The position numbers and the translations under genes were made by a program. A stretch of DNA of 64,000 nt from Vulcanimicrobiota bacterium. Its GTDB lineage: Bacteria > Vulcanimicrobiota > Xenobia > Xenobiales > JADMJV01. How positions within the stretch are numbered: the first letter of the stretch is position 1; each line of letters starts with the position of its first letter. The stretch covers positions 353,362-417,361 of the forward strand of contig JBFWNU010000004.1 of the NCBI GenBank assembly GCA_050250895.1. The letters are read 5' to 3'. Under the pieces are notes generated by a model. The model was not told where the DNA came from and did not search any database. It worked only from the letters and a program-made list of their open reading frames with translations. Shown piece after piece: positions 1 to 64,000 of the stretch.

Positions 1-1
1 G

Positions 2-283
2 CCGCAATTTTTCAACATTTTGCTCGGAGAGATGTCTTTCGTCGGCCCCCGTCCGTTTCCCGAGTACCACCTTCGGGTTTTCGACAAACCGTTCCGTCGC
101 CGTCGTCAGAGCGTCTTGCCCGGACTCACCGGCCTGTGGCAAATCCGCGTGCGTAGTGGCGGAGACATCAGGGCTCAGCGTTATTGGGACCTCAAATACC
201 TGGTGGGGCGCTGCCTGATGCTCGACCTGCGCATCTTGTGCGAGACTCCCCTGGTCGTGATCCGGGCCAAAGGCGCCGTCTAG
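2..283 (+). CDS. Polyprenyl-phosphate sugar phosphotransferase (bacterial sugar transferase family), C-terminal fragment; 5' end outside window
   Basis: Frame is open to the window edge; translated tail carries sugar-transferase signature segments SFVGPRP and PGLTGLWQIRVRSG; stop at 281-283. Confidence 0.85.
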   Translation, partial: PQFFNILLGEMSFVGPRPFPEYHLRVFDKPFRRRRQSVLPGLTGLWQIRVRSGGDIRAQRYWDLKYLVGRCLMLDLRILCETPLVVIRAKGAV

Positions 284-369
284 GCTCCGGCAGCGAACCC
301 CGTATCAGCGGGCTTTGCGGCCGGCAGGCTGGGAGGAGATCGTTATTCAACCAGTAATAGTTAGCCCCC

Positions 370-2886
370 ATGCGCAGAGCACGATGCCGTCCCAGCGAAA
401 ACTCTAGCTTCCGGACTCTGGCTGGATTGTTGGTATGCTTGGTCCTGCTGGCCCTGGTGGCTCCAGTCTGGGCTCAACCGACTCCCGTGCCTCCCGCACA
501 GGATGGCCAGCCGCAGCCGTCCCAACAGCAACTGGAGGAAGACTCCGCCGACCTTGGCCAGACGGGCGAAATCCAGGTCCCCCCTCCCCCGGTCACCCCC
601 ACCCAGACGGTGCGAGAACTCAATGCGCATCCTGGCCCGACGATCGGCTCGCCGGACACCTTTCGCAACTCGAGGGTGCTCGACGCCCTCGAGCAATCGC
701 GAGTTCAGCGCCAGCAGCGCCAGACCCAAGAGCTCGAGCGCTTCGGCTCTTCGTTCTTCGAGCGTTCCCAAGAAGAGTTGACCCGGGCCGATGAGGCGAC
801 CGTGCCGGATGACTACAAACTAAGGTCAGGCGACGAACTCAATGTCACCACCTACAACATCAGAGGCGGAGAATCGGTCGACATTTCCCGGGTGGACGAG
901 TCTGGGGTTGTCCAGCTGACGGGAGTTGGCCCGGTGCCTGTGGCGGGCCTCACCCGGCCTCAGGCAGAGACACGCTTCAACAGCCTCATCTCTCGCCAGT
1001 TTCCCAACATGCGGGTGAGGCTTACCTTTACCCGCGTCCCAAAAATTCGCGTTTTCGTGCTCGGAGAAGCCAATCGCCCCGGCGGGTACCTGATGAATCC
1101 CACGGCCACGGTGCTCGACGCCTTGCTCCACGCCCGCGGGCCTTCGCGAGCGGGCAGCTACCGCCGCATCGAATTGCAGCGAGCCGGCCGCACCGTGGCC
1201 ACCTTCGACCTCTACGACCTGTTGATTTTCGGGCGTACGGCCTCGCCCCGATTGCAAAACGGCGACCGAATCTTCGTGCCCCTGGTGGGCAACGAAGTCT
1301 CGATTACCGGCGAGGTGTTGCGCCCTGCCGTTTATGAACTGCGACAAGAGAAGACGCTGGCTCAGCTGATCTCGCTCGCCGGAGGCTTGCGTCCCGAAGC
1401 CTACTCTCCGCGGGTCCAGATCGAGCGAATCGATGACCACAACCTGAGAAAGCTCATCGATATTCCCTTCGACAAGGCAGCCACGACCGCTCTTCGGCCC
1501 GGTGACTTCATCATCATCGAGCCGGTGCTAGAGAACCTGACCAATGGCGTGTTCGTGTCGGGGGCTGTCGAGCGGCCCGGATTCTATGAGATCAAAACCG
1601 GTGCCTCGACGGTGGCCGGGGTTATTCGTCAGGCCCAGGGTTTGACCAACGGCGCCTACGCCCAACACGCTGAGATTTTTCGCTACGTAAGGACGTTTGG
1701 TCCCCACGGAGAAACGCTGATCGACCGCTCGGCCCCCCAGGAGGTCATCGGCTTTGATCTGGCCGCCGCTCTCAGCGGCGATTCGACCAACGACCTGGCC
1801 CTGCTTCCAGAAGACGTGATTGTCGTCTCGACCCGCGAAGAGGCCCTGGTCGACCGCGAGCGAGTCCGTATTCAGGGCGAGGTCAAAAACCCCGGCGAAT
1901 ACCCGCGCTTTGGCAAGATGCGGGTGCGCGATCTGGTCAACCTGGCCGGTGGCATCACCCCTGAGGCCTCGGTCCAGGCCGAGATCGCTCGCCCTGGTCC
2001 CATGGGTAAGATCGAGTTCATCCCGGTCGATCTGGGGGGCGCCATGGAGGGGGGGACCCTCGCCAACAACCCGGTCCTGCAAGACCTGGATGTGCTGATC
2101 GTCAGGCCGCAGCTGCGAGCCAAGCGATGGCCGGCCTCGATCACCTTGCTGGGAGAGTTCAAGCATCCCGGCGTCTATGTCGTCGATCCTGACCGCGAGA
2201 CGCTAGCCGACGTGATCGCACGGGCCGGTGGCCTCACCGCTGAGGCTTACCCGAAGGCAGCGGTGCTCACCCGCCGACGACCCGAGATTCTCTCCACCGA
2301 CCAGAGCGGCCTGGCGGCCATCGTCTTCAAAAACCTGCAAGAGGTAGCGCGCCAGATCGCTCTGGTCGAAAATGCCCGCCTCTCCCGGCAGCCGACCGCC
2401 GCCGGCGCGGCCCGGGTGGACTTTAGAGCCTTGACCGAGGCAGCTACGGCCCCGCCCCGAGAACTGGACTTCGTGCTCACCTCGGGCCGGATCCCCATCT
2501 CGCTGGGCGAGATTCTGGCCTCGGGCCAGGGAGATCCGCGGGTCAAAGAAGGCGACGTGCTCTTTGTTCCGCAAGAGCCTGAAATGGTCATCGTCTCCGG
2601 GGCGGTCGTCATGCCCACCCCGCTGGTCTGGCGCCCAGGCCGCCACGCCGAGGAATACATTGACCAGGCGGGTGGATTTGCCGAGGACGCGGCCACGGAT
2701 CGCGTGCTCATCCTGAGGGTCAGCGGGCAACTGGTCAAAGAGGGGGACGCCGGGGTCTTAGAACCCGGAGACCTCATTCTCGTCCCGCCTCGAGCGCTGA
2801 TCTCCGAGCCCGACGCCTTCGAGCGTTTCTTGAGCGTGCTCCAGGTCATCGCCAACGGAGCCTTTGTCTGGCGGGCCTTCCGATGA
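370..2886 (+). CDS. Polysaccharide export protein, Wza/KpsD-like, with multiple SLBB-type repeats
   Basis: 838-aa ORF with ATG at 370; N-terminal hydrophobic signal-like segment (LAGLLVCLVLLALVAPVWA); Poly_export-like segment (YKLRSGDELNV) followed by several repeats of the GEV..PG.Y / ..AGG pattern typical of SLBB domains. Confidence 0.8.
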   Translation: MRRARCRPSENSSFRTLAGLLVCLVLLALVAPVWAQPTPVPPAQDGQPQPSQQQLEEDSADLGQTGEIQVPPPPVTPTQTVRELNAHPGPTIGSPDTFRNSRVLDALEQSRVQRQQRQTQELERFGSSFFERSQEELTRADEATVPDDYKLRSGDELNVTTYNIRGGESVDISRVDESGVVQLTGVGPVPVAGLTRPQAETRFNSLISRQFPNMRVRLTFTRVPKIRVFVLGEANRPGGYLMNPTATVLDALLHARGPSRAGSYRRIELQRAGRTVATFDLYDLLIFGRTASPRLQNGDRIFVPLVGNEVSITGEVLRPAVYELRQEKTLAQLISLAGGLRPEAYSPRVQIERIDDHNLRKLIDIPFDKAATTALRPGDFIIIEPVLENLTNGVFVSGAVERPGFYEIKTGASTVAGVIRQAQGLTNGAYAQHAEIFRYVRTFGPHGETLIDRSAPQEVIGFDLAAALSGDSTNDLALLPEDVIVVSTREEALVDRERVRIQGEVKNPGEYPRFGKMRVRDLVNLAGGITPEASVQAEIARPGPMGKIEFIPVDLGGAMEGGTLANNPVLQDLDVLIVRPQLRAKRWPASITLLGEFKHPGVYVVDPDRETLADVIARAGGLTAEAYPKAAVLTRRRPEILSTDQSGLAAIVFKNLQEVARQIALVENARLSRQPTAAGAARVDFRALTEAATAPPRELDFVLTSGRIPISLGEILASGQGDPRVKEGDVLFVPQEPEMVIVSGAVVMPTPLVWRPGRHAEEYIDQAGGFAEDAATDRVLILRVSGQLVKEGDAGVLEPGDLILVPPRALISEPDAFERFLSVLQVIANGAFVWRAFR

Positions 2887-2903
2887 TTGCCATAGAGGGC
2901 TAG

Positions 2904-4178
2904 ATGGACCGCCCGCTGCGCCGGATTCATGGCATCGTGTGTATCATGTACATCGCCGATGCCTTCTTCTCGCTTTATGACGAGCCCGGCGTCAGTCTCA
3001 CCGAGAACAATCCGGCCAGCCGAGTTCTCTGGATTTTCTTGATCGTTTCGTCTTTGTTGCTGGCCCTGCCGCGACCCGGCCGCACGAGCCGCATGTTCTT
3101 CAACAACCTGGCGTTGACCGGCTTCGTCCTGCTCACCGTGGCCTCCAGTGCCTGGTCTATTCTGCCGGGCACGACCTTCAGAAGAGCCGTCCTGGCAGTC
3201 TTCACGCTCCAGTTTGCCAGCCACCTTCGGGCCAACTTCAAGCAAGCCGAAGTGTGGGAGTTGCTTCGCACCGCCTTGCGATGGTCACTGCTTTTGTCGG
3301 TGGCGGTTTGCCTGGTCAGACCCGACATCGGCGTGGACTCGCAGTACCACGTGGGGCAGTGGCGAGGTCTATTTCCGCACAAGAATAGTCTGGGCCGGGC
3401 GGCGGCGCTGCTGGGTAGTCTGGCCCTCGGGCACTGGCTGAGTGGGGGCAAAGGTCGCTTCAAGATCGGGCTCGATATGGTATTGTGCCTGGGCTTGATG
3501 GTACTGGCCTTTTCCAGGACCGGTCTGGCCTCGTTTTTGGGAGTCGCAGCCGTGCTGGTAGTACTGCGCATGCTGCAGAACACCAAAGGTCACGACCGCT
3601 GGTTGGCCGCCAGCGCCATTCCGATAGCCACCGGCGTGATCCTGATCGTCTCCGGGCTGATGCTGTCCCTGCTGCCGAGCAACCTGTATGAGGACAAGCT
3701 CCTCACGGGCCGAATCCCCCTCTGGTACACCCTCACCCTGATGGCCCTGGAGAGGCCGCTGCAAGGCTACGGCTATGGCCAGACGATTTTGAGTCCGGCC
3801 GGGCACGGTCTAGAGATCTGGGCCCGGGTGGGGTGGGAAATGGGTAGCGCCCACAACGCCATGCTCCAGGTTCAGCTCGACCTGGGCGTGGTGGGATTGG
3901 CTTGCTATCTGATGGTCTGGCTCACCATCTTCGCTCGGGTGGGTCGCAACCTCACCAGGCCGCGCAGTCTGGTCGAAGTAGGAGTTTGCCTGATGGTGTT
4001 CGTCAACGGCTTGACCGAGATCGGCTCGGCCGCCCTCTCGACCCTTTGGGGTCTTGCCTTCATCCTGCTGGCGTTATCCGACAGGCAAGTCACTCATGAT
4101 AGCGGTCCCGGCCCGGCTCTGCCGGTCGCGTCGCCGCCCTCCGCCTCCCCAGCAGATCTCGAACGGCGTGAGGAATGA
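2904..4178 (+). CDS. O-antigen ligase/polymerase family membrane protein (Wzy-like)
   Basis: 424-aa polytopic hydrophobic ORF; Wzy_C-like segment GLFPHKNSLG ... FSRTGLASF; sits between exporter and glycosyltransferases. Confidence 0.75.
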   Translation: MDRPLRRIHGIVCIMYIADAFFSLYDEPGVSLTENNPASRVLWIFLIVSSLLLALPRPGRTSRMFFNNLALTGFVLLTVASSAWSILPGTTFRRAVLAVFTLQFASHLRANFKQAEVWELLRTALRWSLLLSVAVCLVRPDIGVDSQYHVGQWRGLFPHKNSLGRAAALLGSLALGHWLSGGKGRFKIGLDMVLCLGLMVLAFSRTGLASFLGVAAVLVVLRMLQNTKGHDRWLAASAIPIATGVILIVSGLMLSLLPSNLYEDKLLTGRIPLWYTLTLMALERPLQGYGYGQTILSPAGHGLEIWARVGWEMGSAHNAMLQVQLDLGVVGLACYLMVWLTIFARVGRNLTRPRSLVEVGVCLMVFVNGLTEIGSAALSTLWGLAFILLALSDRQVTHDSGPGPALPVASPPSASPADLERREE

Positions 4179-4887
4179 GACTCCACGGTTCGAGAAGGTA
4201 ACGCTGCCAGACCCGACCCGGTGTCATCAACAGACGGGCCAGCCATTCGAGGCCCAACCGTCCGGTCCAGCGCGGTGGGGTGGGAATCTCGCCCGTGAGG
4301 TAGTCAAAGATGGCGCCGACCGTGATCGAGACGCAAGGCTCCAGGCGATCGAGATTGTGGCCCAGCCAGGTTTCCTGGCGCGGCATGCCCATTCCCACCA
4401 GCAGCACATGGGGCTGGAAAGCGTTGATATCGCTGACCACCCGCTCGTTGACCCGGGGGTCCTGGGGGTCGAAATAGCCGCTGGCGGCCCGAAATTCCAG
4501 GCCGGGGTAGCGGCTGGCTACATAGTCCTGGCTGCGTTCCACGACCTCCGGGCGTCCGCCCAGAGCGTAAACCCTCCACGATCGGTTCAGAGCCCGCTCG
4601 AGCAACGGGCCGATCCAGTCCAGCACGGTGATTCGATGCTCGGCGCGCAGCGGTTCTCCTAACCAGCGCCCCCAGAAGATCAGCGGCATGCCGTCAATGA
4701 AGCAGGAGTCGGCGCGGGCATAGACCGAGCGCATCGGTTCACAACGATGAAAATGGTAGATGCTGTGGAGATTGTGGTTCACGATGAGGTGGGGCGACGC
4801 ACCGACCCCCCGTGAGACATCCTCCAAGAACTCGTCGAGGTTCATCGGGGTCACCTTCACGCCCAGCAACTGGCAGTCTCTAGGCAT
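4090..4887 (-). CDS. WecB/TagA/CpsF-family glycosyltransferase
   Basis: ORF track frame 4090..5118 trimmed to internal ATG at 4887, 2 nt after the stop of the upstream GT4 gene; conserved segments VYALGG and GMGMPRQE; the upstream 77 codons are Pro/Arg/Ala-rich and overlap the neighbouring gene. Confidence 0.8.
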   Translation of the reverse strand: MPRDCQLLGVKVTPMNLDEFLEDVSRGVGASPHLIVNHNLHSIYHFHRCEPMRSVYARADSCFIDGMPLIFWGRWLGEPLRAEHRITVLDWIGPLLERALNRSWRVYALGGRPEVVERSQDYVASRYPGLEFRAASGYFDPQDPRVNERVVSDINAFQPHVLLVGMGMPRQETWLGHNLDRLEPCVSITVGAIFDYLTGEIPTPPRWTGRLGLEWLARLLMTPGRVWQRYLLEPWSLIPHAVRDLLGRRRAATRPAEPGRDRYHE

Positions 4888-6070
4888 GGCCCCGCCTCGG
4901 CCCAAGAAGGCCTCGCTCCTCGAGAGCGTCGAGGACCTGTTGGACGCGGGAGCGCCAGCTGTGCTCAGACTCCACCAGTTGCTGGCCCCGGCGCCCCATC
5001 TCGCTCCAGCGCTCCTGGCCGGCGCAGGCCTCTCGAAGGGCGTTCTCGAGGCTGCCGGCGGTGTGGGCCTCGAAGACGAATCCGCATTCAGCCCTGGCCA
5101 CCAGGGCTCGGGCATCACGAAAGTCCGAGACGATCACGGGCAGCCCGGCGGCTAAATACTCATATAACTTCAGAGGCGAATGATACATCCCGCCCCAGGC
5201 CAGATCTCGTTGCCCCGAGAAGCCAAGATCGCAACCGGCCAGGATCGCTCCAACCTGGCTGGGCGGCACCGGCCCCAAAAACTTGACCTGCTCAGCCAGC
5301 CCCAGCTTGACACTCAACTGCTGGCACTCGCGCAAGCCTACGCCACCTCCGGCCACGACCAACCCATAAGCAATTCCGTCCTGACGAAGCCGGTCCATGG
5401 CTTCGAGTAGAGCACACAGATTCTGCCATCGCTGCACCTGCCCCACGAAACAGATGGTGGGCCCGGCAAAGAAACGACTCGCCTCGGACCCGACTTGCAG
5501 GCGCGAGGCGTTCACCCCATTGGGCACCACCAGAATCTTCTGGTCGGGGATATCGAAGGTGTCGGCCACCAGCGCTTTGAGCTGCTCGCTGACACAGATG
5601 ACCAGATCGGCGGCCGCCAGGGATGTTCTCTGAATCCGGTGAGCCAGGTCGACCAGTTCGAGGGTTCGATACTCGTCACGCGACTCGAGGTGATGAATGC
5701 CGTTGACCTCGACCACCAGGCAGCCGCGGCGACCCAGCCCTTTCAAGAGACAACCGATGGCCTGGAAACTGCCACTTCGTTCGTAAAACACGTCGGCCTC
5801 GCCTAGCATGAAATAGGAGCAGAGGGCGTTGACAGGCCACAAGGCCAATCTGACGAAGTCTGAGGCAAGTCGCGCCGCTCTCGACTTCTGCAGATACTCC
5901 TGGGGATTTCCGCGATTGGGCAAGAAATCGCCGGCGATGTATCGCCGCGTCTCCCAGGCTAGCTCCTCAAAGCCAGCCAGGACTCCCAGGATATGGGTGC
6001 GAGCCCCGTATTGGGGACAATTCTCTCGCAGGGAGACACTCGGGGCTCCGGAAAGATAGGCCAAACGCAA
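4880..6070 (-). CDS. Glycosyltransferase family 4 (group 1 GT)
   Basis: 396 aa; GT-B C-terminal domain pattern (ICFVGQV ... GLVVAGGG ... LPVIVSD ... ECGFVFE); tightly packed with neighbours. Confidence 0.85.
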   Translation of the reverse strand: MRLAYLSGAPSVSLRENCPQYGARTHILGVLAGFEELAWETRRYIAGDFLPNRGNPQEYLQKSRAARLASDFVRLALWPVNALCSYFMLGEADVFYERSGSFQAIGCLLKGLGRRGCLVVEVNGIHHLESRDEYRTLELVDLAHRIQRTSLAAADLVICVSEQLKALVADTFDIPDQKILVVPNGVNASRLQVGSEASRFFAGPTICFVGQVQRWQNLCALLEAMDRLRQDGIAYGLVVAGGGVGLRECQQLSVKLGLAEQVKFLGPVPPSQVGAILAGCDLGFSGQRDLAWGGMYHSPLKLYEYLAAGLPVIVSDFRDARALVARAECGFVFEAHTAGSLENALREACAGQERWSEMGRRGQQLVESEHSWRSRVQQVLDALEERGLLGPRRGHA

Positions 6071-6073
6071 GGC

Positions 6074-7462
6074 TTAGCGCTCCTCGTCGAGTCGAAGAGT
6101 GACTTCAGCCCCGCCGGCCTTCAGGGTGGTCTTGAGACGCTGGCTGCGGCCGCCGGCCTCGACGACGATCTCATATTCGCCGAGAAACCCAGGAACGGTG
6201 AACTCACCCTGGCTATCGGTGACCCCGTCAGCCCTGGTCCACCAATCGTTATAGACGAGCTGCTTCCAGGTCGCCAGACCCGGCTTTTCGGTGCCATCCT
6301 CACGATAGAAGGGTGAATTGTGGAGCCAGTGCGAGGGCCCGTCGAACCCCCAGACGACGAAGCCGGTCGTGGCCGGGCTGCTGAAGCAGGCGGTCATGTA
6401 GTCGCGCAGGTAATCGGCTTCGAGCTGCTCCAGCTCGGGACCGGGACGGGTCGTTGGAGCCGTCCGCCAGCGTTGCTCGAAGGTGCCCGTCGCTTGCGAG
6501 GCTTGCAGGCGCACGTCGTATTCGGTGACCTCGAGGGCCACGCCCAGGCTCCCGAGTCGCTCGAGCCGGTCGAGGACCTGGGGAATCCCGGCCAAGGAGC
6601 CGATATGGTGAGACTGCAGGCCCAGTCCGTCCACCGGCGCCTGGCGCTTCTGCAACTCTTTCATCAGCTGGGTTACGGCCACCAGCCGGGACTCTTTCAG
6701 GTCACCGCTACAAAGCTTATGCTCGTTGACGAATAGGCGAGCCTCGGGCGCGAATTGGTGGGCCGCCACCAACCACTCGGCCGCCCCCGCCGCGCCCAGG
6801 CGGGCGAACAGGTCACTGTTATCCGAGGGTTCGTTCAAGACGTCCCAATCATCGATGGCTGCAAACGCCGGATCGCCGATGGTCTGCTCGAGATGGTGCC
6901 GCACTTGCTGCCGGATCTGCTCATCGGACGTCCCCGCCAACTCCTGGGGAGTCGCCTTCTTGCGGCCCCGGTTCCAGACCAGCACATGACCCCGCACCCG
7001 AAAATCGTTGTCCTTGAGCCATTTGAGGGCTGAAAGCGAGGAGACCTTTCTCTTCTGGACCTTCTCGGGAGTGTCCCAGGTCCAGTTGTAGAAGACATTC
7101 AGGGTCGCATAATTGAAGAGTTCTTTGAGACGCTCACGGTAGACCTCACTCGGCTGGCCGTCGGCCATCAACAGTTCGGCGTTGACCTGAGTCCCGAAAC
7201 GATACGCGTGCCCGGTCATGCGCACCCGGACCCTGGCCCCGCTCAGCGGTCCCGCCTCGTCCTCGACCTTGAGCTTCAGGTCGGCTTTGCGATACTTCTC
7301 GATTCTAGCCTGGGCGGGCCCACGCCAGTCGGCCCGCGGATCGTGCCCCTCGTAGTCGTGGGGAGGATCAGAACGAAGCCCCAGCACCAGACCGGTTAGC
7401 GACAGACCGGCCAATAAAACCAGGGCTCCCAGGCTCAAAGCACGCCGCGGCCCAAAGCTCAC
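6074..7462 (-). CDS. Secreted glycoside hydrolase, GH10-like catalytic domain with C-terminal beta-sandwich extension
   Basis: N-terminal signal-like segment (LSLGALVLLAGLSLTGLVLG); acid/base region DDWDVLNEP and nucleophile region LEVTEYDV matching the GH10 WDVVNE / ITELD pattern; 4-bp start/stop overlap with Wzz-like gene. Confidence 0.75.
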   Translation of the reverse strand: MSFGPRRALSLGALVLLAGLSLTGLVLGLRSDPPHDYEGHDPRADWRGPAQARIEKYRKADLKLKVEDEAGPLSGARVRVRMTGHAYRFGTQVNAELLMADGQPSEVYRERLKELFNYATLNVFYNWTWDTPEKVQKRKVSSLSALKWLKDNDFRVRGHVLVWNRGRKKATPQELAGTSDEQIRQQVRHHLEQTIGDPAFAAIDDWDVLNEPSDNSDLFARLGAAGAAEWLVAAHQFAPEARLFVNEHKLCSGDLKESRLVAVTQLMKELQKRQAPVDGLGLQSHHIGSLAGIPQVLDRLERLGSLGVALEVTEYDVRLQASQATGTFEQRWRTAPTTRPGPELEQLEADYLRDYMTACFSSPATTGFVVWGFDGPSHWLHNSPFYREDGTEKPGLATWKQLVYNDWWTRADGVTDSQGEFTVPGFLGEYEIVVEAGGRSQRLKTTLKAGGAEVTLRLDEER

Positions 7463-8685
7463 AGGTCGGGCTCTTTCGCATCGAGCTCGAGGCGCGCTCG
7501 GTCCAACCCCTCTCGAAAGAGGGCCCAGGCCAGCGCGAGCATGAAGCCAAAGAGAAAGCCGGCCACGGTCTTCAAAGCCCCATAGCGCCTGACCGGCTCG
7601 ACGGGAACAATCGGTTCGTCGATGATACGGTAGGGCGAGGTCACGCTCTTTCCCTGCTCGATCATCTGGGCCACCTGCAATTGCTGAACATACTGCTGGA
7701 AAATGTGCTCGCGAATGTTGACCTCGCGGGTGAGTTCCCGGTAGCGTTCGGCCTGACGAGGCGTTTGCTTGAGCAGTGAGGCCTGGGCGGCCGATTCGGC
7801 CTGCAACTCGAGCACTTTGGCCTCGAGCCCTGCCTCGCGTGATTTGAGGGCCATCTGCACTTCAAGATTACCGGACGAGGCGAGTTGACTCCTCACCGCT
7901 CGAAGCTCGGCTTCGGCCAGGATGCGCTCGGTGTTGAGCGTGGTCAGGGCGGAGAACTCGCTCTGGCTTTGCGTCTCGAGGGGAACCACGATCTCTTCGC
8001 TCTCGGCAAACTCGCGTAGCTCTCGGATGGCGGCCTCGAGCTCTTGCTTGCTCTGGCGCGTCTCGTCTTCGAGAAAGGAAGAGCGCGACTGGGTCTCTGT
8101 CTGCAGGCGGGCCTCGAGCAGTTGAAAGAACTCGTCGGCGATGGCCTGGGAGAGTTCTGCTGAATCGGTTTCGACGGTGAAACGGACGGGGGCCAGCAGG
8201 GGGGGATGAGGGCCTTCGACTTCGATGGAATCGCGCAAGATCTCCAGGACTTCATCCCGGTTCAAACCGGCGTCGATCTGCCTTCCTAAGAACCTCTCGT
8301 CGGTGGCCAGAGAGAGTTTCTCCATCACGGTCAGGTGCAGGGTCTCGCTTTCGAGGATTGCCGAGACATATTCACTACCGCCGGTGCTCAGACCGAACAT
8401 GGCCGCAAACTGCTGAGCCTCGGGCGACATGGTCATGCTCACGGGGCCGGTCACGAAAACGGAGAAACCGCTGGCGTAATGGCGGGGCGCCAATAAGACG
8501 ATGGCCGCCACCAGACCCGCGCACAGAAAAGAAGCGAGGAACGTAAAACGCCACCACCGCCTGACAAAGGCAAGGACCATCGAGGGTGTGATCTCGTCAC
8601 GGGTCTCGACTGGAGGTGGGGTTCTTTTGGCAGTATCGGTCAATCTCGTCCTTTGGCCGGGTTTGGCGCCAGCGACGAGTATCAT
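7459..8685 (-). CDS. Polysaccharide chain-length determinant (Wzz-like co-polymerase, no kinase domain)
   Basis: 408 aa; N-terminal TM (FTFLASFLCAGLVAAIVLLA) and C-terminal TM (TVAGFLFGFMLALAWALF) flanking a long helical, coiled-coil-like periplasmic region; no Walker motifs. Confidence 0.7.
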   Translation of the reverse strand: MILVAGAKPGQRTRLTDTAKRTPPPVETRDEITPSMVLAFVRRWWRFTFLASFLCAGLVAAIVLLAPRHYASGFSVFVTGPVSMTMSPEAQQFAAMFGLSTGGSEYVSAILESETLHLTVMEKLSLATDERFLGRQIDAGLNRDEVLEILRDSIEVEGPHPPLLAPVRFTVETDSAELSQAIADEFFQLLEARLQTETQSRSSFLEDETRQSKQELEAAIRELREFAESEEIVVPLETQSQSEFSALTTLNTERILAEAELRAVRSQLASSGNLEVQMALKSREAGLEAKVLELQAESAAQASLLKQTPRQAERYRELTREVNIREHIFQQYVQQLQVAQMIEQGKSVTSPYRIIDEPIVPVEPVRRYGALKTVAGFLFGFMLALAWALFREGLDRARLELDAKEPDL

Positions 8686-8770
8686 TGTTCATAAGCTTTA
8701 GCCGCTCCTGCCATCGAAAGCCGAGCAGAGCGAGAGGACCTGGTCGCGCCAGGAGGAAGCGGGAGCGACC

Positions 8771-9667
8771 ATGAGGCCGCCTAACTTCTTCGTGATCGGT
8801 GCCCCCAAGTGCGGAACGACTTCCCTGGTGGCCTGGCTATCGGACCACGAGCAGGCGTATCTGTCGCCTTCCAAGGAGCCACGCTACTTCGATCGCGACC
8901 TGAAGACCCGGTTTCGCCTCAACAAAAGCCAGTACGCGGCTCTCTTCCAGCAGGTGCGTGAAGAGCACCGAGCCATCGGAGAGGCGACGGTCCTCTACCT
9001 GTATTCAGAAGAGGCCGTGGACAACATCGAACGCGAACTGCCGGGGTCTCGCTATATCGTGATGCTGCGTAACCCCATCGACCTCGCCTACTCTCACCAT
9101 GAGCAGATGACGCTGCATCTGGGCGAGAATCTGCTGGATTTCGAAAGCGCCTGGCGAGCGAGCCCGAGAAGACGGCAGGGAAAGGGCGTCAATCCTTTCT
9201 TTCTGGCCGAGCCCCGGCTGTTGGACTATCAACGTCTGGGTCAATTGGGAAGTCAACTTGAGGCGGTCTTGCGCAAAGTCGAGCCAGAGCGCGTGCTGGT
9301 CCTGTTCCTCGAGGACCTGGTGAGAAATCCGAGAGCCGAGTATGTCAAAGTCCTCGGCTTTCTAGGCTTGGAGGACGATGGCAGAACGAGCTTTCCCAAG
9401 GAAAATCCGGCCAAGCGCGTCCGTTCACGCTATCTGCAACGCCTGATCACGATGCTCATGAAACTCGAGGTGGTGGTCCGGGCCCGACTCGGATTTGCCC
9501 CCGCCAGCTCAAGACCGCTCAGGGCTCTTAACCTTTGGAACAAGACTCCCCATCCCCGAGAGCCGATGCCTGCCCGGCTCAGGTCGGAACTCGCTCTGCA
9601 TTTTCGGGACGAGGTCGCAAAACTCGAGCAGTTGACCGGTCGCGACTTGAGCCACTGGCACCGCTAA
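8771..9667 (+). CDS. Sulfotransferase (PAPS-dependent family)
   Basis: 298 aa; 5'-phosphosulfate-binding loop FVIGAPKCGTTSL near N-terminus, later RNP.D..YS segment; AGGAGG and GGGAG purine-rich stretch upstream of ATG 8771. Confidence 0.85.
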   Translation: MRPPNFFVIGAPKCGTTSLVAWLSDHEQAYLSPSKEPRYFDRDLKTRFRLNKSQYAALFQQVREEHRAIGEATVLYLYSEEAVDNIERELPGSRYIVMLRNPIDLAYSHHEQMTLHLGENLLDFESAWRASPRRRQGKGVNPFFLAEPRLLDYQRLGQLGSQLEAVLRKVEPERVLVLFLEDLVRNPRAEYVKVLGFLGLEDDGRTSFPKENPAKRVRSRYLQRLITMLMKLEVVVRARLGFAPASSRPLRALNLWNKTPHPREPMPARLRSELALHFRDEVAKLEQLTGRDLSHWHR

Positions 9668-10896
9668 GCTGCTTCTGAGCGGTACCTCGCCCAGACCGCC
9701 ACGGCCAGATAAGCGGCCAGGAACGCCTCGCAGGCAAGCGTGGCCGACACGGCCCCCTTCCACGAGTAGAGCGGGATCAAGTAAGCATTGAGGCCGACGT
9801 TGAGGACGGCCGTGAGCAGCATGGCTTTGCCACGGCCACGTTGCAGGTCTGCGCCGGTGAGAACAGAGCCGGCCAGCTCCTGGGCGATTTTCAGGCCGGG
9901 CAACAGGCAGAGCAGGTGGACCACCGGGATGGTATCCGAGAACTTCGGCCCTAAAAGGATGGGAATTACCGGAGCGAGCAGCCACAGAAGCGCCGCCGTT
10001 CCGCCAGCGTAGGCCAGGGCCGCTGGAACCAGCCCCCGAGTCAACTTGAGTGCTCCCGCCACTCCCTCGGCCCCGGCCTGAAAGTATCTTCGATACATGG
10101 TACGATTCAAGGCCAACAGGGGGGTCAGGCTGACCTGAACGATCCGATAGGCCGCCCCATACAGTCCCGCCGCATCGGCCGTGGCCAGCCGCAGCAACAT
10201 CGCTTTATCGGCATCATTGTTGATCTGTTGGCACGCCTGGGTCATCGAGAAATCGAACCCATCCGACCGGATCACCGCAAAGCTAGACCACTCGATGGCG
10301 GGGGCGTTGAAATGAAAGCGAATCAGTCCATAGGCCAACAAAGCGGACAACAGTCCGGCCGTGACGTAGAAGTTCAGGTAAAACGCCGGGGTGGGCGATT
10401 CGGCCAGGCAGACGAAGACGATCACGGCCACCAGGCGAAAGGCGAAGGGCAGGTGATTGACCAGAGCGGCCATCTTCATGTTGCCGACCGCGTTAAAGGC
10501 CAGCGAAAACCCCTCCGCGATCTTGGTAAAGAACAACTCGCTAAACCCGGTGGCCAGCACGATGGCCAGCCCGAGTTCAGCCGGAAAGAGCCAACGACTG
10601 GCGCAGCCGAGCCCCAGACACAGCGCCAGGGCAGCCACGAAATTCAGCAAGACCATGCGCCCGAGGCAAACCTCTACGCTAGTTTGAGTTCGGGAGACTT
10701 CCCTGACCATGAGCTGAGGCGTGCCCAGACTGGAAAAGGGAGCAAGAATCCCAAAGATTGCGATGACCCCGATTAAGACACCGTAGTCTGACGGCCCAAA
10801 GGTTCGCGCCAGCAACAGGAAGTAAATGGATCGTCCCACCACGTTCGCCACCTGCCCTAAAAGGTTCCAGGTCATCTCGCGCCGACGACTGGTCAT
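9664..10896 (-). CDS. Polysaccharide flippase (Wzx, MOP superfamily)
   Basis: 410-aa highly hydrophobic ORF with about 12 predicted membrane helices; position inside polysaccharide locus; 4-bp overlap with downstream gene end. Confidence 0.8.
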   Translation of the reverse strand: MTSRRREMTWNLLGQVANVVGRSIYFLLLARTFGPSDYGVLIGVIAIFGILAPFSSLGTPQLMVREVSRTQTSVEVCLGRMVLLNFVAALALCLGLGCASRWLFPAELGLAIVLATGFSELFFTKIAEGFSLAFNAVGNMKMAALVNHLPFAFRLVAVIVFVCLAESPTPAFYLNFYVTAGLLSALLAYGLIRFHFNAPAIEWSSFAVIRSDGFDFSMTQACQQINNDADKAMLLRLATADAAGLYGAAYRIVQVSLTPLLALNRTMYRRYFQAGAEGVAGALKLTRGLVPAALAYAGGTAALLWLLAPVIPILLGPKFSDTIPVVHLLCLLPGLKIAQELAGSVLTGADLQRGRGKAMLLTAVLNVGLNAYLIPLYSWKGAVSATLACEAFLAAYLAVAVWARYRSEAA

Positions 10897-12038
10897 GGGA
10901 CGCGGGGGCCACTCCTTCTAACCTCGTCGTAGATTCTTTCCAGCTTACGAGTCTGGGCCTCGAGGTCAAAGTTGGCCACGGCATGGTCGCGGGCCGCTCG
11001 ACTCATGGTTTGCCAGAGCCTGTCGTCGGCGAGCAGTCGCCGACCGAACTCGACGGCCCGCGGGACCGCGTCTTGAGGGAACAGAAAGCCAGTGCGCTCC
11101 TCGGACACCCCTTCGGGGATACCTCCGAGTCGGGTGGCCAAGACCGGCGTGCCGCAGCTTTGGGCCTCGATAAAGACCAGGCCGAAAGCCTCGACCGCTC
11201 CCGAGGGCATCGCCCGACTGGGACCGATCAGGGCTTTGGAGCGCGCCAGCATGGCCCGGATCTCGTCATCGGGCAGGACGCCCATGAAGTCGGCGTTGCA
11301 TCCCAGCGACTCGGCTAGCAGCGTCAGGGCGGGTCGTTCGGGACCATCGCCCACAATCTTCAACCGTAGATCGGCAAAGGTTTGCTGCAGCCGGGCCGCG
11401 ACCCTGATGGCCACATCGCACCCCTTATCGGGCACCAGCCGCCCCACAAAGGCCAGCCAGTTCTGTCTGGGCTCGCTCTCGGGCAGGGGCGCAAAGACGT
11501 CGGTGTCCACACCGATGTAGTGCGTCTCGAGCAAGGCCGGGGAGAAGCCCTTGCGGATGAGTTCGGTTCGCAGCGCCTCGGACACGCACAAAATCCGACA
11601 AATGGAGCCCGGAAGTCGCCATTTGTTGAGGGCATAGTAGCGACCGAGCCACCCCACTTCTTGGAGCAGAGAATGGCGAAAAGCGTCATAACCGTGATAG
11701 GTCACGACCAGGGGCAGGCCGAGAGCCCTGGCCAGGGGCAAGGCCAAAAGGCCATTGGGACCGAAGTGGGCGTGGATGATGGCCGGGTTGCGTCCTCTCA
11801 ACTCGGCCAGCAGGCGGTGGCTGGGTAGTCCCAACCCGAAGGCCAGAATCCCCAGCCACGATTCGTGCTCGCACAGCAACACTGATTCGGCCGTGAGCCA
11901 GTCTCTTTGCCCGCCCGGTCGCAGCCCCAGGAAAAGAGGCCGGTAGTCACGCAGCGCCTCTCCCTGTCTCTTGATAAACGCCTGGGAAAAGGGCAACAGT
12001 CTATCGGTGAAGATTATGGCGGTGGGTCGGGCGCTCAA
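10893..12038 (-). CDS. Glycosyltransferase family 4; start codon uncertain (TTG at 12038 proposed)
   Basis: C-terminal 380 aa of the 10893..12656 frame are a clean GT4 (IIHAHF ... AFVGRLVPDKG ... FGLVFIEAQSCGTPVL); the N-terminal ~200 codons are Arg/Pro-rich and lie antisense-overlapped with the GT1 gene; no in-frame ATG until deep in the domain; TTG at 12038 overlaps the GT1 stop as TTGA. Confidence 0.7.
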   Translation of the reverse strand: MSARPTAIIFTDRLLPFSQAFIKRQGEALRDYRPLFLGLRPGGQRDWLTAESVLLCEHESWLGILAFGLGLPSHRLLAELRGRNPAIIHAHFGPNGLLALPLARALGLPLVVTYHGYDAFRHSLLQEVGWLGRYYALNKWRLPGSICRILCVSEALRTELIRKGFSPALLETHYIGVDTDVFAPLPESEPRQNWLAFVGRLVPDKGCDVAIRVAARLQQTFADLRLKIVGDGPERPALTLLAESLGCNADFMGVLPDDEIRAMLARSKALIGPSRAMPSGAVEAFGLVFIEAQSCGTPVLATRLGGIPEGVSEERTGFLFPQDAVPRAVEFGRRLLADDRLWQTMSRAARDHAVANFDLEAQTRKLERIYDEVRRSGPRVP

Positions 12039-13270
12039 GGTTGCTCGAGTTGTACACCGGAGACCCCAGCTCCTGGATTCTGGTCGAGCAGGACCTGGCA
12101 GGTCAGGTCGGTGGCATTGGCCGCAACGGCGCCAGGACGGTCCTGGGCCAGGAGGCGGGCCAGCCTGGTTCGCATGCCCGACAGGCCGGTCGAACCCAAA
12201 TTCAATCCGGCGCCGAGAGCCTCGAGCCGGGCCGCGTTGTCGGGCTGGTCGTGGGCCATCGGGACCAGCAACTGTGGGATCCCGGCCGCCAGCGCCTGAG
12301 CCGCGGTGCCGACTCCGCCGTGGTGAATCACCACTCTGGCCCGAGCAAACAAGGCGCCAAAGGGGGCCGTGGCCACATGGAAAACATCGTCCTCGGGCGC
12401 CGTGGGAGGCAGGTGAGGCGATACCAACACCACTCGCAGGTTCAGACTGCGGCAAGTGGCCACCGCCTGCCGAAAGCTCTCTTGACCGTGCCTTTGCCCG
12501 GTGCCAAAGGTGACGACGGCCGGAGCGGGACCGGCCGCCAGAAATGCTTCGAGTTCGGACTGCAGCGATTCGTCGTCGCCCAACAGAAAGCCGGTCTGAA
12601 ACCCGGGCCTGGGCCAATCGGCGGCGGGGGCGGCGAACCACCGAGGAAACAACCACAGGTGAATGGCGCCGGCCTGCATCCAGGCGAGCACCTTGGGGGC
12701 CGGGGCCAGGCCTGCGCTCATCCGCACTTCACGGAGGGCGGGCTCTACCAGGCGGTCTATGTTGACTTCGTTGAGCCGGTAGAAGAGCCAGCGAATCCAA
12801 CGAGGCATGGGGGTCACCCACTCCCAACCGCAGATCAGGGGCGTGGCCTCGAGGCTGACGATGCCGGCCGGCGCAAACCAGAGGCAGAAACGGGGCCAAT
12901 CCAGCAACTCTTGCAGGATGCGTGTGGCCGGAAGGGCCAGATAGGTCGAGACCAACCTCCACTCCTGGGCCCGGGGCAGCGAAAGTCCCAGCTCTACGAT
13001 CGGCCGGGTCGCTGGCACCATCAAGCCTTGCAAGACCACTCCGAAAAACCGGCGCGGATGCCAAAAATCGGGGTTGGATAGGGCGGCATCGTAGAGTTCT
13101 CTGGAGAGCACCGAGGTAAAGTCCAGTCCGGCGGCTTCGGCCAGGTCCTGGTAGGGCTCGGGCCCGGCTAGAATCACCGTGTGCCCCCGACGGCATAGCT
13201 CGCCGCCCAGCCGAATGCACGGCCTGATGTCTCCGCCGGTTCCCAGGGCGACCAACAGAAAATTCACCAA
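12035..13270 (-). CDS. GT1-family glycosyltransferase (MGT/UDP-glycosyltransferase-like)
   Basis: 411 aa; N-terminal GTGGD, C-terminal nucleotide-sugar motif VVIHHGGVGT ... HDQPDNA typical of GT1 enzymes. Confidence 0.8.
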   Translation of the reverse strand: MVNFLLVALGTGGDIRPCIRLGGELCRRGHTVILAGPEPYQDLAEAAGLDFTSVLSRELYDAALSNPDFWHPRRFFGVVLQGLMVPATRPIVELGLSLPRAQEWRLVSTYLALPATRILQELLDWPRFCLWFAPAGIVSLEATPLICGWEWVTPMPRWIRWLFYRLNEVNIDRLVEPALREVRMSAGLAPAPKVLAWMQAGAIHLWLFPRWFAAPAADWPRPGFQTGFLLGDDESLQSELEAFLAAGPAPAVVTFGTGQRHGQESFRQAVATCRSLNLRVVLVSPHLPPTAPEDDVFHVATAPFGALFARARVVIHHGGVGTAAQALAAGIPQLLVPMAHDQPDNAARLEALGAGLNLGSTGLSGMRTRLARLLAQDRPGAVAANATDLTCQVLLDQNPGAGVSGVQLEQP

Positions 13271-13366
13271 CCCAGGGCTGCCTGTTCGTTAGCGGTCTCA
13301 TTCGCAGGCCTGGCTCGGTGGGGGTCGAAGGTCGCCCCCAGTCCACAGGTAGGCCGGCGATCCCAG

Positions 13367-14635
13367 GTGTTAGCAGTCACGCCTTTTGAAAAACTCTTCC
13401 TCTATTGCGACGAGGTCGCGGGCCCGACGGCCTTCGAGATCGGGCTCGAATTTACCGCTGACTTCGACCACCAGAAACTGACCGCGGCTCTCGACCGGGC
13501 CGTGACGCGCCACCCGATGCTCTCGGCCCGCATCGAAGAGCATCGCGGGCGGTTGGTCTGGGTGCCTCAGCCTGAATACCACGTTCCGCTCTTGCCGCCC
13601 GCTACCGGCAACCTCCTTTCGCCCTTGCACGGGGGCGGAGTGCGAGTTCGGCTTTCTGACCTGGGGCCGGGCACGCGTCTGCTCTTCGAGATTCATCACA
13701 GTTGCTGTGATGGCCGAGGGGCGTTCTTGTTTCTGGACGACTTTCTCCAGGACTACCACGAACTCTGCGGCGGCGCCGCCCGACGCCGCCCCAAAAGAGA
13801 TCTGTCGGTACTGGAAAGGAGGGGGCAGGTCGAGGTTTCGGAGACCAGCCTCGAACTTTCCCTGTGGCTGAGGCTGCGCCTAGCCTGGGACTTTCTGAGC
13901 ACTCGGCCCCAGGGCTTTGGCGATGTGAAGCGACCAGCTCGGTCGCACCGCCCGTTCTCTCAGCAGCTGTTTTCGCCAGCCCTGAGTTCGCTCATCGACA
14001 GCCGCCTGGCTGGCTCAGGGGCCAATCTTAACGACCTCGGTCTGGCCTTGCTGCTGCGGACGCTGGCCTCTACCTCGTCCTCCTCCCAGCCGCTGCGACT
14101 GCTGGTGCCGACCAGCCTGCGTCGCCTCTCTGACTTCAGGGCCGGGGCCAGCCACCGCACCAGCTTCGCCTTTCTCACCCGGGCCCCACACGATTGCCTC
14201 GGCGGCTTTGCCGACCTGCTCGAGTGGACCGTGGGCGAGACTCGCTTCATCAAAGCGGCCCGTCCCGACTACACCACCGTGTTGGGCGTGAATCTGCTCG
14301 AGCGATTGCGCCTGCTCCGTCGCTTCTTGAGCTGGCCCCAGGCCCGCAACACGGCCGTGCTCTCTTTCATGGACGATGTCACCCGACTCCTCTCGCTCAA
14401 GCGTTTTCCCAGTTCTGCCCAGGGTGTGGGCATTGGCGACCAGGTGTTGAGCGGAGTCTTCGGCGTGCCCCCCACCCGACCGGGCACGAGTCTCAGCTTT
14501 GGCCTGGGCCGCTTCCAGGGGCGCGTCAACGTCTGTCTGAAGGGGGAGCCCCAGGTGGTGTCCGAGCAACTCGAAGCCCAGCTCATGGCGGCCTATACCA
14601 AAGGTTGGCAGGCTTGGGCCGAGGGCGCTCTCTAG
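13367..14635 (+). CDS. Condensation-domain-like acyltransferase (HHxxxDG family; PapA5 / WS-DGAT-like)
   Basis: 422 aa; catalytic-type motif HHSCCDGRG about 110 aa from the N-terminus; convergent with the SDR gene and divergent from GT1; start codon appears to be GTG. Confidence 0.6.
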   Translation: MLAVTPFEKLFLYCDEVAGPTAFEIGLEFTADFDHQKLTAALDRAVTRHPMLSARIEEHRGRLVWVPQPEYHVPLLPPATGNLLSPLHGGGVRVRLSDLGPGTRLLFEIHHSCCDGRGAFLFLDDFLQDYHELCGGAARRRPKRDLSVLERRGQVEVSETSLELSLWLRLRLAWDFLSTRPQGFGDVKRPARSHRPFSQQLFSPALSSLIDSRLAGSGANLNDLGLALLLRTLASTSSSSQPLRLLVPTSLRRLSDFRAGASHRTSFAFLTRAPHDCLGGFADLLEWTVGETRFIKAARPDYTTVLGVNLLERLRLLRRFLSWPQARNTAVLSFMDDVTRLLSLKRFPSSAQGVGIGDQVLSGVFGVPPTRPGTSLSFGLGRFQGRVNVCLKGEPQVVSEQLEAQLMAAYTKGWQAWAEGAL

Positions 14636-15381
14636 AGCAGGCTGATACCGCCGTCCACCACCAGCGTCTGGCCCTGAATCAGGTCGGCCAGGGGGCTCGA
14701 CAGAAACAGGACACTGTCGGCCACATCGTCACAGGTCAGCTTCCGTCCGGCCGTGAGCAGGTGCTGGTCGACTGTTTCGAAGAGAGCCTCGGGCAAGGCT
14801 TTAGTCGATTGGGTTCGCACCAGCCCGGCCAGCACGACATTGAAATTGATCTGCGGAAACTCCAGAGCCAGGTGACGCGTCAGGCTCTCCAAAGCAGCTT
14901 TCGAAGCCCCGATCATGCCATAGTTCTCGATGGCTTTGCGAGCTCCGTGGCTCGACAGGCTCACCACCTTGGGTCGTCCCGAACCGGCTTGCATCCAGGG
15001 CAAGGCGGCCTGCACCAGACTCACCAGGGCCATGGCGTTGACGTTCATGGTGGTCTTGAACTGCTCCGGAGTGATCGAGCGCAGCGAGTGAAAACCGCCC
15101 CGGGCCACATTGCTCACCAGGATGTCCAGTCGGCCGAATCGTTGACCCACAAAGTCGAGCATGGCCTCAATGTCCTCGGCTTCGCCGATGTCGGCTTTGA
15201 CCACCACCGCGTCTCGGCCCAATTGCTGCACCTCTTCGGCCACCTGCTCGGCGGCCCTGGGCGAGGCCAGATAGTTGATGACCACGTCGGCCCCGGCCCG
15301 AGCCAGCTTGAGGGCGCAGGCCCTCCCGATGCCGCGCGAGGCTCCCGTGACCAGCGCCACCTTTCCGTCCAATTCGATCAT
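14632..15381 (-). CDS. Short-chain dehydrogenase/reductase (FabG-like)
   Basis: 249 aa; Rossmann motif VTGASRGIG near N-terminus; 4-bp overlap with PKS stop. Confidence 0.9.
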   Translation of the reverse strand: MIELDGKVALVTGASRGIGRACALKLARAGADVVINYLASPRAAEQVAEEVQQLGRDAVVVKADIGEAEDIEAMLDFVGQRFGRLDILVSNVARGGFHSLRSITPEQFKTTMNVNAMALVSLVQAALPWMQAGSGRPKVVSLSSHGARKAIENYGMIGASKAALESLTRHLALEFPQINFNVVLAGLVRTQSTKALPEALFETVDQHLLTAGRKLTCDDVADSVLFLSSPLADLIQGQTLVVDGGISLL

Positions 15382-18300
15382 GCGCCGATTCGGTTGGGGA
15401 CGCCGAGCCAGGCCAGCCGATAGTCATGGGCCCGCGCCATGAGCTGGCCATCGTCCCCCCAGAGATGAATTTCGAAGCGCTCCTCGCCTATCCATTGCAC
15501 CCTGACGACACAGCGCTCGCCCGGGCGGGTGAGGCGCCCCACCCACAACTCGCCGATAGTCGCTGGCACCGTGTGCCCTTCGCGCACGCTCTTCCAGGCC
15601 AAGATTCCCGCCGCATAGAGACATCCGTCCAGGATGGCCGAGGGCAGCCGCCACCCTACTGTAGAGCGGTGAGAGCCGGCCAGTTCCACCAAGGGTGGGG
15701 CCACCAGTTCGCCCCAGAGAGTCTCTCCCTCTATTTGATAGCGTCGCAGCGTTCGCAACGAGGGCCCGTGGTACATCTGACCCGAGTCGGAATAGGCGAC
15801 CGGCTCCCATTGGTCGGGAACCTCGGGGCAGGCCAGTGACTCGACCGGCATCTCGTTCACCAACTCTACCTCGAGCAAAGTTCGGCGCGCCTCTAACACC
15901 GTTCCGTCGCGGGCCAACTGGGCATAGAGCAGCCTCACCGTATTGTCGTCACGAGCCACTTCCACCTGGCGTGGACGCCCCTCGTGGAACTTCAGAAACC
16001 CTGCCGGTCGGACTCGCCTCAAGCCGATGGGGCCAGGACCTCGAGATTGCGCCTCGCAGGCCAACTCGAGGGCCACCACCAGGGGTAGTACCGGAACGTC
16101 TTCCACCCGATGGTCTCGCAAGAAGGCTTCCTGCTCGGGATCGAGCCATACCTGATTGGAGGTTCCCAGCAGGGGTCGGGCGGCCTGCTGCGTCTCGAAC
16201 AGCTCGGCGTGATAGAATCTGCGGTAATAGTGCTCATCGGTGATGAGCACCTCGGCTCTGGGGGCGCCGGCCTGCAACTCGGCGATGAGGTGAGCGACCC
16301 CCTCGGCCGCTGGCATGAAGTTCATGTTCACTAACTCGAGACCCAGCTGGCTCTCGCCTTTGACGGCCATTCCGACATCGCCCCAGGCGTGCCAATGAAA
16401 GGTCACCGCGCCGACCTCCGGCCGTTGCTGACGATAATAGGCCACTAGCTTGGCCATCATCTCGTTGGCGGCCGAATAGTCGGCGTGCCCGTTGGCCCCG
16501 AACCGACCACTGATCGAGCCGAAGGCGACAAAGAAGTCGAGCGGGTCTGCAGCCATCAGGCTCATCAAGTTGTGGGTTCCCAGGACCTTGGCTCCCAAGC
16601 ATTCCCCCACCTTTTGGTGGTCCTTCTGCTCGAACTTCGAATCGCGGGTGGCCCCGGCCCCATGCAGGACGCCGCGAATGGGTCCATCGGCCCGGATCGC
16701 CTGAAGAGTTTGGGCCAGCCGGTCCCGATCGCTCAAGTCGCAACTGTGATAGTGCGCTTCCAGGCCGGCTTCGTGGAGGGCCACCAGGGCCGCCTCGATC
16801 TCGAGGCCCTTCTCGACGGCTTCCCAGCTTTTGACCGGGTTGGCTGCTCCCTGAGAGCGAGCCGTATCCATCACTTCCAGCTTCAATCCACGGCGGTCCT
16901 GTAGCCAACGGGCTCGCCACTCGGGCGGATGCGAGGGACCGGGGGCCCGTCCGATGAGATGGAGCTTCAATCCGAAGCGGCCGGCCAGTTCGCGGGCGAC
17001 GTGGGCAGTGATGCCCCGGGCCCCGCCGGTGCAGACCCAGTTACCGCGCGGCAACACCGCCTGGCCGTCCCGGTCGTCCACTGGCTGGGGTTCGGCCGTC
17101 ACCAGGGCCCGTTGGCCGGCGATTTCACCGATCTCGAGCTCATAGTTGCGGTGGCAAAGCTCTCGTAGCACGCGCTGGCCAGCGTCTGAGGCACTGATAT
17201 CAGGGCCGCAGTCGATAACTTTCACGGTCAAATCGCGATGTCCGGCTACCCAATTCTCGATGCGCATCGACTTTAAAAGGCCGGCCAGAAATCCTCCGTC
17301 AGGACCCTCTATGGGCGTTCCAAAGCCGAAGCCGCCCCCGAGTCTGGTCACGGCCACCACGGTGGCCTCGTCCACCAGGCCGTCTCCCTTGACCCGCCGC
17401 AACCATTCCTGGCAGAGCCAGAACGGAGTCGTGATGCGGGCGGTGTAATGCTCTGGCCGCTCCAGTTCGCCCGGCACCCAGGCGGTGGTGATAAACAGGT
17501 GGGGTAGCGGCCCGAGCGCTTCGAGACCTCGCTTGAGTTCCGTCAAGGCCCGGTGGGTATCGAGGATATGGACCGGCCCCCTGAGGCGGCTCGCGAGTTC
17601 ACGACTCAAAGCGTTGTCTCCGATGATCAGCGAAGCTCCGCCAAGGCTGCGAGTGGGCGAGAGCGGGAGGGGACATTCGACCATCCTCATCAGGTAGCGC
17701 TGAGTCTGGTCGGGGGTCGAGCCGGGCAGGGTCCCGTGGCGCTCTTTGTAGCCGATCAGGTTGTAGAGATGGACTCCCGCTCCCTCGGCCAGGCCGCGAA
17801 GCTCTTCCAGGGTGGCCGGGTCGAGGCCGGCCTCGAGGTCTTTCCCAGGCCGCCTTTGCCAGGGAAAGACCTTGAGCGCATCGTGGCGCAGAGCCGCGCG
17901 GATGGCTTGGGATTGCGCCCGGCCACGTAGCCGAGCACTTTCATAGGCCTGCCCGCTGACGCGGGGCAGGAGCGGCGCCTCGGCCTCGGTCGGGGCCTCG
18001 GTCACCCCGATATGCTCGAGAATGTCTTTGAGGCTTCGGAGGTTGGCCAGCTCTTTGTCAGAGGTGTCTAGACCGAAGGCATCGCGCAGCTCGCCCAGCA
18101 ATTGGGTTCTTTTGATACTGTCGATGCCGAGGTCGGCCTCGAGTTCCCATTCCAGCTTGAGCGCGCTACGTGGATAGCCCGTCAGGTCGGCAACATGGTC
18201 GAGGAGAAAGGCTTGAGCGCGGGCGTCGATGGCCGTGGTGCGTGTCTTGCCGCTAAGGCTGTCTTCCCCCAGCACGCGCTCGAGGCGGGGCCGGGTCGCG

Positions 18301-21300
18301 TCGAAATGATCGATGCTTCCGAGCCCTCTCTGGGTGGTCGTCGAGCGCGCCTGGGGCAGCCGGTCGACGCATTCGAAGGCGGCTTCGAGGCGGGCCCACT
18401 GGAGGGCCCGCTGGCGACGCGGGTGGTCGACCGAAGTCACGATCACATTGCGCTCCTTCAAATTTTGGCGGGCCAGTTGAGTCAACACCTGTTTAGGGCC
18501 CACTTCGACGAGCAGGCCGACTCCGTCGTTCACGAGTTGATCCAGGAGCTGACCAAATCGGACCGGCTCGACCAGTTGCCGAACCAGATTCTGGCGGATG
18601 ACCTCGACCTGGGTAGCCGGCTGATTGGTCACGTTACTGTAAAACAGGATCGTGGGTGGACGCAGCTCGAGCCTGGCCAGCCGGGCTTCGAGGGCCGTCT
18701 GAGCCGATGCCACCAAAGGAGTGTGAAGGGCGCCCGGAACCTTGAGCCGGCGAGTGGGCATGCTGTCTTTTCTCAGCTCGCTCTCCAGGGCGGCCAGCTG
18801 ACTGTTAAGGCCGCCCACCACCGTCTGACCGGCGGCGTTATAATGGGTGAAATAAAGTCCTAGCTCGGCCACCAGAGGCTCGAGCCGTTGGGGAGGCGCG
18901 GCCACGGAAAGCAGACCTCCGTCGGGCGAGGCTGCTAGCAGAGCCTGAGCGCGGACCTGGGTCAGCTCCAGAGCGTCTTCGAAGGTCATGACCCCGGCCG
19001 CCACCAGGGCAGGAATCTCGCCAAAGCTGTGGCCACACACACAGTCGGGCCGATAGCCTTGCTCGTCGAGCACGGCGAAAGCGATCTGATCAGCGATCAA
19101 GACGGCCAACTGGGTGACCACCGGGTCGGCGTCAAGGCGCTCATCCGCTTGCCAGGCCAGGAGTCCAAAGCCAGGCAGGCCCATCTTCTCGAGGGCAGCG
19201 TCGGCCCGGCGCACCACGGCTGCCGCGGCCGCGGACCCGCTCACCAGGTCTCGCAGCATGCCTTGATACTGAGAGCCCTGACCCGAGAAAAGATAAGCGA
19301 TCCGCGGTCGAGCACGGCCGAGTTCGCAGTAGAAGATACCCTGCTCTTCGAGCAGGCGCCGGCCCTTGGCTTCGGCCAACTGGTCAGCTGCCAGAGCCAC
19401 ATTCTGGGCCAGGCGAGGCTGGTCGGGAGCCACGGCCACCAGGCGGACCGGGTCGGCCTGCGCCAGGCCCTGGCGACCCTCGCGAAGGTTGGTCGCCAGT
19501 TGGTTCGGGTCGTGGGCACTGTAGCGAGCCACCCGGGCGGTGACGGATGACCGGGGGCCGGCGCCCTCGAAGATGAGCTGGGCAGCCTGGCCGGTCTCGG
19601 CCAGGCCGGCCAGCACCACTCTCTCTTGCGGATGGCACAAGCTAGCTCTCAACAACGAGAGCATCCCCCCGGCCGCATGCAGAGCCCCGAATTGGGCGGC
19701 CAATGAGGGCAAGAGGGGCTTGCCGCAGACCCGCTCCAAAACCGGGGCCAACTCGGCCGAGGGGGCATCAGCCAGGGCAAGGCCCGGGTCAGACAAGGCA
19801 GGGCCGACCACCAATTCGAGGGCCGACTCGGGGGTGAGTCCGCTGGCGAGTTCTGCCGTGTGCAAAAGGCCATAGATTCGGTCCCCGTCCTGCTGGGCTC
19901 GGTCGAGGGTCTTGAGGATGACCACTCCGACCCCTTCGCCTGGCAACTGGGCGCTCAAACGACCTTTGAGGGCAAGACTCTCGAACCCCACCAGGTCCAT
20001 GGAGTGCTGGCCGGCCGCCACCACCACGGCTGAGCAATCGCCGCCCCGCAGCAGGTCACAACCCACCTTCAAGGCCGCCTCGGACGATGTCTCGCCCACA
20101 TCGAGAGCCAGGGCTCCACCGCGCCAATCGTGGGCTTTAGTCAATCGTGAAGCGAGAGAGCTACAGGTAAAGCCTCCCGTCTCGTCGAGCAGTGCCGAGT
20201 ATCGCTCGAAGAAAATCCGGTCGAACTGCTCGAGCAATCCGGGCTTCGAGAGGCCCAACTCAGCCAGCAGCCTGGCCACCTCACGGCGAATCTCGGCGTG
20301 GCGAAAGCCCACTTGCATCTGATTGCCGAAGTCCGAACAAAAACTCGCGCCCACCACCACGGCTGTCGAGTTTGCCTCGAGTGGGGAGCCCAGCTCTGCC
20401 AGGGCCTGATTGGTCGCATCCAACAGCATCAGCTGGACCGGATTGGCCCGCTTGACCTGCTTGGGAGGAATCTTGTGGCCGACGGCGTCGAACTCGAAGT
20501 TAGTGATGTAGCCACCGCGACGGGTGGGCGTATGCCAGGGCTGGAGCTGCTCGGCCAGGCCGGCGTCACTGGGCCAGCGACCGGCCGGCGGTTCGCCGAG
20601 TTGGGACTGGCCGCTGCCGAGCAACTCTTTCAACTCGCCCAGGTTGCGAGCGCCGGGGACGACGACGCCGCGCCCGACCACCGCCACCAGCGGCTCGTCG
20701 GCGGCCACCGGCTCGACCGGTCCGCCTGGCTCTTCGACCACCAGGTGAACGTTGAGACCGCCCACCCCAAAGGCGCTGACACCGGCTCGGCGAGTCTCTC
20801 CCTGACGGGGCGCAGGCCAATCGGACGGCTCTCGCTGGACCACGAAAGGTAGCCGCGACCAGTCCACTCCGGGGTTGAGCTGGTCGACGTTGATGGTGTG
20901 GGGAATGCCGCGGTGTCTCAAGGCCAGCACGACCTTCAACAAACTGGCCAGTCCGGCCGTCTCGAGCGTATGCCCCAAATTGGACTTGACACTGCCGATG
21001 GGTATCTGGCGTCCTTTCAGATGAGGCCCGAAAAAGGTCGACAAAGACTCGAGTTCGGTGGCGTCACCCAGCTGAGTGCTGGTGGCGTGGGCTTCGATGT
21101 ACTGGACGCTGGCCGCGTCGACTCCGGCGTAGCAACGTTGCAGCGCCTCGAGCTGTCCCTCGGCACGGGGGGCCCACAGACTGCGACCGCGACCATCCGA
21201 AGACAGACCGATCGAGCGGATCACCGCTTGCATCGAATCCCCGTCGCGGCGGGCCGCATCGGCCCGCTTGAGGACCATTGCCACCACTCCTTCGGAGCTG

Positions 21301-22088
21301 ATCAGGCCGTCGGCTTCGGCATCGAACGGGCGCGAGCCGGACGCGCTGCACGATTGGGCGTGGGAAAAGAGAATGAGGCTCTCCGTCTTGTTGTAGGAGG
21401 ACCCTCCGACGATGGCCAGGTCGATTTCGCCCCGGGTCAGAGCCAGGGCGGCCAGGGAGAGAGCCACCAACGACGAGGCACAGGCGGCGTCTACCACCAG
21501 CTGAGGGCCGGCCAACCCCAGTTGCCGGACCAGCAGGCCCGCGATCCATTGGGCCTCGAGACACGGTTTGCCTTCCCCGTCGCGGCGAGGCCGTCCGCGG
21601 CGTAGCTGGCCGGTCAGGGCTTGCATGGCGGCCTGACGCGTCTGGGTCGGCAAAGCGCGAAAATCGGGCAAGCACTCGAGCAACTCCGCCACCTGAGCGG
21701 CCAGGGTGGCTACCACCAGTTCTCCCCCCCGGGGCGTTCCTCCGGAGTGACCGGCATAGACACCGACTCGCTGGCCTTGCAGCCCGTCAGCATAGCCCGC
21801 CTCGGCCAGCGCTTCCAGAGCCACATCGCAAAAGATGCGGTGGCTCAAGTCATAGGAATCATCTCCCGAGCGGGCCTGGCAAGACTTGAGGCAGCCGCCG
21901 ATGCTGGAGTAAGTCTTTCCCACCTGACCGCGGGTCGAATCAAAGTAAAGTTCTCGGTCCAGTCGCTCGGGGGGCAACTCGCGAACCGCATCATGGCCGT
22001 TCCAGAGCAACTCCCAGAATTCGGCCGGGTTGTCCGAATCGGGCAGGCGGCAGCCGCACCCCAATATCGCGATAGGAGCGATCTTCAT
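15378..22088 (-). CDS. Type I polyketide synthase, single module: KS / KS-like / AT / ACP / KR / DH
   Basis: 2236 aa; KS DAACASS + HATST + GHT; AT GQGSQ + GHSFGE; ACP LGIDSI; KR TGGARGIT + YSAAN; C-terminal HRVEDVPVLP hot-dog motif; 4-bp overlaps with flanking genes. Confidence 0.9.
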   Translation of the reverse strand: MKIAPIAILGCGCRLPDSDNPAEFWELLWNGHDAVRELPPERLDRELYFDSTRGQVGKTYSSIGGCLKSCQARSGDDSYDLSHRIFCDVALEALAEAGYADGLQGQRVGVYAGHSGGTPRGGELVVATLAAQVAELLECLPDFRALPTQTRQAAMQALTGQLRRGRPRRDGEGKPCLEAQWIAGLLVRQLGLAGPQLVVDAACASSLVALSLAALALTRGEIDLAIVGGSSYNKTESLILFSHAQSCSASGSRPFDAEADGLISSEGVVAMVLKRADAARRDGDSMQAVIRSIGLSSDGRGRSLWAPRAEGQLEALQRCYAGVDAASVQYIEAHATSTQLGDATELESLSTFFGPHLKGRQIPIGSVKSNLGHTLETAGLASLLKVVLALRHRGIPHTINVDQLNPGVDWSRLPFVVQREPSDWPAPRQGETRRAGVSAFGVGGLNVHLVVEEPGGPVEPVAADEPLVAVVGRGVVVPGARNLGELKELLGSGQSQLGEPPAGRWPSDAGLAEQLQPWHTPTRRGGYITNFEFDAVGHKIPPKQVKRANPVQLMLLDATNQALAELGSPLEANSTAVVVGASFCSDFGNQMQVGFRHAEIRREVARLLAELGLSKPGLLEQFDRIFFERYSALLDETGGFTCSSLASRLTKAHDWRGGALALDVGETSSEAALKVGCDLLRGGDCSAVVVAAGQHSMDLVGFESLALKGRLSAQLPGEGVGVVILKTLDRAQQDGDRIYGLLHTAELASGLTPESALELVVGPALSDPGLALADAPSAELAPVLERVCGKPLLPSLAAQFGALHAAGGMLSLLRASLCHPQERVVLAGLAETGQAAQLIFEGAGPRSSVTARVARYSAHDPNQLATNLREGRQGLAQADPVRLVAVAPDQPRLAQNVALAADQLAEAKGRRLLEEQGIFYCELGRARPRIAYLFSGQGSQYQGMLRDLVSGSAAAAAVVRRADAALEKMGLPGFGLLAWQADERLDADPVVTQLAVLIADQIAFAVLDEQGYRPDCVCGHSFGEIPALVAAGVMTFEDALELTQVRAQALLAASPDGGLLSVAAPPQRLEPLVAELGLYFTHYNAAGQTVVGGLNSQLAALESELRKDSMPTRRLKVPGALHTPLVASAQTALEARLARLELRPPTILFYSNVTNQPATQVEVIRQNLVRQLVEPVRFGQLLDQLVNDGVGLLVEVGPKQVLTQLARQNLKERNVIVTSVDHPRRQRALQWARLEAAFECVDRLPQARSTTTQRGLGSIDHFDATRPRLERVLGEDSLSGKTRTTAIDARAQAFLLDHVADLTGYPRSALKLEWELEADLGIDSIKRTQLLGELRDAFGLDTSDKELANLRSLKDILEHIGVTEAPTEAEAPLLPRVSGQAYESARLRGRAQSQAIRAALRHDALKVFPWQRRPGKDLEAGLDPATLEELRGLAEGAGVHLYNLIGYKERHGTLPGSTPDQTQRYLMRMVECPLPLSPTRSLGGASLIIGDNALSRELASRLRGPVHILDTHRALTELKRGLEALGPLPHLFITTAWVPGELERPEHYTARITTPFWLCQEWLRRVKGDGLVDEATVVAVTRLGGGFGFGTPIEGPDGGFLAGLLKSMRIENWVAGHRDLTVKVIDCGPDISASDAGQRVLRELCHRNYELEIGEIAGQRALVTAEPQPVDDRDGQAVLPRGNWVCTGGARGITAHVARELAGRFGLKLHLIGRAPGPSHPPEWRARWLQDRRGLKLEVMDTARSQGAANPVKSWEAVEKGLEIEAALVALHEAGLEAHYHSCDLSDRDRLAQTLQAIRADGPIRGVLHGAGATRDSKFEQKDHQKVGECLGAKVLGTHNLMSLMAADPLDFFVAFGSISGRFGANGHADYSAANEMMAKLVAYYRQQRPEVGAVTFHWHAWGDVGMAVKGESQLGLELVNMNFMPAAEGVAHLIAELQAGAPRAEVLITDEHYYRRFYHAELFETQQAARPLLGTSNQVWLDPEQEAFLRDHRVEDVPVLPLVVALELACEAQSRGPGPIGLRRVRPAGFLKFHEGRPRQVEVARDDNTVRLLYAQLARDGTVLEARRTLLEVELVNEMPVESLACPEVPDQWEPVAYSDSGQMYHGPSLRTLRRYQIEGETLWGELVAPPLVELAGSHRSTVGWRLPSAILDGCLYAAGILAWKSVREGHTVPATIGELWVGRLTRPGERCVVRVQWIGEERFEIHLWGDDGQLMARAHDYRLAWLGVPNRIGA
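15381..16226 (-). other. PKS dehydratase-like hot-dog domain, approx. residues 1955-2236
   Basis: HRVEDVPVLP (HxxxDxxxxP variant of the DH HxxxGxxxxP motif) at ~1993-2002. Confidence 0.55.
16344..17651 (-). other. PKS ketoreductase (KR) domain, approx. residues 1480-1915
   Basis: NADPH-binding VCTGGARGIT (~1685-1694) and catalytic YSAAN (~1871). Confidence 0.75.
17994..18236 (-). other. PKS acyl carrier protein (ACP) domain, approx. residues 1285-1365
   Basis: Phosphopantetheine attachment motif ADLGIDSI (Ser ~1324); only one such motif found. Confidence 0.75.
18399..19301 (-). other. PKS acyltransferase (AT) domain, approx. residues 930-1230
   Basis: FSGQGSQ at residues ~934-940 and active-site GHSFGE at ~1019-1024. 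Confidence 0.8.
19854..20693 (-). other. PKS second KS-like segment lacking catalytic Cys (chain-length-factor-like), approx. residues 466-745
   Basis: KS-like N-terminal half (VAVVGRGVVVPG, NPVQLMLLDA, LDVGETSS in place of Cys motif, GEGVGVVILK) that then loses KS similarity. Confidence 0.5.
20733..22082 (-). other. PKS ketosynthase (KS) domain, approx. residues 3-452
   Basis: Active-site Cys in DAACASS (residue ~203), His in EAHATST and NLGHT. Confidence 0.8.
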
Positions 22089-23458
22089 GCGGCCCCTAGT
22101 AGATCGACGACGTGCATCAGCATTTTTAGCGCTTCATCCAGGCGCTCGGAGTCCCCGACGAGCACCAGCTCACCTGCATAGAGAGCTTGCTCTGGGGTCA
22201 GCTGGCGGCCTGCCAGGTGAGCCAGCGTAGGCAGGCTGCAAAACGCTTCAGGCGCGCATTCGACTCTTGTCAGGGGAGTGCGTCCCGTTTCGGCAAAACC
22301 CCATTGTCCCCCTTCGGGTCCGGGCACGGTCAAAAAGAGCCGGGGTTCTGAGTTTGAGGCCAGCGGAATTCGCGAAAGTCGCCGGGCCAGATCCCACTCC
22401 GGCGCAGCCTGAAAGCGATGTTCCAGGGCGAAACCGACCAGCCGTTTAAGCGCCTCGCCATCCAGACGAGGGCAAGGCACGCCACTGTGCTCGAGGGTCA
22501 GCTGGCAGTCAAAGGTCGGATGGTTGCTGAGATAGGGTCGATAGGTCGACACCGCGGCCGGCCCGTCGAGCGATTGAACCGATGGCGGTTGGTCATCCTC
22601 GCTTCGACAGGCGCGCACAGCGTCATACAGAGCTTGGAAGCTGGTGGGATGAGGATTGGTCAGATGATAATATTGCTGGGCCGAGCGCTCCTGGCCCAGC
22701 AACGCGATGACCACCTGCGAGACCCAGTCCACCGGAACCAGGTTGATCCCGTCCTCGGGGTCTTCGACCCCTACCGTTTCTAGTAGTGAACGACTGCTCG
22801 AGGCCGAGTTCAGCCAGGTCAGCAAGAGGAGCGGGTACGCTCCCTGAAAATTCGGGGTGTAGCCGGTGGAAGACTCGCCTACGATGATGGAAGGACGATA
22901 GATGGTGAAACGCCGCAGAAACTCGGCCTGGGCAACCAGCGACTCGGCCAGGGCCTTGCTGCGCTCGTAGTCATTGTTGAAGACCTGGTGAAGGGGCACG
23001 GGTCGGGGCTCAAGGTTGGGAACGGTGGCCCCGCAGACGTAGGCGGTCGAAATCAAGTGAAACTCGTCGAGGTCACACCCGCGACTCAGTTCGAGCAGGC
23101 GGGCGGTTGCGTCGACATTGGTCAGATAAGGTTCTCCACTGCCATCGGCTCGAAACTTCACGGTGGCTGCCGAATGCAACACCCGGCAGCAGTGGTTCTT
23201 GAGCCACTCACGAGCCTGCTCGTCAAGACCGAGATCGGGTTGGCGCAGGTCACCCTCGATGAGCTGGGGACGAGGGAGCTGGCGGGCCAGCCCTCTTTCC
23301 AGTCGCTGGCAACAAACCTCGATCCTTTCGGCTGCAGACGCTCCGTTCGTCGGGCGAGCCAAAACCGCGAGGTTCAAGCCTTGCAATAGACCGTCACGCA
23401 TCAAAAACTGGCCCAGCAGGCCGGTTGCTCCGGTGAGTAGCGTAAAGGTTCTATCCAT
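22085..23458 (-). CDS. Stand-alone thioester reductase-domain protein (NAD(P)-dependent fatty acyl reductase-like)
   Basis: 457 aa; LLTGATGLLGQFL Rossmann motif at N-terminus, YERSK catalytic-type motif; no ACP segment; stop overlaps PKS start by 4 bp. Confidence 0.7.
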   Translation of the reverse strand: MDRTFTLLTGATGLLGQFLMRDGLLQGLNLAVLARPTNGASAAERIEVCCQRLERGLARQLPRPQLIEGDLRQPDLGLDEQAREWLKNHCCRVLHSAATVKFRADGSGEPYLTNVDATARLLELSRGCDLDEFHLISTAYVCGATVPNLEPRPVPLHQVFNNDYERSKALAESLVAQAEFLRRFTIYRPSIIVGESSTGYTPNFQGAYPLLLLTWLNSASSSRSLLETVGVEDPEDGINLVPVDWVSQVVIALLGQERSAQQYYHLTNPHPTSFQALYDAVRACRSEDDQPPSVQSLDGPAAVSTYRPYLSNHPTFDCQLTLEHSGVPCPRLDGEALKRLVGFALEHRFQAAPEWDLARRLSRIPLASNSEPRLFLTVPGPEGGQWGFAETGRTPLTRVECAPEAFCSLPTLAHLAGRQLTPEQALYAGELVLVGDSERLDEALKMLMHVVDLLGAA

Positions 23459-23532
23459 TGATGCTTACCAGTTCTTGGCGTCGCGCCCGACTAGCCCGGT
23501 GTCGACCGGCATCGCCCAGCGCCGGGATGACG

Positions 23533-23590
23533 CAAGTCTAAGACAGTATACGAGATCCTCCGAGATTTCAAGTCTTTGGCCAAGTCTTCA
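23533..23590. promoter_or_regulatory. Three direct copies of CAAGTCT (plus two CGAGAT) in the region upstream of the thioester reductase-PKS-SDR operon
   Basis: Copies at ~23533, ~23569 and ~23581 in the 130-bp gap between the hydroxylase gene end and the reductase start codon (23458, minus strand). Confidence 0.3.
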
Positions 23591-24676
23591 AGCCTGACCA
23601 CGGGTCTCGATGGTGGGTCTTTCGATAGCGGTCTGGGCTTCTTTCCAGCGAACTCCACCGGGCAAGAGGTTGTAGGCTCGCTGGAGTCGAGCGATGGCGC
23701 GGGTTTCGGCCGTCGACAAACAAGGGTGCCACAGGTTGAGAAAGAGGACCACCCTGAGCTGATCGCTGTGATTCCAGACCTCGTGCACGAAAGCGTCGTC
23801 AAACACCAGCACTTCGCCCTCCTCCCAGGTGGCCACCTGACCGCCGACTCGCAGGCCACAGTGGTCGGGCACCAACAGACCCAGATGGAAGCGAAGAATA
23901 CCGTTGATGGTGCCTACATGAGGAATGATTCGGCTCTGGGGGTTGAGGGCCGAGAACAGGATGAACTCTTTCTCGAGCCGGGGCAGACTGGCCAGCAACC
24001 CGCTCGTCAGGGGACAGCGTCGACAGTTGTCTTCCACCGCCTCACCCTGAATGTAGAAGTGGAAGGTGTTCCAGCCCGGCATCAGGTTGCCGTACTCCGT
24101 GCGATAGTTGCCAAAACCGCGCGGCTCCGCCAAGAGATCGTTCAACTCGTGGCGAATGGTCTGGCAATGCTCGCGCAGGATGGAGGTCCAGGGAAAATCT
24201 GAAGCCTGGTAGAGCCGGCGGGCGGGAATGCCAGGCAAAAAGAAGTGGGGGCGTTGATGGGGGTCGGTAAACTCGGTGCAAGGCCAATCGTCTTGATGGA
24301 AAAAGACGTCGAGAAAGCCGGACCGGTGGAACAGCGCTTCGGCCACGTTGCGATATCCGAGCCTGGCACAACCCCGTTGGAACGTGGCGTGGGCGTCCAG
24401 TCCGAACACCGCTCGGGCGAAGGCGTCGGTCTGGGCTGGTCGGAACTGGTTGGCCAGGTCACGCCAGAACCGGGCCGTGGGGTTGCTGACGAAGGCCCCT
24501 CCCAGGGCCCAGAGCCGATGCAGCCCCCACACCGACAGCCCGAGCGCGGTGGGGCCGCTCGCCGCCACCCTGGCCCAGACCCGGCGCAGCCAGGCCGGCA
24601 GACGCACCGGAGAACCATCCAAACCCAGCTGGTCGTAGCTCACCTGCATCAATTGTTCGAAAGTAGGTTGGGCCAC
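23588..24676 (-). CDS. Asp/Asn beta-hydroxylase-family Fe(II)/2-oxoglutarate oxygenase (LpxO-like)
   Basis: 362 aa; C-terminal cupin segment IPHVGTINGILRFHLGL ... DDAFVHEVWNHSD ... NLWHP resembling the aspartyl/asparaginyl beta-hydroxylase family. Confidence 0.65.
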   Translation of the reverse strand: MAQPTFEQLMQVSYDQLGLDGSPVRLPAWLRRVWARVAASGPTALGLSVWGLHRLWALGGAFVSNPTARFWRDLANQFRPAQTDAFARAVFGLDAHATFQRGCARLGYRNVAEALFHRSGFLDVFFHQDDWPCTEFTDPHQRPHFFLPGIPARRLYQASDFPWTSILREHCQTIRHELNDLLAEPRGFGNYRTEYGNLMPGWNTFHFYIQGEAVEDNCRRCPLTSGLLASLPRLEKEFILFSALNPQSRIIPHVGTINGILRFHLGLLVPDHCGLRVGGQVATWEEGEVLVFDDAFVHEVWNHSDQLRVVLFLNLWHPCLSTAETRAIARLQRAYNLLPGGVRWKEAQTAIERPTIETRGQA

Positions 24677-24707
24677 GGCCGAGCGCTCTTCTGGTCAGCT
24701 CTGCGAA

Positions 24708-24926
24708 CTAGCAGGTAATGTCGAGGTTGCGGCCGAGGTTGCGCTGGCGACGGGCGCGTTCCATCACCTCATCGGGCAGCTTGACGCTACGTTGGCACGA
24801 GGGGCAGCGCAGCTTCTCGGCGCCAAGCACCTCGTCGACGCTCCACTCGGGCAGCAAGGCCCGGCAATGGGGGCAGGCCATACGCTTCTCGGGGTTGATT
24901 CTTCCTACTTCAGCCATGTCGCCCAT
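24708..24926 (-). CDS. Small zinc-ribbon protein (FmdB-like CxxC...CxxC)
   Basis: 72 aa; CPHC ... CPSC pair separated by ~20 residues. Confidence 0.4.
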   Translation of the reverse strand: MGDMAEVGRINPEKRMACPHCRALLPEWSVDEVLGAEKLRCPSCQRSVKLPDEVMERARRQRNLGRNLDITC

Positions 24927-24979
24927 TTAGTCGGGGCTCGGCGAGGGTCCTCCCGGTAGCCGGCGCGAATGCTCCAGCC

Positions 24980-25852
24980 ATGCTATTTCTGGGAGCTGAC
25001 TGCAGCCGCCACAGCATCCATTGTGTGCTGGTCGACGCCGACGGCAGGGTCTGGCAGCGCACTCGAGCCCGTCGTCAGGGTCCCCTCGAGGCCGATCTGG
25101 CTTCGGCCCTGGCCCCCTGCTTGCAAGCAGCCACCGGACCGTTCGAAGCGGCCATCGCGGCCGAGGGTTGCGGGCCGTTGGCGCTGCCCGAGGGCGCCGC
25201 CAGCCTGTGGCAGTGCCGGCCCGAAGAAGCCCTGTTGTGTGGGGCGCTGGCCTGCCGGCCGGGGGTAGTCATCACCAGTGCCACCACGGCCCGCGCGCTG
25301 GGCATCGACCGCGGGCTAAAACCACGCCAACTCGAGCAAGATGGCGGCAGCGCCGGCTGGCTGGCCGAGCAGGGTCTAGCCTCGCGGGCCCAATCCCCGC
25401 GACTGGCCCAGGCAGTCCAACGTGTCTTTGGCTCGAAAGAGCCCGAAGGGGTGGCCCGACTGGCCTTTTGCCGCGAGGTGCTTGAACTGGCGACCTTTCC
25501 GGGTCCCGACCCCATCTGCCGGGCGCTGGTGCTCAAAGCCGCCCGCAGCCTGTGCGACCTGACTCGCTATCTGGTGCCACGGATCCAGACCCTCGAACGA
25601 GCCAGTTGGGCCGGGGTGGGCATGCGGGAACCGCTGCTCGAGGCCTATTTTCAAGAACTTCAGCAACATCTCCCCGGCCTGCCCTGGCGCCAGCCACGCT
25701 TTCCCGCCGAGGTGGGCTGCGCTCTGTTAGCGCAGGCTGGCTATCACGAACGCCAGCGCCGCGACGATCAGGCAGCCACCCCGCGCAGGGTCGGCCCCGA
25801 TGTCTGGCGCCACGTCTTTCGCAACCGCAAGCCCTTTCCTGAGTATGAATGA
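24980..25852 (+). CDS. Hypothetical protein
   Basis: 290-aa ORF in the coding strand series; N-terminus LFLGADCSRHSIHCVLVDADG weakly resembles sugar-kinase/ASKHA phosphate-1 loops, not assignable. Confidence 0.4.
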   Translation: MLFLGADCSRHSIHCVLVDADGRVWQRTRARRQGPLEADLASALAPCLQAATGPFEAAIAAEGCGPLALPEGAASLWQCRPEEALLCGALACRPGVVITSATTARALGIDRGLKPRQLEQDGGSAGWLAEQGLASRAQSPRLAQAVQRVFGSKEPEGVARLAFCREVLELATFPGPDPICRALVLKAARSLCDLTRYLVPRIQTLERASWAGVGMREPLLEAYFQELQQHLPGLPWRQPRFPAEVGCALLAQAGYHERQRRDDQAATPRRVGPDVWRHVFRNRKPFPEYE

Positions 25853-26513
25853 GCGACGGCTAAGGAAGCCCTGGTATGGCATCATTGGCGAGCTGTTTTG
25901 GGGCTGCTCGCTCACCATGTTCGAAATGGTCAATCTGGGCGGGTTTCCCTGGTGGTGGAAGCTCCACTGGCTGATGTTTCGCCACTATCGCGGCTTTGAT
26001 CCCGACGGGCGGGTGCGGCAATTGTACGGCAACAACCCGGGGTCGCTGGCTTATGGTGAAACCCCCGTCTCGGCCACTCGGCGCATGCTGGCCCTGGCCG
26101 AACTGCCGGTAGGTTCGACCCTGGTCGACCTCGGTTGCGGACGCGGCCTGGTAGCCATGGCGGCCGCCTGTTCAGGCTATCGAGCGGTGGGGGTCGAGGT
26201 GATGCCCGAGTATCTCGCAGCCGCTCCGCTCATCACGGCCGCCCTCGACATCGAGGTGGAGTGGCTGATCGGCGATTTTCTCGAACTCGAACTGCCTCGG
26301 GGCGATTGTTATTTCGCTGCCTCGACAGCGTTTCCCCAGCCTGTGCGCGAGCAACTCGGGCAACGCCTGGCCGAGGTCGGGGCCCCCCTGCTGATCACGC
26401 TCGACTGGATCGTCGAGCATCCTGACTATGAACCCATCCGGTCGCTGCGACTGCCGACCACCTGGGGCACCTCGCTGTTTACCGTCCACCGACTTCGGGG
26501 AACAGAGCCTTGA
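25845..26513 (+). CDS. Class I SAM-dependent methyltransferase
   Basis: Frame 25800..26513 trimmed to ATG 25845 (ATGAATGA overlap with upstream stop); motif I LVDLGCGRG, acidic post-I GVEV, motif II IGDF. Confidence 0.7.
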   Translation: MNERRLRKPWYGIIGELFWGCSLTMFEMVNLGGFPWWWKLHWLMFRHYRGFDPDGRVRQLYGNNPGSLAYGETPVSATRRMLALAELPVGSTLVDLGCGRGLVAMAAACSGYRAVGVEVMPEYLAAAPLITAALDIEVEWLIGDFLELELPRGDCYFAASTAFPQPVREQLGQRLAEVGAPLLITLDWIVEHPDYEPIRSLRLPTTWGTSLFTVHRLRGTEP

Positions 26514-27973
26514 TGGATTTCTTACCTGTGCTCTCTGAATCGGCCCAGGCCTTCTGGCGTACCAGTTACGGCCTGCTGCTGTTTTTGACCCTGTTGCTGA
26601 CCTGGCCGGCTTCGAAGTGGTTCTTCCGCAGCGAGAAGTGGGGTGGCTATGCCGAATCGAGCCCCACCGTCGATCTCGTTCAGAACCCCTTCATCCATCC
26701 CCTGGTGATGGGACTGTGGTTCACCTGCGCCACCATGCTGATGCTGGGACGCGACACCGTCCTGTTCGCTCTCATCAACCTGGGCCTGTGCTGGTATTTT
26801 TTCATCTACATGCGTTGGCGCGGCATCTTGCGCGGCATGGGGGCTCCCGGCTTCATGTGTTACTGGATGGGAGCGGCGGTGCTGTTTCTCGAGGCTGGTC
26901 GCCATCTCGACCCCAGCGGCCGCTTGCTGGCGGCGGGTCTTTTCGCCTTTCAGGTCGACTACGCCATCATCCAGCTGTGTGCGGGCAGCTACAAGCTGCG
27001 AGCCGGCTATCCCCGCAACGAGGGCATGCAGTTAGGAATGGCCAATCCCTGGTGGGGCTACTACTGGCGCTTCTTCAAGCAGCTCGATTACACCCATCCT
27101 CTCTACGTCTTTCTCAACCAATCGGCCTATCTGACCCAAATCGGGGCGGCCTTCTTGATGCTCTATCCTCCGACGCGGTTGCTGGGAGCAGGCATCATCA
27201 TGGCCAGCTTCGTGTTCATTCTCACCCAGATCCGCCTGGGTGTGCTGTGCGAGATGGTCATTATCGGCGGCCTGTTGTTCATCCCAGCCGGCGGCGTGGT
27301 CGACGGTTGGGTGACCTGGCTGATGGGGCACCCCCAGGTGCCCCAGAGTCTGCCCCAGATGCCGCCCTGGCTGGCTACAGGCCTGGCCGCTTTCTTCTGC
27401 GTTTATATCGCCTTGCTACCCTTTGCCAAGTTCGGCCAGTGGTATAACTATCTGGCCCACCAGCGTTTGCCCGAACCTTTTCAGACCTTCCTCGAGAAGT
27501 GGACCAACGCCTTCGGCATCATCATCTGGCGCGTCTTCTCGGTGGATGTGGTCAACTTCTTCGTCCGCGTCTATCAGGTCGACGGCGATGGCCGCGAGCA
27601 AGAATACACCTGTTTCGGAAAGATCGACTGGCCGACGCGCTGGCGCTATATCCATGTGGGCGAGTTCGTCTGCTTTGCCTCGATTTTCACGACGCTAAAA
27701 TATCATCCCAGCAACTCGGAGATGTTTCGCGCCAAGCTGGTTCGCTACGCCCGCACCATTCCTTGTCCCTCCGGAGGCAAGCTTCGCTTTGCCTATTTCT
27801 CGCTGGCCCGCGGCCAGGGAGAGATCGAACATCGCCACAGTGCCGACTTCCTCGTCGAGCCCCACTCGGGCCACCTCGAGGTGCGCCAGTATGACGACCT
27901 TGACCTGAGCAAGGGCCATGCCGTTTCTCCCGTGCGAGAGGGTGCCCGACCTGGAACCTACGCGCCGGCCTGA
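26513..27973 (+). CDS. Polytopic integral membrane protein, unknown function
   Basis: ~486 aa; ATG at 26513 overlaps upstream stop (TGATG); N-terminal two-thirds highly hydrophobic with Trp/Tyr-rich helices, C-terminal soluble region. Confidence 0.6.
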   Translation: MDFLPVLSESAQAFWRTSYGLLLFLTLLLTWPASKWFFRSEKWGGYAESSPTVDLVQNPFIHPLVMGLWFTCATMLMLGRDTVLFALINLGLCWYFFIYMRWRGILRGMGAPGFMCYWMGAAVLFLEAGRHLDPSGRLLAAGLFAFQVDYAIIQLCAGSYKLRAGYPRNEGMQLGMANPWWGYYWRFFKQLDYTHPLYVFLNQSAYLTQIGAAFLMLYPPTRLLGAGIIMASFVFILTQIRLGVLCEMVIIGGLLFIPAGGVVDGWVTWLMGHPQVPQSLPQMPPWLATGLAAFFCVYIALLPFAKFGQWYNYLAHQRLPEPFQTFLEKWTNAFGIIIWRVFSVDVVNFFVRVYQVDGDGREQEYTCFGKIDWPTRWRYIHVGEFVCFASIFTTLKYHPSNSEMFRAKLVRYARTIPCPSGGKLRFAYFSLARGQGEIEHRHSADFLVEPHSGHLEVRQYDDLDLSKGHAVSPVREGARPGTYAPA

Positions 27974-29066
27974 ATTCGGGCTGGCCACTTCGGCCTTTCA
28001 AGTCGAAGGCGGTTGGTCCGAGCGAGGTGCTTCCATTTGGGATGAGGCCTGTCCTCAGGCAGCCACAGCCTGCGGCAGCTGGCCCGACTTCGAGGGTGAA
28101 CTGGCCATGCTGGGCTGGCTGGGCGCCGAAGCCTTTCGCTTCTCTCTGGCCTGGCCTCGGCTTTGCCCGGACGGACGCCGATTTGAACTTGCTCGGCTGG
28201 CCCCTTACGAGCGCTTGGTGGAGCGATTACTGGAAGCCTCGATTCGGCCCGTTCCCACCCTCTATCATTGGGACCTGCCGCTGGCCCTCGAGGGCGGCTG
28301 GAAAAACCCCGACACGGCCCATCGCTTTGCAGACTACGTCGAGGCGGTGACAGGGCGGCTCTCGGACCGAATCGGACAATGGTTCACCCTCAACGAGCCG
28401 TGGTGCAGCTGTCATCTGGGCTATGAGACCGGCGAGCACGCCCCCTTCGAAACTTGCCCGCCCCGGGTGGTAGCCCAGGTTCGTGACCACCTGCTCGGGG
28501 CTCATCGCCTGGCGGTCCAGGCCATTCACGCCGCCGGAAGCCGCTGCGGCGCCGCCATGCTGCCGATTCCGTTGGTGGCCGCCGGACCCGAACACGAAGA
28601 GGCGGCCGAACTGGCCTGGCGCGAGGTCAACGATGTCTGGTTCGAGCCGCTCTATCCAGCCGACTTTCTGGGTCTCAACCTCTACTATCCCACTCTGGTC
28701 GAAGCCGTCGACGGCGGCTGGCGAGAGGTTCCCTGGTCGGGACCTCGCACCAGCCTGGGCTGGCCCGTGGACCCGGGCTTCTACGGCCCCACCATCGAGA
28801 AGGTCCTGGGCCGCTATGGTCCTCAAACTCTGGTGATCAGCGAAACCGGTTGGGCCACCTCTGATGACAGCCAAAGACAGCAGTGGCTCGAGGCCTCGCG
28901 GCTTGACCAGCTGCCGGTCGAAACGGTCTTCTTCTGGAGCCTGATGGACAATCTAGAGTGGCAGCACGGGTTCGAGCCTCAATTCGGGTTCTTCAGCCGC
29001 CAGGGCCAACCCAAACCCAGCGCCGCCTGGCTCAGGCGTAATTGGGGCCAAGCGAGGGGCGACTAG
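27918..29066 (+). CDS. Glycoside hydrolase family 1 (beta-glucosidase-like)
   Basis: 382 aa; N-terminal FGLATSAFQVEG, acid/base TLNEP, nucleophile ISETGW; start overlaps upstream gene by ~56 nt so true start may be the GTG at ~27942. Confidence 0.85.
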   Translation: MPFLPCERVPDLEPTRRPEFGLATSAFQVEGGWSERGASIWDEACPQAATACGSWPDFEGELAMLGWLGAEAFRFSLAWPRLCPDGRRFELARLAPYERLVERLLEASIRPVPTLYHWDLPLALEGGWKNPDTAHRFADYVEAVTGRLSDRIGQWFTLNEPWCSCHLGYETGEHAPFETCPPRVVAQVRDHLLGAHRLAVQAIHAAGSRCGAAMLPIPLVAAGPEHEEAAELAWREVNDVWFEPLYPADFLGLNLYYPTLVEAVDGGWREVPWSGPRTSLGWPVDPGFYGPTIEKVLGRYGPQTLVISETGWATSDDSQRQQWLEASRLDQLPVETVFFWSLMDNLEWQHGFEPQFGFFSRQGQPKPSAAWLRRNWGQARGD

Positions 29067-29424
29067 GCCCCGCAAAACTCGAAGCTCCGGTCGCCCGGGA
29101 TTCTTTGGCCGCGAAGCGCTCGAGGTATTGACGAAACAAGATCTGGCCGGTCGAATCGCAGGAAAAGGACACCAGGCATCGCCAGCAGCCGTTATCGAAC
29201 TTGACCTGATCGACCCGAGCACTGGCCCGCACGGTGCCGATGGTGACCAGTTGAAAATCGAAGGTCATCGTTTCGCCCGGTTCGACTCGCACGAAACTCT
29301 TGACCAGGACGCGCTGCAAGCCCACCTCGTGGCTCAACATACAGGTTGGGCGATCAGCGCCTACCCGCCAGGCGAAGATGAGCAGACTAAACTCTAGCTC
29401 GTGAAACTCCGGTAACAACGACAA
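29032..29424 (-). CDS. Hypothetical protein (weak call)
   Basis: 130-aa ORF; third-codon positions more G/C-rich than the overlapping plus-strand ORF 29128..29397; no recognisable motifs. Confidence 0.3.
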   Translation of the reverse strand: MSLLPEFHELEFSLLIFAWRVGADRPTCMLSHEVGLQRVLVKSFVRVEPGETMTFDFQLVTIGTVRASARVDQVKFDNGCWRCLVSFSCDSTGQILFRQYLERFAAKESRATGASSFAGPSRPSLGPNYA

Positions 29425-29552
29425 CCCTTCTTCCTCTCTGGAGCTTACAGCATAACTGGCAACACTGCAAGATGCCCGAACACGAATTTTAACATTTTTT
29501 TCGTCGCATCTTTGCCCGTTCTCTGCTTAAATAGGGGGTAGGAGTTTCTTGT

Positions 29553-30083
29553 ATGGCGACGATCAATCCCAATACCCCTCTCAATTCCGTCCTCCCCACC
29601 CGACCCGCCGCGACTGGCCTGCCCCTCTCTACTTCGCTCGGCAGTGGTCAGGTCCAGTTTCAGGCCCTGACCACCCTCGGTTTGGGTTGGCTCGACTTCG
29701 GAGGTGTTACGTCGGCGCAGCACCCTGGTTTCAATTTCGGAGCACCGGCTTTTCCGGCCGGCTTCGGCACGCCGGCCGCCATCCAGAGCCTGGTGGGCGC
29801 AGGCACCTTTCCCGAGTTGGATGTACGTCCTTTCCAGGCGCTCGACGCGGCCACCCTCAACCTGACCCCCCAGCTGCCCGCGGGCGTGGCGGGCGGCGTA
29901 ACCGCTCCCAAAATGCCCAGCCTACCAAAAGACTTCGAGAAACAGCTCAAGAAACAGATGGAGCAGTATGACAAGGCCATGAAGTCGGCCTTGAAAGGTG
30001 CCAGCAAGGGCGATAAGGCCGTCCTCTCGACCTATGAGGCCAGCAACAAACTCTGGCGCCAGTTGCTCGGATTGCCCGGCTAA
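29553..30083 (+). CDS. Hypothetical Ala/Gly/Pro-rich protein
   Basis: 176 aa; GGAG Shine-Dalgarno ~8 nt upstream of ATG 29553, preceded by the most AT-rich intergenic stretch of the window. Confidence 0.5.
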   Translation: MATINPNTPLNSVLPTRPAATGLPLSTSLGSGQVQFQALTTLGLGWLDFGGVTSAQHPGFNFGAPAFPAGFGTPAAIQSLVGAGTFPELDVRPFQALDAATLNLTPQLPAGVAGGVTAPKMPSLPKDFEKQLKKQMEQYDKAMKSALKGASKGDKAVLSTYEASNKLWRQLLGLPG

Positions 30084-30119
30084 CGCAGGGGAGAGCCCGC
30101 CGAGCGCAAAGGGATCCTC

Positions 30120-30494
30120 ATGCGAAAGATGATTCCGTTGCTATTGCTGATTCTGGCCCTGCCCAGCTGGGCCGAAGCCCCGACTGTAGGCGGTTGGTGG
30201 CGTCTTCATATGACCAACGGACATTGGAAGAAGGAAGTTCGCCTCAACCTCGAGCAAACCGGTGAGCGGCTAGAAGGCTATCTGTTCGACTCGAGCTTCT
30301 CGGGCGGAACCAAGGTCCAGGGCAAGGTCGACGGCGACCGCGTCATGGTTTGGTGCAAGGTCGAGGACCGCGCCGGGAACTCCGCCGAGTCGACCTTCCG
30401 AGCGGACCTCAAGGACGACCAGATGGTGGGCACCGCCGACTACTTTTCCAAGCGCTATGAGTTCACTGCCGAGCGCTTCGAACCCGAAAAGTAA
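30120..30494 (+). CDS. Hypothetical secreted protein
   Basis: 124 aa; signal peptide-like N-terminus MRKMIPLLLLILALPSWAEA; AAGGGA upstream of ATG. Confidence 0.5.
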   Translation: MRKMIPLLLLILALPSWAEAPTVGGWWRLHMTNGHWKKEVRLNLEQTGERLEGYLFDSSFSGGTKVQGKVDGDRVMVWCKVEDRAGNSAESTFRADLKDDQMVGTADYFSKRYEFTAERFEPEK

Positions 30495-30495
30495 T

Positions 30496-31221
30496 CTATA
30501 GCCTTCGATAGAGCGAGAGAAACCGTTCACTGGAAGCGGTCAACGGCGTCTTGTTCCAATCGCCGTACCGGGCCTCTAGAGCCAGCCCCGCCAGCCGGGC
30601 CATCAGGTCGAGTTCGCTGGGCCAGACGTAGCGCAATTCGGCCGGATAGCACTCGATGCCCCCCGTGCCCATCAAGAGATGGCGGGCCGAGACGCGCTGG
30701 CGAACCAGGTCGTGGATGGCGAAGTGGACATGAACACCGTCGTCGGTCATGGCGTAAGCGGCCACCCGCTGTCCTCGATCAAAGCGAGCCGGGTCCGGCC
30801 AGAAAGCCTCGACCAGAAATCGACCCCCGGGCTCGAGATGGGCAGCCACGCACTCCATGCAATGGATTTGATGCTCCTGGTCGAGCAGAGCCAGAAAGGT
30901 CGAGAAGGCGATGAAGACCAGCCCGTAGCGTCGCTGCAGCTCGAAGTCGCGAAAGTCGGCCCGGTGCACCGTCAGCTCGGTGCCGCCTGGCTTGGCCCGC
31001 AACATCTCGATCATCAGATCGGAGATATCGAGCCCTTCGATCTCGACCCCGGCCTCGGCCAGCGGCAGGGCCAGCCGGCCGGTCCCGATGCCCAGCTCGA
31101 GGACCCGCCGCGAACCTGCCAGTTCAAGCAAAAGCTCGACGGCCCCGGGCTCGGGGTCGGGGTAGAGCCGGTCGTAGATTGGCGCGATGGTATCCCCGTA
31201 GGTGCTGGGGTTATAGGGCAC
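30496..31221 (-). CDS. Class I SAM-dependent methyltransferase
   Basis: 241 aa; motif I VLELGIGTGR; apparent GTG start overlapping the stop of the upstream coiled-coil gene. Confidence 0.8.
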   Translation of the reverse strand: MPYNPSTYGDTIAPIYDRLYPDPEPGAVELLLELAGSRRVLELGIGTGRLALPLAEAGVEIEGLDISDLMIEMLRAKPGGTELTVHRADFRDFELQRRYGLVFIAFSTFLALLDQEHQIHCMECVAAHLEPGGRFLVEAFWPDPARFDRGQRVAAYAMTDDGVHVHFAIHDLVRQRVSARHLLMGTGGIECYPAELRYVWPSELDLMARLAGLALEARYGDWNKTPLTASSERFLSLYRRL

Positions 31222-32198
31222 TAGACGGAGTAGATGCCCATATCGAACAGGGCGTTGGTGAGATAGGCCGGCAGCACCTCGGAGAAGTTCTCGTTCTTAG
31301 GCTGGGCGTTAGCGGCGGCCATCATCTGGCGAGGGTCCATCAAGAAGTTGTCTTGCTGTTTCTGCGATTTGGCGGCCTCTCGTTCGGCGGCCATGGCCTG
31401 AGCCATGTCTCGGTCGTAATCGAGCAGGGCCTGTAAGTCTTCGGAGCCCTCTTCGGCCTGGGCGTGCCGCTGCTCCATCTCGCGCAGTTGCGAGAGTCCG
31501 CTATCGGCTTTGGCCAGGATCTCGCCGGTCGGCGGCAGGTCGATCTTCCAGCGCTCGTCATCTTGATCTTGCTGCAGCTTGAGAGCCTTTTTCTTGCTGT
31601 CGACGACCATCCGCTGGAGCTCGCCCTGCAAGATGGGGTCGTGCAGCGCGCCTTGATTCTGGGCCAAGAACTGCTTCACATTGGTGGTCTCGTTCTTGGT
31701 GAACGACTCGCGCTGGTCGGCGTGCTTGGTGGCCAACTCGTTGCGTTTGGCGGTCTCGAACCCTTCCCGGGCGAGACGTTGCTGCGGGTTCTCTGGCCCT
31801 TTCTCGACCTGGGGGCGGCCCTGCTGATCGAGAGCCACCTCGGGCTTGCCGTCGTTGCCGAATTTGGTGGCATAGTGGTTCTCTTCGAAGAACTCTTGCT
31901 TCATCTGGCCCAGCTCGTTCTGCAGGTTCTGCTGCAGGTTCTGTCGTTCGCCATAGTGCTGGGTCTGCATCTGTTGCAGGTTGTTGAAGGATTTCTCGGG
32001 GTAGTCTGGGACCTTGAAGTCGAACGTGATGGGGGACTTTAGTTCGGGCTCGTCGCGCTGCAGCAGGTCCAGATTGCCTTTCATTGCGTCGGTCTGACGC
32101 TGCATCTGCTGGATCTGGTTGCGCATCTGGTTGCCCTGCGTCAACCCTTGAATTGTGTTGATGAGCAAACCGACGCCCATTACCGCCCACATTGCCAT
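31221..32198 (-). CDS. Gln/Asn/Glu-rich coiled-coil protein with N-terminal membrane anchor
   Basis: Frame 31221..32261 trimmed to ATG ~32198 (MAMWAVMGVGLLINTIQG), which has AAAGGAG 9 nt upstream; remainder is strongly Q/E/K/N-rich helical heptad-like sequence. Confidence 0.55.
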   Translation of the reverse strand: MAMWAVMGVGLLINTIQGLTQGNQMRNQIQQMQRQTDAMKGNLDLLQRDEPELKSPITFDFKVPDYPEKSFNNLQQMQTQHYGERQNLQQNLQNELGQMKQEFFEENHYATKFGNDGKPEVALDQQGRPQVEKGPENPQQRLAREGFETAKRNELATKHADQRESFTKNETTNVKQFLAQNQGALHDPILQGELQRMVVDSKKKALKLQQDQDDERWKIDLPPTGEILAKADSGLSQLREMEQRHAQAEEGSEDLQALLDYDRDMAQAMAAEREAAKSQKQQDNFLMDPRQMMAAANAQPKNENFSEVLPAYLTNALFDMGIYSV

Positions 32199-32284
32199 GT
32201 TGGGACAACTCCTTTTGTCTTTTTTGGAGAGGGCATACTTCTCCAGGTCCCATGCTAACACAAACTATAGGGCGCAAGTCAAGG

Positions 32285-34444
32285 ATGCCGGGCACTTACG
32301 GCGAAACCAAACCCATGGGGCAATCACCAACGGTCCTGGTGGCCGGCGCTGACGAGTCGGTCCGCCAAGCGCTAGATGTCTGTTTTCCCGATCTCGCCAT
32401 GGACCGATTCGAGACCGGGCGTGCCGCCATGAATGCTCTGCTCAAGAGCCATTACGATCTGGTCGTGCTCGACCATCGACTCCAGAAGCCCGACGGGGTA
32501 AAGCTGCTAGAGTACCTGGCCAACCATCCCCGCCTGCGCGAAGCCCAGGTCATTTACTGCCTCGGCAAACATGTCGATGCCGCTCTACCCCGGCGTCTGG
32601 TCACCGAGCTCGGCGTCACGTCGCTCATCTATCATCCGGTCGAGCCCGAAGAGCTTTGTTTTCAGATGGCTCGGCTGCTGGGCTTGCCGTCGCCGGTAGC
32701 CCTACCCCGCCTGACCGTGGACACCCGGCGAACCACCAGTCGAGGCGACGGTGAAGGGGGGCTCTTGCTAGCGGTGGGCCTGGGTGAAGACATGGTGGCG
32801 GATCTCATCCCGCGGGCCACGGCCCGACGCTTGCGTACGGCCGTGTCCGAAGATTGGCAGAGCCTGACCGCGGCCGAGTGGATCGAAGACCCACCCCAAC
32901 TCTTGCTGGTCGACCTCAGCGGGCCCGAACGCAAAGAGAGGATGGCCCTTTTCGGGCGGATTCACGAACTCGAACTCAACACCCAGGTCATCGCCCTCGT
33001 CGGCGAAGAGCTGCAAGACAGGGTCGAAGCTTCCAACCGCGGGGCAGCCCGGGTGCTGACCAAGCCCTTCACCATCGAGGCCGTGATGGATGCCATCTAT
33101 GACGTGCTCGAGAGCAACAAAGAAGAGCAACTCAAGATTCTAGTGGTAGACGACGATCCCCTGACCCTGGCCAACTTGCAGTGGCTGCTCACCCAGACGG
33201 GCTACCGCGTGCAGACCCTGAGCCAGCCGTTGGCCTTTTGGGAATCCCTCGAGTCGTTCGTGCCCGACATGGTGATCCTCGATGTCATCATGCCAGCCGT
33301 GAGCGGTCTTGACCTTTGCCGAGCGGTGCGCACCGATTTGCGCTGGCGCGATCTACCGCTGCTGTTTTTGACCATTCAAAGTGACGCGGTGACCGCCCAC
33401 AACCTGTTTCAGGCCGGGGCCGACGACTTTCTCAACAAGCCCCTGCACAGCCTGGAAGTGCTGACCCGGGTGACCAACCGTCTGTCCCGCGCTCGCACCG
33501 CCCGCAGCGCCGATCGGGATGGCCTGACCGGAGTGCTGACCCGACGACGGGCCGCTCCCACCCTGCGCCGCCTGCTGCGCATGGCCGACCGCCGCGACAT
33601 CCCCTTCTCGTTGTGCGTGCTGGATCTCGACAACTTCAAGCAGGTCAACGACACCCACGGCCACCCGGCCGGCGATCAGGTGCTGGCCGCTCTGGGCAAA
33701 CTGCTCCACCGGGCTTTCCGCAACGAGGACGTGGTGGCCCGTTGGGGTGGCGAAGAGTTCGTGGTCGGTCTCTATGGCATGCCCTCTAGCACCGCCTCAC
33801 GCCGACTGCGCGGGTGCCTCGAGAAGCTGCGCAAACGGATCTTTCGCGGGCCGTCAGGTCCGTTCGGGGCCACCTTCAGCGCCGGGGTGGCCGAGTACCC
33901 TCGCGACGGTGAAGACATTCAGACCCTTTACGCCCAGGCCGATGCCGCCCTTTATGAGGCCAAGCAGAAAGGCCGCGACCAGGTGGTCGAGGTCTCTGAG
34001 CAGCGCCAACCAACGGTCAGTCGGGTGGTGCGCAAGGTCGACATCGCACTGGTGGCTCCGGTGGCGGAATGGAGCCATCTGCTGGCCGACGGCCTCAACG
34101 AGACCGGCTACAGCTCGGTGTGGTTCGAATCCACCGAAGAGGCCACCGCTCAGCTGACGGTGACTCCGGCCGAACTCCAGGCGAAACTGATCGTCTTGGA
34201 CCTTGACTCCACCGGCAGCCTGCTCGAAGACCTGCGCCTGGACCGCCGACGCGACTTCACCCAGGTCCTGGCGGTGACGGGTCAGACCAACGCCGAGGTT
34301 CGCCTCTGGGCTCTCGACCAGGGAGCCTATGATTGTCTCGAAGCCGGCTGCGGACTGCCGTTGATGTTGCGCAAGCTGGATCGAGCAATGCAGTTTGGCT
34401 ACATGTCCGAGCATATGCCTCGGCCGACCGCGGCACGCTCGTAA
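32285..34444 (+). CDS. Multi-receiver response regulator with GGDEF diguanylate cyclase domain
   Basis: Degenerate REC-like segments, then a canonical REC (KILVVDDDPL ... MVILDVIMP ... FLNKP), GGDEF domain with RNED I-site-like motif immediately before GGEEF, and a C-terminal receiver-like segment; start among in-frame ATGs at ~32252/32285/32315 is uncertain. Confidence 0.8.
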   Translation: MPGTYGETKPMGQSPTVLVAGADESVRQALDVCFPDLAMDRFETGRAAMNALLKSHYDLVVLDHRLQKPDGVKLLEYLANHPRLREAQVIYCLGKHVDAALPRRLVTELGVTSLIYHPVEPEELCFQMARLLGLPSPVALPRLTVDTRRTTSRGDGEGGLLLAVGLGEDMVADLIPRATARRLRTAVSEDWQSLTAAEWIEDPPQLLLVDLSGPERKERMALFGRIHELELNTQVIALVGEELQDRVEASNRGAARVLTKPFTIEAVMDAIYDVLESNKEEQLKILVVDDDPLTLANLQWLLTQTGYRVQTLSQPLAFWESLESFVPDMVILDVIMPAVSGLDLCRAVRTDLRWRDLPLLFLTIQSDAVTAHNLFQAGADDFLNKPLHSLEVLTRVTNRLSRARTARSADRDGLTGVLTRRRAAPTLRRLLRMADRRDIPFSLCVLDLDNFKQVNDTHGHPAGDQVLAALGKLLHRAFRNEDVVARWGGEEFVVGLYGMPSSTASRRLRGCLEKLRKRIFRGPSGPFGATFSAGVAEYPRDGEDIQTLYAQADAALYEAKQKGRDQVVEVSEQRQPTVSRVVRKVDIALVAPVAEWSHLLADGLNETGYSSVWFESTEEATAQLTVTPAELQAKLIVLDLDSTGSLLEDLRLDRRRDFTQVLAVTGQTNAEVRLWALDQGAYDCLEAGCGLPLMLRKLDRAMQFGYMSEHMPRPTAARS

Positions 34445-34455
34445 AGGCTGACCCA

Positions 34456-34480
34456 GGGTGGGGCGGGGCCGGCCCTTTTC
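34456..34480 (+). terminator. Possible weak intrinsic terminator after the GGDEF regulator gene
   Basis: GC-rich stretch GGGTGGGGCGGGGCCGGCCC able to form a short stem (GGGGC/GCCCC-type pairing) followed by TTTT, 12 nt after the TAA stop. Confidence 0.25.
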
Positions 34481-34506
34481 ATACAAGTTCACACCGTTGA
34501 AACAAC

Positions 34507-35607
34507 ATGCTCGCTGGCGAAAAGCATGCATGGGGAATGAACCTGAACCCATCCGCCCACACCGTATCCCCCCACCGCGCCGCGGGTTGTTTCAACTGGC
34601 CCGGCACCAAGCCGCCGGAAGAGCCCCCCAAGCCCCCGGCCCCGCCGAACCCGCTCGATCCCCCGGTCAATCGCGACCGCCTGGTGGACACCTTCATTCG
34701 CTTCACCCAGGTAGAAGGTCCCACCCGCAACGAGCGCAAGATCGCTGACGCCATCAAGGCCGAATTGGCCGATCTCGGCCTGTCCGCCACCGAAGACGAC
34801 GCCGGTCCTAAGATTGGTGGCAACACGGGCAACCTGATCGTCAACATCAAGGGCAACGTCGAGGGTGCGCCTTCGCTGCTGTTTGCTGCCCACATGGACA
34901 CCGTGCCTCTAGCCGTCGGCGTCAAACCGCAAATCGGCGAAGACGGCATCATTCGCAGCGACGGCACCACTGCCCTTGGCGGCGACAACCGCGCCGGTGT
35001 CTCGGAAATCCTCGAAGCTTATCGCGAGATCAAAGAGAACAACCTGCCCCACGGCGACCTGCAGTTTCTCTTCACAGTCGGCGAAGAAGGCGGCCTCCTG
35101 GGCGCCCGGGCGCTTGACCCCAGCGTGCTGAAGTCTGACTTCGGCTTCGCCGTGGACGTGTTCAAAGCCAACCAGCTTTACACCCAGGGACGCCATCTCT
35201 TGATCGATGGACAGGAACCCGATTTCTCGCCCGAAGGAGTCCACGCGGCCAAAGACGCAGCCGCCAACTCGCCCATCATTCCGCCCGAGCACCTCGACCT
35301 GCGCCCTGAGGAAGTCGACATCATGAACTTTGCTGGTGGGGCCATGAAAGACATCGGTCTCGAACCCGAGTTCCACCGCATCGAGTGGGCCGGAACCGAC
35401 GCCATCGCCCTGCGCCGCCACGGCATGAACGCCATCAGCCTCGGCGCCGGCGAGAACCGGCCTCACACCACCCGCGAGTTCGTCGAGATCAATGACCTGG
35501 TGGCCAGCACCACCCTGATTCGCTCGATGATCGCCAAAGCGGCTGCCCAGGGCATGGCCGCCGCCGCCGTGGGCGGCCCGGCCGGAGCCGCGCTGGCCAC
35601 CGCCTAG
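34507..35607 (+). CDS. M20/M42-family metallopeptidase (aminopeptidase-like)
   Basis: Metal-ligand pattern AAHMDTV ... GGDNRAG ... GEEGG; start uncertain (alternative ATG ~34537). Confidence 0.6.
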   Translation: MLAGEKHAWGMNLNPSAHTVSPHRAAGCFNWPGTKPPEEPPKPPAPPNPLDPPVNRDRLVDTFIRFTQVEGPTRNERKIADAIKAELADLGLSATEDDAGPKIGGNTGNLIVNIKGNVEGAPSLLFAAHMDTVPLAVGVKPQIGEDGIIRSDGTTALGGDNRAGVSEILEAYREIKENNLPHGDLQFLFTVGEEGGLLGARALDPSVLKSDFGFAVDVFKANQLYTQGRHLLIDGQEPDFSPEGVHAAKDAAANSPIIPPEHLDLRPEEVDIMNFAGGAMKDIGLEPEFHRIEWAGTDAIALRRHGMNAISLGAGENRPHTTREFVEINDLVASTTLIRSMIAKAAAQGMAAAAVGGPAGAALATA

Positions 35608-36405
35608 ATGCGACTGGCGCTAGTTACCTGCGCCGAGTTCGGTCTCATCGACGACGACCAGTTTCTGGTCAAAGCCCTCGAAGCTCGAGGGCTTTTTGCA
35701 TCGCCGGTGGTCTGGACCGGCCCCATCGACTGGTCCGGTTATGCGGCCGCCCTGGTGCGAACGCCCTGGGACTACCAGGGCCGTTTGCAAGAATTCCTGG
35801 CCTTCAGTCGCTCGGTCCCGGTGCCCCTGTGGCACTCGCCCGAACTCATCGCCTGGAACGCCAGCAAGACCTACTTGCTCGAACTTATCCCGCAAGTACC
35901 GGTGGTGCCCACCTTGCTCGACCCCGACTGGGATGAGGTGCCGTGGGACGAGGTGGTGGTCAAGCCCGTGGTGGGAGCCAGTGCCCGCGGGCTCGTTCGT
36001 CTGCGCCGCGGCCAGCCCTTGCCGACCGGCCTGGTTCAGCCATATCTGCCCAGCGTCGCCTGTGACGGCGAATTTTCGCTGATCTTTCTCGATGGTCGCT
36101 TCACTCACGCCATTCGCAAGCAGCCAGCGGCCGGCGACTTTCGCGTGCAAGAGCATCTGGGCGGTCGCTCCTTGCCCGCCCTCGCTTCGCCCACCCTGAT
36201 AGCTCAAGCCGAAGCGGTGCTGGCCTGCATCGAGCCGACGCTCTACGCCCGGGTCGACTTTTTGCCAGGACCCCAGGGTTGGCTGCTCAGCGAACTCGAA
36301 CTCATCGAGCCAGAACTCTTCTTTCGCTGTTGTCCCCAGGCGGCCGAGGTGCTGGCCGACGGGATCGCCGCTCGCCTGGCCGGGGGCTGCGCCCTTACGG
36401 CCTAG
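35608..36405 (+). CDS. ATP-grasp-like protein (RimK/glutathione synthetase-like fold), tentative
   Basis: 265 aa; ATG directly after upstream stop; central VVKPVVGASARG and C-terminal segments compatible with the ATP-grasp fold. Confidence 0.5.
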   Translation: MRLALVTCAEFGLIDDDQFLVKALEARGLFASPVVWTGPIDWSGYAAALVRTPWDYQGRLQEFLAFSRSVPVPLWHSPELIAWNASKTYLLELIPQVPVVPTLLDPDWDEVPWDEVVVKPVVGASARGLVRLRRGQPLPTGLVQPYLPSVACDGEFSLIFLDGRFTHAIRKQPAAGDFRVQEHLGGRSLPALASPTLIAQAEAVLACIEPTLYARVDFLPGPQGWLLSELELIEPELFFRCCPQAAEVLADGIAARLAGGCALTA

Positions 36406-37172
36406 CCGTGATCCACCGGTCGCCAGCCCAACAAAAAGCCACGCTGAGCCAGTTGCTGCAGATCGACGAGTTCTTCGAGCTGCTGGCGGGGCATGTGGGC
36501 GACCACGCCATAGACGTAGTGGTCTTTACGGGTCAGCAAGGTGGTGTAACCCTGGTACTGCTGGGGCTCTAGTTCGCCCTGGTAAGAAGCGAGAAAGTCG
36601 CTGGCCGGCAAGACATAGACCGACACCCGCTGGTCCCCCTTGAGATACATCAAGTGCCCAGCCCGGACCTCGCCGGCCGGGCATTCGCGCTGGTCGTAAG
36701 CGACCAGCTCAGACGAAACCGTGGGCGAGGGGGGCTTGTCGCCACCGAGCTTATCGAGCCATCGCTGGTATTGAGACTTGCGACCCGGGCTGGGGGCGAT
36801 ATCGAAACAGGTCTCATGATGATCGACCAGGGCGATGATGGCCTCGTCGGCCCGAGGGCGATAAAGATAGCCAAGACAGACCAGACAGATGACGGCGGCC
36901 GCGGCCAGCACCTTGAAGACCAGCGGGCGCAGGGGTCGGACCTTCCTCTGACGCTCTTGAGCGATGGCCTCGAGTAGACGCGCTTGAACCTCGGCCGGAT
37001 ATTCGAACTCTGGCTGGCTCCGCACCAGGGCGCCGCGTAACCCCACCAGGAATTGCTTCTTCAAGCGACAATCCTCGCAACTGGCCAGATGCTCTTCCAC
37101 CGTCACCGGGTCGGACAGGTGGCCGTTGAGATACTCGGTCAGTTGGTCTTGTACGTCTTGGCAGGCTTGCAT
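36402..37172 (-). CDS. Anti-sigma factor with zf-HC2-type zinc finger and transmembrane segment
   Basis: Frame 36402..37262 trimmed to internal ATG ~37172 (MQACQDVQDQ); HxxxCxxC motif EEHLASCEDC; central TM VLAAAAVICLVCLGYL; divergent from ECF sigma gene. Confidence 0.7.
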   Translation of the reverse strand: MQACQDVQDQLTEYLNGHLSDPVTVEEHLASCEDCRLKKQFLVGLRGALVRSQPEFEYPAEVQARLLEAIAQERQRKVRPLRPLVFKVLAAAAVICLVCLGYLYRPRADEAIIALVDHHETCFDIAPSPGRKSQYQRWLDKLGGDKPPSPTVSSELVAYDQRECPAGEVRAGHLMYLKGDQRVSVYVLPASDFLASYQGELEPQQYQGYTTLLTRKDHYVYGVVAHMPRQQLEELVDLQQLAQRGFLLGWRPVDHG

Positions 37173-37208
37173 GTCTTTCTCCAGCCCCCACAATGGGGCC
37201 GGCTCCAG

Positions 37209-37235
37209 AAAAAGTTCCCGATCTCGGAACTTTTT
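37209..37235. promoter_or_regulatory. Perfect 10-bp inverted repeat AAAAAGTTCC-N7-GGAACTTTTT between divergent anti-sigma and ECF sigma genes; possible operator and/or ECF -35 (GGAAC) element
   Basis: Read directly from sequence at ~37209-37235; GGAACTT is the classic ECF -35 core; a TCCAAA-like stretch lies ~16 nt downstream. Confidence 0.35.
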
Positions 37236-37273
37236 TTTGGAGGATTCCAAAAGTGGCCGCATAACCCGGGCGA

Positions 37274-37816
37274 GTGAGCGACACTTTCAACGACGAGGCG
37301 CTGACCCACTCCGAAGCCCTGTACCGCTTCGCGCGGCGGCTTTGTCGTTTGCCGGCCGACGCCGAAGACTTGCTCCAAGAAACCTTCCTCAAGGCCTATC
37401 GCTCCTTTCACCAGTACACTCCCGGCACGAACTGCAAGTCGTGGCTGTTTCGCATCATGCACAACTGCCACCGCCAGAAGTGGCGCAAAGCCGAAACCCG
37501 AGCCACCCATGTGGCCATCGAGCAAGAGGGCGGTGAATTCGTGCTGCACAACTACATGCTCGAAAAAGACGAGACCTATCGAGACAATCCCGAAAAGCGG
37601 CTACTCGACCGCTTGCCCTCGGCCGCCATGCAAAAGGCTCTCGAAGAATTGCCCGAAGAGTACCGCACCACGCTGTTGCTGTGCGACGTCGAGCAGATGT
37701 CGTATCAAGAAGTGGCCGATCTGCTGGAGGTGCCGATCGGCACGGTCCGCTCGCGACTCAACCGGGCTCGCGGCCGGCTGCAGCGAAGGCTCATGCAACT
37801 GCAATCACTCGAGTAG
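37274..37816 (+). CDS. ECF-type RNA polymerase sigma-70 factor
   Basis: 180 aa; region 2 LLQETFLKAYRSF, region 4 HTH YQEVADLLEVPIGTVRSRLNRAR; apparent GTG start. Confidence 0.9.
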   Translation: MSDTFNDEALTHSEALYRFARRLCRLPADAEDLLQETFLKAYRSFHQYTPGTNCKSWLFRIMHNCHRQKWRKAETRATHVAIEQEGGEFVLHNYMLEKDETYRDNPEKRLLDRLPSAAMQKALEELPEEYRTTLLLCDVEQMSYQEVADLLEVPIGTVRSRLNRARGRLQRRLMQLQSLE

Positions 37817-40264
37817 TTCACCCTCTTCTTCCTCGACGTAGGGCGGCAAAGCGATCGAGAAGGTGGCTCCCCGATCGGGTTGCGAGCGCAAGGCCAGACT
37901 GCCGCCATTGCGTTCGACCAGTTCCAGGCTGACCGAAAGCCCGAGACCGGTGCCCTGGCCGACATCCTTGGTGGTGAAGAAAGGGTCGAAAATACGGTCT
38001 TGCAGCTCGGGCGCCACCCCCGGACCGGTGTCGACCACCTCGAGCAAGACCCTCTCCCCGTCAAAGCGCGAAAAGACCGTGACCAGGGTGTCGGAGGCTT
38101 CGGGCAAAAGCACGGCGTCCTTAGCATTGATGATCAGGTTGGTCAGGACCTGTTGGAGCTCGGTGCGGTTGGCGCGAACCAGCGGAACCTCGGAGAGCCG
38201 CTTCTCCAGGCGGACCCCCAGCTTGACCACTTGAGGGCCGATGAGGGCCAGAGTGTCGCTGAGCACCTGGTTGGGATCGACGGTCTGCTGTTCAGAGGGT
38301 GCCCGGCGTGAATAGACGAGCAGCTTGGAGATGATCTCGCGGGCGCCTTTGGCCGCTTCTTCGGCCACCGCCAGCTTCTTGTCGGCTGGTCCGAGGTTGC
38401 CCTTTTTGATGTTGATCCGCACCGATTGGACGGCCAACAGGATGGCCGCCAACGGCGAGTTGATCTCATGGGCCACCCCGGCCGCCAGCTGCCCGATGGC
38501 GGCCATCTTCGAGGATTGCACCAACTGAGCTTGCGATTCTTCCAACTCTTGATTGGTAGCCAGAACCTGCTGATAGAGACGACTGTTGGTGCAGACCGCG
38601 GCCGCGTGGTAGGCCAGGGTCATCAGCACGTCCTGATCATTGCGGGAAAAGGCGTTGGGCGTGGGCGAGGTTAGCGTGACGATACCCTCGACCCGGTCCT
38701 CGGACAGGATCGGCACCACCAGCACCCCTTTGGCGCCGGCCGTCGGCTGGCCAAAGCGAGACGTCTGGATATCTTCAAAGAGCAAAGGGCAGCCCTGCGT
38801 GGTGGCTGCCTGCAGCAACCCCTCGAGCGCAGGGGTCCAGCGAACCGAGTCGGGCCAATGCAGACGCAACGAGCGTTCGTCGCTCAAGAGCACGATGCAG
38901 CCAGCCTGGTGATGAGGCACCAACCCTCGGGCCAGCCGCTGGAGCCGGTCGAGCAGGGCGGCCGGGTCGAGGGTCGAGGCCATCTCTCCCGAGGCCGCCA
39001 GCATCGCCGCCAGGCGCTCGTTCCACAAGGAAAGATTCTGGTTGGCCTCCGCCTGCGAAGTCAGGGCCGTGCCCAGCTCTTCGGACCGGCGGGCCGAGAC
39101 CAGCGCTGGCACCACCTGGTCGGCCAGCAGTGCCAGCAGGTTCAGTTCGGCCCGCTCGAAACGCTCGCGGTGAATCTTGCCACAATAGAGCACCCCCACC
39201 CGAAACAGCGGCAGAGCCACCGCGCTTTGCTCGTCGTCGAAAAGGCGCGGACCGGCCAGGTGGTGTGGCTTGGTCAAGAGCACCTTGCGCTCTTGCCAGC
39301 ACTGCAACACGATGGGTTCGTGGGTATCGAGCAGTTCGAAGCTCTCGAGCTTCTCGCGGTGGCGGCTCTTCCAGCCCTTGGGCACCAGTCGCTCTGCCTC
39401 TTCCAGAAAGATGACGGCACTGTCGCAGCGCACCACCCGCTGAGCCATGGTGACGGCCATCTCGATGGTCGCCTCGAGCCCCGGTCCGCGGGCCAGTTCG
39501 GCCGCCAACTGGTCGAGCAGGGCACGCTCTTCATACTTCTCGCTCAAAGTTCGCTGGGTCACGTTGAGGGCGTTGCCCAGCTTTTCAGCCTGCCGCTCGG
39601 CTGCCTCCTGGCGTTGCTTGAGCAGGCGGCGGGTCAGGGTTTCGACCTCGCTGGTGACGAAGCGGCCGAAGCGAACCCCCGACATCAGGATGGGCATGGT
39701 GGCTAGCGCCAGCCACGGCTCGGTCTGCATGCTGGTGGCGATCAGGGGAGCCAGGAGTCCCGCCCCGGCCTGGAACGGGAAGAGATTCAGCCGAATGAAA
39801 CTCTCTTGTTCGGGGTCGATGTCACCGGCTAGTTGGCCGGGCAACCACAGCATCAAGGGCGAGTAAAGGCCGAGCGCCAGGAAAGTGCGCCCCAACAAGC
39901 CCGGATCCGTGAAGAGCACCTCGGCCGGTGGCCCCGACAGCGTCAGGGCCATCAGTCCGGGCAGCAGGTCCACCAATATGTCGCGAAGTTTGGGGCCGCC
40001 ATGGAGCACGCTCTTGAGCAAGACTCCACCAACCATAAACAGGACGGCCGCTCGCAGCCCCACCCCTTCGGTGAGTGCGATGGCCAGATAGATGGGGAAA
40101 GCCAGGCTGAACAGTCCGTAGCCAGGCACCACCACAGCTCGCGCCTCGATCACCACCACAGCGATGAGATAGGCGTAAAGGAGAACCGAGGAGGTGGGAT
40201 TTGTGCCGACCCAGAGGTCGAAAGCGCCCAGAACCAGGCAAAGCAGCAGGGCTGGGCGTTCCAA
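37805..40264 (-). CDS. Sensor histidine kinase with N-terminal membrane domain and GAF-like segments
   Basis: 819 aa; hydrophobic N-terminal third; HisKA phospho-acceptor box AAGVAHEINSPLAAI; HATPase_c G-boxes (DTGPGV, GTGLGLS); 12-nt convergent overlap with sigma gene end. Confidence 0.85.
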   Translation of the reverse strand: MERPALLLCLVLGAFDLWVGTNPTSSVLLYAYLIAVVVIEARAVVVPGYGLFSLAFPIYLAIALTEGVGLRAAVLFMVGGVLLKSVLHGGPKLRDILVDLLPGLMALTLSGPPAEVLFTDPGLLGRTFLALGLYSPLMLWLPGQLAGDIDPEQESFIRLNLFPFQAGAGLLAPLIATSMQTEPWLALATMPILMSGVRFGRFVTSEVETLTRRLLKQRQEAAERQAEKLGNALNVTQRTLSEKYEERALLDQLAAELARGPGLEATIEMAVTMAQRVVRCDSAVIFLEEAERLVPKGWKSRHREKLESFELLDTHEPIVLQCWQERKVLLTKPHHLAGPRLFDDEQSAVALPLFRVGVLYCGKIHRERFERAELNLLALLADQVVPALVSARRSEELGTALTSQAEANQNLSLWNERLAAMLAASGEMASTLDPAALLDRLQRLARGLVPHHQAGCIVLLSDERSLRLHWPDSVRWTPALEGLLQAATTQGCPLLFEDIQTSRFGQPTAGAKGVLVVPILSEDRVEGIVTLTSPTPNAFSRNDQDVLMTLAYHAAAVCTNSRLYQQVLATNQELEESQAQLVQSSKMAAIGQLAAGVAHEINSPLAAILLAVQSVRINIKKGNLGPADKKLAVAEEAAKGAREIISKLLVYSRRAPSEQQTVDPNQVLSDTLALIGPQVVKLGVRLEKRLSEVPLVRANRTELQQVLTNLIINAKDAVLLPEASDTLVTVFSRFDGERVLLEVVDTGPGVAPELQDRIFDPFFTTKDVGQGTGLGLSVSLELVERNGGSLALRSQPDRGATFSIALPPYVEEEEGELLE

Positions 40265-40269
40265 GGCCG

Positions 40270-40578
40270 CTAAGGCGCCCCGAAATCACCGGGTGTGGCG
40301 AGAATGTGCATGGCGCGAAAAAGCTCTTCGCGCTGAATGCGAAAATCGACCCCCAGTTCTTGACCGCGCTTCTGCAGGTCCTGACGCAACTTCAACAGGT
40401 TGAAGGAGTCGCAATTCGAGGACTCGGCAAAAAGAAGAAGTCCCCCGCGGGCCTGCTCGGTGCGACTGACCACCAGGCCCTGGTCGGCCAACAGACCCAG
40501 CACCCTGCTCTCGAATCCCCCTTCGCCCTTGAGGCTGAAGGCTGCGATGATCAAACTACAACCGGAACTCATAGGCAC
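40270..40578 (-). CDS. Hypothetical small protein (possible ACT-like regulatory domain)
   Basis: 102-aa ORF immediately upstream of and co-oriented with the histidine kinase. Confidence 0.35.
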   Translation of the reverse strand: MPMSSGCSLIIAAFSLKGEGGFESRVLGLLADQGLVVSRTEQARGGLLLFAESSNCDSFNLLKLRQDLQKRGQELGVDFRIQREELFRAMHILATPGDFGAP

Positions 40579-40614
40579 AGGTTCACCGCCTGCAGCGAGC
40601 CCCCTCCTCCGGCC

Positions 40615-41286
40615 TTAAGGAGCGACTTCGGTCCACACCGGCAGGCGGAAAGGCTGCCCTTTGTGCGTTCCCTCGATCCACCACGGGCCGGCCGCCTCAA
40701 CCTTGAGGTCTCCCAGCGTTTTGCCTTTGAGGTCACCCGCCTGGCCCACCCCGCCCTGGCCTTTGAATTGAAGCGACTGCTTTGCAGTTCTGACGGTCAG
40801 GGTGTAGTGTTGGCCCTGGGCCAACAACAGGTCGGCGCTGGCCCCGGTCGCCTCTTTGCCTGCCCAGCGCGGGCCGCTGCCGGCCTCGGCCTTGAGGGAC
40901 CGCAGGGCTGACACCAGCCCGGTCAGGGGAACGGGCAGGTCCCGGCGACCCTGCTCCCAGCTGTAGTCACGCCGGCTGCCAGCAGACTGATAAACCAGAG
41001 AGGTGGTCATATTGGCGTATTGCCTGAGCTGGATGCCTTCTGCCGCTTTGAGACAGTTCAGCACCTTTTGCAGCTGGGTCTTGTCCACTTTGCCCAGATA
41101 GGTCCGGGTGGCGTGCCCCGGCGTCACCATCGTAGTCTTGAAAAGCGAGCCATCCGAGCGCAGTTCCGTTCCGCCTCCCCCACCGGTGATTCCCCCGGCG
41201 GTGGTCAGCGTGATCCGCCACGGTTCCTCGGCCAATCCGGGCACGGCGCACAGCAAGAGCAGAACTATTCCTAGTCTCGTTCGCAT
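40615..41286 (-). CDS. Hypothetical secreted protein
   Basis: 223 aa; signal peptide-like MRTRLGIVLLLLCAVPGLAEEP. Confidence 0.5.
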   Translation of the reverse strand: MRTRLGIVLLLLCAVPGLAEEPWRITLTTAGGITGGGGGTELRSDGSLFKTTMVTPGHATRTYLGKVDKTQLQKVLNCLKAAEGIQLRQYANMTTSLVYQSAGSRRDYSWEQGRRDLPVPLTGLVSALRSLKAEAGSGPRWAGKEATGASADLLLAQGQHYTLTVRTAKQSLQFKGQGGVGQAGDLKGKTLGDLKVEAAGPWWIEGTHKGQPFRLPVWTEVAP

Positions 41287-41399
41287 CAGTCATGCTTCTG
41301 GCGGCTAGCGGGACCTCCTGTGAGGCCACCCGCCTGATACGATCTCGATGAAGTCTGGCCGGGCCAGGATTCTGGCCCTGGTCAGGAATATCAAGAACC

Positions 41400-42098
41400 A
41401 TGCCAAACTTCTCGCAAGTTCCCCCGCACGCCTCGGGTCGCCTGGGCAAGTTGCTGCTCATCGAAGACAACCCCGAACTCTCGCGCTTGCTAGAAGCCTA
41501 TCTGAGCAAGCAGGGCTTCGAACTCGAGGCCGTGGACGAGGGGGACGGAGTGCTCGAGCAACTCAAGCAGGGCTATGACCTGATTCTGCTCGACTTGCTC
41601 TTGCCCGGCATTAGCGGCATGGAAGTCATCAAGCGAGTGCGCGCTCGCACGCCCCTGCCCATCCTGGTGATCTCGGCTTGCGCGGCGGGCGAGGACCGGG
41701 TCAAGGCTCTCGACCTGGGGGCCGACGACTACCTGGTGAAGCCGTTCCTGCCGGCCGAACTGGTGGCTCGGGTGCGGGCCCTCTTAAGACGAACCCGAAC
41801 GGTCCAGCCCTCAGCTTATGAGTCGGTGCTCGAGATCGATCCGGCCAGTCGCGAGGTCCGCCTGCTGGGGCAGCCCGTCGATCTCACCGAGCGCGAGCGC
41901 GAATTACTGATGGTGCTGGCCTCCGAGCCGGGTCGAAACTTTACCCGAGCCGAACTGCTGGAGCGAATCTGGGGAGGCACCCAGGATACCCGTCGCGTCG
42001 ACCTCTACATCAGCCGCATTCGAGCCAAGTTGCGGCTACCAGGCGACCAGGAGTTCGTCCATTCCATCTACGGAGTAGGCTATCGCTTTGGCCAGTGA
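41400..42098 (+). CDS. OmpR-family response regulator
   Basis: Receiver LLLIEDN ... LILLDLLLPG ... LVKPF followed by winged-helix output (LTERERELL ... VYGVGYRF). Confidence 0.9.
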   Translation: MPNFSQVPPHASGRLGKLLLIEDNPELSRLLEAYLSKQGFELEAVDEGDGVLEQLKQGYDLILLDLLLPGISGMEVIKRVRARTPLPILVISACAAGEDRVKALDLGADDYLVKPFLPAELVARVRALLRRTRTVQPSAYESVLEIDPASREVRLLGQPVDLTERERELLMVLASEPGRNFTRAELLERIWGGTQDTRRVDLYISRIRAKLRLPGDQEFVHSIYGVGYRFGQ

Positions 42099-42110
42099 GA
42101 AGTCCGTCCC

Positions 42111-43475
42111 GTGCGCCTGAAAAACTTGCTGACCCTGGCTCTGGTCGCCTTGAGCCTGCTGGTCCTTGCCATCTACAGCGCCCTGTTCCGGAATACCGGG
42201 CTGGCCGACGCCCAGGGACCGCCCCCCGTGGTCTTTCATTTTCCCAACAGCCGTGAGGTCCATCTGGCCGAGCAACACCGGTGGCCCGAGCTACGCCACC
42301 ATCTCGGCACGGTCCCCTGGCCCCCCGACACCGCGGCTGCCTACCAGCCTCTGGCGGGCGAGCGGATTCAGCTTCGGCACTTCGTGGATGACTTTCCTCA
42401 GAATCTCATCGACCGCTCGGATGAGGCGGGAACCTGGTTGCTCGAGGTCCACCCCGACTTCGTCTATCAGGTGTTTCCCATTCATCGCGACGGTCGATTG
42501 GATGGACACGTGCTGGTCCATCTCACGCCCGGCCCGCGCTTCAACGAGCACCGGCGTCCCGCCATGGTCACGGCTCGTTGGGCCAGCGCGACGGTGGCCT
42601 TGCTGGTCTGCCTGATGATGGTGCAGCTGGCCAGCCGCCGCTCGGCCGTTCGCCTGGAAGAGCTGGCCCAGGCCGCTCTCAGTCTCTCGGCCGGCCAGCG
42701 CCGGCGCCTGGACCCGCCCCGAGTCCCCCTCGAGTTAGCCCAGTTGGGAGAGGCCTTCAACACCATGAGCGACCAGCTCGAAGAGCGTATGGCGCGGTTG
42801 GTGGAAGCTCGCCAGGCGGCCGAAGAGGCCGATCGATTGCGGCGGGACTTCATCGCCGATATCGCCCACGGCATCGGCACCCCCCTGGCCTCGATCCACC
42901 TGAGACTGCAGTCTCTAGGCTCCCTTACACCGAGCGAGCGCAGCCAGGCCGAGAAGAAGTTGCTGCGCGACATCGCCTGGGTCAGCCAGGCCTCGCGGCG
43001 ACTGCTCGACCTATCGGTGTGGGAGACGGTCGAGCCCGAACTGCGTCTGACCGAGTTCGACCTGATGCAGCCGGTCATGGAGACCATCGAGACCCTCGAA
43101 GAACCGTTGCTCGAGGCCGGCATGGAGCTCGACCTCAAAGATCTGCGCGCTCTGCAGGTCCGGGCCGACCTCGGGGCGGTGCGCGAGATTCTGGTGGCCT
43201 TGCTCGAGAACTGTGTCAAACACTCGGGAGGAAATTGTCGTTTGCTGGTCAGGGCCGAAGAGAGCGAGGGTCAGGTCGAGGTGACCATCCGGGACGAAGG
43301 GGTGGGAATGGGCGAAGAGCAGCTGAGTCGGGCCGCTCAACGCCACTACACCACCGGCGGCAGCGGATTGGGTCTGGCCATCGCCCGCCGCCTCGTCGAG
43401 GCCCATGGCAGCCGCCTATCGATCACCAGTGCTCCCGGCCAGGGGGTGGAGTTTCGCTTTCGCCTAGATTCTTAG
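42111..43475 (+). CDS. Sensor histidine kinase (TM-HAMP-HisKA-HATPase_c)
   Basis: Two hydrophobic segments, HisKA box FIADIAHGIGTPLASI, ATP-binding boxes DEGVGM and GGSGLGLAI; 13 nt after the response-regulator stop. Confidence 0.9.
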   Translation: MRLKNLLTLALVALSLLVLAIYSALFRNTGLADAQGPPPVVFHFPNSREVHLAEQHRWPELRHHLGTVPWPPDTAAAYQPLAGERIQLRHFVDDFPQNLIDRSDEAGTWLLEVHPDFVYQVFPIHRDGRLDGHVLVHLTPGPRFNEHRRPAMVTARWASATVALLVCLMMVQLASRRSAVRLEELAQAALSLSAGQRRRLDPPRVPLELAQLGEAFNTMSDQLEERMARLVEARQAAEEADRLRRDFIADIAHGIGTPLASIHLRLQSLGSLTPSERSQAEKKLLRDIAWVSQASRRLLDLSVWETVEPELRLTEFDLMQPVMETIETLEEPLLEAGMELDLKDLRALQVRADLGAVREILVALLENCVKHSGGNCRLLVRAEESEGQVEVTIRDEGVGMGEEQLSRAAQRHYTTGGSGLGLAIARRLVEAHGSRLSITSAPGQGVEFRFRLDS

Positions 43476-45995
43476 CTTGACCACGGTGACGCCCCAGCCC
43501 CCCTCGTGGACTTCGCCTAAGCGATAGTCGGCCACCAGGGTGTGCTGACGCAGGTGGCTCTGGACGGCATTGCGCAAAGCGCCGGTCCCCTTGCCGTGAA
43601 TGACTTCGAGCTTGTCCGAGCGGGCCATGGCAGCGGCGTCGAGATAACGGTCTAGCTCGAAGAGAGCCTCGTCGACGGTGAGCCCGCGCAGGTCGACCCG
43701 GGTCGAGACCTTATCGCGACCGCTCTCGGGCAGGCGGATCTGGGTGGCCTCGCGGCGAGCCTCGATCACCTCCAGGTCATCGCGGTCGACGGTCATGCGA
43801 ACGGCGCCCAGCCGGACCTCGACCCGGTCGCCCTTGTGCGAGATGACCTCGCCGTCTTGCCCGTAGCGGCGGGCGTAGACGGCCGTGCCGGGCTCGAGCG
43901 GAGCACTCGCGTCCGCCGGCTTGGGAGCAGGTCGGTAGGGAGCCAACTGCTCGTCGAGTTGAGCCAGGGCGGCCTCGACCTGGCGGGCCTCGCGGCGGGC
44001 GACTTCGTCGACCACGTCCTCGTCCGGTTCGGGCTCGGCCGGGGTTTCGGTGGTGGCGAACTGCTCGTCAAAGCCCTCCTCTTCGGCCTCTTCCAGGGGA
44101 GCTTCCAACTCCTCCTGGCTCGGTTCTGGGGGCGGCTCGACCCGTTGAGCCAATTCTTCGGTCAACTGGCGGGCCTGCTCGAGAGCGTCCCGGCGAGCCT
44201 GACCCAGAGCTTTCATGCGGGTGCGAAAGTCTTGCAGCAAGCCGGTGACCTTCTTGCGGGCATCTTCCACCAGGCGTCCGGCCTCGACCGAGGCCTCGGC
44301 CAGCAGTCGTTCGCGCTCGTCGCGAGCGGCTCGCATCTTCTCTTCATAGGCCCGGCGCAGCTCCGACAGCTCGCGATTCTCGACCTCGAGCCGCCCTTCC
44401 AGAGCCCGCACGGCGTCGCGTTCGTGCTCGAGATCGTCGAGCAACCCCTCCACCCCGGCATGGTCCTGGCCCAGGTGCTCGCGAGCCCGCCGCAGCACTT
44501 CTCGAGGCAATCCCAGGCGGTCGGCGATGGCCAGAGCGTTGGAGCGGCCGGGAATGCCCATCAAAATGCGAAAGGTCGGCGATAGGCTGGCGGCGTCGAA
44601 CTCGACAGCCGCATTCTGAAAGCCCGGGGTCTGAGCGGCGTGGACCTTGAGTTGGGATAGATGAGTGGTCAGCACCGTCAGCCCGCCCTGGGCGTTGAGA
44701 TAGTCGAGCAGGGCGATGCCCAGCGCGCTGCCCTCGGCCGGGTCGGTGCCCGCCCCCAGTTCGTCGAGCAGGACCAGAGTGCGGGGGCCCGATTGGGGTA
44801 GGATGCGCAAAATCTGGGTGAGGTGGGCGGAAAAGGTCGATAGGCTCTGGGCGATGCTCTGCTCGTCGCCGATGTCGGCCCAGACGCCCGTCAGTAAAGG
44901 CACGGTGGTGCCCGAACTGGCGGGGATGGGCATGCCGCACAGCGCCATCACGGCCAGCAAGCCCACCGTCTTGAGCCCCACCGTCTTGCCCCCCGTGTTG
45001 GGACCGGTGATGACCAGGGTGGTGAAACCGTCACCCACTTCGATCGAGATCGGCACGCAGTCTCGCCCCAGCAACGGATGGCGGGCGTTGACCAGGCGCA
45101 GGGCGCAATCCTCTTTGACCTCGGGCAGGTTGGCCCCCGCCTCGACGGCGTAACGAGCCAGGGCCAGGATAGCATCGAGATAGCCGAGGGTGTTGGCCAC
45201 CTCGAGCAGCCGATGGCTCTCTTCCCCCACCCGGCCCGAGAGGCCGGCCAGCACGGCCTCGACCTCTTTCTCTTCGGCCAGCTCGGCCGAGCGCAACTTG
45301 TTGCCCAGTTCTACCACCGAGTAGGGCTCCATGAAGACCGTGGCGCCGCTGGCTGACTGGTCGATCACCAGGCCCGGAAACTGCCCTCGATGGTCGGCCT
45401 TGACCGGCACCACGTGGCGGCCGTTGCGTTGAGTGACGATGGGCTCTTGCAGTAGCCTGGCGATGTCTCCTCGACGCAAGATATTCTGCAAGGTCGACTG
45501 GACCTGACCCTCCAGGCGGCGAACCTCGAGGCGCAGCTTGCCCAGCCGCGGGCTGGCCGTGTCGAGCACCCGTTGGTCGGGCCCGATCGAATTCTTGATG
45601 GCCGACTCGAGCTTGGGAAAGGGCGTCAGAATCTCGCCGCGACCGGCCAGCCGGGGACATTGCTGGCGCTGCCCGTGCAACAGCCGCCCCGAGCGCCGCG
45701 AGGCGGCTATCAGCTCGAGCACGTCGAGCAAGACCCCCGGGCCCAGCACCGAGCCTTTAGCCGCAGCCTTGATCGGGTCGCGCACATCCTGCAGGCCGCC
45801 CAGCGTCAGGCCCGAGCCCGACTCGACCAGCTCGAGCCCCTCGGCCACTTCGGCCTGGCGTTCGCTCAGGTCGTAAAGATCGTTGCAGGGCTGGAAAGCC
45901 TCGAGGGTCTGGCGGCCGAGACTCCAATGGGTCTGGCGACAGACCAGCTCGAGCACGGCCGGAAACTCGAGCACTCTGAGGGCGTGGGAGTCCAT
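43464..45995 (-). CDS. mutS2: Endonuclease MutS2 (MutS domain plus C-terminal Smr domain)
   Basis: Frame 43464..46142 trimmed to ATG 45995 (MDSHALRVLEFPAVLELV); Walker A GPNTGGKT, Walker B LVLLDELGAGTDP, Smr domain LDLRGLTVDEA ... VIHGKGTGALR. Confidence 0.9.
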   Translation of the reverse strand: MDSHALRVLEFPAVLELVCRQTHWSLGRQTLEAFQPCNDLYDLSERQAEVAEGLELVESGSGLTLGGLQDVRDPIKAAAKGSVLGPGVLLDVLELIAASRRSGRLLHGQRQQCPRLAGRGEILTPFPKLESAIKNSIGPDQRVLDTASPRLGKLRLEVRRLEGQVQSTLQNILRRGDIARLLQEPIVTQRNGRHVVPVKADHRGQFPGLVIDQSASGATVFMEPYSVVELGNKLRSAELAEEKEVEAVLAGLSGRVGEESHRLLEVANTLGYLDAILALARYAVEAGANLPEVKEDCALRLVNARHPLLGRDCVPISIEVGDGFTTLVITGPNTGGKTVGLKTVGLLAVMALCGMPIPASSGTTVPLLTGVWADIGDEQSIAQSLSTFSAHLTQILRILPQSGPRTLVLLDELGAGTDPAEGSALGIALLDYLNAQGGLTVLTTHLSQLKVHAAQTPGFQNAAVEFDAASLSPTFRILMGIPGRSNALAIADRLGLPREVLRRAREHLGQDHAGVEGLLDDLEHERDAVRALEGRLEVENRELSELRRAYEEKMRAARDERERLLAEASVEAGRLVEDARKKVTGLLQDFRTRMKALGQARRDALEQARQLTEELAQRVEPPPEPSQEELEAPLEEAEEEGFDEQFATTETPAEPEPDEDVVDEVARREARQVEAALAQLDEQLAPYRPAPKPADASAPLEPGTAVYARRYGQDGEVISHKGDRVEVRLGAVRMTVDRDDLEVIEARREATQIRLPESGRDKVSTRVDLRGLTVDEALFELDRYLDAAAMARSDKLEVIHGKGTGALRNAVQSHLRQHTLVADYRLGEVHEGGWGVTVVKLRI

Positions 45996-46033
45996 GCCCG
46001 CGATGTTCCCACTCTCGAGTTCGAATCCTTCGC

Positions 46034-46795
46034 CTAACGTCCCAGCGCCTGGCGTACCAACTGCTCTCGCTCGTGGCCGCCAGGGTGTTGCATATCGGCC
46101 TCCAGGCCGCCCAGGAACGCCAGTGCCGGAGCCGGATCGCAACCAAGCTGAGCCAACACTCCGGCGGCGAAGGCGTCGGCCTCCCGTTCGTTCTGGTGGC
46201 GACCTTCGCGCAAGACCTTGAAGCTGAGGCTCTCTAGCTGGTCGTTGCCCTGGCAGCCGGCCAGGAAGGCCTCGAGCCCGGCCACGCCCGCCTTGTCGCG
46301 ATGCTGGCGATGGCCCTCTTCGTGGGCCAGAGTGAAGAGCAAGATGGTGTCGTCGGCCATGTCGCCGGCCAGGCTGGCGGTGCCCAGATACATTTCGCGG
46401 CTGTCGGACTGGGCGTCGATGAAGCTCGACTCGAGCACCACCGGGGCCGGAAAGCTCGACTGACTGGCCTGGGCCACCTGGCTCCAGGCCTGCTCGACTC
46501 GCGGGTCCTGGCGGTGCGGTAGGCTGGAGTACTGGTCGGCCAGATTATCGGCAAAAGCGGCATCTTCGGCCTGACTCACCAGGTTCTGGCCGATCTCTTG
46601 ACTGAGGGCCGCCAGGGCCGGCACTTGGCTGGCTCCGGCAGCGGCCGAAACGGCCAGGACCATCTGTTGGAAACGACGCGCCTGGTTACTCGGTTCGAAG
46701 CTATCGGCCGGCAAAGCCTCGAGCTGGTCAGCCGGGACGAGGGGACGGGCCCGTTCGCAGAAGGCGCGTTGAAACTGGAACGTGTCGATTCTCAC
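46034..46795 (-). CDS. Hypothetical HExxH protein (possible zinc metallopeptidase)
   Basis: 253-aa ORF; single HExxH motif in TLAHEEGHRQHRD; start uncertain. Confidence 0.45.
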   Translation of the reverse strand: MRIDTFQFQRAFCERARPLVPADQLEALPADSFEPSNQARRFQQMVLAVSAAAGASQVPALAALSQEIGQNLVSQAEDAAFADNLADQYSSLPHRQDPRVEQAWSQVAQASQSSFPAPVVLESSFIDAQSDSREMYLGTASLAGDMADDTILLFTLAHEEGHRQHRDKAGVAGLEAFLAGCQGNDQLESLSFKVLREGRHQNEREADAFAAGVLAQLGCDPAPALAFLGGLEADMQHPGGHEREQLVRQALGR

Positions 46796-46818
46796 ATAGC
46801 GACTCTAGGCGAGCTGGT

Positions 46819-47175
46819 ATGCTTTGTCCTGAACAAGCTGTGTCCAGACGACCAAAAGGAGCGCAACCACCGACCATGGAAAGATCCCGAATGGAATGGC
46901 GCTGTCCCGACTGCAACATGCTGGCGAACTCGGCGGTGTGCGAGTGCGGACGCCGGCAAAGTCGCCGATCAGCCTTCGGCAGCCCTTTGCAGCTGTTCTT
47001 TCTGGCGGCTCTGGTGACGTGCCTGGTGCTGGCGGCCTGGTGCGAGGCGCACTACTACAACCACGGCATCGACTGGCTGGTAGCCGGACGCCAGATCCAT
47101 GAGGTCTTCCAGGGACTGGCCATGGGCCTGGTCGTGGTCACCTTGATCTCGCTGGTGGATTGGCGGTCGGCCTGA
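46819..47175 (+). CDS. Hypothetical small protein with zinc-ribbon-like Cys pairs and one TM helix
   Basis: CPDC ... CEC motif followed by hydrophobic LQLFFLAALVTCLVLAAW; start may be an internal ATG. Confidence 0.4.
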   Translation: MLCPEQAVSRRPKGAQPPTMERSRMEWRCPDCNMLANSAVCECGRRQSRRSAFGSPLQLFFLAALVTCLVLAAWCEAHYYNHGIDWLVAGRQIHEVFQGLAMGLVVVTLISLVDWRSA

Positions 47176-47505
47176 ATGAGCGATATCCCCCCGCCTTACA
47201 GTCCCGAGATCGAGGCGCGCATCGCCCAAATGGTAGCCCTCGGCTGGCGGCGTGACGATGTCTACGTGCGAGCCAATGGCGAGGTGTATCACGACCCGAT
47301 GAGTGACGCTGTGGCCTATCTCTGCGCCGGCCATCACGCCAGCCTCGATTGCTACATGAACAGCCACCCCCACCGCTTTCCGGTGCCCGAGCCCGTCGAC
47401 GAAGCGAGTATCGAACTCCCTCCCGAGCCGTGGTGGATTCGGCTCAACTGGGCCATCATCGGCTACCTCGCCCGACTGGGCAGGGCCCAGAGGGAGAGTT
47501 CCTAG
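47176..47505 (+). CDS. Hypothetical protein
   Basis: 109-aa ORF starting 1 nt after previous stop; no recognised motifs. Confidence 0.4.
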   Translation: MSDIPPPYSPEIEARIAQMVALGWRRDDVYVRANGEVYHDPMSDAVAYLCAGHHASLDCYMNSHPHRFPVPEPVDEASIELPPEPWWIRLNWAIIGYLARLGRAQRESS

Positions 47506-48722
47506 TCGCGAATGTCGAGTTCGATATCGCCCACGGTAATGACACCATCACCCAAATCGATGGTGGGAAGAGGGGCGTCGGGCTGGGCGGGGTCGCGCTC
47601 GAGAGCTTTCAATAGACCCATGCTGGAGAGGGCGTGTAGTCCGCCTTTGCGCGTAGCCAGGATGACCCGGTCCCCTTGCAGGGTCAAGCTGGAGGGGGTC
47701 TGTTTTTCGTCGGAGGTGTAGTTCCACAGCACCGAGCCGTCCTCGGGGCGCATGGCATAAACCTGACCTTCCTGGTCGCCCACCGCATAGACGGTGTCGT
47801 CAGGGCCAACCTGGACCCCGGAATGGGCTATGGGAAACTGCATCTGCTTGCTCCACAGTTCGTTGCCTTCGGCGTCGAGGCAAAACAGGGTGCGATCCCA
47901 GCTGCCGGCGTAGATGCGGGTGCCATCGTTGGAGAGAACCGGGGTCGAACTCAACGCAAACGAGTCTCGCTTGGAAAGGGATTCACGCTGCTCGGCGGTC
48001 ATCTGGTCAAGCCGTTGATGAGCCTCGCCCGAGAACTCCCAGAGCGTATTTCCCTGGGTGTCCATCTTGCGGATCTTGCCATTACCGGTGGTGAAGAGCA
48101 GGCCATCCTCGGTCGGAGTGACCCGCGTGCCCGCGTGCAATCCGTCGTAAGACGGAAACCCCCGGGACCACAAAAAGTTGCCGTCTTTGATGGCGGTGAT
48201 GGAGCCATCGGCCTGATAGATGGTGTCGTCGGCGCCCACCGCCAGACCGCCGTGATGCCCGGTGTTTTGCCGAGTATAATGGGTCCAGCCCCGCTGACCG
48301 TCAAACTTGATGAGATGGACGTTGCCGGGCCAGCCCTCGGAATAGACCACGCCATCCTTAGACACAGCGCCAATACGACCGGTAGGCGGGGCCGGCAGGT
48401 CTTCTTTACTGATGCTCCACTGGGGCTGGCCGTCTTTGCGGTCCAGGCAAACCAGGGGAGCCTCGCTCGTCGTAACGATGACGGCCTCGCTGGTAACCAG
48501 CGGGGAGGCGGCCATGGCCAGGCCTTTCATCTCTTTTTGCCACTGGACTTCGGCGTTGTCGGGATTCATGGCGATAAGAGCCCGGTCGGTGGGCACGTAG
48601 AGCGTTCCGTCATCGCCCACGCTGGGCGGGGCCACGATATCGCGGTCGAGCTTGACCGACCATTCCTCGACCGTGCTGCGCTTGGGGTCGAGGACCACAG
48701 AGATGGGGTTGGAGCCTATCAT
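47502..48722 (-). CDS. PQQ-like beta-propeller repeat protein
   Basis: 406 aa; repeated segments of the DG.lYa....G.l.Al...G...W type (DGTLYVPTDRALIAM, DGVVYSEG, DDTIYQADGSITAI, DGTRIYAGSWDRTLFCLDAEGNELW, DDTVYAVGDQEGQVYAM). Confidence 0.75.
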   Translation of the reverse strand: MIGSNPISVVLDPKRSTVEEWSVKLDRDIVAPPSVGDDGTLYVPTDRALIAMNPDNAEVQWQKEMKGLAMAASPLVTSEAVIVTTSEAPLVCLDRKDGQPQWSISKEDLPAPPTGRIGAVSKDGVVYSEGWPGNVHLIKFDGQRGWTHYTRQNTGHHGGLAVGADDTIYQADGSITAIKDGNFLWSRGFPSYDGLHAGTRVTPTEDGLLFTTGNGKIRKMDTQGNTLWEFSGEAHQRLDQMTAEQRESLSKRDSFALSSTPVLSNDGTRIYAGSWDRTLFCLDAEGNELWSKQMQFPIAHSGVQVGPDDTVYAVGDQEGQVYAMRPEDGSVLWNYTSDEKQTPSSLTLQGDRVILATRKGGLHALSSMGLLKALERDPAQPDAPLPTIDLGDGVITVGDIELDIRD

Positions 48723-48745
48723 CTCATGAGCCTAAAGCGCCCGGC

Positions 48746-48994
48746 TTAACGGGTTCTTAAATAACGGAGAAAATCCCACAGGCCAGCGAAACGGTAGTCG
48801 CCGTCGATGTAATGCTCGATGACGTAGAAGGCGAAGTAGTAGGCCCGGGCAAAGGCCCAGATAGCCAGCGCCAGCATCCCGGCTACCATGGGCTCGGGAT
48901 GAAGCAGCAGCAGATTGAGCGCCGCCATCAACCCCAGCAGTAGAAAAAGCACACCTTTGGCATAGAGCCACTTCGGATTCTCGAGATCGCCCAT
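48746..48994 (-). CDS. Small two-helix membrane protein, hypothetical
   Basis: Frame 48746..49060 trimmed to internal ATG ~48994 to leave a divergent intergenic region; two hydrophobic helices. Confidence 0.35.
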   Translation of the reverse strand: MGDLENPKWLYAKGVLFLLLGLMAALNLLLLHPEPMVAGMLALAIWAFARAYYFAFYVIEHYIDGDYRFAGLWDFLRYLRTR

Positions 48995-49040
48995 CACCCG
49001 ATTTATACCCCCAGGTTGCACTTCTCGGAAGTTTTCCACA

Positions 49041-49056
49041 AGGATTTGAGGATTTT
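49041..49056. repeat. Tandem 8-bp repeat AGGATTTG/AGGATTTT with a further GGATTT copy at the start codon, upstream of the beta-helix/ATPase pair
   Basis: Read directly from sequence in a locally AT-rich stretch preceding 49074. Confidence 0.3.
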
Positions 49057-49073
49057 TCAAGGAATCTAAGGGA

Positions 49074-50843
49074 ATGGATTTATTGGGCTTGGTAGAGCAA
49101 GCGGCCGATGGAGACGTGCTGCAGCTCGAGGGTGTCTATTCTTTGGCCGAGCCGCTGGTCTTGACGCGGGCAGTGAGCCTGGTGGGCCAGGCGGCCACCA
49201 TCGTGTCCGAGAGTCCTGACGTGGTGGTGCGGCTGGTGGGTCCCGGCCCTTTCAGTTTTCATGACATCCGTTTCGAATATCGCGGCCAAGAGCCGGCCCG
49301 GGTGGTCTGGCTCGAATCGGGTCGAGCCGACTTCGAGCGCTGTCGCTTCAGCGGCGGCCATTGGAATGACGAGCGTGGCTATGGCTGCGGTCTGCACCTG
49401 GGCGGCCAGAGCCAGGCCAGAGTGCGCCAATGCCAGTTCTTTGAAAACGATGTGGGGGTGCTGGTCGACCACCAGGCTCGGCCTTTACTCGAGGGTTGCC
49501 GGTTCACCGATAATCGTCTCGACGGTTTGCGTTTTCGTGGCTATTCGGGCGGTCGGGCGGTGCAGAACGAATGTCGAGGCAACGGCTGGTCGGGTATTTC
49601 GGTGGCCGGCGAGGCGACCCCCGAGCTGGTCAGCAACTTCTGCTCCGAGAACGGGAGCAGCGGTATCCTCTATCGCGAGCGAGGCAGCGGCATCGGTTCG
49701 TCCAACGAGTGTTCGCACAACGCCCACCACGGCATCAGCTTGAGCGAATACTGCCGCCCCTTGCTCAAAGCCAACCAGTGCGAAGAGAACCAGCTCTGCG
49801 GCATCGACCTGGGGGATCAGTCGCGCGGCGTGTTGCAATCGAATCTTTGTTGCGGCAACGGCGTGCACGGCATGCAGGTGCGCGATGAGGCCGATCCCGT
49901 CCTGGAAGACAACGAGTGCATGGAGAACGCCAGCTCGGGGCTGGCCATTTTCGGAGCCTCGCGAGCCGTGTGCCGGCGCAACGTGTTGACCCAGAACGCC
50001 TGCTACGGCCTGCAAGTGAGCCAGGACGCCTCGCCCGTGCTCGTCGAGAACCACGCCGTGGGTAATCGTCTGTCGGGGTTCGGCTTCTTTGGCCAGGCGG
50101 GCGGCCTGGGGGCCGCCAACGAGTGCAGCGAAAACCACGGCTACGGGGTGCAACTGTCGGGCACCGCAGCCCCCATCCTGGGCGATCAGCTCTGCACTCA
50201 AAACCAGCGCGGGGGCCTCCTGGCAGCCGAAGAGAGCCGTCCCCTCGTGCGGGGCGGCCAGTTCAGCAAGAACGAAAAGCACGGCCTGGTGGTCAACGAC
50301 CGCTCCCGCCCCCTGTTGCACGGAGCCAAAGCCGCCAGCAATGCCGAAGACGGCGTGGTCTTCGTGGGCCGAGCCGGGGGCGAGGCGCTGGCGGTCGAGG
50401 CCAGCGAGAACGGCCGCCACGGAATGTCCATCGGCCCCAAGACCTCACCCCTGCTCGAAGGCTGCAACTGCAACCAGAACCAGGCAGCCGATACCAGCAA
50501 CCAATCGGGCAAGGCCCGCACAGCCTCGCGGGGCGGCGAACACGAACCACTGCCCGAGGGCTTCGAGGTGGCCATCGAAAGCGGCGAATCGCTGCGTCTG
50601 CCGTTCGAACCCAAGGGAGTGGAAAAGTTGATTCTCGAGGCTCTACTAAAGCACGGTCGCTTGAGCGAGGCATCCCTTGCCAAGGTGGCCCGCACCCGCC
50701 GCATCGGGGGAGCCATGGAGAACTTGCTCGAGCGCCTCAATCAGGCCGGGCTGCGCTATATTCGGCGCGACGGCGAGGGGCCCGAGGGCAACGTCTACGC
50801 GCTCAGCCGCGACACCAACCAATCAGGGAGACAAGCATGCTAG
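49074..50843 (+). CDS. Cytoplasmic right-handed parallel beta-helix repeat protein with C-terminal helical domain
   Basis: 589 aa; no signal peptide; more than 12 tandem ~22-residue repeats with a recurring N.C..N...G pattern (NECRGNGWSGISV, NFCSENGSSGIL, NECSHNAHHGISL, NQCEENQLCGIDL, NLCCGNGVHGMQV, NECMENASSGLAI ...); last ~100 residues non-repetitive and helical; start could be TTG ~49083. Confidence 0.7.
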   Translation: MDLLGLVEQAADGDVLQLEGVYSLAEPLVLTRAVSLVGQAATIVSESPDVVVRLVGPGPFSFHDIRFEYRGQEPARVVWLESGRADFERCRFSGGHWNDERGYGCGLHLGGQSQARVRQCQFFENDVGVLVDHQARPLLEGCRFTDNRLDGLRFRGYSGGRAVQNECRGNGWSGISVAGEATPELVSNFCSENGSSGILYRERGSGIGSSNECSHNAHHGISLSEYCRPLLKANQCEENQLCGIDLGDQSRGVLQSNLCCGNGVHGMQVRDEADPVLEDNECMENASSGLAIFGASRAVCRRNVLTQNACYGLQVSQDASPVLVENHAVGNRLSGFGFFGQAGGLGAANECSENHGYGVQLSGTAAPILGDQLCTQNQRGGLLAAEESRPLVRGGQFSKNEKHGLVVNDRSRPLLHGAKAASNAEDGVVFVGRAGGEALAVEASENGRHGMSIGPKTSPLLEGCNCNQNQAADTSNQSGKARTASRGGEHEPLPEGFEVAIESGESLRLPFEPKGVEKLILEALLKHGRLSEASLAKVARTRRIGGAMENLLERLNQAGLRYIRRDGEGPEGNVYALSRDTNQSGRQAC

Positions 50844-52141
50844 CCAGTTTAAGCCGCGACACGGCCACTTCGATCATCAACGCGCTGCGTTCGGGAACCG
50901 TCCCTTTTGACGGGCTCGAGCACTATGCGGTGGGCCTCGAGCGCCAGATGGAGGTGCTGCGCGAGCAGCGCGAGTACGTGGCCGGTGGTCACTCGGCCTA
51001 TAAGTGCATTCGGGGCGCTTACGGGTCGGGCAAGACCTTTCTCTCGAGCCTGGCCGCGGCCGAAGCTGCCGACGCCAAGTTTCTGACCAGTAAAGTGGTC
51101 ATCTCGGCCGCCGATACGCCGCTCCATAAGCTCAAAGAAGTCTATCGCCGCTTCTGCCAGAACCTTTCTCTGGCCGACCGCCGAGGGGGCGCCCTGCAGA
51201 CCCTGGTCGACCGCTGGCTCTATCGCCTCGAGGACCAGGTCATCGAGGTCGATGGAGTGGCTGAGGACGACCCCGACTTCGCCGAGGTGGTGGCCCGCAA
51301 GGTCGACATGAGCCTGGTGCGCATCGGAGAACGGGCGGGCCGCCTGGCCGTCACCCTCAAAGCCTATCACAAAGCCAAGTACGACAGTCGCTTCTCGGAC
51401 GCACGGGGCTTGCTCGATTGGGTCTCGGGCGAACCCAAGGTGGGGGCCGACGTCAAGCGCCTGGCCTCGGTGACCGGCCAGATCGACAACACCGACGCCC
51501 TGGTCTTTCTGCGCGGTTGGCTGGAACTGGCGGAGGCGGCCGGCTACGCCGGGGTGTTGCTGGTGCTCGACGAAGTCGAGACCATCCTGCGCCTGCGCCG
51601 GCCCGAGCGGCTCAAATCGCTCGAAGTGTTGCGCCAGTTGATCGACGCCGTCGAGAATCAAGAACTGCCGGGGTTGCACCTGCTGATCACCGGCACCCCC
51701 GACTTCTTCGAAAGTTCCCAGGGGGTCCCGTCGCTGGTGCCCCTGCACGAGCGCATCCGCCAGACCCACCGCGACGGCGAGCCCGAGAACTTTCGCCAAC
51801 CCCAGATCACGTTGCCCACCCTCGACGCCGAGCGTCTGCGCCAGGTGGCCACGCGGGTGCGGGCCATCTATCCGGCCGAACATGGCGAGCGGTTGAGCAA
51901 GCGAGTACCCGACAGCTATGTGTTGCAACTGGTGGACCAGATGACGGCCGGCTTCGGTGGTCGCATCGAGGTGTTGCCGCGCTTGTTCCTGCGCGAATTC
52001 GTGCACATCCTCGACCTGGTCGACCAGCACTCAGACTACGATCCGGCTCAAGCCTATCGCTTTGATGTGGCCGGACTGAGCGAACTCAGGCCCGAAGAGG
52101 AAGAGGCCATTCAAGCGGCCGGGCGCGAGGTTCTCATCTAG
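50837..52141 (+). CDS. P-loop NTPase (AAA-like ATP-binding protein; possibly BrxC/BrxD-type DUF2791 fold)
   Basis: Frame 50123..52141 trimmed to ATG 50837, preceded by GGGAGA and overlapping the upstream stop as ATGCTAG; Walker A GAYGSGKTFL, Walker B LLVLDEVE; C-terminal helical region. Confidence 0.8.
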   Translation: MLASLSRDTATSIINALRSGTVPFDGLEHYAVGLERQMEVLREQREYVAGGHSAYKCIRGAYGSGKTFLSSLAAAEAADAKFLTSKVVISAADTPLHKLKEVYRRFCQNLSLADRRGGALQTLVDRWLYRLEDQVIEVDGVAEDDPDFAEVVARKVDMSLVRIGERAGRLAVTLKAYHKAKYDSRFSDARGLLDWVSGEPKVGADVKRLASVTGQIDNTDALVFLRGWLELAEAAGYAGVLLVLDEVETILRLRRPERLKSLEVLRQLIDAVENQELPGLHLLITGTPDFFESSQGVPSLVPLHERIRQTHRDGEPENFRQPQITLPTLDAERLRQVATRVRAIYPAEHGERLSKRVPDSYVLQLVDQMTAGFGGRIEVLPRLFLREFVHILDLVDQHSDYDPAQAYRFDVAGLSELRPEEEEAIQAAGREVLI

Positions 52142-52153
52142 TCCGCGCTGCAG

Positions 52154-54103
52154 TTAGAACTGCTGCCAGAGCAGCACGCGGCTCTTCTCGGCCGGGTCGA
52201 AGACCTGATTGAGGTCGAGATTGATCAAGTAGAACTCTTTGCCGTTCTTGATGGTGGGCTTGAGCAGCGAGTCGAGATAGGCTTCGACCTTCATGTCATC
52301 GACCTTGACGGCCGGCTGAAAAGTGTGAGTCGAACTCGAAGAGGTCTTGGTGGTCTTGGACGAGAGCCCGAACCAGGAACTCTCCTTCTTCTTGTATTCG
52401 GTGGTTACCGTGTATTCCACCGGCGCGCCGGCCGAGGCCTGGGCCACTGCGGCCCAGTTGGCAACTTCGGCCAGCACCGTCTCGCGAGAAACGTTATTGC
52501 CGCGATAATAGTTGACATAGACCGTCTTGTCTTCAATAGTGAAGGGGTACTTGTCGAGCTGGAAATTGGCCGCATCTTCAACTGGGATGGCCGAGGCATC
52601 GGTATACATGTTGCCTCGCGAGAAAGCGCCTTGAATAGCCACCGAGAAGCGCTCTTCACCGGTCTCGGTGGCGGGCATTCGATGGCCTGACACCGCCAGC
52701 CCGGCCACCACCGAGTCGGCCAGCTTGGCCTTGTCGGCGGCGCTGATGATGTTGGTGGTGGTGGTGTCTTTATCGCCCCAGCCGAGGAACCGGTCGTCGT
52801 CTTCATCCTCTTTGCTGGTGGTATCGGGCAGCGTGCTCTTGGTGACATCGGGCACGCCGACCGCAAAACTCACCGAGATGGGCGTCTTGACCAGGGTGAC
52901 GTTGTCGAGGCGCAACTTTCCTTTCCCTTTGGGGCCGTTGGCCACGGCCGCTCCCACCACCGTGATGTCCTTGGCCCACAGGTCGCCTTCGGAATAGACC
53001 AGTCCGTTAAAGAAGTTGCCACTCTTGCTCAGGCCGTGAAGGGTGATATCGCCTTTGGAGACCAGCGCCACCACATCGGTGGCCGAAATCTCGGCGCCCT
53101 CTTTGATCGACACTTCACCGAGCGAGAAAATCGCGCCGTTGCCGTAGACCTTGCCGGTCACGTCGACATCGCCCCGCACATACAGCAGGCCACCGTTGAG
53201 GTGAATGTTGCCATTGACCCTGAGGTCGCCCAGGGCCTCGGTGAAGAAGTCGACCTCTAAATTGGTAAGGGTCGGCGACCCATCGAGGATCTGATCGTTG
53301 CCTTTGATCTCGTCAAGCTTGGCAAAGATGTTGTCCACATCCAGGTCGGGCATGGTCTGCTCACCCGAGTGCTCGCGCACCTCGCCGGCCACTTTGACCG
53401 AGGTATCGAGGTCGATGCTTCCTACTGCCATGACGTCGCCCATCACGGTCGAGGTTGGCCCGATAGAAACGGCCTTGTCCCCGGCAAAGTTACTGGCCAC
53501 ATGGGCCATATCCAAATCCGCCGGGTCGAGGGTGGTGGCTTTGCCGGTGTCGGCAAAAGCCTGGGTAGAAGCCACTCCTGCAACCAGCAGCCCGCCCGAC
53601 GAGGTCAGGGGTCCGGTCGAAGCCAGAGCGTTGGGATAAGGAGGGATGTAGTAAATGGCTTCCATCTGGTAGCGGGCGTTCTTGCACTTGCCCACGGCCA
53701 CCAGGTGCACGGCGCTGTCGGGAATCTGCCGGCCGTTGGCCCCCTCGACCGAGGTCGGCTCTTCGAAATTATTGGTCGAGAAGGGCAACTTCAGATCGGA
53801 GGCCTGCTTCTTGCTGAAGGTCAGCCAACCATCGGCCTCGTCAGGAGCGAAGCTGGATGGGATGTGAATGGTCTGGTCATCAGCCCGGGCCTTGCCGAAC
53901 GTCTGGTCCATCCAGATGCGTCCCAGCGCCGTGGCCACCGCCGACTCGGCCAGATTGCGGGCTTCGCGCTGGTCCACCACCGTGTTGCTGAAATTGAGGT
54001 GGAAGAAGGAAACGGCCACCACGGTAAACAGCGCCAGGGTAATGATGGTAACCAGCAGTAGAACAGAACCGATTGTGAGACCGCGTGCTCCCCTGCGAAC
54101 CAT
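52154..54103 (-). CDS. Large surface/secreted beta-helical protein with pseudopilin-like N-terminal hydrophobic segment
   Basis: 649 aa; N-terminus MVRRGARGLTIGSVLLLVTIITLALFTVVAVSF resembling minor-pseudopilin leaders; central Gly/Asn/Val-rich repeats (NGNIHLNGGLLYVRGDVDVTGKVYGNGAIFSLGEV ...). Confidence 0.65.
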   Translation of the reverse strand: MVRRGARGLTIGSVLLLVTIITLALFTVVAVSFFHLNFSNTVVDQREARNLAESAVATALGRIWMDQTFGKARADDQTIHIPSSFAPDEADGWLTFSKKQASDLKLPFSTNNFEEPTSVEGANGRQIPDSAVHLVAVGKCKNARYQMEAIYYIPPYPNALASTGPLTSSGGLLVAGVASTQAFADTGKATTLDPADLDMAHVASNFAGDKAVSIGPTSTVMGDVMAVGSIDLDTSVKVAGEVREHSGEQTMPDLDVDNIFAKLDEIKGNDQILDGSPTLTNLEVDFFTEALGDLRVNGNIHLNGGLLYVRGDVDVTGKVYGNGAIFSLGEVSIKEGAEISATDVVALVSKGDITLHGLSKSGNFFNGLVYSEGDLWAKDITVVGAAVANGPKGKGKLRLDNVTLVKTPISVSFAVGVPDVTKSTLPDTTSKEDEDDDRFLGWGDKDTTTTNIISAADKAKLADSVVAGLAVSGHRMPATETGEERFSVAIQGAFSRGNMYTDASAIPVEDAANFQLDKYPFTIEDKTVYVNYYRGNNVSRETVLAEVANWAAVAQASAGAPVEYTVTTEYKKKESSWFGLSSKTTKTSSSSTHTFQPAVKVDDMKVEAYLDSLLKPTIKNGKEFYLINLDLNQVFDPAEKSRVLLWQQF

Positions 54104-54249
54104 ACACCAAAGTATATCACGATCGACCAGCGCTGGACCAGTTCATCTAAAATTAACATCCCCCAACACTTTTCCAAGGGATGCTCCGGAGGCACCCGGT
54201 AGACTGAAACCATGGCAGGAGAGTTTGCGCTTATTGTGGGCGGCCGGCG

Positions 54250-55125
54250 ATGAATGCGGTCAGAACCCATCGCCCGACCGCCGGGCCCACTCTCCCGGCC
54301 GCGCGCCCGCGCCCGGCCGGGCCTGCGCTCAGCGGCACCGCTGACACAGGGCTCAAGGCGCAGCGCCTCTCTGAGCTGCGCGACCAGAAACCGACCACCC
54401 CGGCGGGCCAGAACCCCACTCTCGCCAGCCAGGCCGAAAGGGCTAGGGCAGGCCTGGGCCAAGCCTTCGAGCTAAAGAAGCCGGTCACGCTCAAGAATGG
54501 AGTCACCGTGGTCAAAAGCGCCGACCTCAGCGACGGCTCGGGCCTATATGACCTGAATGTGGGCGGCCACAAAGTGGGGGTCCGTTTCGACCAGGGAATC
54601 GACGCAGGCACAAAGCTGCCGCAATTGGCCGACTACCTCGAGCAGACACCCGAACACTTGCGCAAAGAGCTTGGTTTTATCAACTTTCAGAACGGGGCCA
54701 ATCCCAAGGACGCTGAAATCGCCAAGAAGTTTGGAGTCGAAGAGTTTCAGACCTGGGCTACCGCCGATGACCACGCCATCAACGTCTACCACGGCGGAAA
54801 ATTCTTCGGTCAACGCGAGTTCGACCACGAGCTGGGCCATCTGGTGGGCGCCCGTCGCAGCGGCCACGACGAACTGGTCGACTGGGTCAATCTGCGCCAC
54901 GACCCCCACAACACACCGGTTGGTTGGGGGGCCCGCAAAGCCTACGACCATAAAGAGGTTTCTGACTACGGAAAGCTGTCGCTCGGCGAGGACTTCGCCG
55001 AGGGCTATGCCGACTACATGCAGGCTCGCCGTCAGGGCCCCGAAGCCTGGCAGGCGTTCGGACAGAAGTTTCCCAGCCGGACGGCCCTGCTCGAGCGCAT
55101 CGTGACCAACGGAGACACCCGCTGA
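54250..55125 (+). CDS. Hypothetical protein with HExxH motif (possible metallopeptidase/effector)
   Basis: 291 aa; low-complexity Pro/Ala/Arg-rich N-terminus, then globular region with FDHELGHLV; start uncertain. Confidence 0.45.
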   Translation: MNAVRTHRPTAGPTLPAARPRPAGPALSGTADTGLKAQRLSELRDQKPTTPAGQNPTLASQAERARAGLGQAFELKKPVTLKNGVTVVKSADLSDGSGLYDLNVGGHKVGVRFDQGIDAGTKLPQLADYLEQTPEHLRKELGFINFQNGANPKDAEIAKKFGVEEFQTWATADDHAINVYHGGKFFGQREFDHELGHLVGARRSGHDELVDWVNLRHDPHNTPVGWGARKAYDHKEVSDYGKLSLGEDFAEGYADYMQARRQGPEAWQAFGQKFPSRTALLERIVTNGDTR

Positions 55126-55167
55126 CACTCCGCCAAGACAGGGTTTGCCCAGGCCTGGCAGAAATCC

Positions 55168-56130
55168 GTGGCGATGGCCGACTTCATTGCCCTGGGGACC
55201 GAGAAGTGGGACCGGGCCGCCGCTCGGGCCTATCGACTCGAGCGCTTTCTTTATCGCAACCAGGACCTCGAACTCAGGCTGCTCAGGTCGGGGCGGGGCC
55301 AGCCCTGGGTGAGCAATCCCTACGGCTATGTCGGGGGCCTGGACCGAGCCCGGCCTGAACTCACCCAGGAGCTGCCTCAGGTGTTGGCCAGGCTGCTGCA
55401 GGAAAGCCAAGCCCCCTATGCGCTGTTGCGCACTCTCGAGCCGTTAGGAGGCGAGGTGGCCGAGAAGTTTCAGGTCGACACCCGCTTTCACACCTTCTTT
55501 CTTGACCTCGAGGGTGGCTCTGAGGTGGTCTGGAACACGCGTCTGGCCTCGAAGGTGCGCCGCCAAACGCGCCGCGGCCTCCGTCAGGGGGTAGTGGCCC
55601 GCCTCGGCCAGCTCGACCTTTTCCCAGACTTCTTGCGGGTACTGAGCCAGTGCTGGAGAGACCTGGGTACTCCCTTTCACACCCCCGCGTTCTTCAAAGC
55701 GCTGCTGGCCAACTATGGCCCGGCCGATTCGGCCATCCTGAACCTCTACCAGGGCGAAGAGCCAGTGGCCACCGCCCTGCTGGTCATCGCGGGCGATACG
55801 CTGTTTTTTCCCTACACCGGCACCCTCAAAGAGGCTCAGCGAAACGGAGTCAACAACGTGCTCTACTGGCGCATCATCGAGTTTGGCTGCGCGCGGGGCT
55901 GCCGCTGGTGGGATCTGGGGCGCAGCCGCAAAGACTCGAGCCACGCCATCTATAAGCGACCATGGGGGGTCCAGGAGCGGCCGCTCTACTACAACTATCT
56001 GATGGCCCCGGGCGCCGCCATCCAAAACCTGGAAAGCCGCCTGGTGAAGCTAGCCGTCGAGACCTGGAAGCATTTGCCGGTAGGCCTGCATCGGGCCCTC
56101 GGTCCCCGGCTGATCCGGAGGGTGTTATGA
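55168..56130 (+). CDS. FemAB-family / BioF2-like GNAT-fold acyltransferase
   Basis: 320 aa; architecture and C-terminal segments (ALLVIAGDTLFFPYTG ... NNVLYWRIIEFGCARGCRWWDLGRS) typical of FemAB-like proteins found in polysaccharide loci. Confidence 0.6.
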   Translation: MAMADFIALGTEKWDRAAARAYRLERFLYRNQDLELRLLRSGRGQPWVSNPYGYVGGLDRARPELTQELPQVLARLLQESQAPYALLRTLEPLGGEVAEKFQVDTRFHTFFLDLEGGSEVVWNTRLASKVRRQTRRGLRQGVVARLGQLDLFPDFLRVLSQCWRDLGTPFHTPAFFKALLANYGPADSAILNLYQGEEPVATALLVIAGDTLFFPYTGTLKEAQRNGVNNVLYWRIIEFGCARGCRWWDLGRSRKDSSHAIYKRPWGVQERPLYYNYLMAPGAAIQNLESRLVKLAVETWKHLPVGLHRALGPRLIRRVL

Positions 56131-56717
56131 GCTTCACCCAGGCCGATTCGACCACCGATCGGGCCATCCTCGAGCAGGTAGTCCAACTGCACCTGGCCAC
56201 CCTGGGCGACCTCTTTCTCAGCCAGCTGGGTTCTTATTTCGTCGACCGTTACTACGACGAACTGCGCCACGACGGCGGCTCGCTGCTGGGCCTTTGGATG
56301 GACGGTCCGCAAGTGGTGGGTCTGGCCGCTGGCGGCCTGGCTCCCGGTCAGGTCTTTTCGCGGCTGGGTTGGCGTCGTCTGGAGTTTAGCCTGCAGATGC
56401 TACGTGCGCTGGCCAGAAGGCCTCGCCTGCTCGGCCAATTGCTGGCCTCGCTGGGCGGCGTAGAAGACTTACCCTCGAGCCAGGTCGAACTGACCTATTT
56501 CGCGGTGGCTCCGGCCCGCCAGGGCCAGGGTCTCGGTAAACAGCTGCTCGAGGCTTATGCTCAATGGTGGACCGCGCGAGGCATGACGGGGCTTTCTCTG
56601 AGCGTTGAAGAAGAGAACCAGGGCGCCTTGCGATTCTACTCTCGTCAGGGCTTCCAAAAACTCGGGGCTCAAAAGCACGGAGCCTATCAGCGTTATCTAC
56701 TGAGAAAACCGTTGTGA
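56127..56717 (+). CDS. GNAT-family N-acetyltransferase
   Basis: Frame 55962..56717 trimmed to ATG 56127 (ATGA overlap with upstream stop); acetyl-CoA-binding motif QGQGLGKQLL and RFYSRQGF. Confidence 0.75.
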   Translation: MSFTQADSTTDRAILEQVVQLHLATLGDLFLSQLGSYFVDRYYDELRHDGGSLLGLWMDGPQVVGLAAGGLAPGQVFSRLGWRRLEFSLQMLRALARRPRLLGQLLASLGGVEDLPSSQVELTYFAVAPARQGQGLGKQLLEAYAQWWTARGMTGLSLSVEEENQGALRFYSRQGFQKLGAQKHGAYQRYLLRKPL

Positions 56718-57526
56718 GATTTCACGCCGACGACCTGGGCGCCAGCCCCGCCATCACTCGGGCCGTGCTCGACTGTTACACGGCCGGGGCGATTTCGAGC
56801 TGCAGCGTGCTGATCAATCGCCAACCCTTCGAGCAGCTGGTCGAGGCTTTGCAGCCCCACCCCGGCCTTGGCCTCAGGCTGCACCTCAATCTGAGCGAAG
56901 GCTATGCTCTGACGGAAGCTCCCCGGCTGTGCCGGCCCGACGGCAGCTTTCGTCACTCCTTCCAGAGTCTCGCCCTGGACTATCTCTTCTCGCCTCAAAG
57001 GGCTGAACTCCGGCGCCAGTTGCAGGCTGAACTCGAGGCCCAGTGCCACCGCTACGGCCAGCTGCTGGCAGCCCTGGGCCGCAGCGCCGAAGTGGGCCTC
57101 GACAGTCACGAGCACTTCCACTTTCTGCCCTTTGTCTTTGAAGCCGTGTCCCAACTGGCTGGGCAGTTTGCGGTGGTGTCGCTGCGCCTGCCTCCCAGGA
57201 CCGTCTTCCTCAGTCACTTCACTCCGGCCTCGCCGGTGCCGCTGCTCAAAGCGCTGGTGCTGACCGGTCTCGGCAGGTGGCTGCACTCGCGCTGGCCGTA
57301 TCAGGCACCTCGGTTGCTGGTCACGGGCACCGTCGATCCCTTCCGACTCGATATCGACCAGGCCGGCGAGGTGATTTTTCACCCCGGGCAACTGGCCCCC
57401 GACGAATCGGGACCTCCTCAGCCGCGATTGGCCAGGGCCTATCGGGCCGAGCATCGCAAGCTCGAGCACGAAGCTCTGCTTCGCTTCACAGCTGGTCGCG
57501 CAGCACGTAACGGGGCCGGGCTTTGA
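56714..57526 (+). CDS. YdjC/ChbG/HpnK-family carbohydrate deacetylase
   Basis: 270 aa; N-terminal FHADDLGAS motif typical of the YdjC family; 4-bp overlap with GNAT stop. Confidence 0.7.
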   Translation: MRFHADDLGASPAITRAVLDCYTAGAISSCSVLINRQPFEQLVEALQPHPGLGLRLHLNLSEGYALTEAPRLCRPDGSFRHSFQSLALDYLFSPQRAELRRQLQAELEAQCHRYGQLLAALGRSAEVGLDSHEHFHFLPFVFEAVSQLAGQFAVVSLRLPPRTVFLSHFTPASPVPLLKALVLTGLGRWLHSRWPYQAPRLLVTGTVDPFRLDIDQAGEVIFHPGQLAPDESGPPQPRLARAYRAEHRKLEHEALLRFTAGRAARNGAGL

Positions 57527-58403
57527 CCTCTTCGTGGATCCGGCCCACGTAGAGACCGAGAATGGACAGGCCCAGAAAGTTGAGCCCGCCCGACGAGAGA
57601 ATCAGAAAGTTGATGGTCGATAGACCGTTGACCGCCTGTCCGGTGAACTTGAGATAAAGGGTCCAGCCGCCCACCAGCGAGGCCGGAAAGAGCAGCAGCA
57701 ATCCGGTCACCAGCAACATGGTGAGGGGAATCGACGAGAAAGCCGTGATGTTATTGATGGCATAGCGCATCAGCCCGAAGAACGACCACCGCGAGTCGCG
57801 ACCGGGGATGTCGCGCACCATGAACTGCACCCGAGCCCGGTCGAACCCGAGCCAGTTGGTCACGCCTCGAAAAAACATATTGCGCTCGGGTAGCCTCAAC
57901 CAGGCATCGCGGGCTCGGGCGCTGAGCAGCTTGAAGTCGGTCTGCCCCTCGAGATCGGTGCCACACATCAGGTTGAACACCTTGTAGAAGAGCCTGGCTC
58001 GGGTGCGGCTGAAGTAGCCCTCGTTAGGAGAGCGCATCTTGATGCCCTCGACGAGATCGCAGGCTTGCTCTTGCCAGGTCCTGACCATCTCGGGAATGAG
58101 CTCGGGGGGATGCTGCAAATCGCCGTCGATCGTCACGAAGGCCTCGCCTTCGGCGAACTCGAGGCCGGCACACAAAGCCGCCTCCTTGCCAAAGTTGCGA
58201 CTCAGTCGCAAGGCCCGCAAAGGGTATTTCTCTTGGAGCTCGGTTAGAGCCGCCCAGGTCCCATCGGTTGATCCGTCATCCACCACCAGACACTGGTAAT
58301 CGAGGTCTTTGAGGTGGATGTCGAGCTGCTCGAGCAGGGCCGGCAGCCCACTGGCCTCGTTATAGATCGGGACAATCACGCACAGAGTCGGCACAGAGCT
58401 CAT
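57486..58403 (-). CDS. GT2-family polyprenyl-phosphate glycosyltransferase (ArnC/DPM1-like)
   Basis: 305 aa; CVIVPIYNE, VVDDGSTDGT, DGDLQHPPE motifs, two C-terminal TM helices. Confidence 0.9.
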   Translation of the reverse strand: MSSVPTLCVIVPIYNEASGLPALLEQLDIHLKDLDYQCLVVDDGSTDGTWAALTELQEKYPLRALRLSRNFGKEAALCAGLEFAEGEAFVTIDGDLQHPPELIPEMVRTWQEQACDLVEGIKMRSPNEGYFSRTRARLFYKVFNLMCGTDLEGQTDFKLLSARARDAWLRLPERNMFFRGVTNWLGFDRARVQFMVRDIPGRDSRWSFFGLMRYAINNITAFSSIPLTMLLVTGLLLLFPASLVGGWTLYLKFTGQAVNGLSTINFLILSSGGLNFLGLSILGLYVGRIHEEVKARPRYVLRDQL

Positions 58404-58493
58404 CGTTCAAGGTTCGAATTCGCCCACATAGCCCCTGCGCTCGAGCGCTGCTTTGTCGGCAGGAACTGCTTGCAGCGACAGGAACCGGTTGCG

Positions 58494-60191
58494 ATGACCA
58501 GGGTTCGACCGCTACCGGTGATTCTTTGCGCCTTCATGCTGGTCACGTTCCCTCTGCGTCTGCGCGAACACGATACCTTTCAAGTCGAGTTCGATCAGGC
58601 CAACATCCAGCAATATCTGTGGCTGATGGCCCACGGCCAACGACCCTATGGCACGCTGGCCGAGAGTCACGCCTTCGGCGATCACTTCGACCCCGTCCTC
58701 TATCTCTTCTGCCTGCCCTTCCGCTGGCTCCCCAGCTTCGAACTCTATCTGCTGATGCACCTGGGCCTCATGCTGGTCGGTGGAGTGGCCGTCTTTCGTC
58801 TGGCCCATCGCAAGCTCGAGTCAGAATGGCTGGCGGCCGCCTGCACCATGGCCTACATGTTCAATCCCCTTACGTTGGGCGTGAGCCTCTATCCCCTACC
58901 CCATGTGGCCGTCGGGCTGGCAGCCTTCCTGTGGGCTCTGGCCCTGGACTGCGACCCTCGTGCCCTGGCGGTAGGCCTGCTGGTGGCGGCGGCCAGTGTC
59001 GAAATGGCTCTACTTCCATTCCTGGGTCTGGCCCTTTACCTCCTCAGCCAGAAAGAGTACAAGAAAGGACTGGTGTTGGCCGCGGCCAGCCTGTTCTTGA
59101 TGGTCCTGCTCACCCAGGTGGTCACCCCCACCTTCGGGGCCGTCGGGCAGCACGCCGGGCTGGACCGCCAATTCGGTCGCTTCGACTATCTCAAGCAAGA
59201 TGTGGCCGGGCTGCCGGGCCGGCTGGCCACTCATGCCGCCGCCTTTTGGAGCCTGGATCGAACCTTGCTGGCCCAGATGTTCTTGGCCACGGCCGGGCTT
59301 TTCGTGTTGGCCCTGCCGGCCTGCCTGGCCTTCTTGCCAGGGCTGATCATCAATCTGGCTGCCGACTTCTGGGGGATGCACAGCGTCTTTTTGCACTATC
59401 AGGCCATCGTGGTAGGCGGGCTCTACTTCGCGGCCATCTGCGGCCTCGAGCGTTTGGGCGACCAGCACCGGTCCAGGGCGGCGGTGTTCCTGCTGGTAGG
59501 CACAGCCGGGTCGCTTTTGTTGGGCAACCCGCTGGCCGGCCGGGTCGGGCAATCACCAGAACGCGTCGCTCAACTCAGCACGGCCCTGGACCGGCTGCCT
59601 CCCCAGGCCTCGGTCCTGGCGCCGGCCTCCACCGTCTCGCACCTGGCCTTTCGCCCCCAGGTCTACAGCCTGCCCTCGCTGACCGAGACGCCATCCTGGC
59701 AGAGTTCGGCCGCCCACCAGGCACAGGTCGACTGGATCCTGCTCGATCTCGACGGGCTGGGCTTTCCCTGGCGCAAAGACATGCTCAACCTCAAGGCCCA
59801 ACAGATTTTGCAAGACCCCGACTACGGTTTTCACTCAGCCATCGGGCGCCTGGTCCTGCTCGAACGGGGCAACACCACCCCTTTACCCGAAGGCCTGGTC
59901 AAGGTGATCCCGACCTATTCGAGTCTGGAACTGGTGAACGCTTACCTGGCAGGGGGCTTCCCCGAACAGGCTCAGGCCGAACTCGACCGCCTGCTGGGCC
60001 AGGCCGAGTCGCCGGTCTTGTGCTACTGGCAGGGGCGCATCTTCCAGCAGCAGCGGGCGGTCGAGAAATCGAACCAGTGGTTCGAACGGGCCCTCGAACA
60101 GGGTCCTTCCGACGACCTGCGCCAGGAGTTGCTGGCCCAGCTCGAGACCAACCGGCGGGGCTACGTTCCCCAGATCGCGCCGCGATACTAA
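58494..60191 (+). CDS. Polytopic membrane protein (DUF2079-like, possible GT-C-type glycosyltransferase)
   Basis: Frame 58314..60191 trimmed to ATG 58494 (MTRVRPLPVILCAFMLVTF); many hydrophobic helices then soluble C-terminal domain; preferred over the overlapping 58526..60835 frame, which is Arg/Pro/Gly-rich low-complexity. Confidence 0.6.
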   Translation: MTRVRPLPVILCAFMLVTFPLRLREHDTFQVEFDQANIQQYLWLMAHGQRPYGTLAESHAFGDHFDPVLYLFCLPFRWLPSFELYLLMHLGLMLVGGVAVFRLAHRKLESEWLAAACTMAYMFNPLTLGVSLYPLPHVAVGLAAFLWALALDCDPRALAVGLLVAAASVEMALLPFLGLALYLLSQKEYKKGLVLAAASLFLMVLLTQVVTPTFGAVGQHAGLDRQFGRFDYLKQDVAGLPGRLATHAAAFWSLDRTLLAQMFLATAGLFVLALPACLAFLPGLIINLAADFWGMHSVFLHYQAIVVGGLYFAAICGLERLGDQHRSRAAVFLLVGTAGSLLLGNPLAGRVGQSPERVAQLSTALDRLPPQASVLAPASTVSHLAFRPQVYSLPSLTETPSWQSSAAHQAQVDWILLDLDGLGFPWRKDMLNLKAQQILQDPDYGFHSAIGRLVLLERGNTTPLPEGLVKVIPTYSSLELVNAYLAGGFPEQAQAELDRLLGQAESPVLCYWQGRIFQQQRAVEKSNQWFERALEQGPSDDLRQELLAQLETNRRGYVPQIAPRY

Positions 60192-61807
60192 CGGGCGGGA
60201 AAGCGATAGACCTGGTAGACCCAGATCTGGGCAATCTTGTCGGCCCCGGCGGTCAGGCGCTCGAGGAGTCTGGCTTCTTCCTTCTGATACAGGTCGGGGT
60301 CCATGCTGGGGTATTCGGCCCGAATGCTCGAAGCGGTCGAGAGAAAGAGCACTCCACAGCGGTCGGCCGCTCGGATCTGTCGCTCAGCTTTTTCGAAGGC
60401 CTCTTCCGGATAATAGAGGGGAACCAGGCTCTCGAAATCGGTGGGGTTGTGGGCTCCCACCAACCAGACCAGCTGGGGAAGCTCGGGAAAGGCGAAGAGG
60501 TTCTGGCCGGCAAACTGCTGGGTCAAAACGTTGCTCAACTGCTGGGTGGCCGCGGCCACTTGAGGATCGTTGGCATACAGGGTGCCGCGCGGAAAGCGAA
60601 TAGGATAGCGGTATGGGCCCCAGCCGATGACATTGTCGAGGCCGTGCGTCAAGAACACGGTCACCACACACGCGGCCACTGTCCTGGCCAGGCGGGGATA
60701 GGCCGATTGAAGCCAATAGAGCAGGTAGGCCAGCGCGGGATACCAGGCCACCGTCAAAAAATTAAAGTGGTAACGAGTGGCCCGGGCCATGGCAAAATAG
60801 GTCGAGACCCACAACAGGAGCAGCAACCCCAGTAGCAAGCTCCGGCCGGCATCGTCGAGAGCCTGGGAGTGACGCAGCCTGGTCGCGTAGACCACGGTGA
60901 GCACGATCAGGACCGGGAAAAAGCCGGTATACTTCACTAGATCCACTCCGGCAAAGGCGGCGGCCCGCACGAACCAGACCAGCCAGCTAACGATGGACGG
61001 ATTGCCGAACTGGGAGAGCCCCGAAGAAAGCGTCTGGAAATGTCCGAGGGCCAGCCCCCAGTCGAACGGATAGCCCTGGACGGCTTTGTATTCGAGCACG
61101 TTGAACAGGATCGCCTGAGACCAGAAGTCGCCAAAGACGCCCCGCCAGAGCATCCAGCCGACAAAGAGGGCTCCCGGGATAGCCGCGCCGGCCACCAGAT
61201 AGGCCAAACGCTCGAGCCGCGCCTCCTGGCTGACCACCACCATGAGCGCCAGGGCCAGGCAGACAGCCACTCCCCGCGGTTGCAGATAGAGCACGGTCAG
61301 CCCGGCGAGAAGACCTGCCCCCAGTTGGTGGCGGGGCTGGCTGGCGTAAGCCGAACAGAGGAGGGCGAGCAGAGCGGGGATCGAGGCATCCCAGTGATAG
61401 ACAGCCATGGGGAACATCTGGCCCCCCACACAGGCGAACATCAGCGGCGGGATGGCCGACCAGAGCCGAGGCATGAGGCAGCGACTGACCAGCCAGACGG
61501 CCACGCAAAGCAGGCACAGCGACAGCATGAAGTAGAGCCGGGCCACCCAGATCTGCTCGCCCAGGGCGAGAAAGAAGATTTTCAGACCGAACGGCGTCCC
61601 CGGCATGAAGCGCATGAAGAAGTCGCGATAGGGAAGTTGCCCCTGGTTGAGGCGCGAGGCCCACTCGAGCATGTTACCCTCGTCTTGCAGCACCAGGTAG
61701 GCCGAACGAGAGGGCCAGATGGCCGCCAGTTGCAGCCAGAAGACGAGGGCCGAGCCCTTGACCAATTCGGAGGCCGACGGCGTCTGGTAGGAGCGCGATT
61801 CGGTCAT
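60188..61807 (-). CDS. GT-C-fold membrane glycosyltransferase-like protein (ArnT/PMT-like)
   Basis: 539 aa; polytopic; first predicted loop carries QDEGNMLEWASRL, resembling the DE..Y.E loop motif of ArnT/PMT enzymes; 4-bp overlap with DUF2079-like gene end. Confidence 0.55.
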   Translation of the reverse strand: MTESRSYQTPSASELVKGSALVFWLQLAAIWPSRSAYLVLQDEGNMLEWASRLNQGQLPYRDFFMRFMPGTPFGLKIFFLALGEQIWVARLYFMLSLCLLCVAVWLVSRCLMPRLWSAIPPLMFACVGGQMFPMAVYHWDASIPALLALLCSAYASQPRHQLGAGLLAGLTVLYLQPRGVAVCLALALMVVVSQEARLERLAYLVAGAAIPGALFVGWMLWRGVFGDFWSQAILFNVLEYKAVQGYPFDWGLALGHFQTLSSGLSQFGNPSIVSWLVWFVRAAAFAGVDLVKYTGFFPVLIVLTVVYATRLRHSQALDDAGRSLLLGLLLLLWVSTYFAMARATRYHFNFLTVAWYPALAYLLYWLQSAYPRLARTVAACVVTVFLTHGLDNVIGWGPYRYPIRFPRGTLYANDPQVAAATQQLSNVLTQQFAGQNLFAFPELPQLVWLVGAHNPTDFESLVPLYYPEEAFEKAERQIRAADRCGVLFLSTASSIRAEYPSMDPDLYQKEEARLLERLTAGADKIAQIWVYQVYRFPAR

Positions 61808-61810
61808 GGA

Positions 61811-63469
61811 CTAGCGCGCCCCTGACGGGGGAGGAACGGGCCGCGTCCAGAGAGGAATCTCGGTCTCCTTGATGATCTCGATGGTGGGATAGGTGAAGTA
61901 CTCGACATCGACGGCCGTCAGGCTCACCAGCGGCTCCTGGCCCTGGTACGAGCCTTCGGGACGACGCACGAAGAAGTGATTGGGCGCCTGCAACCAGTTG
62001 AGCACTCGCAGCGGCCAGGAACGCTTGTAGCTGTAGCGATTATGGGTGTAGTAGACCAGAAACTCGGTAAAGCGACGGCTGGTCTCTTCGGAATAGCGGT
62101 CCTCGCCAAAGGCGGCCTTCACCTTGGGGAGCTGGGCGGGTTCGACCTGGTTGAGAAACCGGGCCACCACCGGCGAGTGGGTGGCTCCGTAGGTCTCGAC
62201 CAGCCTCGGTTCGGAGCGAAGAAAGAAAAAACGGCTCTGGACCATCTCGAGTTCGTAGAGAGAAAAGTCGGAGGGAGCCAGCTCATAGGTCTGACCACTG
62301 GCGCCGGTGCCGACGAGCCGAAATCGATTGACGAAGGGCGTGTCGTACCAGAAGAAGCTGGTGGGCAGCAAGAAGAAGATGCCCAGGCAGTACATCGCCA
62401 ACCACAGACCGCGGTGATAGCGGTTGAAGATGGGCCTCAGAAAGCGACCGCGGCCTCGCCAGAGAACGAAGATCAGGACCAGATCGAGCAACATCCAGGT
62501 CCAGAAGAAGATCCCGCTGGTCACCAGGATCAGCGCGTGCAGCCCGATGACGCCGACCAGGCCCAGTTGAGCGCTGCGACGTCCCCAGATCAGCAGGATA
62601 CCGCCCAACTCGAGCAGCAAGGCGCCGACCTGCATAGGCACGGCGAAGACCGACATCGACCGGGCTACGCTCTCGATCTCGGCCTGGTTCATCCAGGTGT
62701 GCATGCGGTAGATCCAGCCGGCCGGGAGCAGGTGGCTCATATCGTTGCCCAGCACCCAACGCAGGCCGCCCGCATAGAAGATCTTGCCGACTCCGGCGTT
62801 GAAATAGAAAAATCCCGTCAGGGCGATGGCCAAAAAGACGAAAAAGCGCCGGTTGAGCTTGAGGCAGTATTGCACCGGCAGATAGGCTGCGAACAGGATC
62901 ATCATATCCCAGGGCAGGCGCTTGTCGAGCAAAAACCAGAAGTAGCCAAAGACCGGAAAGCGAAACTGCAGACTGATGGTGGTGATGGTGGCGATAAAGG
63001 GATAGATGAACAGCGGGTGCCTCCACAGGGCCAGCCAGAGCACGATGAGGCAGAGGCGGTCGCCCAGGTGCTCTTGCCCGAAGAAATAGTTCATCTGATA
63101 GGCGCTAAAGATCCAGGTCAGAATGGCGGTGGTGGCCAGAACGATGATGCGAGCGTTGCCGCTGGGGTCGATAGCCTCCCAGCTCAGCTCGTCTTTGACG
63201 TGATACGAAATGATGACGAACAGGCCGGCCAGAGCCAGCACCAGGGGCCTTTTGAGTTGCTCCCACATGAGAAAGGGAGCGCGAAAAACCGCCTCATCAA
63301 GACCCAGTACGCTCTGGGACATGATCCAGACGAGATTGAATAGAAGGATGACCGCCACCATCGCGAGCAGGCCTTTGGAGCGGAGAAAACGGCTCACGGC
63401 CCTTCGATTCCGTGTCGCCAGGGGAAGAACCTCTCCTGGAACTCTGGCCACCACGAGCTGGTTATGCAT
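61811..63469 (-). CDS. Polytopic integral membrane protein with C-terminal soluble domain, unknown function
   Basis: 552 aa; hydrophobic N-terminal two-thirds; same general architecture as the 26513..27973 protein. Confidence 0.55.
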   Translation of the reverse strand: MHNQLVVARVPGEVLPLATRNRRAVSRFLRSKGLLAMVAVILLFNLVWIMSQSVLGLDEAVFRAPFLMWEQLKRPLVLALAGLFVIISYHVKDELSWEAIDPSGNARIIVLATTAILTWIFSAYQMNYFFGQEHLGDRLCLIVLWLALWRHPLFIYPFIATITTISLQFRFPVFGYFWFLLDKRLPWDMMILFAAYLPVQYCLKLNRRFFVFLAIALTGFFYFNAGVGKIFYAGGLRWVLGNDMSHLLPAGWIYRMHTWMNQAEIESVARSMSVFAVPMQVGALLLELGGILLIWGRRSAQLGLVGVIGLHALILVTSGIFFWTWMLLDLVLIFVLWRGRGRFLRPIFNRYHRGLWLAMYCLGIFFLLPTSFFWYDTPFVNRFRLVGTGASGQTYELAPSDFSLYELEMVQSRFFFLRSEPRLVETYGATHSPVVARFLNQVEPAQLPKVKAAFGEDRYSEETSRRFTEFLVYYTHNRYSYKRSWPLRVLNWLQAPNHFFVRRPEGSYQGQEPLVSLTAVDVEYFTYPTIEIIKETEIPLWTRPVPPPSGAR

Positions 63470-63922
63470 CAGGTGAGACTTTTGCTGAGCACGATCCTGG
63501 TGGCCCTGGTGGCGTGGTGGCTATGGCCCGTCCCCGAGCCCGATTGGGCTCACCTGAGCGACCAGCAGTGGCAGCAACGCTTGAGCGCCGAACAATACCA
63601 CATCCTTCGCGAGGGTGGCACCGAACCGCCCGGCACCGGCCTCTATGCCAAGCCGGGCCAGCCAGGCACGTTTCGCTGTGCCGGCTGCGGCCAGCCCCTG
63701 TTTGCCAGCCAGAAGCAGTACGACTCGGGCACCGGCTGGCCCAGCTTTACCCAGCCCCTCGAGGGGGCTGTCGACCACCACCAGGACAATACTTTCATGT
63801 TCGCCCAGGTCGAAGTGCGCTGCGGCCGCTGCCTGGGTCATCTGGGACACGTCTTTCCCGACGGTCCTAAGCCGACCGGAACGCGCTACTGCATCAATTC
63901 GCTGGCCCTCGAGCTAGAATAG
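63464..63922 (+). CDS. msrB: Peptide-methionine (R)-S-oxide reductase MsrB with N-terminal hydrophobic extension
   Basis: SelR signatures: CxxC pairs (CAGCGQPLF and RCGRCLGHLGHVF), GWPSF, RYCINS; N-terminal LLLSTILVALVAWWLW hydrophobic segment. Confidence 0.9.
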   Translation: MHQVRLLLSTILVALVAWWLWPVPEPDWAHLSDQQWQQRLSAEQYHILREGGTEPPGTGLYAKPGQPGTFRCAGCGQPLFASQKQYDSGTGWPSFTQPLEGAVDHHQDNTFMFAQVEVRCGRCLGHLGHVFPDGPKPTGTRYCINSLALELE

Positions 63923-64000
63923 GCACCGAAGGCCAGCACGGCGTTGAGCCCGCCGAAGGCGAAAGAATTGGAAATCGCTTTCTGGACGGGGGCTTCGAGA

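Follow-up and report, generated by a model that had tools for sequence, protein, structure and literature searches.

A PUFA-synthase-like type I synthase with a predicted KS-CLF didomain and a single ACP in a Vulcanimicrobiota bacterium

The window (the whole 64,000-nt stretch of DNA that was analysed) encodes what is probably an iterative, PUFA-synthase-like synthase contained in one polypeptide. A FabL-type reductase would saturate its growing chain and a thioester reductase (TR) would release it as a long-chain aldehyde or alcohol, to be tailored to an envelope lipid. The evidence comes from the domain architecture of the protein, from a predicted chain-length factor (CLF) next to its catalytic ketosynthase (KS1), and from the conservation of two partner genes.

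Domain architecture of the synthase

The gene is a single minus-strand ORF of 2236 aa with a GC3 of 0.76 (ORF list and translation), and an identical protein has been deposited in NCBI from a Vulcanimicrobiota MAG. The predicted features of the protein and of the neighbouring genes are as follows.

15378..22088, minus strand: whole ORF, iterative type I FAS/PKS with the order KS-CLF-AT-ACP-psiKR/KR-DH (ORF list, Pfam and NCBIfam domains)
20709..22076, minus strand: KS1, residues 5-460 (Pfam PF00109/PF02801/PF16197; C203, H334, K368, H373)
19554..20705, minus strand: Cys-less KS-like domain, predicted CLF, residues 462-845 (PF00109, hhalign, AF2, Foldseek)
19299..19553, minus strand: KS-AT linker domain, residues 846-930 (beta-alpha-beta-alpha elements at 852-922 in the AF2 model)
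18447..19298, minus strand: FabD/MdcH-like AT, residues 931-1214 (PF00698, E 2e-40)
18003..18233, minus strand: single ACP, residues 1286-1362 (one PF00550 stretch; Ser1324 in LGIDSI)
17088..17951, minus strand: helical segment, residues 1380-1451, and structural psiKR, residues 1463-1667 (AF2 model)
16239..17042, minus strand: KR, residues 1683-1950 (PF08659, E 3e-35; TGGARGIT; fold match)
15405..16154, minus strand: PKS-type double-hotdog DH, residues 1979-2228 (PF21089 and PF14765; double-hotdog strands in the model)
22085..23458, minus strand: stand-alone thioester/acyl reductase (TR), 457 aa, upstream of the PKS (PF07993, E 4e-43)
14632..15381, minus strand: FabL-type enoyl-ACP reductase, 249 aa, downstream of the PKS (NCBIfam FabL, NF005975)
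13367..14635, plus strand: condensation-family (PapA5-like) acyltransferase, 422 aa (HHSCCDG at 110-116)
12035..13270, minus strand: GT1-family (macrolide/UDP-glycosyltransferase-like) protein, candidate tailoring enzyme (PF06722, PF00201, PF04101; NCBIfam Rgt/MGT-type)
23588..24676, minus strand: LpxO/OlsC-like Fe/2OG lipid acyl 2-hydroxylase, candidate tailoring enzyme (PF05118, E 3e-45)

The domain anatomy is directly evident from the Pfam calls, which comprise a KS (N- and C-terminal parts, residues 5-401), a second PF00109 match, an AT (932-1214), one PP-binding stretch (1294-1360), a KR (1683-1903) and a PKS-type DH (1982-2226). These calls bear out the order KS / KS-like / AT / ACP / KR / DH of the original prediction, which had been made from the sequence alone. 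The ORF span given there and all of the motifs quoted were found in place: DAACASS (residues 200-206), LDVGETSS (662-669), GEGVGVVILK (717-726), GHSFGE (1019-1024), LGIDSI (1320-1325), TGGARGIT (1687-1694), YSAAN (1871-1875) and HRVEDVPVLP (1993-2002). With the second KS-like segment denoted KS', the order is KS-KS'-AT-ACP-KR-DH, and the catalytic residues of KS1, AT, ACP, KR and DH are intact.

The four catalytic positions of KS1 are invariant in 40 homologues. PfaA was the only one of the NCBIfam models to align the whole of KS1 in one stretch (residues 3-453). However, the generic type I PKS model scores slightly higher than PfaA (302 versus 256 bits), and the PUFA-clade ancestry of KS1 is therefore unproven.

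The AT scores 169 bits with MdcH and 156 bits with FabD, and carries Ser1021 in GHSFGE, Arg1046, and His1122 in ALHTP. The ACP is modelled as a four-helix bundle. The original prediction had rightly counted a single ACP, but had regarded it as atypical; it is no one-off, since the window protein and its 17 closest full-length homologue clusters (P0002-P0018) have one DSL-type motif each. In the AF2 model of residues 1215-2236 (pLDDT 85), psiKR and KR superpose on PKS ketoreductases (TM about 0.8 on the target), and no hidden ER domain was seen. The catalytic residues of the KR (Lys1834, Ser1858, Tyr1871 and Asn1875) are invariant in the homologue alignment (A3), as are His1993 and Pro2002 of the DH, with Asp2154 nearly so.

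The second KS-like segment as a chain-length factor

According to profile comparison and structure prediction, the second KS-like segment is most probably a complete but compact CLF domain and not a broken fragment. When residues 461-931 were scanned alone, PF00109 matched far above chance (86 bits, E 3e-24) over the N-terminal half only. The Cys that the original prediction reported missing from LDVGETSS is replaced by Glu666, and an acidic residue (D/E) occupies this column in 77 of 108 homologues. Profile-profile alignment (hhalign) nevertheless matched KS1 to the KS-like domain from end to end (prob 100, E 5e-42, 371 columns), with the changes C203 to E666, H373 to A and K368 to A and a deletion at H334; the family consensus of the KS-like domain retains GH at the second His position.

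The AlphaFold (AF2) model of residues 1-935 (pLDDT 91.6, pTM 0.88) has both thiolase halves across this segment, with the compact second half at residues 740-842. The C-terminal half of the CLF is about 100 aa long, compared to about 165 aa in KS1, and is 19% conserved, compared to 48% for the N-terminal half. Because it is both shortened and poorly conserved, it was missed by the sequence models and in the original prediction. The claim made there, of a KS-like sequence that stops after GEGVGVVILK, is not borne out, given the end-to-end alignment and the modelled second half. The N-terminal half of KS' is better conserved than ACP, DH and psiKR, with many positions invariant across phyla, and KS' is carried by all of the 120 best homologues. 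The modelled KS-AT linker domain follows the CLF and precedes the GQGSQ motif at 936.

Foldseek placed the PfaC KS-CLF of Moritella marina (PDB 6RIW) at the top of the matches to the didomain model (TM 0.77/0.78, E 2e-60). It was the sole match to the whole didomain, the remaining matches covering one KS at a TM of about 0.4. The KS-like segment aligns with the CLF half of 6RIW, where Glu likewise stands at the Cys position, and KS1 and the CLF are predicted to pack as a PfaC-like intramolecular pseudo-dimer. A fused, truncated KS-like piece had been described as atypical: truncation is not upheld, the domain being apparently whole, while the fusion is indeed unusual as the sole KS ahead of AT-ACP-KR-DH. 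Fused KS-CLF(-AT) arrangements as such are common in the PUFA-synthase superfamily, as in pfaC, hglC and pfaBC fusions (PMC3098273).

Partner genes and locus setting

The stop codon of the TR gene overlaps the start of the PKS gene by 4 nt (ATGA), and an identical overlap joins the PKS stop to the FabL start. Judged by these overlaps, the PKS is predicted to be translationally coupled to both reductases. The TR contains TGATGLLG (GxxGxxG) and YERSK (YxxxK) and scores 113 bits against TIGR01746, below the cutoff of 213; a fusion of the TR to the N-terminus of the PKS is seen in 6 of 120 homologues. The downstream SDR scores 252.6 bits against FabL NF005975, under the cutoff of 328, with the runner-up family 72 bits lower at 180.8, and shows the Y-x6-K spacing (ENYGMIGASK). 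Of the 41 loci whose sequence continues for 3 kb or more past the DH, 38 contain a FabL-like gene (51-69% identity). Among the related loci of Vulcanimicrobiota, Gemmatimonadota and Planctomycetota, 36 are fully covered, and 33 of these have the whole TR, PKS and FabL trio.

The product of 13367-14635 can be assigned, by its motif and profile, to the Condensation/PapA5/WS-DGAT acyltransferase superfamily. Single-sequence Pfam Condensation/AATase matches at the motif were weak and below cutoff; the family profile matched NRPS C domains (1e-18), PapA5 1q9j (1e-10) and WSD (1e-5). Among 85 loci, 31 have a homologue next to the PKS; 22 retain HHxxxDG. This PapA5-like enzyme may offer a second release route.

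The GT1 gene has a counterpart in just one other locus, and no related locus has one for the hydroxylase, which scores 120 bits with OlsC and 79 bits with LpxO, both under cutoff. Since neither gene is conserved, the final product in this host is speculative. The cassette sits within a polysaccharide export locus of the Wzx/Wzy type (Wza/Wzy/Wzz/flippase genes), as it does in another Vulcanimicrobiota locus (L003), and capsule genes lie near it in two Gemmatimonadaceae loci (L001 and L005). Next to the cassette in L003 there are also a FabF-like KS, a free ACP and NRPS genes, and a PPTase gene adjoins it in L001 and L005. Among the window ORFs that were scanned, none encodes a PPTase.

Proposed mechanism

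Assignment of the protein to an iterative PUFA-synthase-like class is well supported. The enzyme would be iterative and not modular because of the CLF partner, the ACP placed before KR-DH, the absence of further PKS/NRPS modules among the window ORFs scanned with Pfam, and the conserved trans-acting ER and TR. The original prediction of an iterative, non-modular enzyme of the PUFA-synthase/HglE type gains from this evidence, and the long aliphatic chain that it proposed as the product is likely on the same grounds.

In the scheme that we infer for iterative use, saturation, reductive release, chain length and final product, the FabD-like malonyl transferase would load the single ACP, and each beta-keto group would be processed by the KR and then by the PKS-type DH. 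The enoyl intermediate would be saturated in trans by the coupled FabL-type reductase. After many rounds, reductive release of the chain by the stand-alone TR would give a long-chain aldehyde or alcohol, from which the PapA5-like acyltransferase, the GT1 protein and the LpxO/OlsC-like hydroxylase could produce an esterified and/or glycosylated envelope lipid.

Comparison with known systems

PfaC shares with the window protein an active KS directly followed by a Cys-less KS homologue, at 24% sequence identity. However, the PfaC didomain precedes FabA-type DH domains and works beside a second KS in PfaA, whereas here the KS-CLF holds the only KS, is fused to AT-ACP-KR-DH, and has a much reduced C-terminal half of the CLF. 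PfaA (TIGR02813) has a similar order, KS...AT-ACP-KR-DH with a PKS-type DH and the ACP before the KR, but carries 4-6 or more ACPs instead of one; in the window protein, moreover, the CLF is inserted between KS and AT, and the ER partner is of the FabL type (SDR) and not PfaD (FMN).

The heterocyst glycolipid synthase of Nostocales (hglEA/F/G/D/C/A/B and hglT) is an iterative Pfa-like FAS/PKS making a very long chain, which a TR releases as a fatty alcohol and to which a glycosyltransferase adds a sugar, the lipid layer being deposited with envelope polysaccharide (PMC3098273, PMC8064123, PMC11804610). The TR, the GT1 gene and the polysaccharide export locus around the PKS make the window system a functional analogue (TR and GT). 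In Hgl, however, about seven proteins share the functions, with the CLF as a part of HglC (KS-CLF-AT) and the TR joined to an ACP in HglB; the window system, compared by architecture, comprises one polypeptide and a free, ACP-less TR in a non-cyanobacterial host, and has no multi-protein hglEA-F-G-D-C-A-B set with an ACP-TR protein.

The type R secondary-lipid synthases (Shulse & Allen 2011; Koribacter, Solibacter, Elusimicrobium, Roseiflexus) consist of a single pfaA homologue containing a CLF, described as KS-MAT-CLF-ACP(3-6)-KR with an adjacent PPTase and with no product assigned (PMC3098273). By description only, they resemble the window protein in carrying the CLF on the same polypeptide, and differ from its KS-CLF-AT order, one ACP, DH domain and window devoid of a PPTase. 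The mycobacterial Mas/PapA5 pair (mycocerosic acid synthase) likewise combines an iterative type I synthase with a free-standing HHxxxDG condensation-family acyltransferase (here 422 aa), but Mas has a cis ER and the order KS-AT-DH-ER-KR-ACP, and the window acyltransferase is only distantly related to PapA5 (profile E 1e-10).

Alternative readings

The PapA5-like enzyme might itself release the product, esterifying or amidating the ACP-bound chain onto a sugar, a polyol or the local polysaccharide to form a lipid anchor, with the TR making the acceptor alcohol or handling part of the flux. The presence of this free-standing acyltransferase in over a third of the loci, its profile matches to PapA5 and NRPS C domains, and the export and capsule genes here and around L003, L001 and L005 are consistent with such a route. 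It is nonetheless rather unlikely: the acyltransferase is less universal than the TR and FabL genes, is absent from the Gemmatimonadaceae loci, and no acceptor is identifiable. Improbable, in turn, is an iterative PKS without enoyl reduction that would yield a conjugated polyene aldehyde or alcohol. The enediyne PKSEs are also single polypeptides of the iterative order KS-AT-ACP-KR-DH with one ACP, and no cis ER was found here either. However, PKSEs make a polyene with no enoyl reductase partner, end in a PPTase and have no CLF, while the window protein ends in a double-hotdog DH, contains the CLF, is coupled to the widely conserved FabL-type reductase with its Y-x6-K spacing, and has no enediyne accessory genes among its neighbours.

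The higher score of KS1 with the generic type I PKS model, and the NRPS genes, free ACP and FabF-like KS next to the cassette in L003, would also fit a hybrid assembly line in which the protein serves as one extension module or as the part for lipid initiation, with KS' as a decaying duplicate that has no role of its own. This carries little probability given the lack of any other PKS/NRPS module among the window ORFs scanned with Pfam, the non-modular placement of the ACP, the conservation of the N-terminal half of KS' across phyla and its predicted CLF-like pairing with KS1. A subunit of a canonical omega-3 PUFA (EPA/DHA) synthase is extremely improbable, despite the PfaA-like domain order, the partial match to TIGR02813 and the resemblance of the KS-CLF to that of PfaC. 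The match reaches 584.5 bits against a PfaA cutoff of 1010.1, the ACP is single and not part of a tandem array (4 or more), and the protein and the scanned window ORFs yielded neither a FabA-type DH/isomerase nor a PfaD-type (FMN) ER; the missing isomerase and PfaD components effectively refute this candidate.

Significance and distribution of the family

The TR-PKS-FabL cassette, often accompanied by the PapA5-like gene, could tentatively be taken further, as a self-contained synthase of very-long-chain fatty alcohols or diols for an envelope barrier layer. Its products might then be alkyl glycosides or wax-type esters, laid down with the capsule in Vulcanimicrobiota, Gemmatimonadota and Planctomycetota. 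Such a layer would correspond, outside the cyanobacteria, to the heterocyst glycolipid layer, and would be made by a minimal, possibly monomeric, one-ACP PUFA-type synthase whose KS-CLF pair may be of separate origin from that of PfaC. Taken together, these proposals are possible, though doubtful.

If the iterative PUFA-synthase-like model is true, the system would be the most compact known machine of the PUFA-synthase type, with one KS, one CLF and one ACP on one polypeptide chain, and with the enoyl reductase and the release reductase as small separate partners. It would be attractive for structural and mechanistic work on chain-length control by a CLF and on the use of one ACP for every step. 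The family product might be a barrier lipid or serve as a lipid biomarker.

No characterised member of the family, with a product or activity, was found in the literature, and genome-mining tools label such PKS clusters generically ('type I PKS', 'hglE-KS'), without a product (PMC13190842). The family is widespread, with 555 representatives at 50% identity matching at E<=1e-30; it comprises at least several hundred 50%-identity clusters and occurs mainly in phyla that have few cultured members and whose envelopes are poorly known.

Domain organization of the PKS

The PKS is encoded by a single ORF of the minus strand (15378-22088; 2236 aa), whose GC3 bias, in a 63% GC sequence, is that of genuine genes. 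An identical protein from a Vulcanimicrobiota (Eremiobacterota) MAG is present in NCBI under a generic name. Every motif quoted in the original prediction was found in the translation at its expected residue. The following domains were identified by Pfam:

residues 5-401: N- and C-terminal halves of the ketosynthase (KS1)
after KS1: a further hit to the family of N-terminal KS halves
residues 932-1214: acyltransferase (AT), FabD/MdcH-like, with Ser1021, Arg1046 and His1122
residues 1294-1360: one phosphopantetheine site (ACP)
residues 1683-1903: ketoreductase (KR)
residues 1982-2226: PKS-type dehydratase (DH)

Residues 1215-2236 were modelled with a pLDDT of 85, giving one four-helix ACP, a helical segment, a structural psiKR, a catalytic KR and a double-hotdog DH; the psiKR/KR pair could be superposed on PKS ketoreductases, and no hidden enoyl reductase (ER) domain was found in this model. 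Among the homologues, the residues on which catalysis by KS1, KR and DH depends vary little or not at all. One ACP is present in the PKS and in each of the 17 full-length homologue clusters closest to it (identity 46-54%, length 2164-2372 aa); remoter relatives carry two to five.

The second KS-like segment is a complete chain-length factor

When residues 461-931 were scanned alone, the match to PF00109 (86 bits, E 3e-24), well above chance, covered only the N-terminal half of the segment, and the original prediction had the KS-like stretch break off after GEGVGVVILK. This truncation was not borne out. A profile-profile alignment of KS1 with the segment, with profiles built from 40 homologues, spanned the full length (probability 100, E 5e-42, 371 columns). 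In this alignment C203 of KS1 corresponds to Glu666, H373 and K368 both correspond to Ala, and H334 falls in a deletion; the segment also lacks ∼40 residues equivalent to KS1 390-433. The AlphaFold2 model of residues 1-935 was confident (mean pLDDT 91.6, pTM 0.88), with residues 740-842 folded as a compact second thiolase half. The only whole-model match in the PDB was 6RIW, the KS-CLF didomain of Moritella marina PfaC (E 2e-60, TM 0.77/0.78); all remaining matches covered one KS each, with a TM of about 0.4. By sequence, too, the segment aligned with the CLF half of 6RIW, in which Glu likewise stands in place of the Cys; this column is occupied by Asp in 49 and Glu in 28 of 108 homologues.

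Given the full-length alignment, the model, the 6RIW match and the Glu/Asp column, the segment is read as a complete, compact CLF, predicted to pair with KS1 within one chain, so that the enzyme would be a monomer. Its N-terminal half has a mean identity of 48% to the homologues, above that of the ACP, DH and psiKR, while the C-terminal half is only 19% identical and variable in length, which is why the latter was lost by both Pfam and the original prediction.

The KS-CLF arrangement was present in all 120 best homologues. A word-indexed search with the CLF segment alone returned 6 matches. An exhaustive HMMER search with the same segment yielded 555 representatives at 50% identity (E<=1e-30), a count that includes, among its top matches, some multi-KS modular PKSs whose score is summed over 8-11 stretches; in most representatives the segment lies at about 490-880, directly after the N-terminal KS.

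Conserved partner genes

The partner genes of the PKS are as follows:

22085-23458: putative stand-alone thioester/acyl reductase (TR), upstream of the PKS; PF07993 (E 4e-43), motifs TGATGLLG and YERSK
14632-15381: putative FabL-like enoyl-ACP reductase, downstream of the PKS; best family FabL (252.6 bits; next family 180.8)
13367-14635: PapA5-like acyltransferase, 422 aa, convergent to the PKS; annotated as hypothetical, motif HHSCCDG

The stop codon of TR overlaps the PKS start, and the FabL-like gene overlaps the PKS stop. Enoyl reductases have a Tyr-x6-Lys spacing and FabG proteins Tyr-x3-Lys; the FabL-like protein has the former.

A total of 85 related loci, obtained by protein look-up and a genome scan, were compared, and partner-gene homologues were identified by tblastn on the fetched loci. 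Of the 41 loci that extend 3 kb or more beyond the PKS, 38 have the FabL-like gene (51-69% identical) 3' of it; of the 36 loci covered on both flanks, 33 have TR as well as FabL. TR is fused to the PKS N-terminus in 6 of 120 homologues. Precomputed Pfam lists suggested, through PF13561, that a FabL-like ER might be fused to the longer Planctomycete homologues. This was ruled out by phmmer: the FabL-like protein matched none of the 120 homologues, so the PF13561 entries are KR cross-matches. Judged from these sequences, the ER of this family is always a separate gene.

Homologues of the PapA5-like gene adjoin the PKS in 31 of the 85 loci, with HHxxxDG kept in 22 of these, making it a fourth cassette partner, less universal than TR and FabL. 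A word-indexed search with the 422-aa protein returned only itself; its family profile matched NRPS condensation domains (1e-18), PapA5 (1e-10) and wax synthase (1e-5).

Proposed function and relation to known systems

The best reading of the PKS is that of an iterative, fully reducing chain synthase. Its anatomy and conserved partnership are established; we infer that it works iteratively and saturates the chain, and likewise how long the chain grows, how it is released and what it becomes. The AT, as a malonyl transferase, would load the single ACP, and the KS-CLF pair would elongate the chain, each unit being reduced by the KR, the DH and the FabL-type ER acting in trans. Chain length would be limited by the CLF, and the chain would leave through TR as an aldehyde or alcohol. 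For use in the envelope it may then be esterified, glycosylated or hydroxylated by the PapA5-like enzyme, a GT1 glycosyltransferase and an LpxO/OlsC-like acyl hydroxylase.

The main rival differs in the exit step only: the chain would leave by acyl transfer through the PapA5-like enzyme, whose gene adjoins the PKS less universally than that of TR. The other readings are contradicted by specific features. Against a modular PKS stand the ACP placed ahead of KR and DH, the conserved CLF predicted to pair with KS1, and the lack of any further PKS or NRPS module among the window ORFs scanned with Pfam. By similarity score, KS1 itself leans slightly toward generic type I PKSs, both in the PDB (CurL 229 bits vs 6RIW 203) and in NCBIfam (generic PKS 302 vs PfaA 256); its N-terminal 180 residues are aligned in one stretch by PfaC and PfaA only. 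A polyene-forming enzyme would share the KS-AT-ACP-KR-DH order, but here a putative enoyl reductase gene accompanies the family. A true PUFA synthase is approached in architecture, as the PKS can be likened to a single chain uniting PfaA with the KS and CLF of PfaC; it scored 584 bits, against 1010 for membership in PfaA, has one ACP, and, as far as the ORFs were scanned, the system differs from PUFA synthases in lacking FabA-type isomerases and PfaD. No PPTase, PfaD or FabA-like genes were found among the scanned ORFs of the window.

The heterocyst glycolipid pathway combines a Pfa-like synthase, a thioester reductase, a glycosyltransferase and co-deposition with polysaccharide (PMC3098273, PMC8064123, PMC11804610); the present system is alike in logic and unlike in gene organization. 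The nearest published description is that of the uncharacterized Type R, for which Shulse & Allen reported one pfaA homologue that includes a CLF (PMC3098273). In planctomycete genome-mining tables, PKS clusters are given generic classes only, e.g., type I PKS or hglE-KS (PMC13190842). No characterized enzyme with this architecture or cassette was found in the literature. The feature is genuine and conserved, the flagged oddity is accounted for by a CLF, and the enzyme adds a new domain architecture to the known Pfa-like secondary-lipid synthases.

Genomic context and distribution

The PKS set lies within a Wza/Wzy/Wzz-like/flippase/GT4 polysaccharide locus. This association recurs in L003, from another Vulcanimicrobiota genome, and the PKS loci of Gemmatimonadaceae have capsule genes on their flanks. 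The Wzx/Wzy-type locus (370-12656) adjoins the cassette and comprises:

370-2886: Wza-like exporter with five SLBB domains
2904-4178: Wzy/O-antigen-ligase-like protein
4880-6070: GT4
6074-7462: GH10
7459-8685: GNVR/Wzz-like protein
9664-10896: flippase
10893-12656, minus strand: second GT4, 587-aa ORF as listed

The second GT4 ORF shares about 620 nt with the GT1 gene (12035-13270, minus strand). Over its first ∼200 residues the GT4 ORF is rich in Arg, Gly, Pro and Ser, with Pfam domains from residue 261 onward, and its true start is probably near 12040.

The GT1 and hydroxylase genes beside the PKS are particular to this genome. An alkane-1,2-diol glycoside of the Roseiflexus/Thermomicrobium type was considered as a conceivable product of these two enzymes with TR and was set aside; neither gene is conserved in the related loci.

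Among 80 scanned genome loci, the named carriers of the PKS are mostly Planctomycetota MAGs; the family also occurs in Gemmatimonadota, in Vulcanimicrobiota and in a few Planctomycete isolates. Maioricimonas sp. JC845 (L035), Thalassoroseus pseudoceratinae (P0035) and Bremerella volcania (P0260) are cultured bacteria with related loci. Cluster-member look-up returned mostly metagenome proteins, as well as Bremerella species with a more distant 3558-aa relative. Six PKS-family contigs (L032, L036, L071, L075, L081, L082) from lake and other MAG sets are labelled Candidatus Kuenenia; their sequences resemble Pirellulales copies, and they may have been mislabelled in binning or annotation. A 487-aa fragment, 'mas, partial [Symbiodinium sp. 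CCMP2456]' (P0261, cluster of P0127/P0260), shares a 90% cluster with a Bremerella type I PKS and is likely bacterial contamination of a eukaryotic assembly.

Two Gemmatimonadaceae loci (L001 and L005) have in common an extended cluster around the cassette (∼6570-22400), with genes for a Rieske oxygenase, PPTase, TR, PKS, FabL-like protein, radical-SAM protein (B12-binding in L001), GT2, an unknown protein and an MFS transporter, and the capsule genes Wzi, Wza and Wzc nearby, which suggests the same alkyl core, decorated differently. In L003 (32-8700), two NRPS genes, one encoding A-PCP-TE and the other C-PCP-A, precede the cassette together with a free ACP, a FabF-like KS and a PapA5-like gene, hinting at a lipopeptide-type hybrid. 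On the contig of the closest homologue (L004, 5550-8438), sulfate-activation genes (CysN/C-like and CysD/PAPS-reductase family) lie directly upstream of TR-PKS-FabL; the lipid or a polysaccharide may be sulfated there.

On the plus strand of the window, opposite to and directly adjoining the cassette (24980-25852, 26510-27973, 27918-29066), 290-aa and 487-aa ORFs without a Pfam match are separated by a methyltransferase gene and followed by a GH1 glycosidase covering only the first ∼250 of 453 family-model positions. A 750-aa c-di-GMP regulator (32192-34444, plus strand), in which a GGDEF diguanylate cyclase domain comes after three receiver-domain matches, adjoins the envelope/polysaccharide region. 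A second small envelope-related group (55168-60191) encodes a GNAT/FemAB-like acyltransferase, a YdjC-like deacetylase, a GT2 and a DUF2079 membrane protein with TPR.

Follow-up and report, generated by a model that had tools for sequence, protein, structure and literature searches.

A stand-alone reductase, an Fe(II)/2-oxoglutarate hydroxylase, a polyketide synthase (PKS) and sugar-transfer genes, located together in the genome of an uncultured Vulcanimicrobiota bacterium, probably make an undescribed cell-envelope glycolipid. The genes were analysed within a window of 64,000 nucleotides (the whole stretch of DNA considered here), and on balance we lean towards a model in which the reductase and the hydroxylase are the release and tailoring enzymes of a heterocyst-glycolipid-like "secondary lipid" pathway. 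The gene identities, intact catalytic motifs, folds and conserved linkage on which this model draws are directly supported by the analyses described below.

Gene organization and the polyketide synthase

The hydroxylase gene lies 129 nt upstream of the reductase gene on the same strand (Table 1). The reductase TGA stop (22087..22085) overlaps the PKS ATG (22088..22086) within a 4-nt ATGA (GCATGAAG), as had been pointed out in an earlier reading of this DNA made from the letters and their open reading frames (the sequence-only reading). The start of the enoyl reductase gene overlaps the PKS stop, the acyltransferase gene is convergent with the enoyl reductase gene, and polysaccharide genes of the Wzx/Wzy type adjoin the cluster, as genes of the same kind do in the related locus L090 (compared loci carry the prefix L). 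Judged by sequence, the reductase and the hydroxylase are real genes, with full-length homologs in many metagenomes at 35-47% and 37-91% identity, respectively.

Table 1. Genes and domains of the cluster (feature, position in the window, strand, supporting match or remark)
Fe(II)/2-oxoglutarate hydroxylase, 362 aa	23588..24676	(-)	PF05118, Asp/Asn beta-hydroxylase (AspH/LpxO/OlsC) family
Stand-alone reductase, whole ORF, 457 aa	22085..23458	(-)	PF07993
Reductase, extended SDR domain of thioester-reductase type, residues 1 to ~290	22589..23458	(-)	PF07993, E 4e-43
Reductase, predicted C-terminal SCP2-fold (lipid-binding) domain, residues ~352-457, with stop codon overlapping the PKS start	22085..22405	(-)	
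Iterative PfaA-like type I PKS, 2236 aa	15378..22088	(-)	Pfam domains
FabL-like SDR enoyl-ACP reductase, 249 aa	14632..15381	(-)	PF13561, E 1e-57
Stand-alone condensation-domain-family acyltransferase (HHxxxD), 422 aa	13367..14635	(+)	HHSCCDGRG motif
GT1-family (macrolide/rifamycin-GT-like) glycosyltransferase, 411 aa	12035..13270	(-)	PF06722, PF04101, PF00201, PF03033
GT4 glycosyltransferase	10893..12050	(-)	PF00534 and PF13439
Zinc-ribbon ORF, 69 aa	24711..24917	(-)	Two CxxC pairs; just upstream of the hydroxylase gene

The Pfam domain order of the PKS is KS, a second KS-like region, AT, one ACP, KR and DH, the second KS-like stretch being a Pfam assignment whose internal similarity is weak. 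Pfam detected neither a thioesterase nor a reductase domain in the PKS, and the protein ends in DH; release of the chain in trans is therefore needed. Scores against the curated models TIGR02813 (PfaA; PKS, 584 bits) and NF005975 (FabL; enoyl reductase, 252 bits against a cut-off of 328) were both below cut-off. An enoyl reductase gene is also located 3′ of the PKS gene in six related loci (L001, L003, L006, L051, L083 and L090).

In the acyltransferase, H110, H111 and D115 are invariant across six homologs, and profile matches were obtained to NRPS C domains (E 1e-9) and to PapA5 (1q9j, E 1.6e-4; 8s6l). Homologs of this protein are encoded near the reductase gene in 12 of 59 loci, and additionally in L082, L083 and L091. 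The GT1 glycosyltransferase scored weakly against the Rgt and MGT models and has homologs within the clusters of L006, L083 and L090. The GT4 ORF as listed (587 aa) begins too far upstream: about 200 residues at its start overlap the GT1 gene, its N-terminal part is Arg/Ser-rich, and its two Pfam domains are confined to residues 261-572. The zinc-ribbon ORF, with only weak Pfam Zn-ribbon matches and conservation only in L081 (a 91%-identical contig), is an uncertain member of the cluster. The sequence-only reading had overlooked the SCP2-fold tail of the reductase, described below, as well as the acyltransferase and glycosyltransferase genes, which would set the outcome of the pathway.

The reductase and its link to the polyketide synthase

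The reductase carries TGATGLLG at residues 9-16 and YERSK at residues 164-168 (Y164, K168), and no carrier (PP-binding) domain was found in it by a Pfam scan, as first described. Together with S137-T138, Y164 and K168 supply an intact Thr/Tyr/Lys triad of the extended-SDR type. The Rossmann motif TGxTGxxG, S137-T138, Y164 and K168 are invariant across 26 reductase homologs and can be aligned with the motifs of the MxaA R domain. Against PF07993 (NAD_binding_4) the protein scored 147.8 bits, well above the cut-off of 20.1, compared with 54 bits for PF01370 and 21 bits for PF16363, the epimerase/dehydratase models. When its AlphaFold model (pLDDT 88) was searched against the PDB using Foldseek, ranks 1-7 were all occupied by PKS/NRPS R domains (E 1e-20 to 5e-16), led by 4u7w (E 1e-20) and followed by 8v1x and 6vtj; the nearest folds are thus those of MxaA, the S. 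coelicolor PKS thioester reductase (TR) and an archaeal T-R didomain, and sugar epimerases appeared at E ~1e-13. The Pfam scores, the catalytic residues and the predicted fold speak against a sugar epimerase/dehydratase identity, against which the sequence-only reading had weighed its thioester-reductase assignment. The TIGR01746 search that it had proposed as a check gave a match at E 1.8e-32, but at 113 bits this fell below the cut-off of 213.35. By sequence and predicted fold, the reductase groups with the terminal thioester reductases of PKS and NRPS systems.

A C-terminal extension follows the catalytic domain. From the window's sequence alone, no Pfam match to this region was obtained, even at E 10. 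A profile of the region matched the SCP2-like C-terminal domain of alkylsulfatase-type proteins (7tl5, E 4e-10; 2yhe, E 5e-4), with weak matches to SCP2 proteins proper, and among the 26 family members PF02036 (SCP2) matched in 8 and Alkyl_sulf_C in 4. On these sequence comparisons, the reductase probably ends in an SCP2-fold lipid-binding domain.

The 4-nt overlap between reductase stop and PKS start is shared by L001, L003, L082, L083, L090 and L091, at reductase identities of only 31-42%. The reductase family was located at 479 or more sites in species-representative genomes; most are in Planctomycetota, and others in Eremiobacterota/Vulcanimicrobiota, a group with hardly any cultured members. 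Of 59 reductase homologs in species-representative genomes, 22 have a PKS gene at a distance of 10 kb or less, and in 12 cases it directly follows the reductase gene. For more than half of the homologs, no PKS gene is this close; one of these adjoins an MMPL transporter gene and GT2/GT21 genes. The family is therefore not strictly dedicated to PKSs.

An unlikely alternative is that the reductase is a fatty acyl-CoA/ACP reductase (FAR) making fatty alcohols from the primary fatty-acid pool, and that the HHxxxD acyltransferase releases the PKS chain by esterifying it onto that alcohol, following PapA5/wax-ester logic. Some reductase homologs do occur with an HHxxxD protein and without a PKS (for example in L005, L011, L016, L020, L023 and L029), the HHxxxD protein is PapA5-like, and an SCP2 tail fits the handling of a free lipid; the 4-nt coupling of reductase and PKS across distant lineages, however, argues for a stoichiometric partnership. 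Similarly, PF07993 includes FARs, the FAR-type model PRK07201 scores the reductase equally to TIGR01746, and the top fold matches include DPW, a FAR from rice, but the best matches in both sequence and fold are carrier-protein-dependent R domains.

The hydroxylase and its target

The assignment of the upstream gene to the Asp/Asn beta-hydroxylase family was confirmed by PF05118 (154.3 bits, E 3e-45, cut-off 22.6). Its description as "LpxO-like" stands at the level of this family and no closer: the LpxO model (NF033391) gave 79.3 bits against a cut-off of 500, and the OlsC model (NF052565), the best-scoring curated bacterial model, gave 120.4 bits against a cut-off of 450, over residues 155-323 only. 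Identity as an LpxO or OlsC ortholog is ruled out, both scores being far below cut-off. In an alignment with human AspH (98 bits), the iron ligands correspond to H253 (PHVG) and H298 (FVHEVW) and the 2OG-binding residues to S242, R262/H264 and R308, and these ligand residues are invariant or nearly so in 29 homologs. The AF2 model (pLDDT 93.8) comprises a helical N-terminal domain (residues 1-120) and an oxygenase domain at residues ~165-320, and superimposes on 5apa with an rmsd of 2.3 Å over 190 columns. We are confident in predicting from this model an AspH-like oxygenase (DSBH) fold with a complete set of Fe and 2OG ligands. No membrane helix was predicted in the protein: within its N-terminal region, 19-residue Kyte-Doolittle means reach 1.15 at most.

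Five hydroxylase homologs with 58% identity or more were looked up, and every one of them adjoins a reductase-PKS pair, in three arrangements: with the same gene order (L081 and L090), divergently oriented (L083), or in a separate operon with ACP, KS and HHxxxD protein genes (L082 and L091). Retention beside the pair through these rearrangements indicates that the link is functional and not accidental. Across 80 species-representative reductase loci, the hydroxylase was found in none, including the nearest Xenobia loci, in which a Rieske oxygenase takes its place; hydroxylation therefore appears to be an optional tailoring step. More distant homologs adjoin FA_desaturase, Acyl_transf_3 and PAP2 genes, and homologs of 37-48% identity are found in Wzz/Wza/Bac_transf/GT4/sulfotransferase clusters without a PKS (L086, L092 and L093).

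It is quite improbable that the enzyme is instead an AspH-like protein or peptide beta-hydroxylase acting on Asp/Asn of a cluster enzyme or a secreted protein, with proximity to the PKS reflecting co-regulation only. The protein hydroxylase AspH is its sole solved relative, and the absence of a predicted transmembrane helix is consistent with such a role; the whole model, helical N-terminal domain included, can also be aligned with TPR-plus-oxygenase AspH structures over ~340 columns, but only loosely, at an rmsd of ~13 Å. A conserved gene for a protein substrate (EGF-like or another candidate) was not found in the neighbourhoods compared, nor was the conserved substrate encoded elsewhere that the sequence-only reading had named as the outcome that would speak against it. 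The top-scoring curated bacterial model is that of a lipid hydroxylase (OlsC), linkage to the reductase-PKS pair survives three rearrangements, and the neighbours of distant homologs include fatty-acid desaturase and acyltransferase genes, all of which argue against this reading. We give equally little credence to a target outside the acyl chains, in the glycan or elsewhere in a lipid-linked polysaccharide produced by the neighbouring Wzx/Wzy genes: homologs do lie inside polysaccharide clusters lacking a PKS, and the clusters of the window and L090 abut such genes, but a gene of the membrane fatty-acid desaturase family directly adjoins the hydroxylase homolog in L086 and L092, pointing to a lipid, and hydroxylation of sugars is not known for any PF05118 member.

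Proposed pathway

Release by the reductase in trans and hydroxylation of the lipid, as the sequence-only reading had interpreted the two genes (with a protein partner as its other candidate target for the hydroxylase), are functions we infer from a PKS lacking a thioesterase or R domain and from hydroxylase homologs encoded beside reductase-PKS pairs. In the proposed pathway, the PfaA-like PKS, assisted in trans by the FabL-like enoyl reductase, would iteratively build a long, largely saturated acyl chain on its single ACP. The translationally coupled reductase would then use NAD(P)H to convert acyl-S-ACP into the aldehyde, and a second hydride would give the primary alcohol; its SCP2-fold tail may shield the hydrophobic product or pass it on. 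The AspH/OlsC-family oxygenase would place a hydroxyl group on the lipid, likely at the carbon beside the (thio)ester carbonyl, by analogy with all characterised lipid-acting members of the family. This could be C-2 of the ACP-bound chain before reduction, giving a 1,2-diol, or C-2 of an ester-linked chain. Acylation by the PapA5-like acyltransferase and glycosylation by the GT1 and GT4 enzymes would convert the alcohol into an envelope glycolipid analogous to heterocyst glycolipids. It is possible that the HHxxxD acyltransferase is a second release enzyme. Substrate, aldehyde or alcohol, hydroxylation site and final product are thus the inferred elements of the model.

A more specific version, which we regard as speculative and rather unlikely, is a new class of envelope lipid. 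Here the PKS would make a very-long-chain alcohol or 1,2-diol: a soluble AspH-family oxygenase would hydroxylate C-2 while the chain is on the ACP, and a TR-SCP2 fusion would release the chain and hand it on. After acylation by the PapA5-like enzyme and glycosylation, the product would be the lipid anchor or primer of the adjacent sulfated Wzx/Wzy polysaccharide. Related reductase-PKS clusters might also supply the genes still missing for orphan residue-bound C26-C32 (omega-1)-hydroxy lipids found in planctomycetes.

A 2026 survey (PMC13291983) counts very few known products of PUFA-synthase-like "secondary lipid" pathways, and we found no lipid product assigned to this reductase family. The cluster represents a compact type, in which the PKS is a single protein, the enoyl reductase is FabL-like, the TR lacks a carrier domain and has an SCP2 tail, and an AspH-family or Rieske oxygenase is optional. 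If the model is correct, unusual long-chain envelope lipids that serve as chemotaxonomic or environmental markers would have a genetic origin that can be tested, the LpxO/OlsC hydroxylase family would gain a PKS-associated member, and a small, portable module for reductive release would become available for making fatty alcohols or diols. If it fails, the two genes would still be an ordinary tailoring pair, correctly read, in a lipid PKS cluster.

Comparison with known systems

LpxO, OlsC and OlsD catalyse 2-hydroxylation of lipid-bound acyl chains (PMC12971839) and share the PF05118 family and Fe/2OG chemistry with the window's hydroxylase. The latter differs in its extra helical N-terminal domain of about 135 aa, in having no predicted membrane helix, unlike LpxO, and in its genomic partner, which is a PKS rather than lipid A or ornithine-lipid genes.

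The solved structures and sequences closest to the reductase are those of MxaA (myxalamid) and the S. coelicolor PKS TR (8v1x), with the same catalytic motifs. These R domains terminate assembly lines and are joined to a carrier protein, whereas the window's reductase is separate and has an added SCP2-fold domain. In MxaA, reduction proceeds by four electrons to the alcohol. A free-standing TR without a carrier domain is exemplified by Zmn14 of the zeamine PUFA-like synthase of Serratia plymuthica, which frees the chain from an ACP carried by a PfaA-like protein and reduces acyl thioesters and aldehydes in vitro, in a pathway that also has a stand-alone condensation enzyme (PMC5811116). Zmn14 is thus a biochemical precedent for the partnership of a stand-alone TR and a PUFA-synthase-like PKS proposed here. 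Unlike in our proposal, the zeamine chain receives an amino group and is coupled to a peptide, and an SCP2 tail, an AspH-type hydroxylase and glycosyltransferases are not described in the part of that report considered here (PMC5811116).

The stand-alone HHxxxD condensation-family enzyme beside a lipid PKS recalls PapA5 (phthiocerol dimycocerosyl transferase) and the PDIM logic of mycobacteria. By this likeness, which is remote and at profile level only (E 1.6e-4), the window's acyltransferase could transfer an acyl chain from the PKS to a long-chain alcohol or diol.

In the hgl pathway of Nostocales, an iterative PUFA-synthase-like PKS (HglE/D/C/A) makes a very long chain, the thioester reductase HglB yields the fatty alcohol, and the glycosyltransferase HglT adds a sugar, giving an envelope glycolipid that is deposited with a polysaccharide layer (PMC11804610). 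An hgl island is defined by orthology to at least 7 of 19 Anabaena hgl island genes, including an HgdBC/DevBCA-type exporter (PMC11804610); no ABC or DevBCA-type exporter was present among the window ORFs scanned. The hgl-like set of functions (PUFA-synthase-like PKS, enoyl reductase, thioester reductase and glycosyltransferase) is located entirely within 12035..23458, and the likeness lies in this logic of PKS, thioester reductase and glycosyltransferase with polysaccharide genes alongside. The window's cluster differs in its one-polypeptide PKS, its SDR FabL-like enoyl reductase, its reductase without a fused ACP and with an SCP2-fold tail, its macrolide-GT-like GT1 glycosyltransferase, the addition of an AspH-family oxygenase and a PapA5-like acyltransferase, and its host, a member of Vulcanimicrobiota (Eremiobacterota), probably of class Xenobia, with relatives in Planctomycetota. 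The logic of the pathway is already known; this variant of the cluster is uncharacterised.

A carrier-less reductase with a probable SCP2-fold tail

The two minus-strand genes spanning 22085..24676, which the sequence-only reading had described as a stand-alone thioester reductase (TR) and an LpxO-like hydroxylase beside a polyketide synthase (PKS), were both confirmed. The reductase motifs TGATGLLG and YERSK were located as that reading had reported, and Pfam found no carrier domain. PF07993 (NAD_binding_4; E 4e-43, 147.8 bits) scored far ahead of PF01370 (54 bits) and GDP-mannose dehydratase (21 bits). An AlphaFold model of the reductase (pLDDT 88) matched R domains best (4u7w, E 1e-20, then 8v1x and 6vtj), followed by a plant fatty acyl reductase (FAR) and CAR R domains, with epimerases at about 1e-13. 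A sugar epimerase or dehydratase identity, the outcome named earlier as counting against the TR assignment, was therefore rejected. The proposed HMM comparison held for the hydroxylase (PF05118, E 3e-45) and in part for the reductase, which matched TIGR01746 with E 1.8e-32 but at 113 bits fell below the trusted cut-off of 213. The nearest solved relatives by sequence were the MxaA terminal R domain, a Streptomyces coelicolor PKS thioreductase, the Mycobacterium Nrp R domain and carboxylic acid reductase, and an alignment of 26 reductase homologs showed the Rossmann motif, S137-T138, Y164 and K168 to be invariant.

Absent from the earlier description was a separate domain formed by the last ~105 residues. 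A profile of this C-terminal region retrieved C-terminal domains with the SCP2 fold from alkylsulfatase-type proteins (E 4e-10), along with weak matches to SCP2 proteins, and 8 of the 26 family members matched Pfam SCP2. Searched alone, the last 158 aa of the window reductase are too diverged to give a Pfam match. Judged from its family, fold and tail, the protein is thus a thioester-reductase-type enzyme that lacks a carrier domain and probably ends in a lipid-binding fold.

Many full-length homologs were found for both the reductase and the hydroxylase. A protein identical to the reductase occurs in an NCBI MAG labelled Vulcanimicrobiota, the phylum that contains Candidatus Xenobia as a class, and a Xenobia MAG supplied the closest species-representative locus (L001). 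In genome contigs, reductase loci were matched by an alignment query, a single-sequence query returning nothing.

Features of the window and of homologous loci (L numbers), which were found through reductase homologs or looked up through hydroxylase homologs
Feature	Location	Strand	Remarks
Wzx/Wzy-type polysaccharide cluster	window 370..12656		directly abuts PKS cluster
GT1 glycosyltransferase	window 12035..13270	-	macrolide-GT-like; TTG start
ORF in a different frame	window 12729..13346		appears spurious
HHxxxD protein	window 13367..14635	+	422 aa; HHSCCDG; convergent with ER gene
Enoyl reductase (ER)	window 14632..15381	-	FabL-like SDR
PKS	window 15378..22088	-	2236 aa; KS, second KS-like stretch, AT, one ACP (about residues 1285-1370), KR, DH (Pfam)
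ATGA, reductase TGA/PKS ATG	window 22088..22085	-	stop/start overlap
Reductase	window 22085..23458	-	457 aa; TGATGLLG at residues 9-16, YERSK at 164-168
Hydroxylase	window 23588..24676	-	362 aa; 129 nt upstream of reductase
Zinc-ribbon ORF	window 24711..24917	-	69 aa; double CxxC; precedes hydroxylase
Divergent gene set	window 24980..29066	+	unknown 290-aa protein, methyltransferase, unknown 487-aa protein, GH1-like protein
Reductase homolog and following genes	L056 9887..17705		no PKS nearby
Rieske/Ring_hydroxyl_A oxygenase	L001 7807..8913; L003 6614..7720; L006 19758..20852; L090 6797..7750		mutually 55-85% identical
Discrete ACP and FabF-like KS	L082 8554..9995; L083 12220..13767; L091 8505..9946		beside hydroxylase and HHxxxD protein
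Hydroxylase homolog between ACP and KS-AT PKS genes	L089 9328..13606		contig full of apparent frameshifts

Coupling to an iterative PKS

The overlap of the reductase stop with the PKS start, noted in the sequence-only reading, was verified, and a stop/start overlap also joins the PKS to the ER gene that follows it. The PKS resembles PfaA and ends in its DH domain, with no thioesterase or reductase domain detected in it by Pfam, so chain release must happen in trans. The reductase-PKS order with its 4-nt overlap is repeated in six loci (L001, L003, L082, L083, L090 and L091) whose reductases are just 31-42% identical. Among the best 80 species-representative loci, mostly from Planctomycetota, 59 extended 3 kb or more downstream; a PKS lay within 10 kb of the reductase homolog in 22 of these and immediately downstream in 12, so the reductase family is often, though not always, PKS-linked. 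In the complete genome of Pirellulaceae bacterium SH449 (L056), the genes after the reductase homolog encode an MMPL-family transporter, an unknown 469-aa protein and two GT2/GT21 (ceramide-glucosyltransferase-like) enzymes. This setting, too, concerns lipids or glycolipids, and its gene content suggests that the family has a further glycolipid role that does not depend on a PKS.

The HHxxxD protein and the flanking genes

The HHxxxD protein matched neither Pfam nor NCBIfam, and a homolog search with it returned itself alone; homologs for its profile were taken from the loci. The HHxxxD motif is invariant in them, and the profile retrieved NRPS condensation domains (E 1e-9) and PapA5. The product is a predicted stand-alone condensation-domain-family acyltransferase. 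Its homologs accompany the reductase in 12/59 loci, and also in L082, L083 and L091. This enzyme could itself be the true release catalyst, with the reductase acting as a FAR that supplies its alcohol; the reductase matches the FAR-type model PRK07201 about as well as it does TIGR01746, R domains outrank plant FAR in the fold comparison, and we regard this route as unlikely. Many planctomycete loci with a reductase homolog also encode an HHxxxD protein nearby, in some cases without a PKS.

Beyond GT1 follow genes for a GT4, a Wzx flippase, a sulfotransferase, Wzz/GNVR, a GH10, another GT4, a Wzy/O-antigen-ligase-like protein and a Wza/SLBB exporter; polysaccharide genes abut the PKS cluster in L090 as in the window. 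In the minus-strand region 10893..13346 of the window, an ORF listed as a 587-aa "GT4" is too long, its Arg/Ser-rich first ~200 residues overlapping the real GT1 gene. On the other flank, the zinc-ribbon ORF and the divergent gene set are conserved solely in a 91%-identical contig (L081).

An AspH-family oxygenase linked to the reductase-PKS pair

Assignment of the upstream gene to the Asp/Asn beta-hydroxylase cupins stood. All AspH iron and 2-oxoglutarate ligands are present (H253, H298, S242, R262/H264 and R308) and are conserved across 29 homologs, and the oxygenase domain of the model (pLDDT 93.8) fits that of human AspH with an rmsd of 2.3 A. The description as LpxO-like holds for family membership but not for orthology: OlsC was the best curated model (120 bits against a cut-off of 450) and LpxO reached 79 against 500, and orthology to either was rejected. 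The protein has an additional helical N-terminal domain of ~135 aa, its N-terminal 157 aa giving no Pfam match. A membrane anchor was rejected for the window enzyme, in which no transmembrane helix is predicted; an N-terminal anchor is present in a sister subfamily 37-40% identical to it. In the 129-nt spacer before the reductase, a promoter/terminator scan and RNA folding gave nothing above chance (z 0.35).

By tblastn, none of the best 80 reductase loci contained a hydroxylase homolog; the closest Xenobia and Eremiobacterota loci have a Rieske oxygenase and a sugar epimerase in its place. Conversely, every looked-up hydroxylase homolog at least 58% identical adjoins a reductase-PKS pair, in three arrangements. 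The window order is kept in L081 (91% identity) and L090 (60%); the hydroxylase is divergent from reductase-PKS-ER-GT1 in L083; and in L082 and L091 it is the last gene of an operon, HHxxxD-ACP-KS-hydroxylase, that diverges from reductase-PKS. Linkage that outlasts rearrangement is good evidence for a pathway in common.

Homologs 45-51% identical neighbour a membrane fatty-acid desaturase-family gene, Acyl_transf_3, and esterase or PAP2 genes, often within Wzz/Wza/GT4/sulfotransferase polysaccharide clusters, and one homolog (37%) is surrounded by glycosyltransferases. These lipid, PKS and polysaccharide neighbours make a protein a much less likely substrate than a lipid or glycolipid. Protein hydroxylation, as by the AspH family's namesake, is accordingly improbable, and we give equally little credence to a glycan substrate, despite the glycosyltransferase and polysaccharide settings.

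Several further features were observed. In the closest Xenobia and Eremiobacterota relatives the reductase-PKS cluster comes with the Rieske oxygenase, which in L090 occurs together with the AspH-type enzyme; a search of the window found none. The Rieske enzyme may oxidise lipid in place of the AspH-type one or in addition to it. A discrete ACP/KS pair, absent among the ORFs examined in the first 36 kb of the window, is present in L082, L083 and L091, where the closest non-identical hydroxylase homologs are encoded, and L083 additionally has a CMAS-type methyltransferase, a fatty-acid desaturase and Acyl_transf_3. In L089 the C-terminus of the called hydroxylase homolog runs into a KS N-terminal motif (IAIVGMACRLPGA). 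Hydroxylase homologs of L086, L092 and L093 lie within Wzx/Wzy-type polysaccharide clusters.

Proposed pathway

By analogy, the best-supported reading of the cluster is a heterocyst-glycolipid-like pathway (model in PMC11804610). The iterative PKS and trans-acting ER would build a long saturated chain, which the stand-alone TR would release reductively as an aldehyde or alcohol, its SCP2 tail handling the hydrophobic product; such release has been shown biochemically for Zmn14, the stand-alone TR of a PUFA-like synthase (PMC5811116). The oxygenase would add one hydroxyl, and the condensation-family enzyme and glycosyltransferases would complete the glycolipid. AspH hydroxylates the carbon adjoining the side-chain carbonyl. 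For LpxO, OlsC and OlsD alike, the hydroxylated position is C-2 of an acyl chain in ester or amide linkage (PMC12971839). Because of these preferences, the window enzyme would be expected to hydroxylate the carbon adjoining a (thio)ester carbonyl. Its target would be the chain while still on the ACP and not yet reduced, yielding a 1,2-diol, or else a chain in ester linkage. The hydroxylation step, the aldehyde or alcohol outcome and the final product are what we infer; reductive release in trans with lipid hydroxylation, as first interpreted, has support from sequence, fold and conserved context.

Comparison with known systems

We found no literature description of this cluster type in Planctomycetes or Eremiobacterota, nor of TR-SCP2 fusions; a cupin hydroxylase beside pfa-like genes has been noted a single time but not characterised (PMC13291983). 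Planctomycetes contain orphan residue-bound C26-C32 (omega-1)-hydroxy fatty acids (PMC3327967), which makes such reductase-PKS clusters worth testing, a link that is speculation. The planctomycete types I and J of Shulse and Allen differ in architecture from the cluster here. The logic of a PfaA-like PKS with a stand-alone or terminal TR and a glycosyltransferase is already known; what appears uncharacterised is the combination, occurring in Vulcanimicrobiota and Planctomycetota, of a carrier-less TR bearing a probable SCP2 fold, a one-protein PKS and a FabL-like ER, with an AspH-family oxygenase as optional partner.

What the first reader, a model, noticed from the sequence alone, without database searches (positions are those of the whole stretch)
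32285..34444. Multi-receiver GGDEF regulator with intact I-site between the two glycan-related neighbourhoods
Seen: one canonical receiver (KILVVDDDPL ... FLNKP), additional receiver-like segments before and after, and a GGDEF domain with GGEEF and an RNED motif immediately upstream. Established: GGDEF domains synthesise c-di-GMP, RxxD I-sites confer product inhibition, and c-di-GMP commonly controls exopolysaccharide production. Inference: a phosphorylation-gated c-di-GMP source for the flanking polysaccharide or glycolipid genes; the cognate kinase is not adjacent.
Basis: partly seen in the sequence, partly recalled or inferred. Interest (0 to 1): 0.45.

Follow-up and report, generated by a model that had tools for sequence, protein, structure and literature searches.

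The report
Response-regulator diguanylate cyclase with three dead receivers
This gene encodes an ordinary-looking phosphorylation-switched enzyme that makes the bacterial signal c-di-GMP; its oddity is three extra, apparently dead receiver domains left from a larger relay-type ancestor, and nothing ties it to the sugar-polymer genes further along the window.

Summary
The gene (public call 32315..34444, +, 709 aa; NCBI "response regulator", Vulcanimicrobiota/Eremiobacterota MAG) has one canonical receiver (REC3: D279-281, D323, T353, K375). A GGDEF domain follows, with every PleD catalytic residue conserved, GGEEF at 478-482, and RNED at 469-472 at the canonical I-site spacing. Three further receiver folds (REC1, REC2, C-terminal REC4) are real but lack the acidic Mg2+ pocket, and some lack the Thr or Lys, so they are probably pseudo-receivers.

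New here: the protein is a reduced member of a widespread, apparently unstudied family, pseudoREC-Hpt-REC-REC-GGDEF(-REC). Of the 120 best hits, 115 keep the Hpt histidine. Sampled members lie in operons with a sensor kinase and a single receiver, often followed by a HEAT protein and a PgaC-like glycosyltransferase. The target clade lost Hpt, the REC2 and REC4 pockets, and those partner genes.

The link to the flanking glycan clusters is not. I found no PilZ, MshEN or Hpt domain, no other GGDEF gene and no c-di-GMP riboswitch in the 64 kb, and those clusters lie 9-23 kb away. An orphan GAF kinase 3.4 kb downstream is only a candidate partner. Modest interest.

The parts
32315..34444 (+). Residue numbers in this report count from 32315.
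   Evidence: ORF list. Exact protein is on record in NCBI GCA_050183855.1, named 'response regulator [Vulcanimicrobiota bacterium]'.
32327..32683 (+). REC1, residues 5-123: pseudo-receiver found across its branch of the family. G11/A12 replace the acidic pair, D53 is kept, L is at the Thr position, and H107-P108 replaces Lys-Pro.
   Evidence: Pfam Response_reg 35.6 bits. Key-residue table. (beta-alpha)5 fold at pLDDT about 90. Same-position match to family members, E 5e-16 to 1e-4.
32684..32758 (+). Linker of 25 residues, disordered over most of its length in the model, at the position where family members carry an Hpt domain of roughly 90-110 residues.
   Evidence: Alignments A1/A2 show a gap opposite the Hpt block with its conserved motif EREAHKLAGSVGTFG. 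pLDDT is below 50 for residues 128-146. No Hpt hit in Pfam.
32759..33124 (+). REC2, residues 149-270: degenerate receiver. G155-L156-G157 replace DDD, D200 is kept, V is at the Thr position, and K250 is kept.
   Evidence: Pfam 25.8 bits, partial match. Key-residue table. (beta-alpha)5 fold in the model. Matches REC2 of P0040 and P0052 at E 4e-6 and 3e-5.
33131..33514 (+). REC3, residues 273-400: the only complete receiver (D279-D280-D281, phospho-acceptor D323 at 33281..33283, T353, K375). A long alpha5/linker helix (379-400) leads into the GGDEF domain.
   Evidence: Pfam 90.4 bits. These residues are invariant (T353 in at least 90% of sequences) in the 64-sequence alignment. Aligns to PleD D1, DgcR and WspR receivers. 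Helix 379-400 in the model.
33515..33994 (+). GGDEF domain, residues 401-560. D437, N445, D454, K550 and R554 correspond to PleD D327, N335, D344, K442 and R446.
   Evidence: Pfam GGDEF 132 bits. Residue-by-residue alignment to PleD 2wb4/1w25. Foldseek superposes the domain on solved GGDEF domains at rmsd 1.5-2.0 A, TM (target-normalised) 0.85-0.91.
33719..33730 (+). RNED (R469-D472), the RxxD inhibitory site, five residues before GGEEF.
   Evidence: Translation. Aligns with PleD R359-D362. R469 and D472 are at least 90% conserved in the family.
33746..33760 (+). GGEEF active-site motif (residues 478-482).
   Evidence: Translation. Invariant in the 64-sequence alignment.
34028..34414 (+). REC4, residues 572-700: C-terminal degenerate receiver. 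A-P-V replace E/D-D-D, D629 and T655 are kept, A677-G678 replace Lys-Pro, and four residues are deleted in the beta3-alpha3 loop.
   Evidence: Pfam only 17 bits. Matches the canonical C-terminal receiver of P0018 and P0052 at E 2-3e-13. Key-residue table. (beta-alpha)5 fold at pLDDT about 90.
31221..32198 (-). Divergently transcribed 325-aa Q/E-rich coiled-coil protein with a hydrophobic N-terminal segment. This is the neighbour conserved with the cyclase; its function is unknown, and it is listed as context only.
   Evidence: 72% identical and in the same divergent arrangement in L002. Only a weak DUF7491 coiled-coil hit.
37805..40264 (-). Orphan, non-hybrid GAF-GAF-HisKA-HATPase_c histidine kinase. 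It is a candidate phosphodonor by proximity only, and it is not present in the part of the L002 locus available.
   Evidence: Precomputed Pfam. The NCBIfam kinase-core matches are all below equivalog cut-offs. L002 has no kinase within about 10 kb downstream, where its contig ends.

Best explanation
The gene encodes a response-regulator diguanylate cyclase. Its working core is REC3-GGDEF, of the same kind as DgcR, WspR and PleD. Inferred mechanism: an unidentified histidine kinase phosphorylates D323 of REC3. The receiver then dimerises, and the alpha5/linker helix brings two GGDEF domains together to condense 2 GTP into c-di-GMP. Product bound at the R469xxD472 site then limits output. REC1, REC2 and REC4 keep the receiver fold and the central Asp but lack the acidic Mg2+-binding residues (REC1 and REC4 also lack Lys; REC1 and REC2 lack Thr). 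They most likely act as non-phosphorylatable scaffold, dimerisation or partner-binding modules, as the D2 adaptor does in PleD. In evolutionary terms the protein is a reduced derivative of a widespread family, pseudoREC-Hpt-REC-REC-GGDEF(-REC). That family carries its own phosphorelay step, and all five sampled Hpt-bearing members with enough flanking sequence sit directly downstream of a sensor kinase and a single receiver. The target clade lost the Hpt domain, the REC2 and REC4 pockets and those operon partners. The domain anatomy, residue conservation and family relationship are shown by the data. The activation path, the pseudo-receiver roles and the direction of evolution are inferred.
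For: Domains and scores. Every PleD catalytic or binding residue aligns with an identical residue, and the RxxD spacing is identical. The receiver key-residue table for the target plus its 120 best hits shows REC3 as DDD/D/T/K in the target and in most hits (a few carry Ser for Thr or another single substitution). REC2 and REC4 are canonical in most relatives but are GLG/D/V/K and APV/D/T/A in the target. The Hpt His is present in 115 of the 120 hits. The segments are positional orthologues of family domains. The AlphaFold2 model has pLDDT 86.8, four (beta-alpha)5 modules, a 22-residue alpha5/linker helix, and disorder at the site where Hpt is missing. The best structural matches are PleD, WspR and DgcR. 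Family operons: kinase - single REC - cyclase - HEAT - GT2 in L085, L005, L088 and L090, with L013 (cut at its 5' end) showing cyclase - HEAT - GT2 only; kinase - REC - cyclase beside an MshEN ATPase in L089. In neighbour-joining trees of the REC3-GGDEF core, the Hpt-less trio (target, P0002, P0126) groups in 190 of 200 bootstraps. Hpt-bearing taxa separate it from the other Hpt-less pair (P0048, P0050) in 200 of 200. That fits at least two secondary losses. No Hpt gene is annotated in the window.
Against: There is no experimental evidence for activity, phosphorylation or inhibition. Each pseudo-receiver keeps the Asp at the phospho-acceptor position, and REC2 keeps Lys, so low-level or unusual phosphorylation cannot be excluded. 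PleD R390, the third I-site residue, is Lys here. The cognate kinase is unknown. The model's pTM of 0.43 gives no reliable domain arrangement. The tree root is arbitrary, and the sister relation to the Hpt-bearing Eremiobacterota protein P0006 has only 36 of 200 support. Loss rather than gain of Hpt therefore rests on parsimony.
Confidence: 0.65

Rival explanations
1. One reading: the enzyme is the dedicated c-di-GMP source for the flanking polysaccharide (Wzx/Wzy) and PKS-glycolipid clusters, or for the GT2/YdjC group on the other side.
For: It is the only GGDEF gene in the 64 kb window, and glycan genes lie on both sides. At family level, Hpt-bearing relatives are co-operonic with a PgaC/IcaA-like GT2. 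From general knowledge, c-di-GMP often controls exopolysaccharide production.
Against: The nearest polysaccharide or PKS gene ends about 9 kb upstream and the right-hand group starts about 20 kb downstream, with unrelated genes between (methyltransferases, peptidase, ATP-grasp, sigma/anti-sigma, kinases, MutS2, BrxD). No PilZ, MshEN or degenerate-GGDEF receptor and no riboswitch was found. The family's HEAT and GT2 partners have no homologue in the window at E 1e-10. c-di-GMP diffuses, so linkage is not required but is also not evidence.
Confidence: 0.15
2. All four receivers are still working phospho-acceptors, so the protein integrates several kinases or acts as a phosphate sink, as the full-length family presumably does.
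For: D53, D200 and D629 are retained at the acceptor position. REC2 keeps K250 and REC4 keeps T655. Two kinases lie nearby.
Against: None of the three has the acidic pair that holds Mg2+, which established receiver chemistry requires. REC1 and REC4 also lack Lys, and REC4 has a four-residue deletion in the beta3-alpha3 loop. Loss of Hpt removes the internal phosphodonor. The next relative, P0126, has lost the pocket even in REC3, so this lineage is shedding phospho-signalling.
Confidence: 0.1
3. The GGDEF domain works mainly as a c-di-GMP sensor through its I-site, or as a scaffold, rather than as an enzyme.
For: The intact RxxD could bind c-di-GMP. The many pseudo-domains suggest a scaffold.
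Against: All catalytic, metal-binding and substrate-binding residues are intact and are at least 90% conserved in the family. Receptor-type GGDEF domains normally have degenerate active sites.
Confidence: 0.05

Closest known systems
PleD (Caulobacter crescentus), REC-pseudoREC-GGDEF; PDB 1w25, 2v0n, 2wb4
   Same: It is the best sequence and structure match. It is a phosphorylatable receiver plus a non-phosphorylatable receiver-fold adaptor plus a GGEEF cyclase, with RxxD at identical spacing and all catalytic residues identical.
   Different: In PleD the pseudo-receiver sits between the active receiver and GGDEF. Here the active receiver abuts GGDEF, as in DgcR and WspR, two pseudo-receivers precede it and one follows GGDEF. 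The NCBIfam PleD equivalog scores 217.5 against a cut-off of 474, so this is not a PleD orthologue. PleD R390 is Lys here.
DgcR (Leptospira biflexa; PDB 6zxb, 6zxm) and WspR (Pseudomonas; 3bre, 3i5a), REC-GGDEF
   Same: The REC3-linker-GGDEF core aligns end to end with both (query 274-558 against DgcR 2-292). It includes the long alpha5/linker helix and the DxLT start of the GGDEF domain.
   Different: These are two-domain proteins. The DgcR equivalog scores 133.7 against a cut-off of 500. The target adds about 270 N-terminal and 140 C-terminal residues of pseudo-receiver.
Uncharacterised family pseudoREC-Hpt-REC-REC-GGDEF(-REC), e.g. Longimicrobium terrae P0052, Eremiobacterota P0006, Terriglobia P0040. 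Cyanobacterial members have an OmpR-type N-terminus.
   Same: Collinear homology over the whole length, 36-44% identity. Each target segment matches the same-position domain. REC1 shares the pseudo-receiver signature of its branch of the family (GL/GF/GV ... D ... mostly HP).
   Different: The target lacks the Hpt domain and its conserved His, has degenerate REC2 and REC4, and lacks the kinase / single-REC / HEAT / GT2 operon partners. I found no paper on this family in the held library.
CdgK/CdgS of Anabaena PCC 7120 (PMC9927289)
   Same: A REC-GGDEF cyclase activated by phosphorylation of its receiver Asp through a His-Asp-His-Asp relay. This shows how an Hpt step can feed a cyclase.
   Different: There the Hpt and the extra receivers are part of the hybrid kinase CdgK, not of the cyclase. 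CdgS is a simple REC-GGDEF protein.

Membership tests
Active GGDEF diguanylate cyclase | GGDEF domain above the Pfam gathering score | tested here: met
   PF00990 scores 132.4 bits against a cut-off of 23.8 and covers the full profile 1-161.
Active GGDEF diguanylate cyclase | GG[D/E]EF motif plus the metal, guanine and phosphate-binding residues (PleD D327, N335, D344, K442, R446) | tested here: met
   GGEEF at 478-482. D437, N445, D454, K550 and R554 align with identical residues in 2wb4/1w25. Asp, not Ser, at the D344 position indicates the canonical GTP-specific type rather than the Hypr type.
Active GGDEF diguanylate cyclase | Makes c-di-GMP from GTP | not testable with these tools
   Needs an enzyme assay.
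I-site product-inhibited cyclase | RxxD five residues upstream of GG[D/E]EF | tested here: met
   R469-N-E-D472, then five residues, then G478. This aligns with PleD R359-D362.
I-site product-inhibited cyclase | Additional Arg contacts (PleD R390, R313 or adaptor-domain Arg) and measured c-di-GMP binding or inhibition | tested here: inconclusive
   The R390 position is Lys and the R313 position is Met with Arg neighbours (my reading of the alignment). Binding cannot be tested here.
Phosphorylatable receiver domain (CheY-like) | Acidic pair after beta1, Asp after beta3, Thr/Ser after beta4, Lys after beta5: REC3 | tested here: met
   D279-281, D323, T353, K375.
Phosphorylatable receiver domain (CheY-like) | The same five positions in REC1, REC2 and REC4 | tested here: not met
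   REC1 is GA/D/L/H, REC2 is GLG/D/V/K, REC4 is APV/D/T/A. The fold is retained.
PleD family (NCBIfam NF007135 equivalog) | Score at or above the curated equivalog cut-off | tested here: not met
   217.5 bits against a cut-off of 474.
DgcR (NCBIfam NF047654 equivalog) | Score at or above the curated equivalog cut-off | tested here: not met
   133.7 bits against a cut-off of 500.
pseudoREC-Hpt-REC-REC-GGDEF(-REC) family (defined here from the hits) | Collinear full-length homology with positional correspondence of each domain | tested here: met
   Alignments A1 and A2. Segment BLAST.
pseudoREC-Hpt-REC-REC-GGDEF(-REC) family (defined here from the hits) | Hpt domain with its conserved His (AHKLAGS) | tested here: not met
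   No Pfam Hpt hit. The alignment has a gap there and the model a 25-residue, largely disordered linker.
pseudoREC-Hpt-REC-REC-GGDEF(-REC) family (defined here from the hits) | Operon with an upstream sensor kinase and a single-domain receiver (often a downstream HEAT protein and PgaC-like GT2) | tested here: not met
   The target is flanked by a divergent coiled-coil protein and an M28 peptidase. tblastn with the L085 HEAT and GT2 proteins finds nothing in the window.
Locus-dedicated c-di-GMP module for a polysaccharide cluster | A c-di-GMP receptor (PilZ, MshEN, degenerate GGDEF/EAL) or a c-di-GMP riboswitch within the cluster | tested here: not met
   None in the precomputed Pfam for all called genes of the window, in ten neighbouring genes scanned directly, or in Rfam. 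Novel receptor types would be missed.

The most novel reading that the evidence does not exclude
The three receiver folds that lost phosphorylation chemistry have been repurposed as ligand- or partner-binding regulatory modules. Precedents are the ShkA pseudo-receiver, which binds c-di-GMP (PMC7010744, PMC6969517), and PleD, which has been solved in complex with (p)ppGpp (PDB 9g85/9g86 titles). On this reading the lineage target -> P0126 records an internal His-Asp phosphorelay cyclase turning stepwise into a phosphorylation-independent, nucleotide- or protein-gated cyclase.
Probability: 0.12. Interest if true: 0.5.

Novelty: new variant of a known kind. Interest (0 to 1): 0.28.

Why it matters
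For this window it matters little. The gene is a recognisable REC-GGDEF cyclase already annotated as a response regulator, and the suggested tie to the glycan clusters has no support. Two points have some wider value. First, it gives a clean natural series from a complete relay to a reduced form: Hpt plus three live receivers, then one live receiver (the target), then none (P0126). That series could be used to ask what pseudo-receivers do in cyclase control. Second, the parent family carries its own Hpt step, sits between a sensor kinase (a hybrid one in the Longimicrobium-type operons) and a PgaC-like synthase, appears unstudied, and occurs across Gemmatimonadota, Acidobacteriota, Eremiobacterota and Cyanobacteria.

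Tried and rejected
It gave family loci but nothing new for the target clade.
2. Rfam at gathering thresholds found nothing in the window.
3. The promoter/terminator scan of 32100..34700 found no promoter-like site and one terminator-like site inside the gene, below the shuffle expectation. It was uninformative.
4. Foldseek with the whole model gives low global TM (0.2-0.5) because the relative domain placement is unreliable (pTM 0.43). Only the domain-level matches were used.
5. A regular expression for the Hpt His motif wrongly flagged many Hpt-bearing proteins. I discarded it in favour of the alignment-column table.
6. The sister grouping of the target clade with the Hpt-bearing Eremiobacterota protein P0006 was not supported (36 of 200 bootstraps), so I do not claim it.
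7. Literature searches for an Hpt-containing multi-receiver GGDEF family found only systems with Hpt on the kinase or as a separate protein (CdgK/CdgS, HptB/HsbD).
8. I considered a Hypr (cGAMP-forming) GGDEF and rejected it, because Asp454 occupies the PleD D344 position.
9. I considered the TTG 32192 start and rejected it, because it would overlap the divergent gene and add 41 residues absent from all homologues.
Full report
**1. What is at the coordinates**

A single long ORF spans 32192..34444 on the + strand. The public gene call starts at ATG 32315 and gives 709 aa. That exact protein is on record in NCBI assembly GCA_050183855.1 (contig JBFXAX010000029.1, 107 kb), named "response regulator [Vulcanimicrobiota bacterium]", that is Eremiobacterota/WPS-2. 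Family N-termini align with the 32315 start, so residue numbers below count from it.

**2. Domains**

- Pfam finds Response_reg (E 3.5e-45, four stretches) and GGDEF (E 1.6e-38, 132 bits against a cut-off of 23.8).
- Scanned separately, the four receiver segments score 35.6, 25.8, 90.4 and 17.0 bits against a gathering score of 30.2. Only REC1 and REC3 pass on their own.
- Two further results show REC2 and REC4 are nevertheless real receiver folds. Each is the positional counterpart of a receiver in relatives (REC4 against P0018/P0052 E 2-3e-13; REC2 against P0040 E 4e-6).
- An AlphaFold2 model built on a 64-sequence alignment (mean pLDDT 86.8) shows four complete (beta-alpha)5 modules (residues 6-122, 150-269, 274-400, 573-700) and a GGDEF fold (407-559). 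Only 128-146, 563-569 and the C-terminal tail are disordered.
- Foldseek's best PDB matches are PleD, WspR and DgcR. The GGDEF domain superposes on solved GGDEF domains at 1.5-2.0 A.

**3. Is the cyclase intact?**

The HMMER alignment to PleD (2wb4, native numbering) pairs identical residues throughout:

| PleD | Target |
|---|---|
| D327 | D437 |
| N335 | N445 |
| D344 | D454 |
| R359-x-x-D362 | R469-N-E-D472 |
| G368GEEF | G478GEEF |
| K442 | K550 |
| R446 | R554 |

The spacing between RxxD and GGEEF is the canonical five residues. The Asp at the D344 position argues for a normal GTP-specific enzyme rather than a Hypr GGDEF. The only deviation noted is Lys at the PleD R390 position. By sequence this is an active, I-site-bearing cyclase. 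Activity and inhibition are inferred, not shown.

**4. Which receivers can be phosphorylated?**

I aligned the target with its 120 best database hits and read the key columns. The acidic column covers the two or three residues after beta1.

| Domain | Acidic residues after beta1 | Acceptor Asp | Thr position | Lys position |
|---|---|---|---|---|
| REC3 | D279-D281 | D323 | T353 | K375 |
| REC1 | G, A | D53 | L | H107 |
| REC2 | G155-L156-G157 | D200 | V | K250 |
| REC4 | A, P, V | D629 | T655 | A677 |

- REC3 is canonical. Its acidic triad, D323 and K375 are invariant across the 64-sequence family alignment, and T353 is kept in at least 90% of sequences.
- REC1's pattern is typical of its branch of the family (GL/GF/GV, D, mostly H-P). 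It is therefore an old pseudo-receiver.
- REC4 also has a four-residue deletion in the beta3-alpha3 loop.
- Established receiver chemistry needs the acidic residues to hold Mg2+. REC1, REC2 and REC4 are therefore most likely pseudo-receivers, although each retains the central Asp.

**5. The family it comes from**

The database search gave 1463 hits at E <= 1e-10. The best 120 are 560-980-aa proteins whose precomputed domains include Hpt (PF01627). My Pfam scan of representatives gives the following order:

- pseudoREC - Hpt - REC - REC - GGDEF - REC, about 800 aa: Longimicrobium terrae P0052, Eremiobacterota P0006, P0013.
- The same without the last REC, about 680 aa: Terriglobia P0040.
- In cyanobacteria, an OmpR-type REC plus Trans_reg_C N-terminus followed by Hpt - REC - REC - GGDEF: Fischerella P0072.

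In the key-residue table 115 of the 120 hits have the Hpt histidine (motif EREAHKLAGSVGTFG), and most have canonical REC2 and REC4. Five hits lack Hpt: P0001 (95% identical, partial) and P0002 (65%), both from the target's own clade, and the unrelated pair P0048/P0050, whose REC2 and REC4 remain canonical. In the target a 25-residue, largely disordered linker (window 32684..32758) stands where Hpt should be.

An exhaustive phmmer search with the N-terminal 270 residues against 1.84 billion representatives found one cluster at E < 1e-30 (the target's own). It also found one further contiguous, Hpt-less relative, P0126 (E 2.4e-29). P0126 has lost the pocket even in REC3 (AGS for DDD, with a loop deletion) while keeping RNED...GGEEF.

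In neighbour-joining trees of the REC3-GGDEF core, target + P0002 + P0126 group in 190 of 200 bootstraps. Hpt-bearing sequences always separate them from P0048/P0050 (200 of 200). The parsimonious reading is secondary loss of Hpt, at least twice in the family. In the target's lineage, decay of the two receivers that presumably exchanged phosphate with Hpt followed. The root and the exact sister group are unresolved.

**6. Genomic context of relatives and of the target**

Relatives:

- Four Hpt-bearing members (L085 from L. terrae, L005, L088, L090) lie in a conserved string: sensor kinase - single-domain receiver - the cyclase - HEAT_2 protein - GT2. A fifth locus (L013, cut at its 5' end) shows the cyclase - HEAT - GT2 part only. 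In L088 the single receiver precedes the kinase.
- The kinase is a CHASE3-PAS-HisKA-HATPase-REC hybrid in three of them.
- The GT2's best NCBIfam match is PgaC/IcaA (E 2e-40, below cut-off). TPR proteins usually follow.
- A Terriglobia member follows a 1712-aa PAS kinase and a single receiver, and sits beside an MshEN-T2SSE-REC ATPase.
- The parent family therefore looks like a relay-integrated cyclase with local c-di-GMP targets.

Target:

- None of this is present at the target. Its neighbours are a divergent 325-aa coiled-coil protein and a methyltransferase upstream.
- Downstream lie an M28 peptidase, an ATP-grasp protein, an anti-sigma/ECF-sigma pair and an orphan non-hybrid GAF-GAF kinase (37805..40264, -). 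An OmpR-type regulator with a HAMP kinase follows at 41400..43475.
- The only other locus with a close orthologue (L002) is collinear for 486-aa unknown / GH1 / 130-aa / 176-aa / methyltransferase / 325-aa | cyclase | peptidase fragment (33-78% identity), apart from an N6_N4_Mtase gene present only in L002, and then diverges.

**7. The proposed link to glycan genes**

The window does contain:

- a Wzx/Wzy-type polysaccharide cluster (about 1-13.3 kb);
- a PKS/SDR/reductase/hydroxylase group with a GT28-like transferase (about 12-24.7 kb);
- on the other side, GT2, YdjC, acetyltransferases and DUF2079 (about 54-60 kb).

These end 9 kb upstream and start 20 kb downstream of the cyclase. The precomputed Pfam annotation of every called gene shows no PilZ, MshEN, Hpt, EAL, HD-GYP or second GGDEF domain. 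A direct scan of ten neighbouring genes, nine of them with no Pfam hit on record, found none either. Rfam finds no riboswitch. The family's HEAT and GT2 partners have no homologue in the window. The regulatory link is therefore an unsupported guess. It is not excluded, because c-di-GMP diffuses.

**8. Mechanism and rivals**

- Best explanation (0.65): a kinase-driven REC3-GGDEF cyclase with I-site feedback. It carries three pseudo-receiver modules inherited from an Hpt-containing ancestor and now used as scaffold or partner-binding surfaces.
- Dedicated regulator of the flanking glycan clusters: 0.15.
- All four receivers still phosphorylated: 0.10.
- GGDEF acting as a sensor rather than an enzyme: 0.05.

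**9. Comparison with known systems, and novelty**

It works like DgcR/WspR (receiver directly fused to GGDEF through a long helix) and like PleD (presence of a pseudo-receiver adaptor). It fails the curated equivalog cut-offs for PleD (217.5 against 474) and DgcR (133.7 against 500). It belongs by descent to the Hpt-bearing family but fails that family's defining Hpt feature. I found no paper on that family. The nearest described logic, CdgK/CdgS of Anabaena, has the Hpt on the kinase (PMC9927289). I rate it a new variant of a known kind. Interest is modest (0.28), and the more interesting object is the parent family in other genomes.

Noticed in passing
L085:3017-10892 (Longimicrobium terrae); also L005, L013, L088, L090: Conserved operon: sensor kinase (a CHASE3-PAS hybrid in three loci) - single receiver - pseudoREC-Hpt-REC-REC-GGDEF-REC cyclase - HEAT_2 protein - PgaC/IcaA-like GT2, usually followed by TPR proteins. 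L013 is cut at its 5' end and shows only cyclase - HEAT - GT2. It looks like a self-contained phosphorelay-to-c-di-GMP-to-polysaccharide module, and I found no literature on it.
   Followed up: partly
L089:451-10723 (Terriglobia contig): The family member lacking the C-terminal receiver follows a 1712-aa multi-PAS kinase and a single receiver. It sits next to an MshEN-T2SSE-zinc ribbon-REC ATPase, a possible local c-di-GMP effector.
   Followed up: no
P0126 (531 aa, metagenomic protein): This is the nearest Hpt-less relative outside the target's own cluster. All three of its N-terminal receivers are degenerate, including the one fused to GGDEF (AGS for DDD, loop deletion), while RNED...GGEEF is intact. 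It appears to be a phosphorylation-independent end point of the same lineage.
   Followed up: partly
window 49074-54103: A BrxD-like ATPase (50837..52141 +, PADLOC BrxD E 1.5e-140) is preceded by a 589-aa protein and followed on the opposite strand by a 649-aa protein. Neither of those two has any Pfam or PADLOC hit, and no other BREX components were seen nearby.
   Followed up: partly
window 31221-32198 (-): A 325-aa Q/E-rich coiled-coil protein with a hydrophobic N-terminal segment is divergently transcribed from the cyclase. It is 72% identical and in the same arrangement in the only other orthologous locus (L002). Its only hit is a weak DUF7491 match.
   Followed up: partly
window 26510-27973 (+): A 486-aa protein with no Pfam hit is the best-conserved gene of the syntenic block (78% identity to L002). 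It lies immediately upstream of, and slightly overlaps, a GH1 glycosidase (27918..29066).
   Followed up: no
window 12035-24676: A glycolipid-like biosynthetic group: GT28/EryCIII-like glycosyltransferase, a 422-aa protein with a faint condensation-domain match, an SDR, a 2236-aa type I PKS (KS-AT-ACP-KR-DH), a thioester-reductase-like Epimerase/NAD_binding_4 protein and an Asp/Arg hydroxylase.
   Followed up: no
window 1-12656: A Wzx/Wzy-type polysaccharide cluster that also includes a sulfotransferase (8771..9667) and a GH10 glycosidase (6074..7462). This suggests a sulfated or remodelled polymer.
   Followed up: no
window 32684-32758: In the linker that replaces Hpt, 'LTVDTRRTTSR' aligns with 'L..ETRR.AEREAH' of Hpt-bearing relatives. 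It may be a remnant of the helix preceding the lost phospho-histidine, or an alignment artefact.
   Followed up: no
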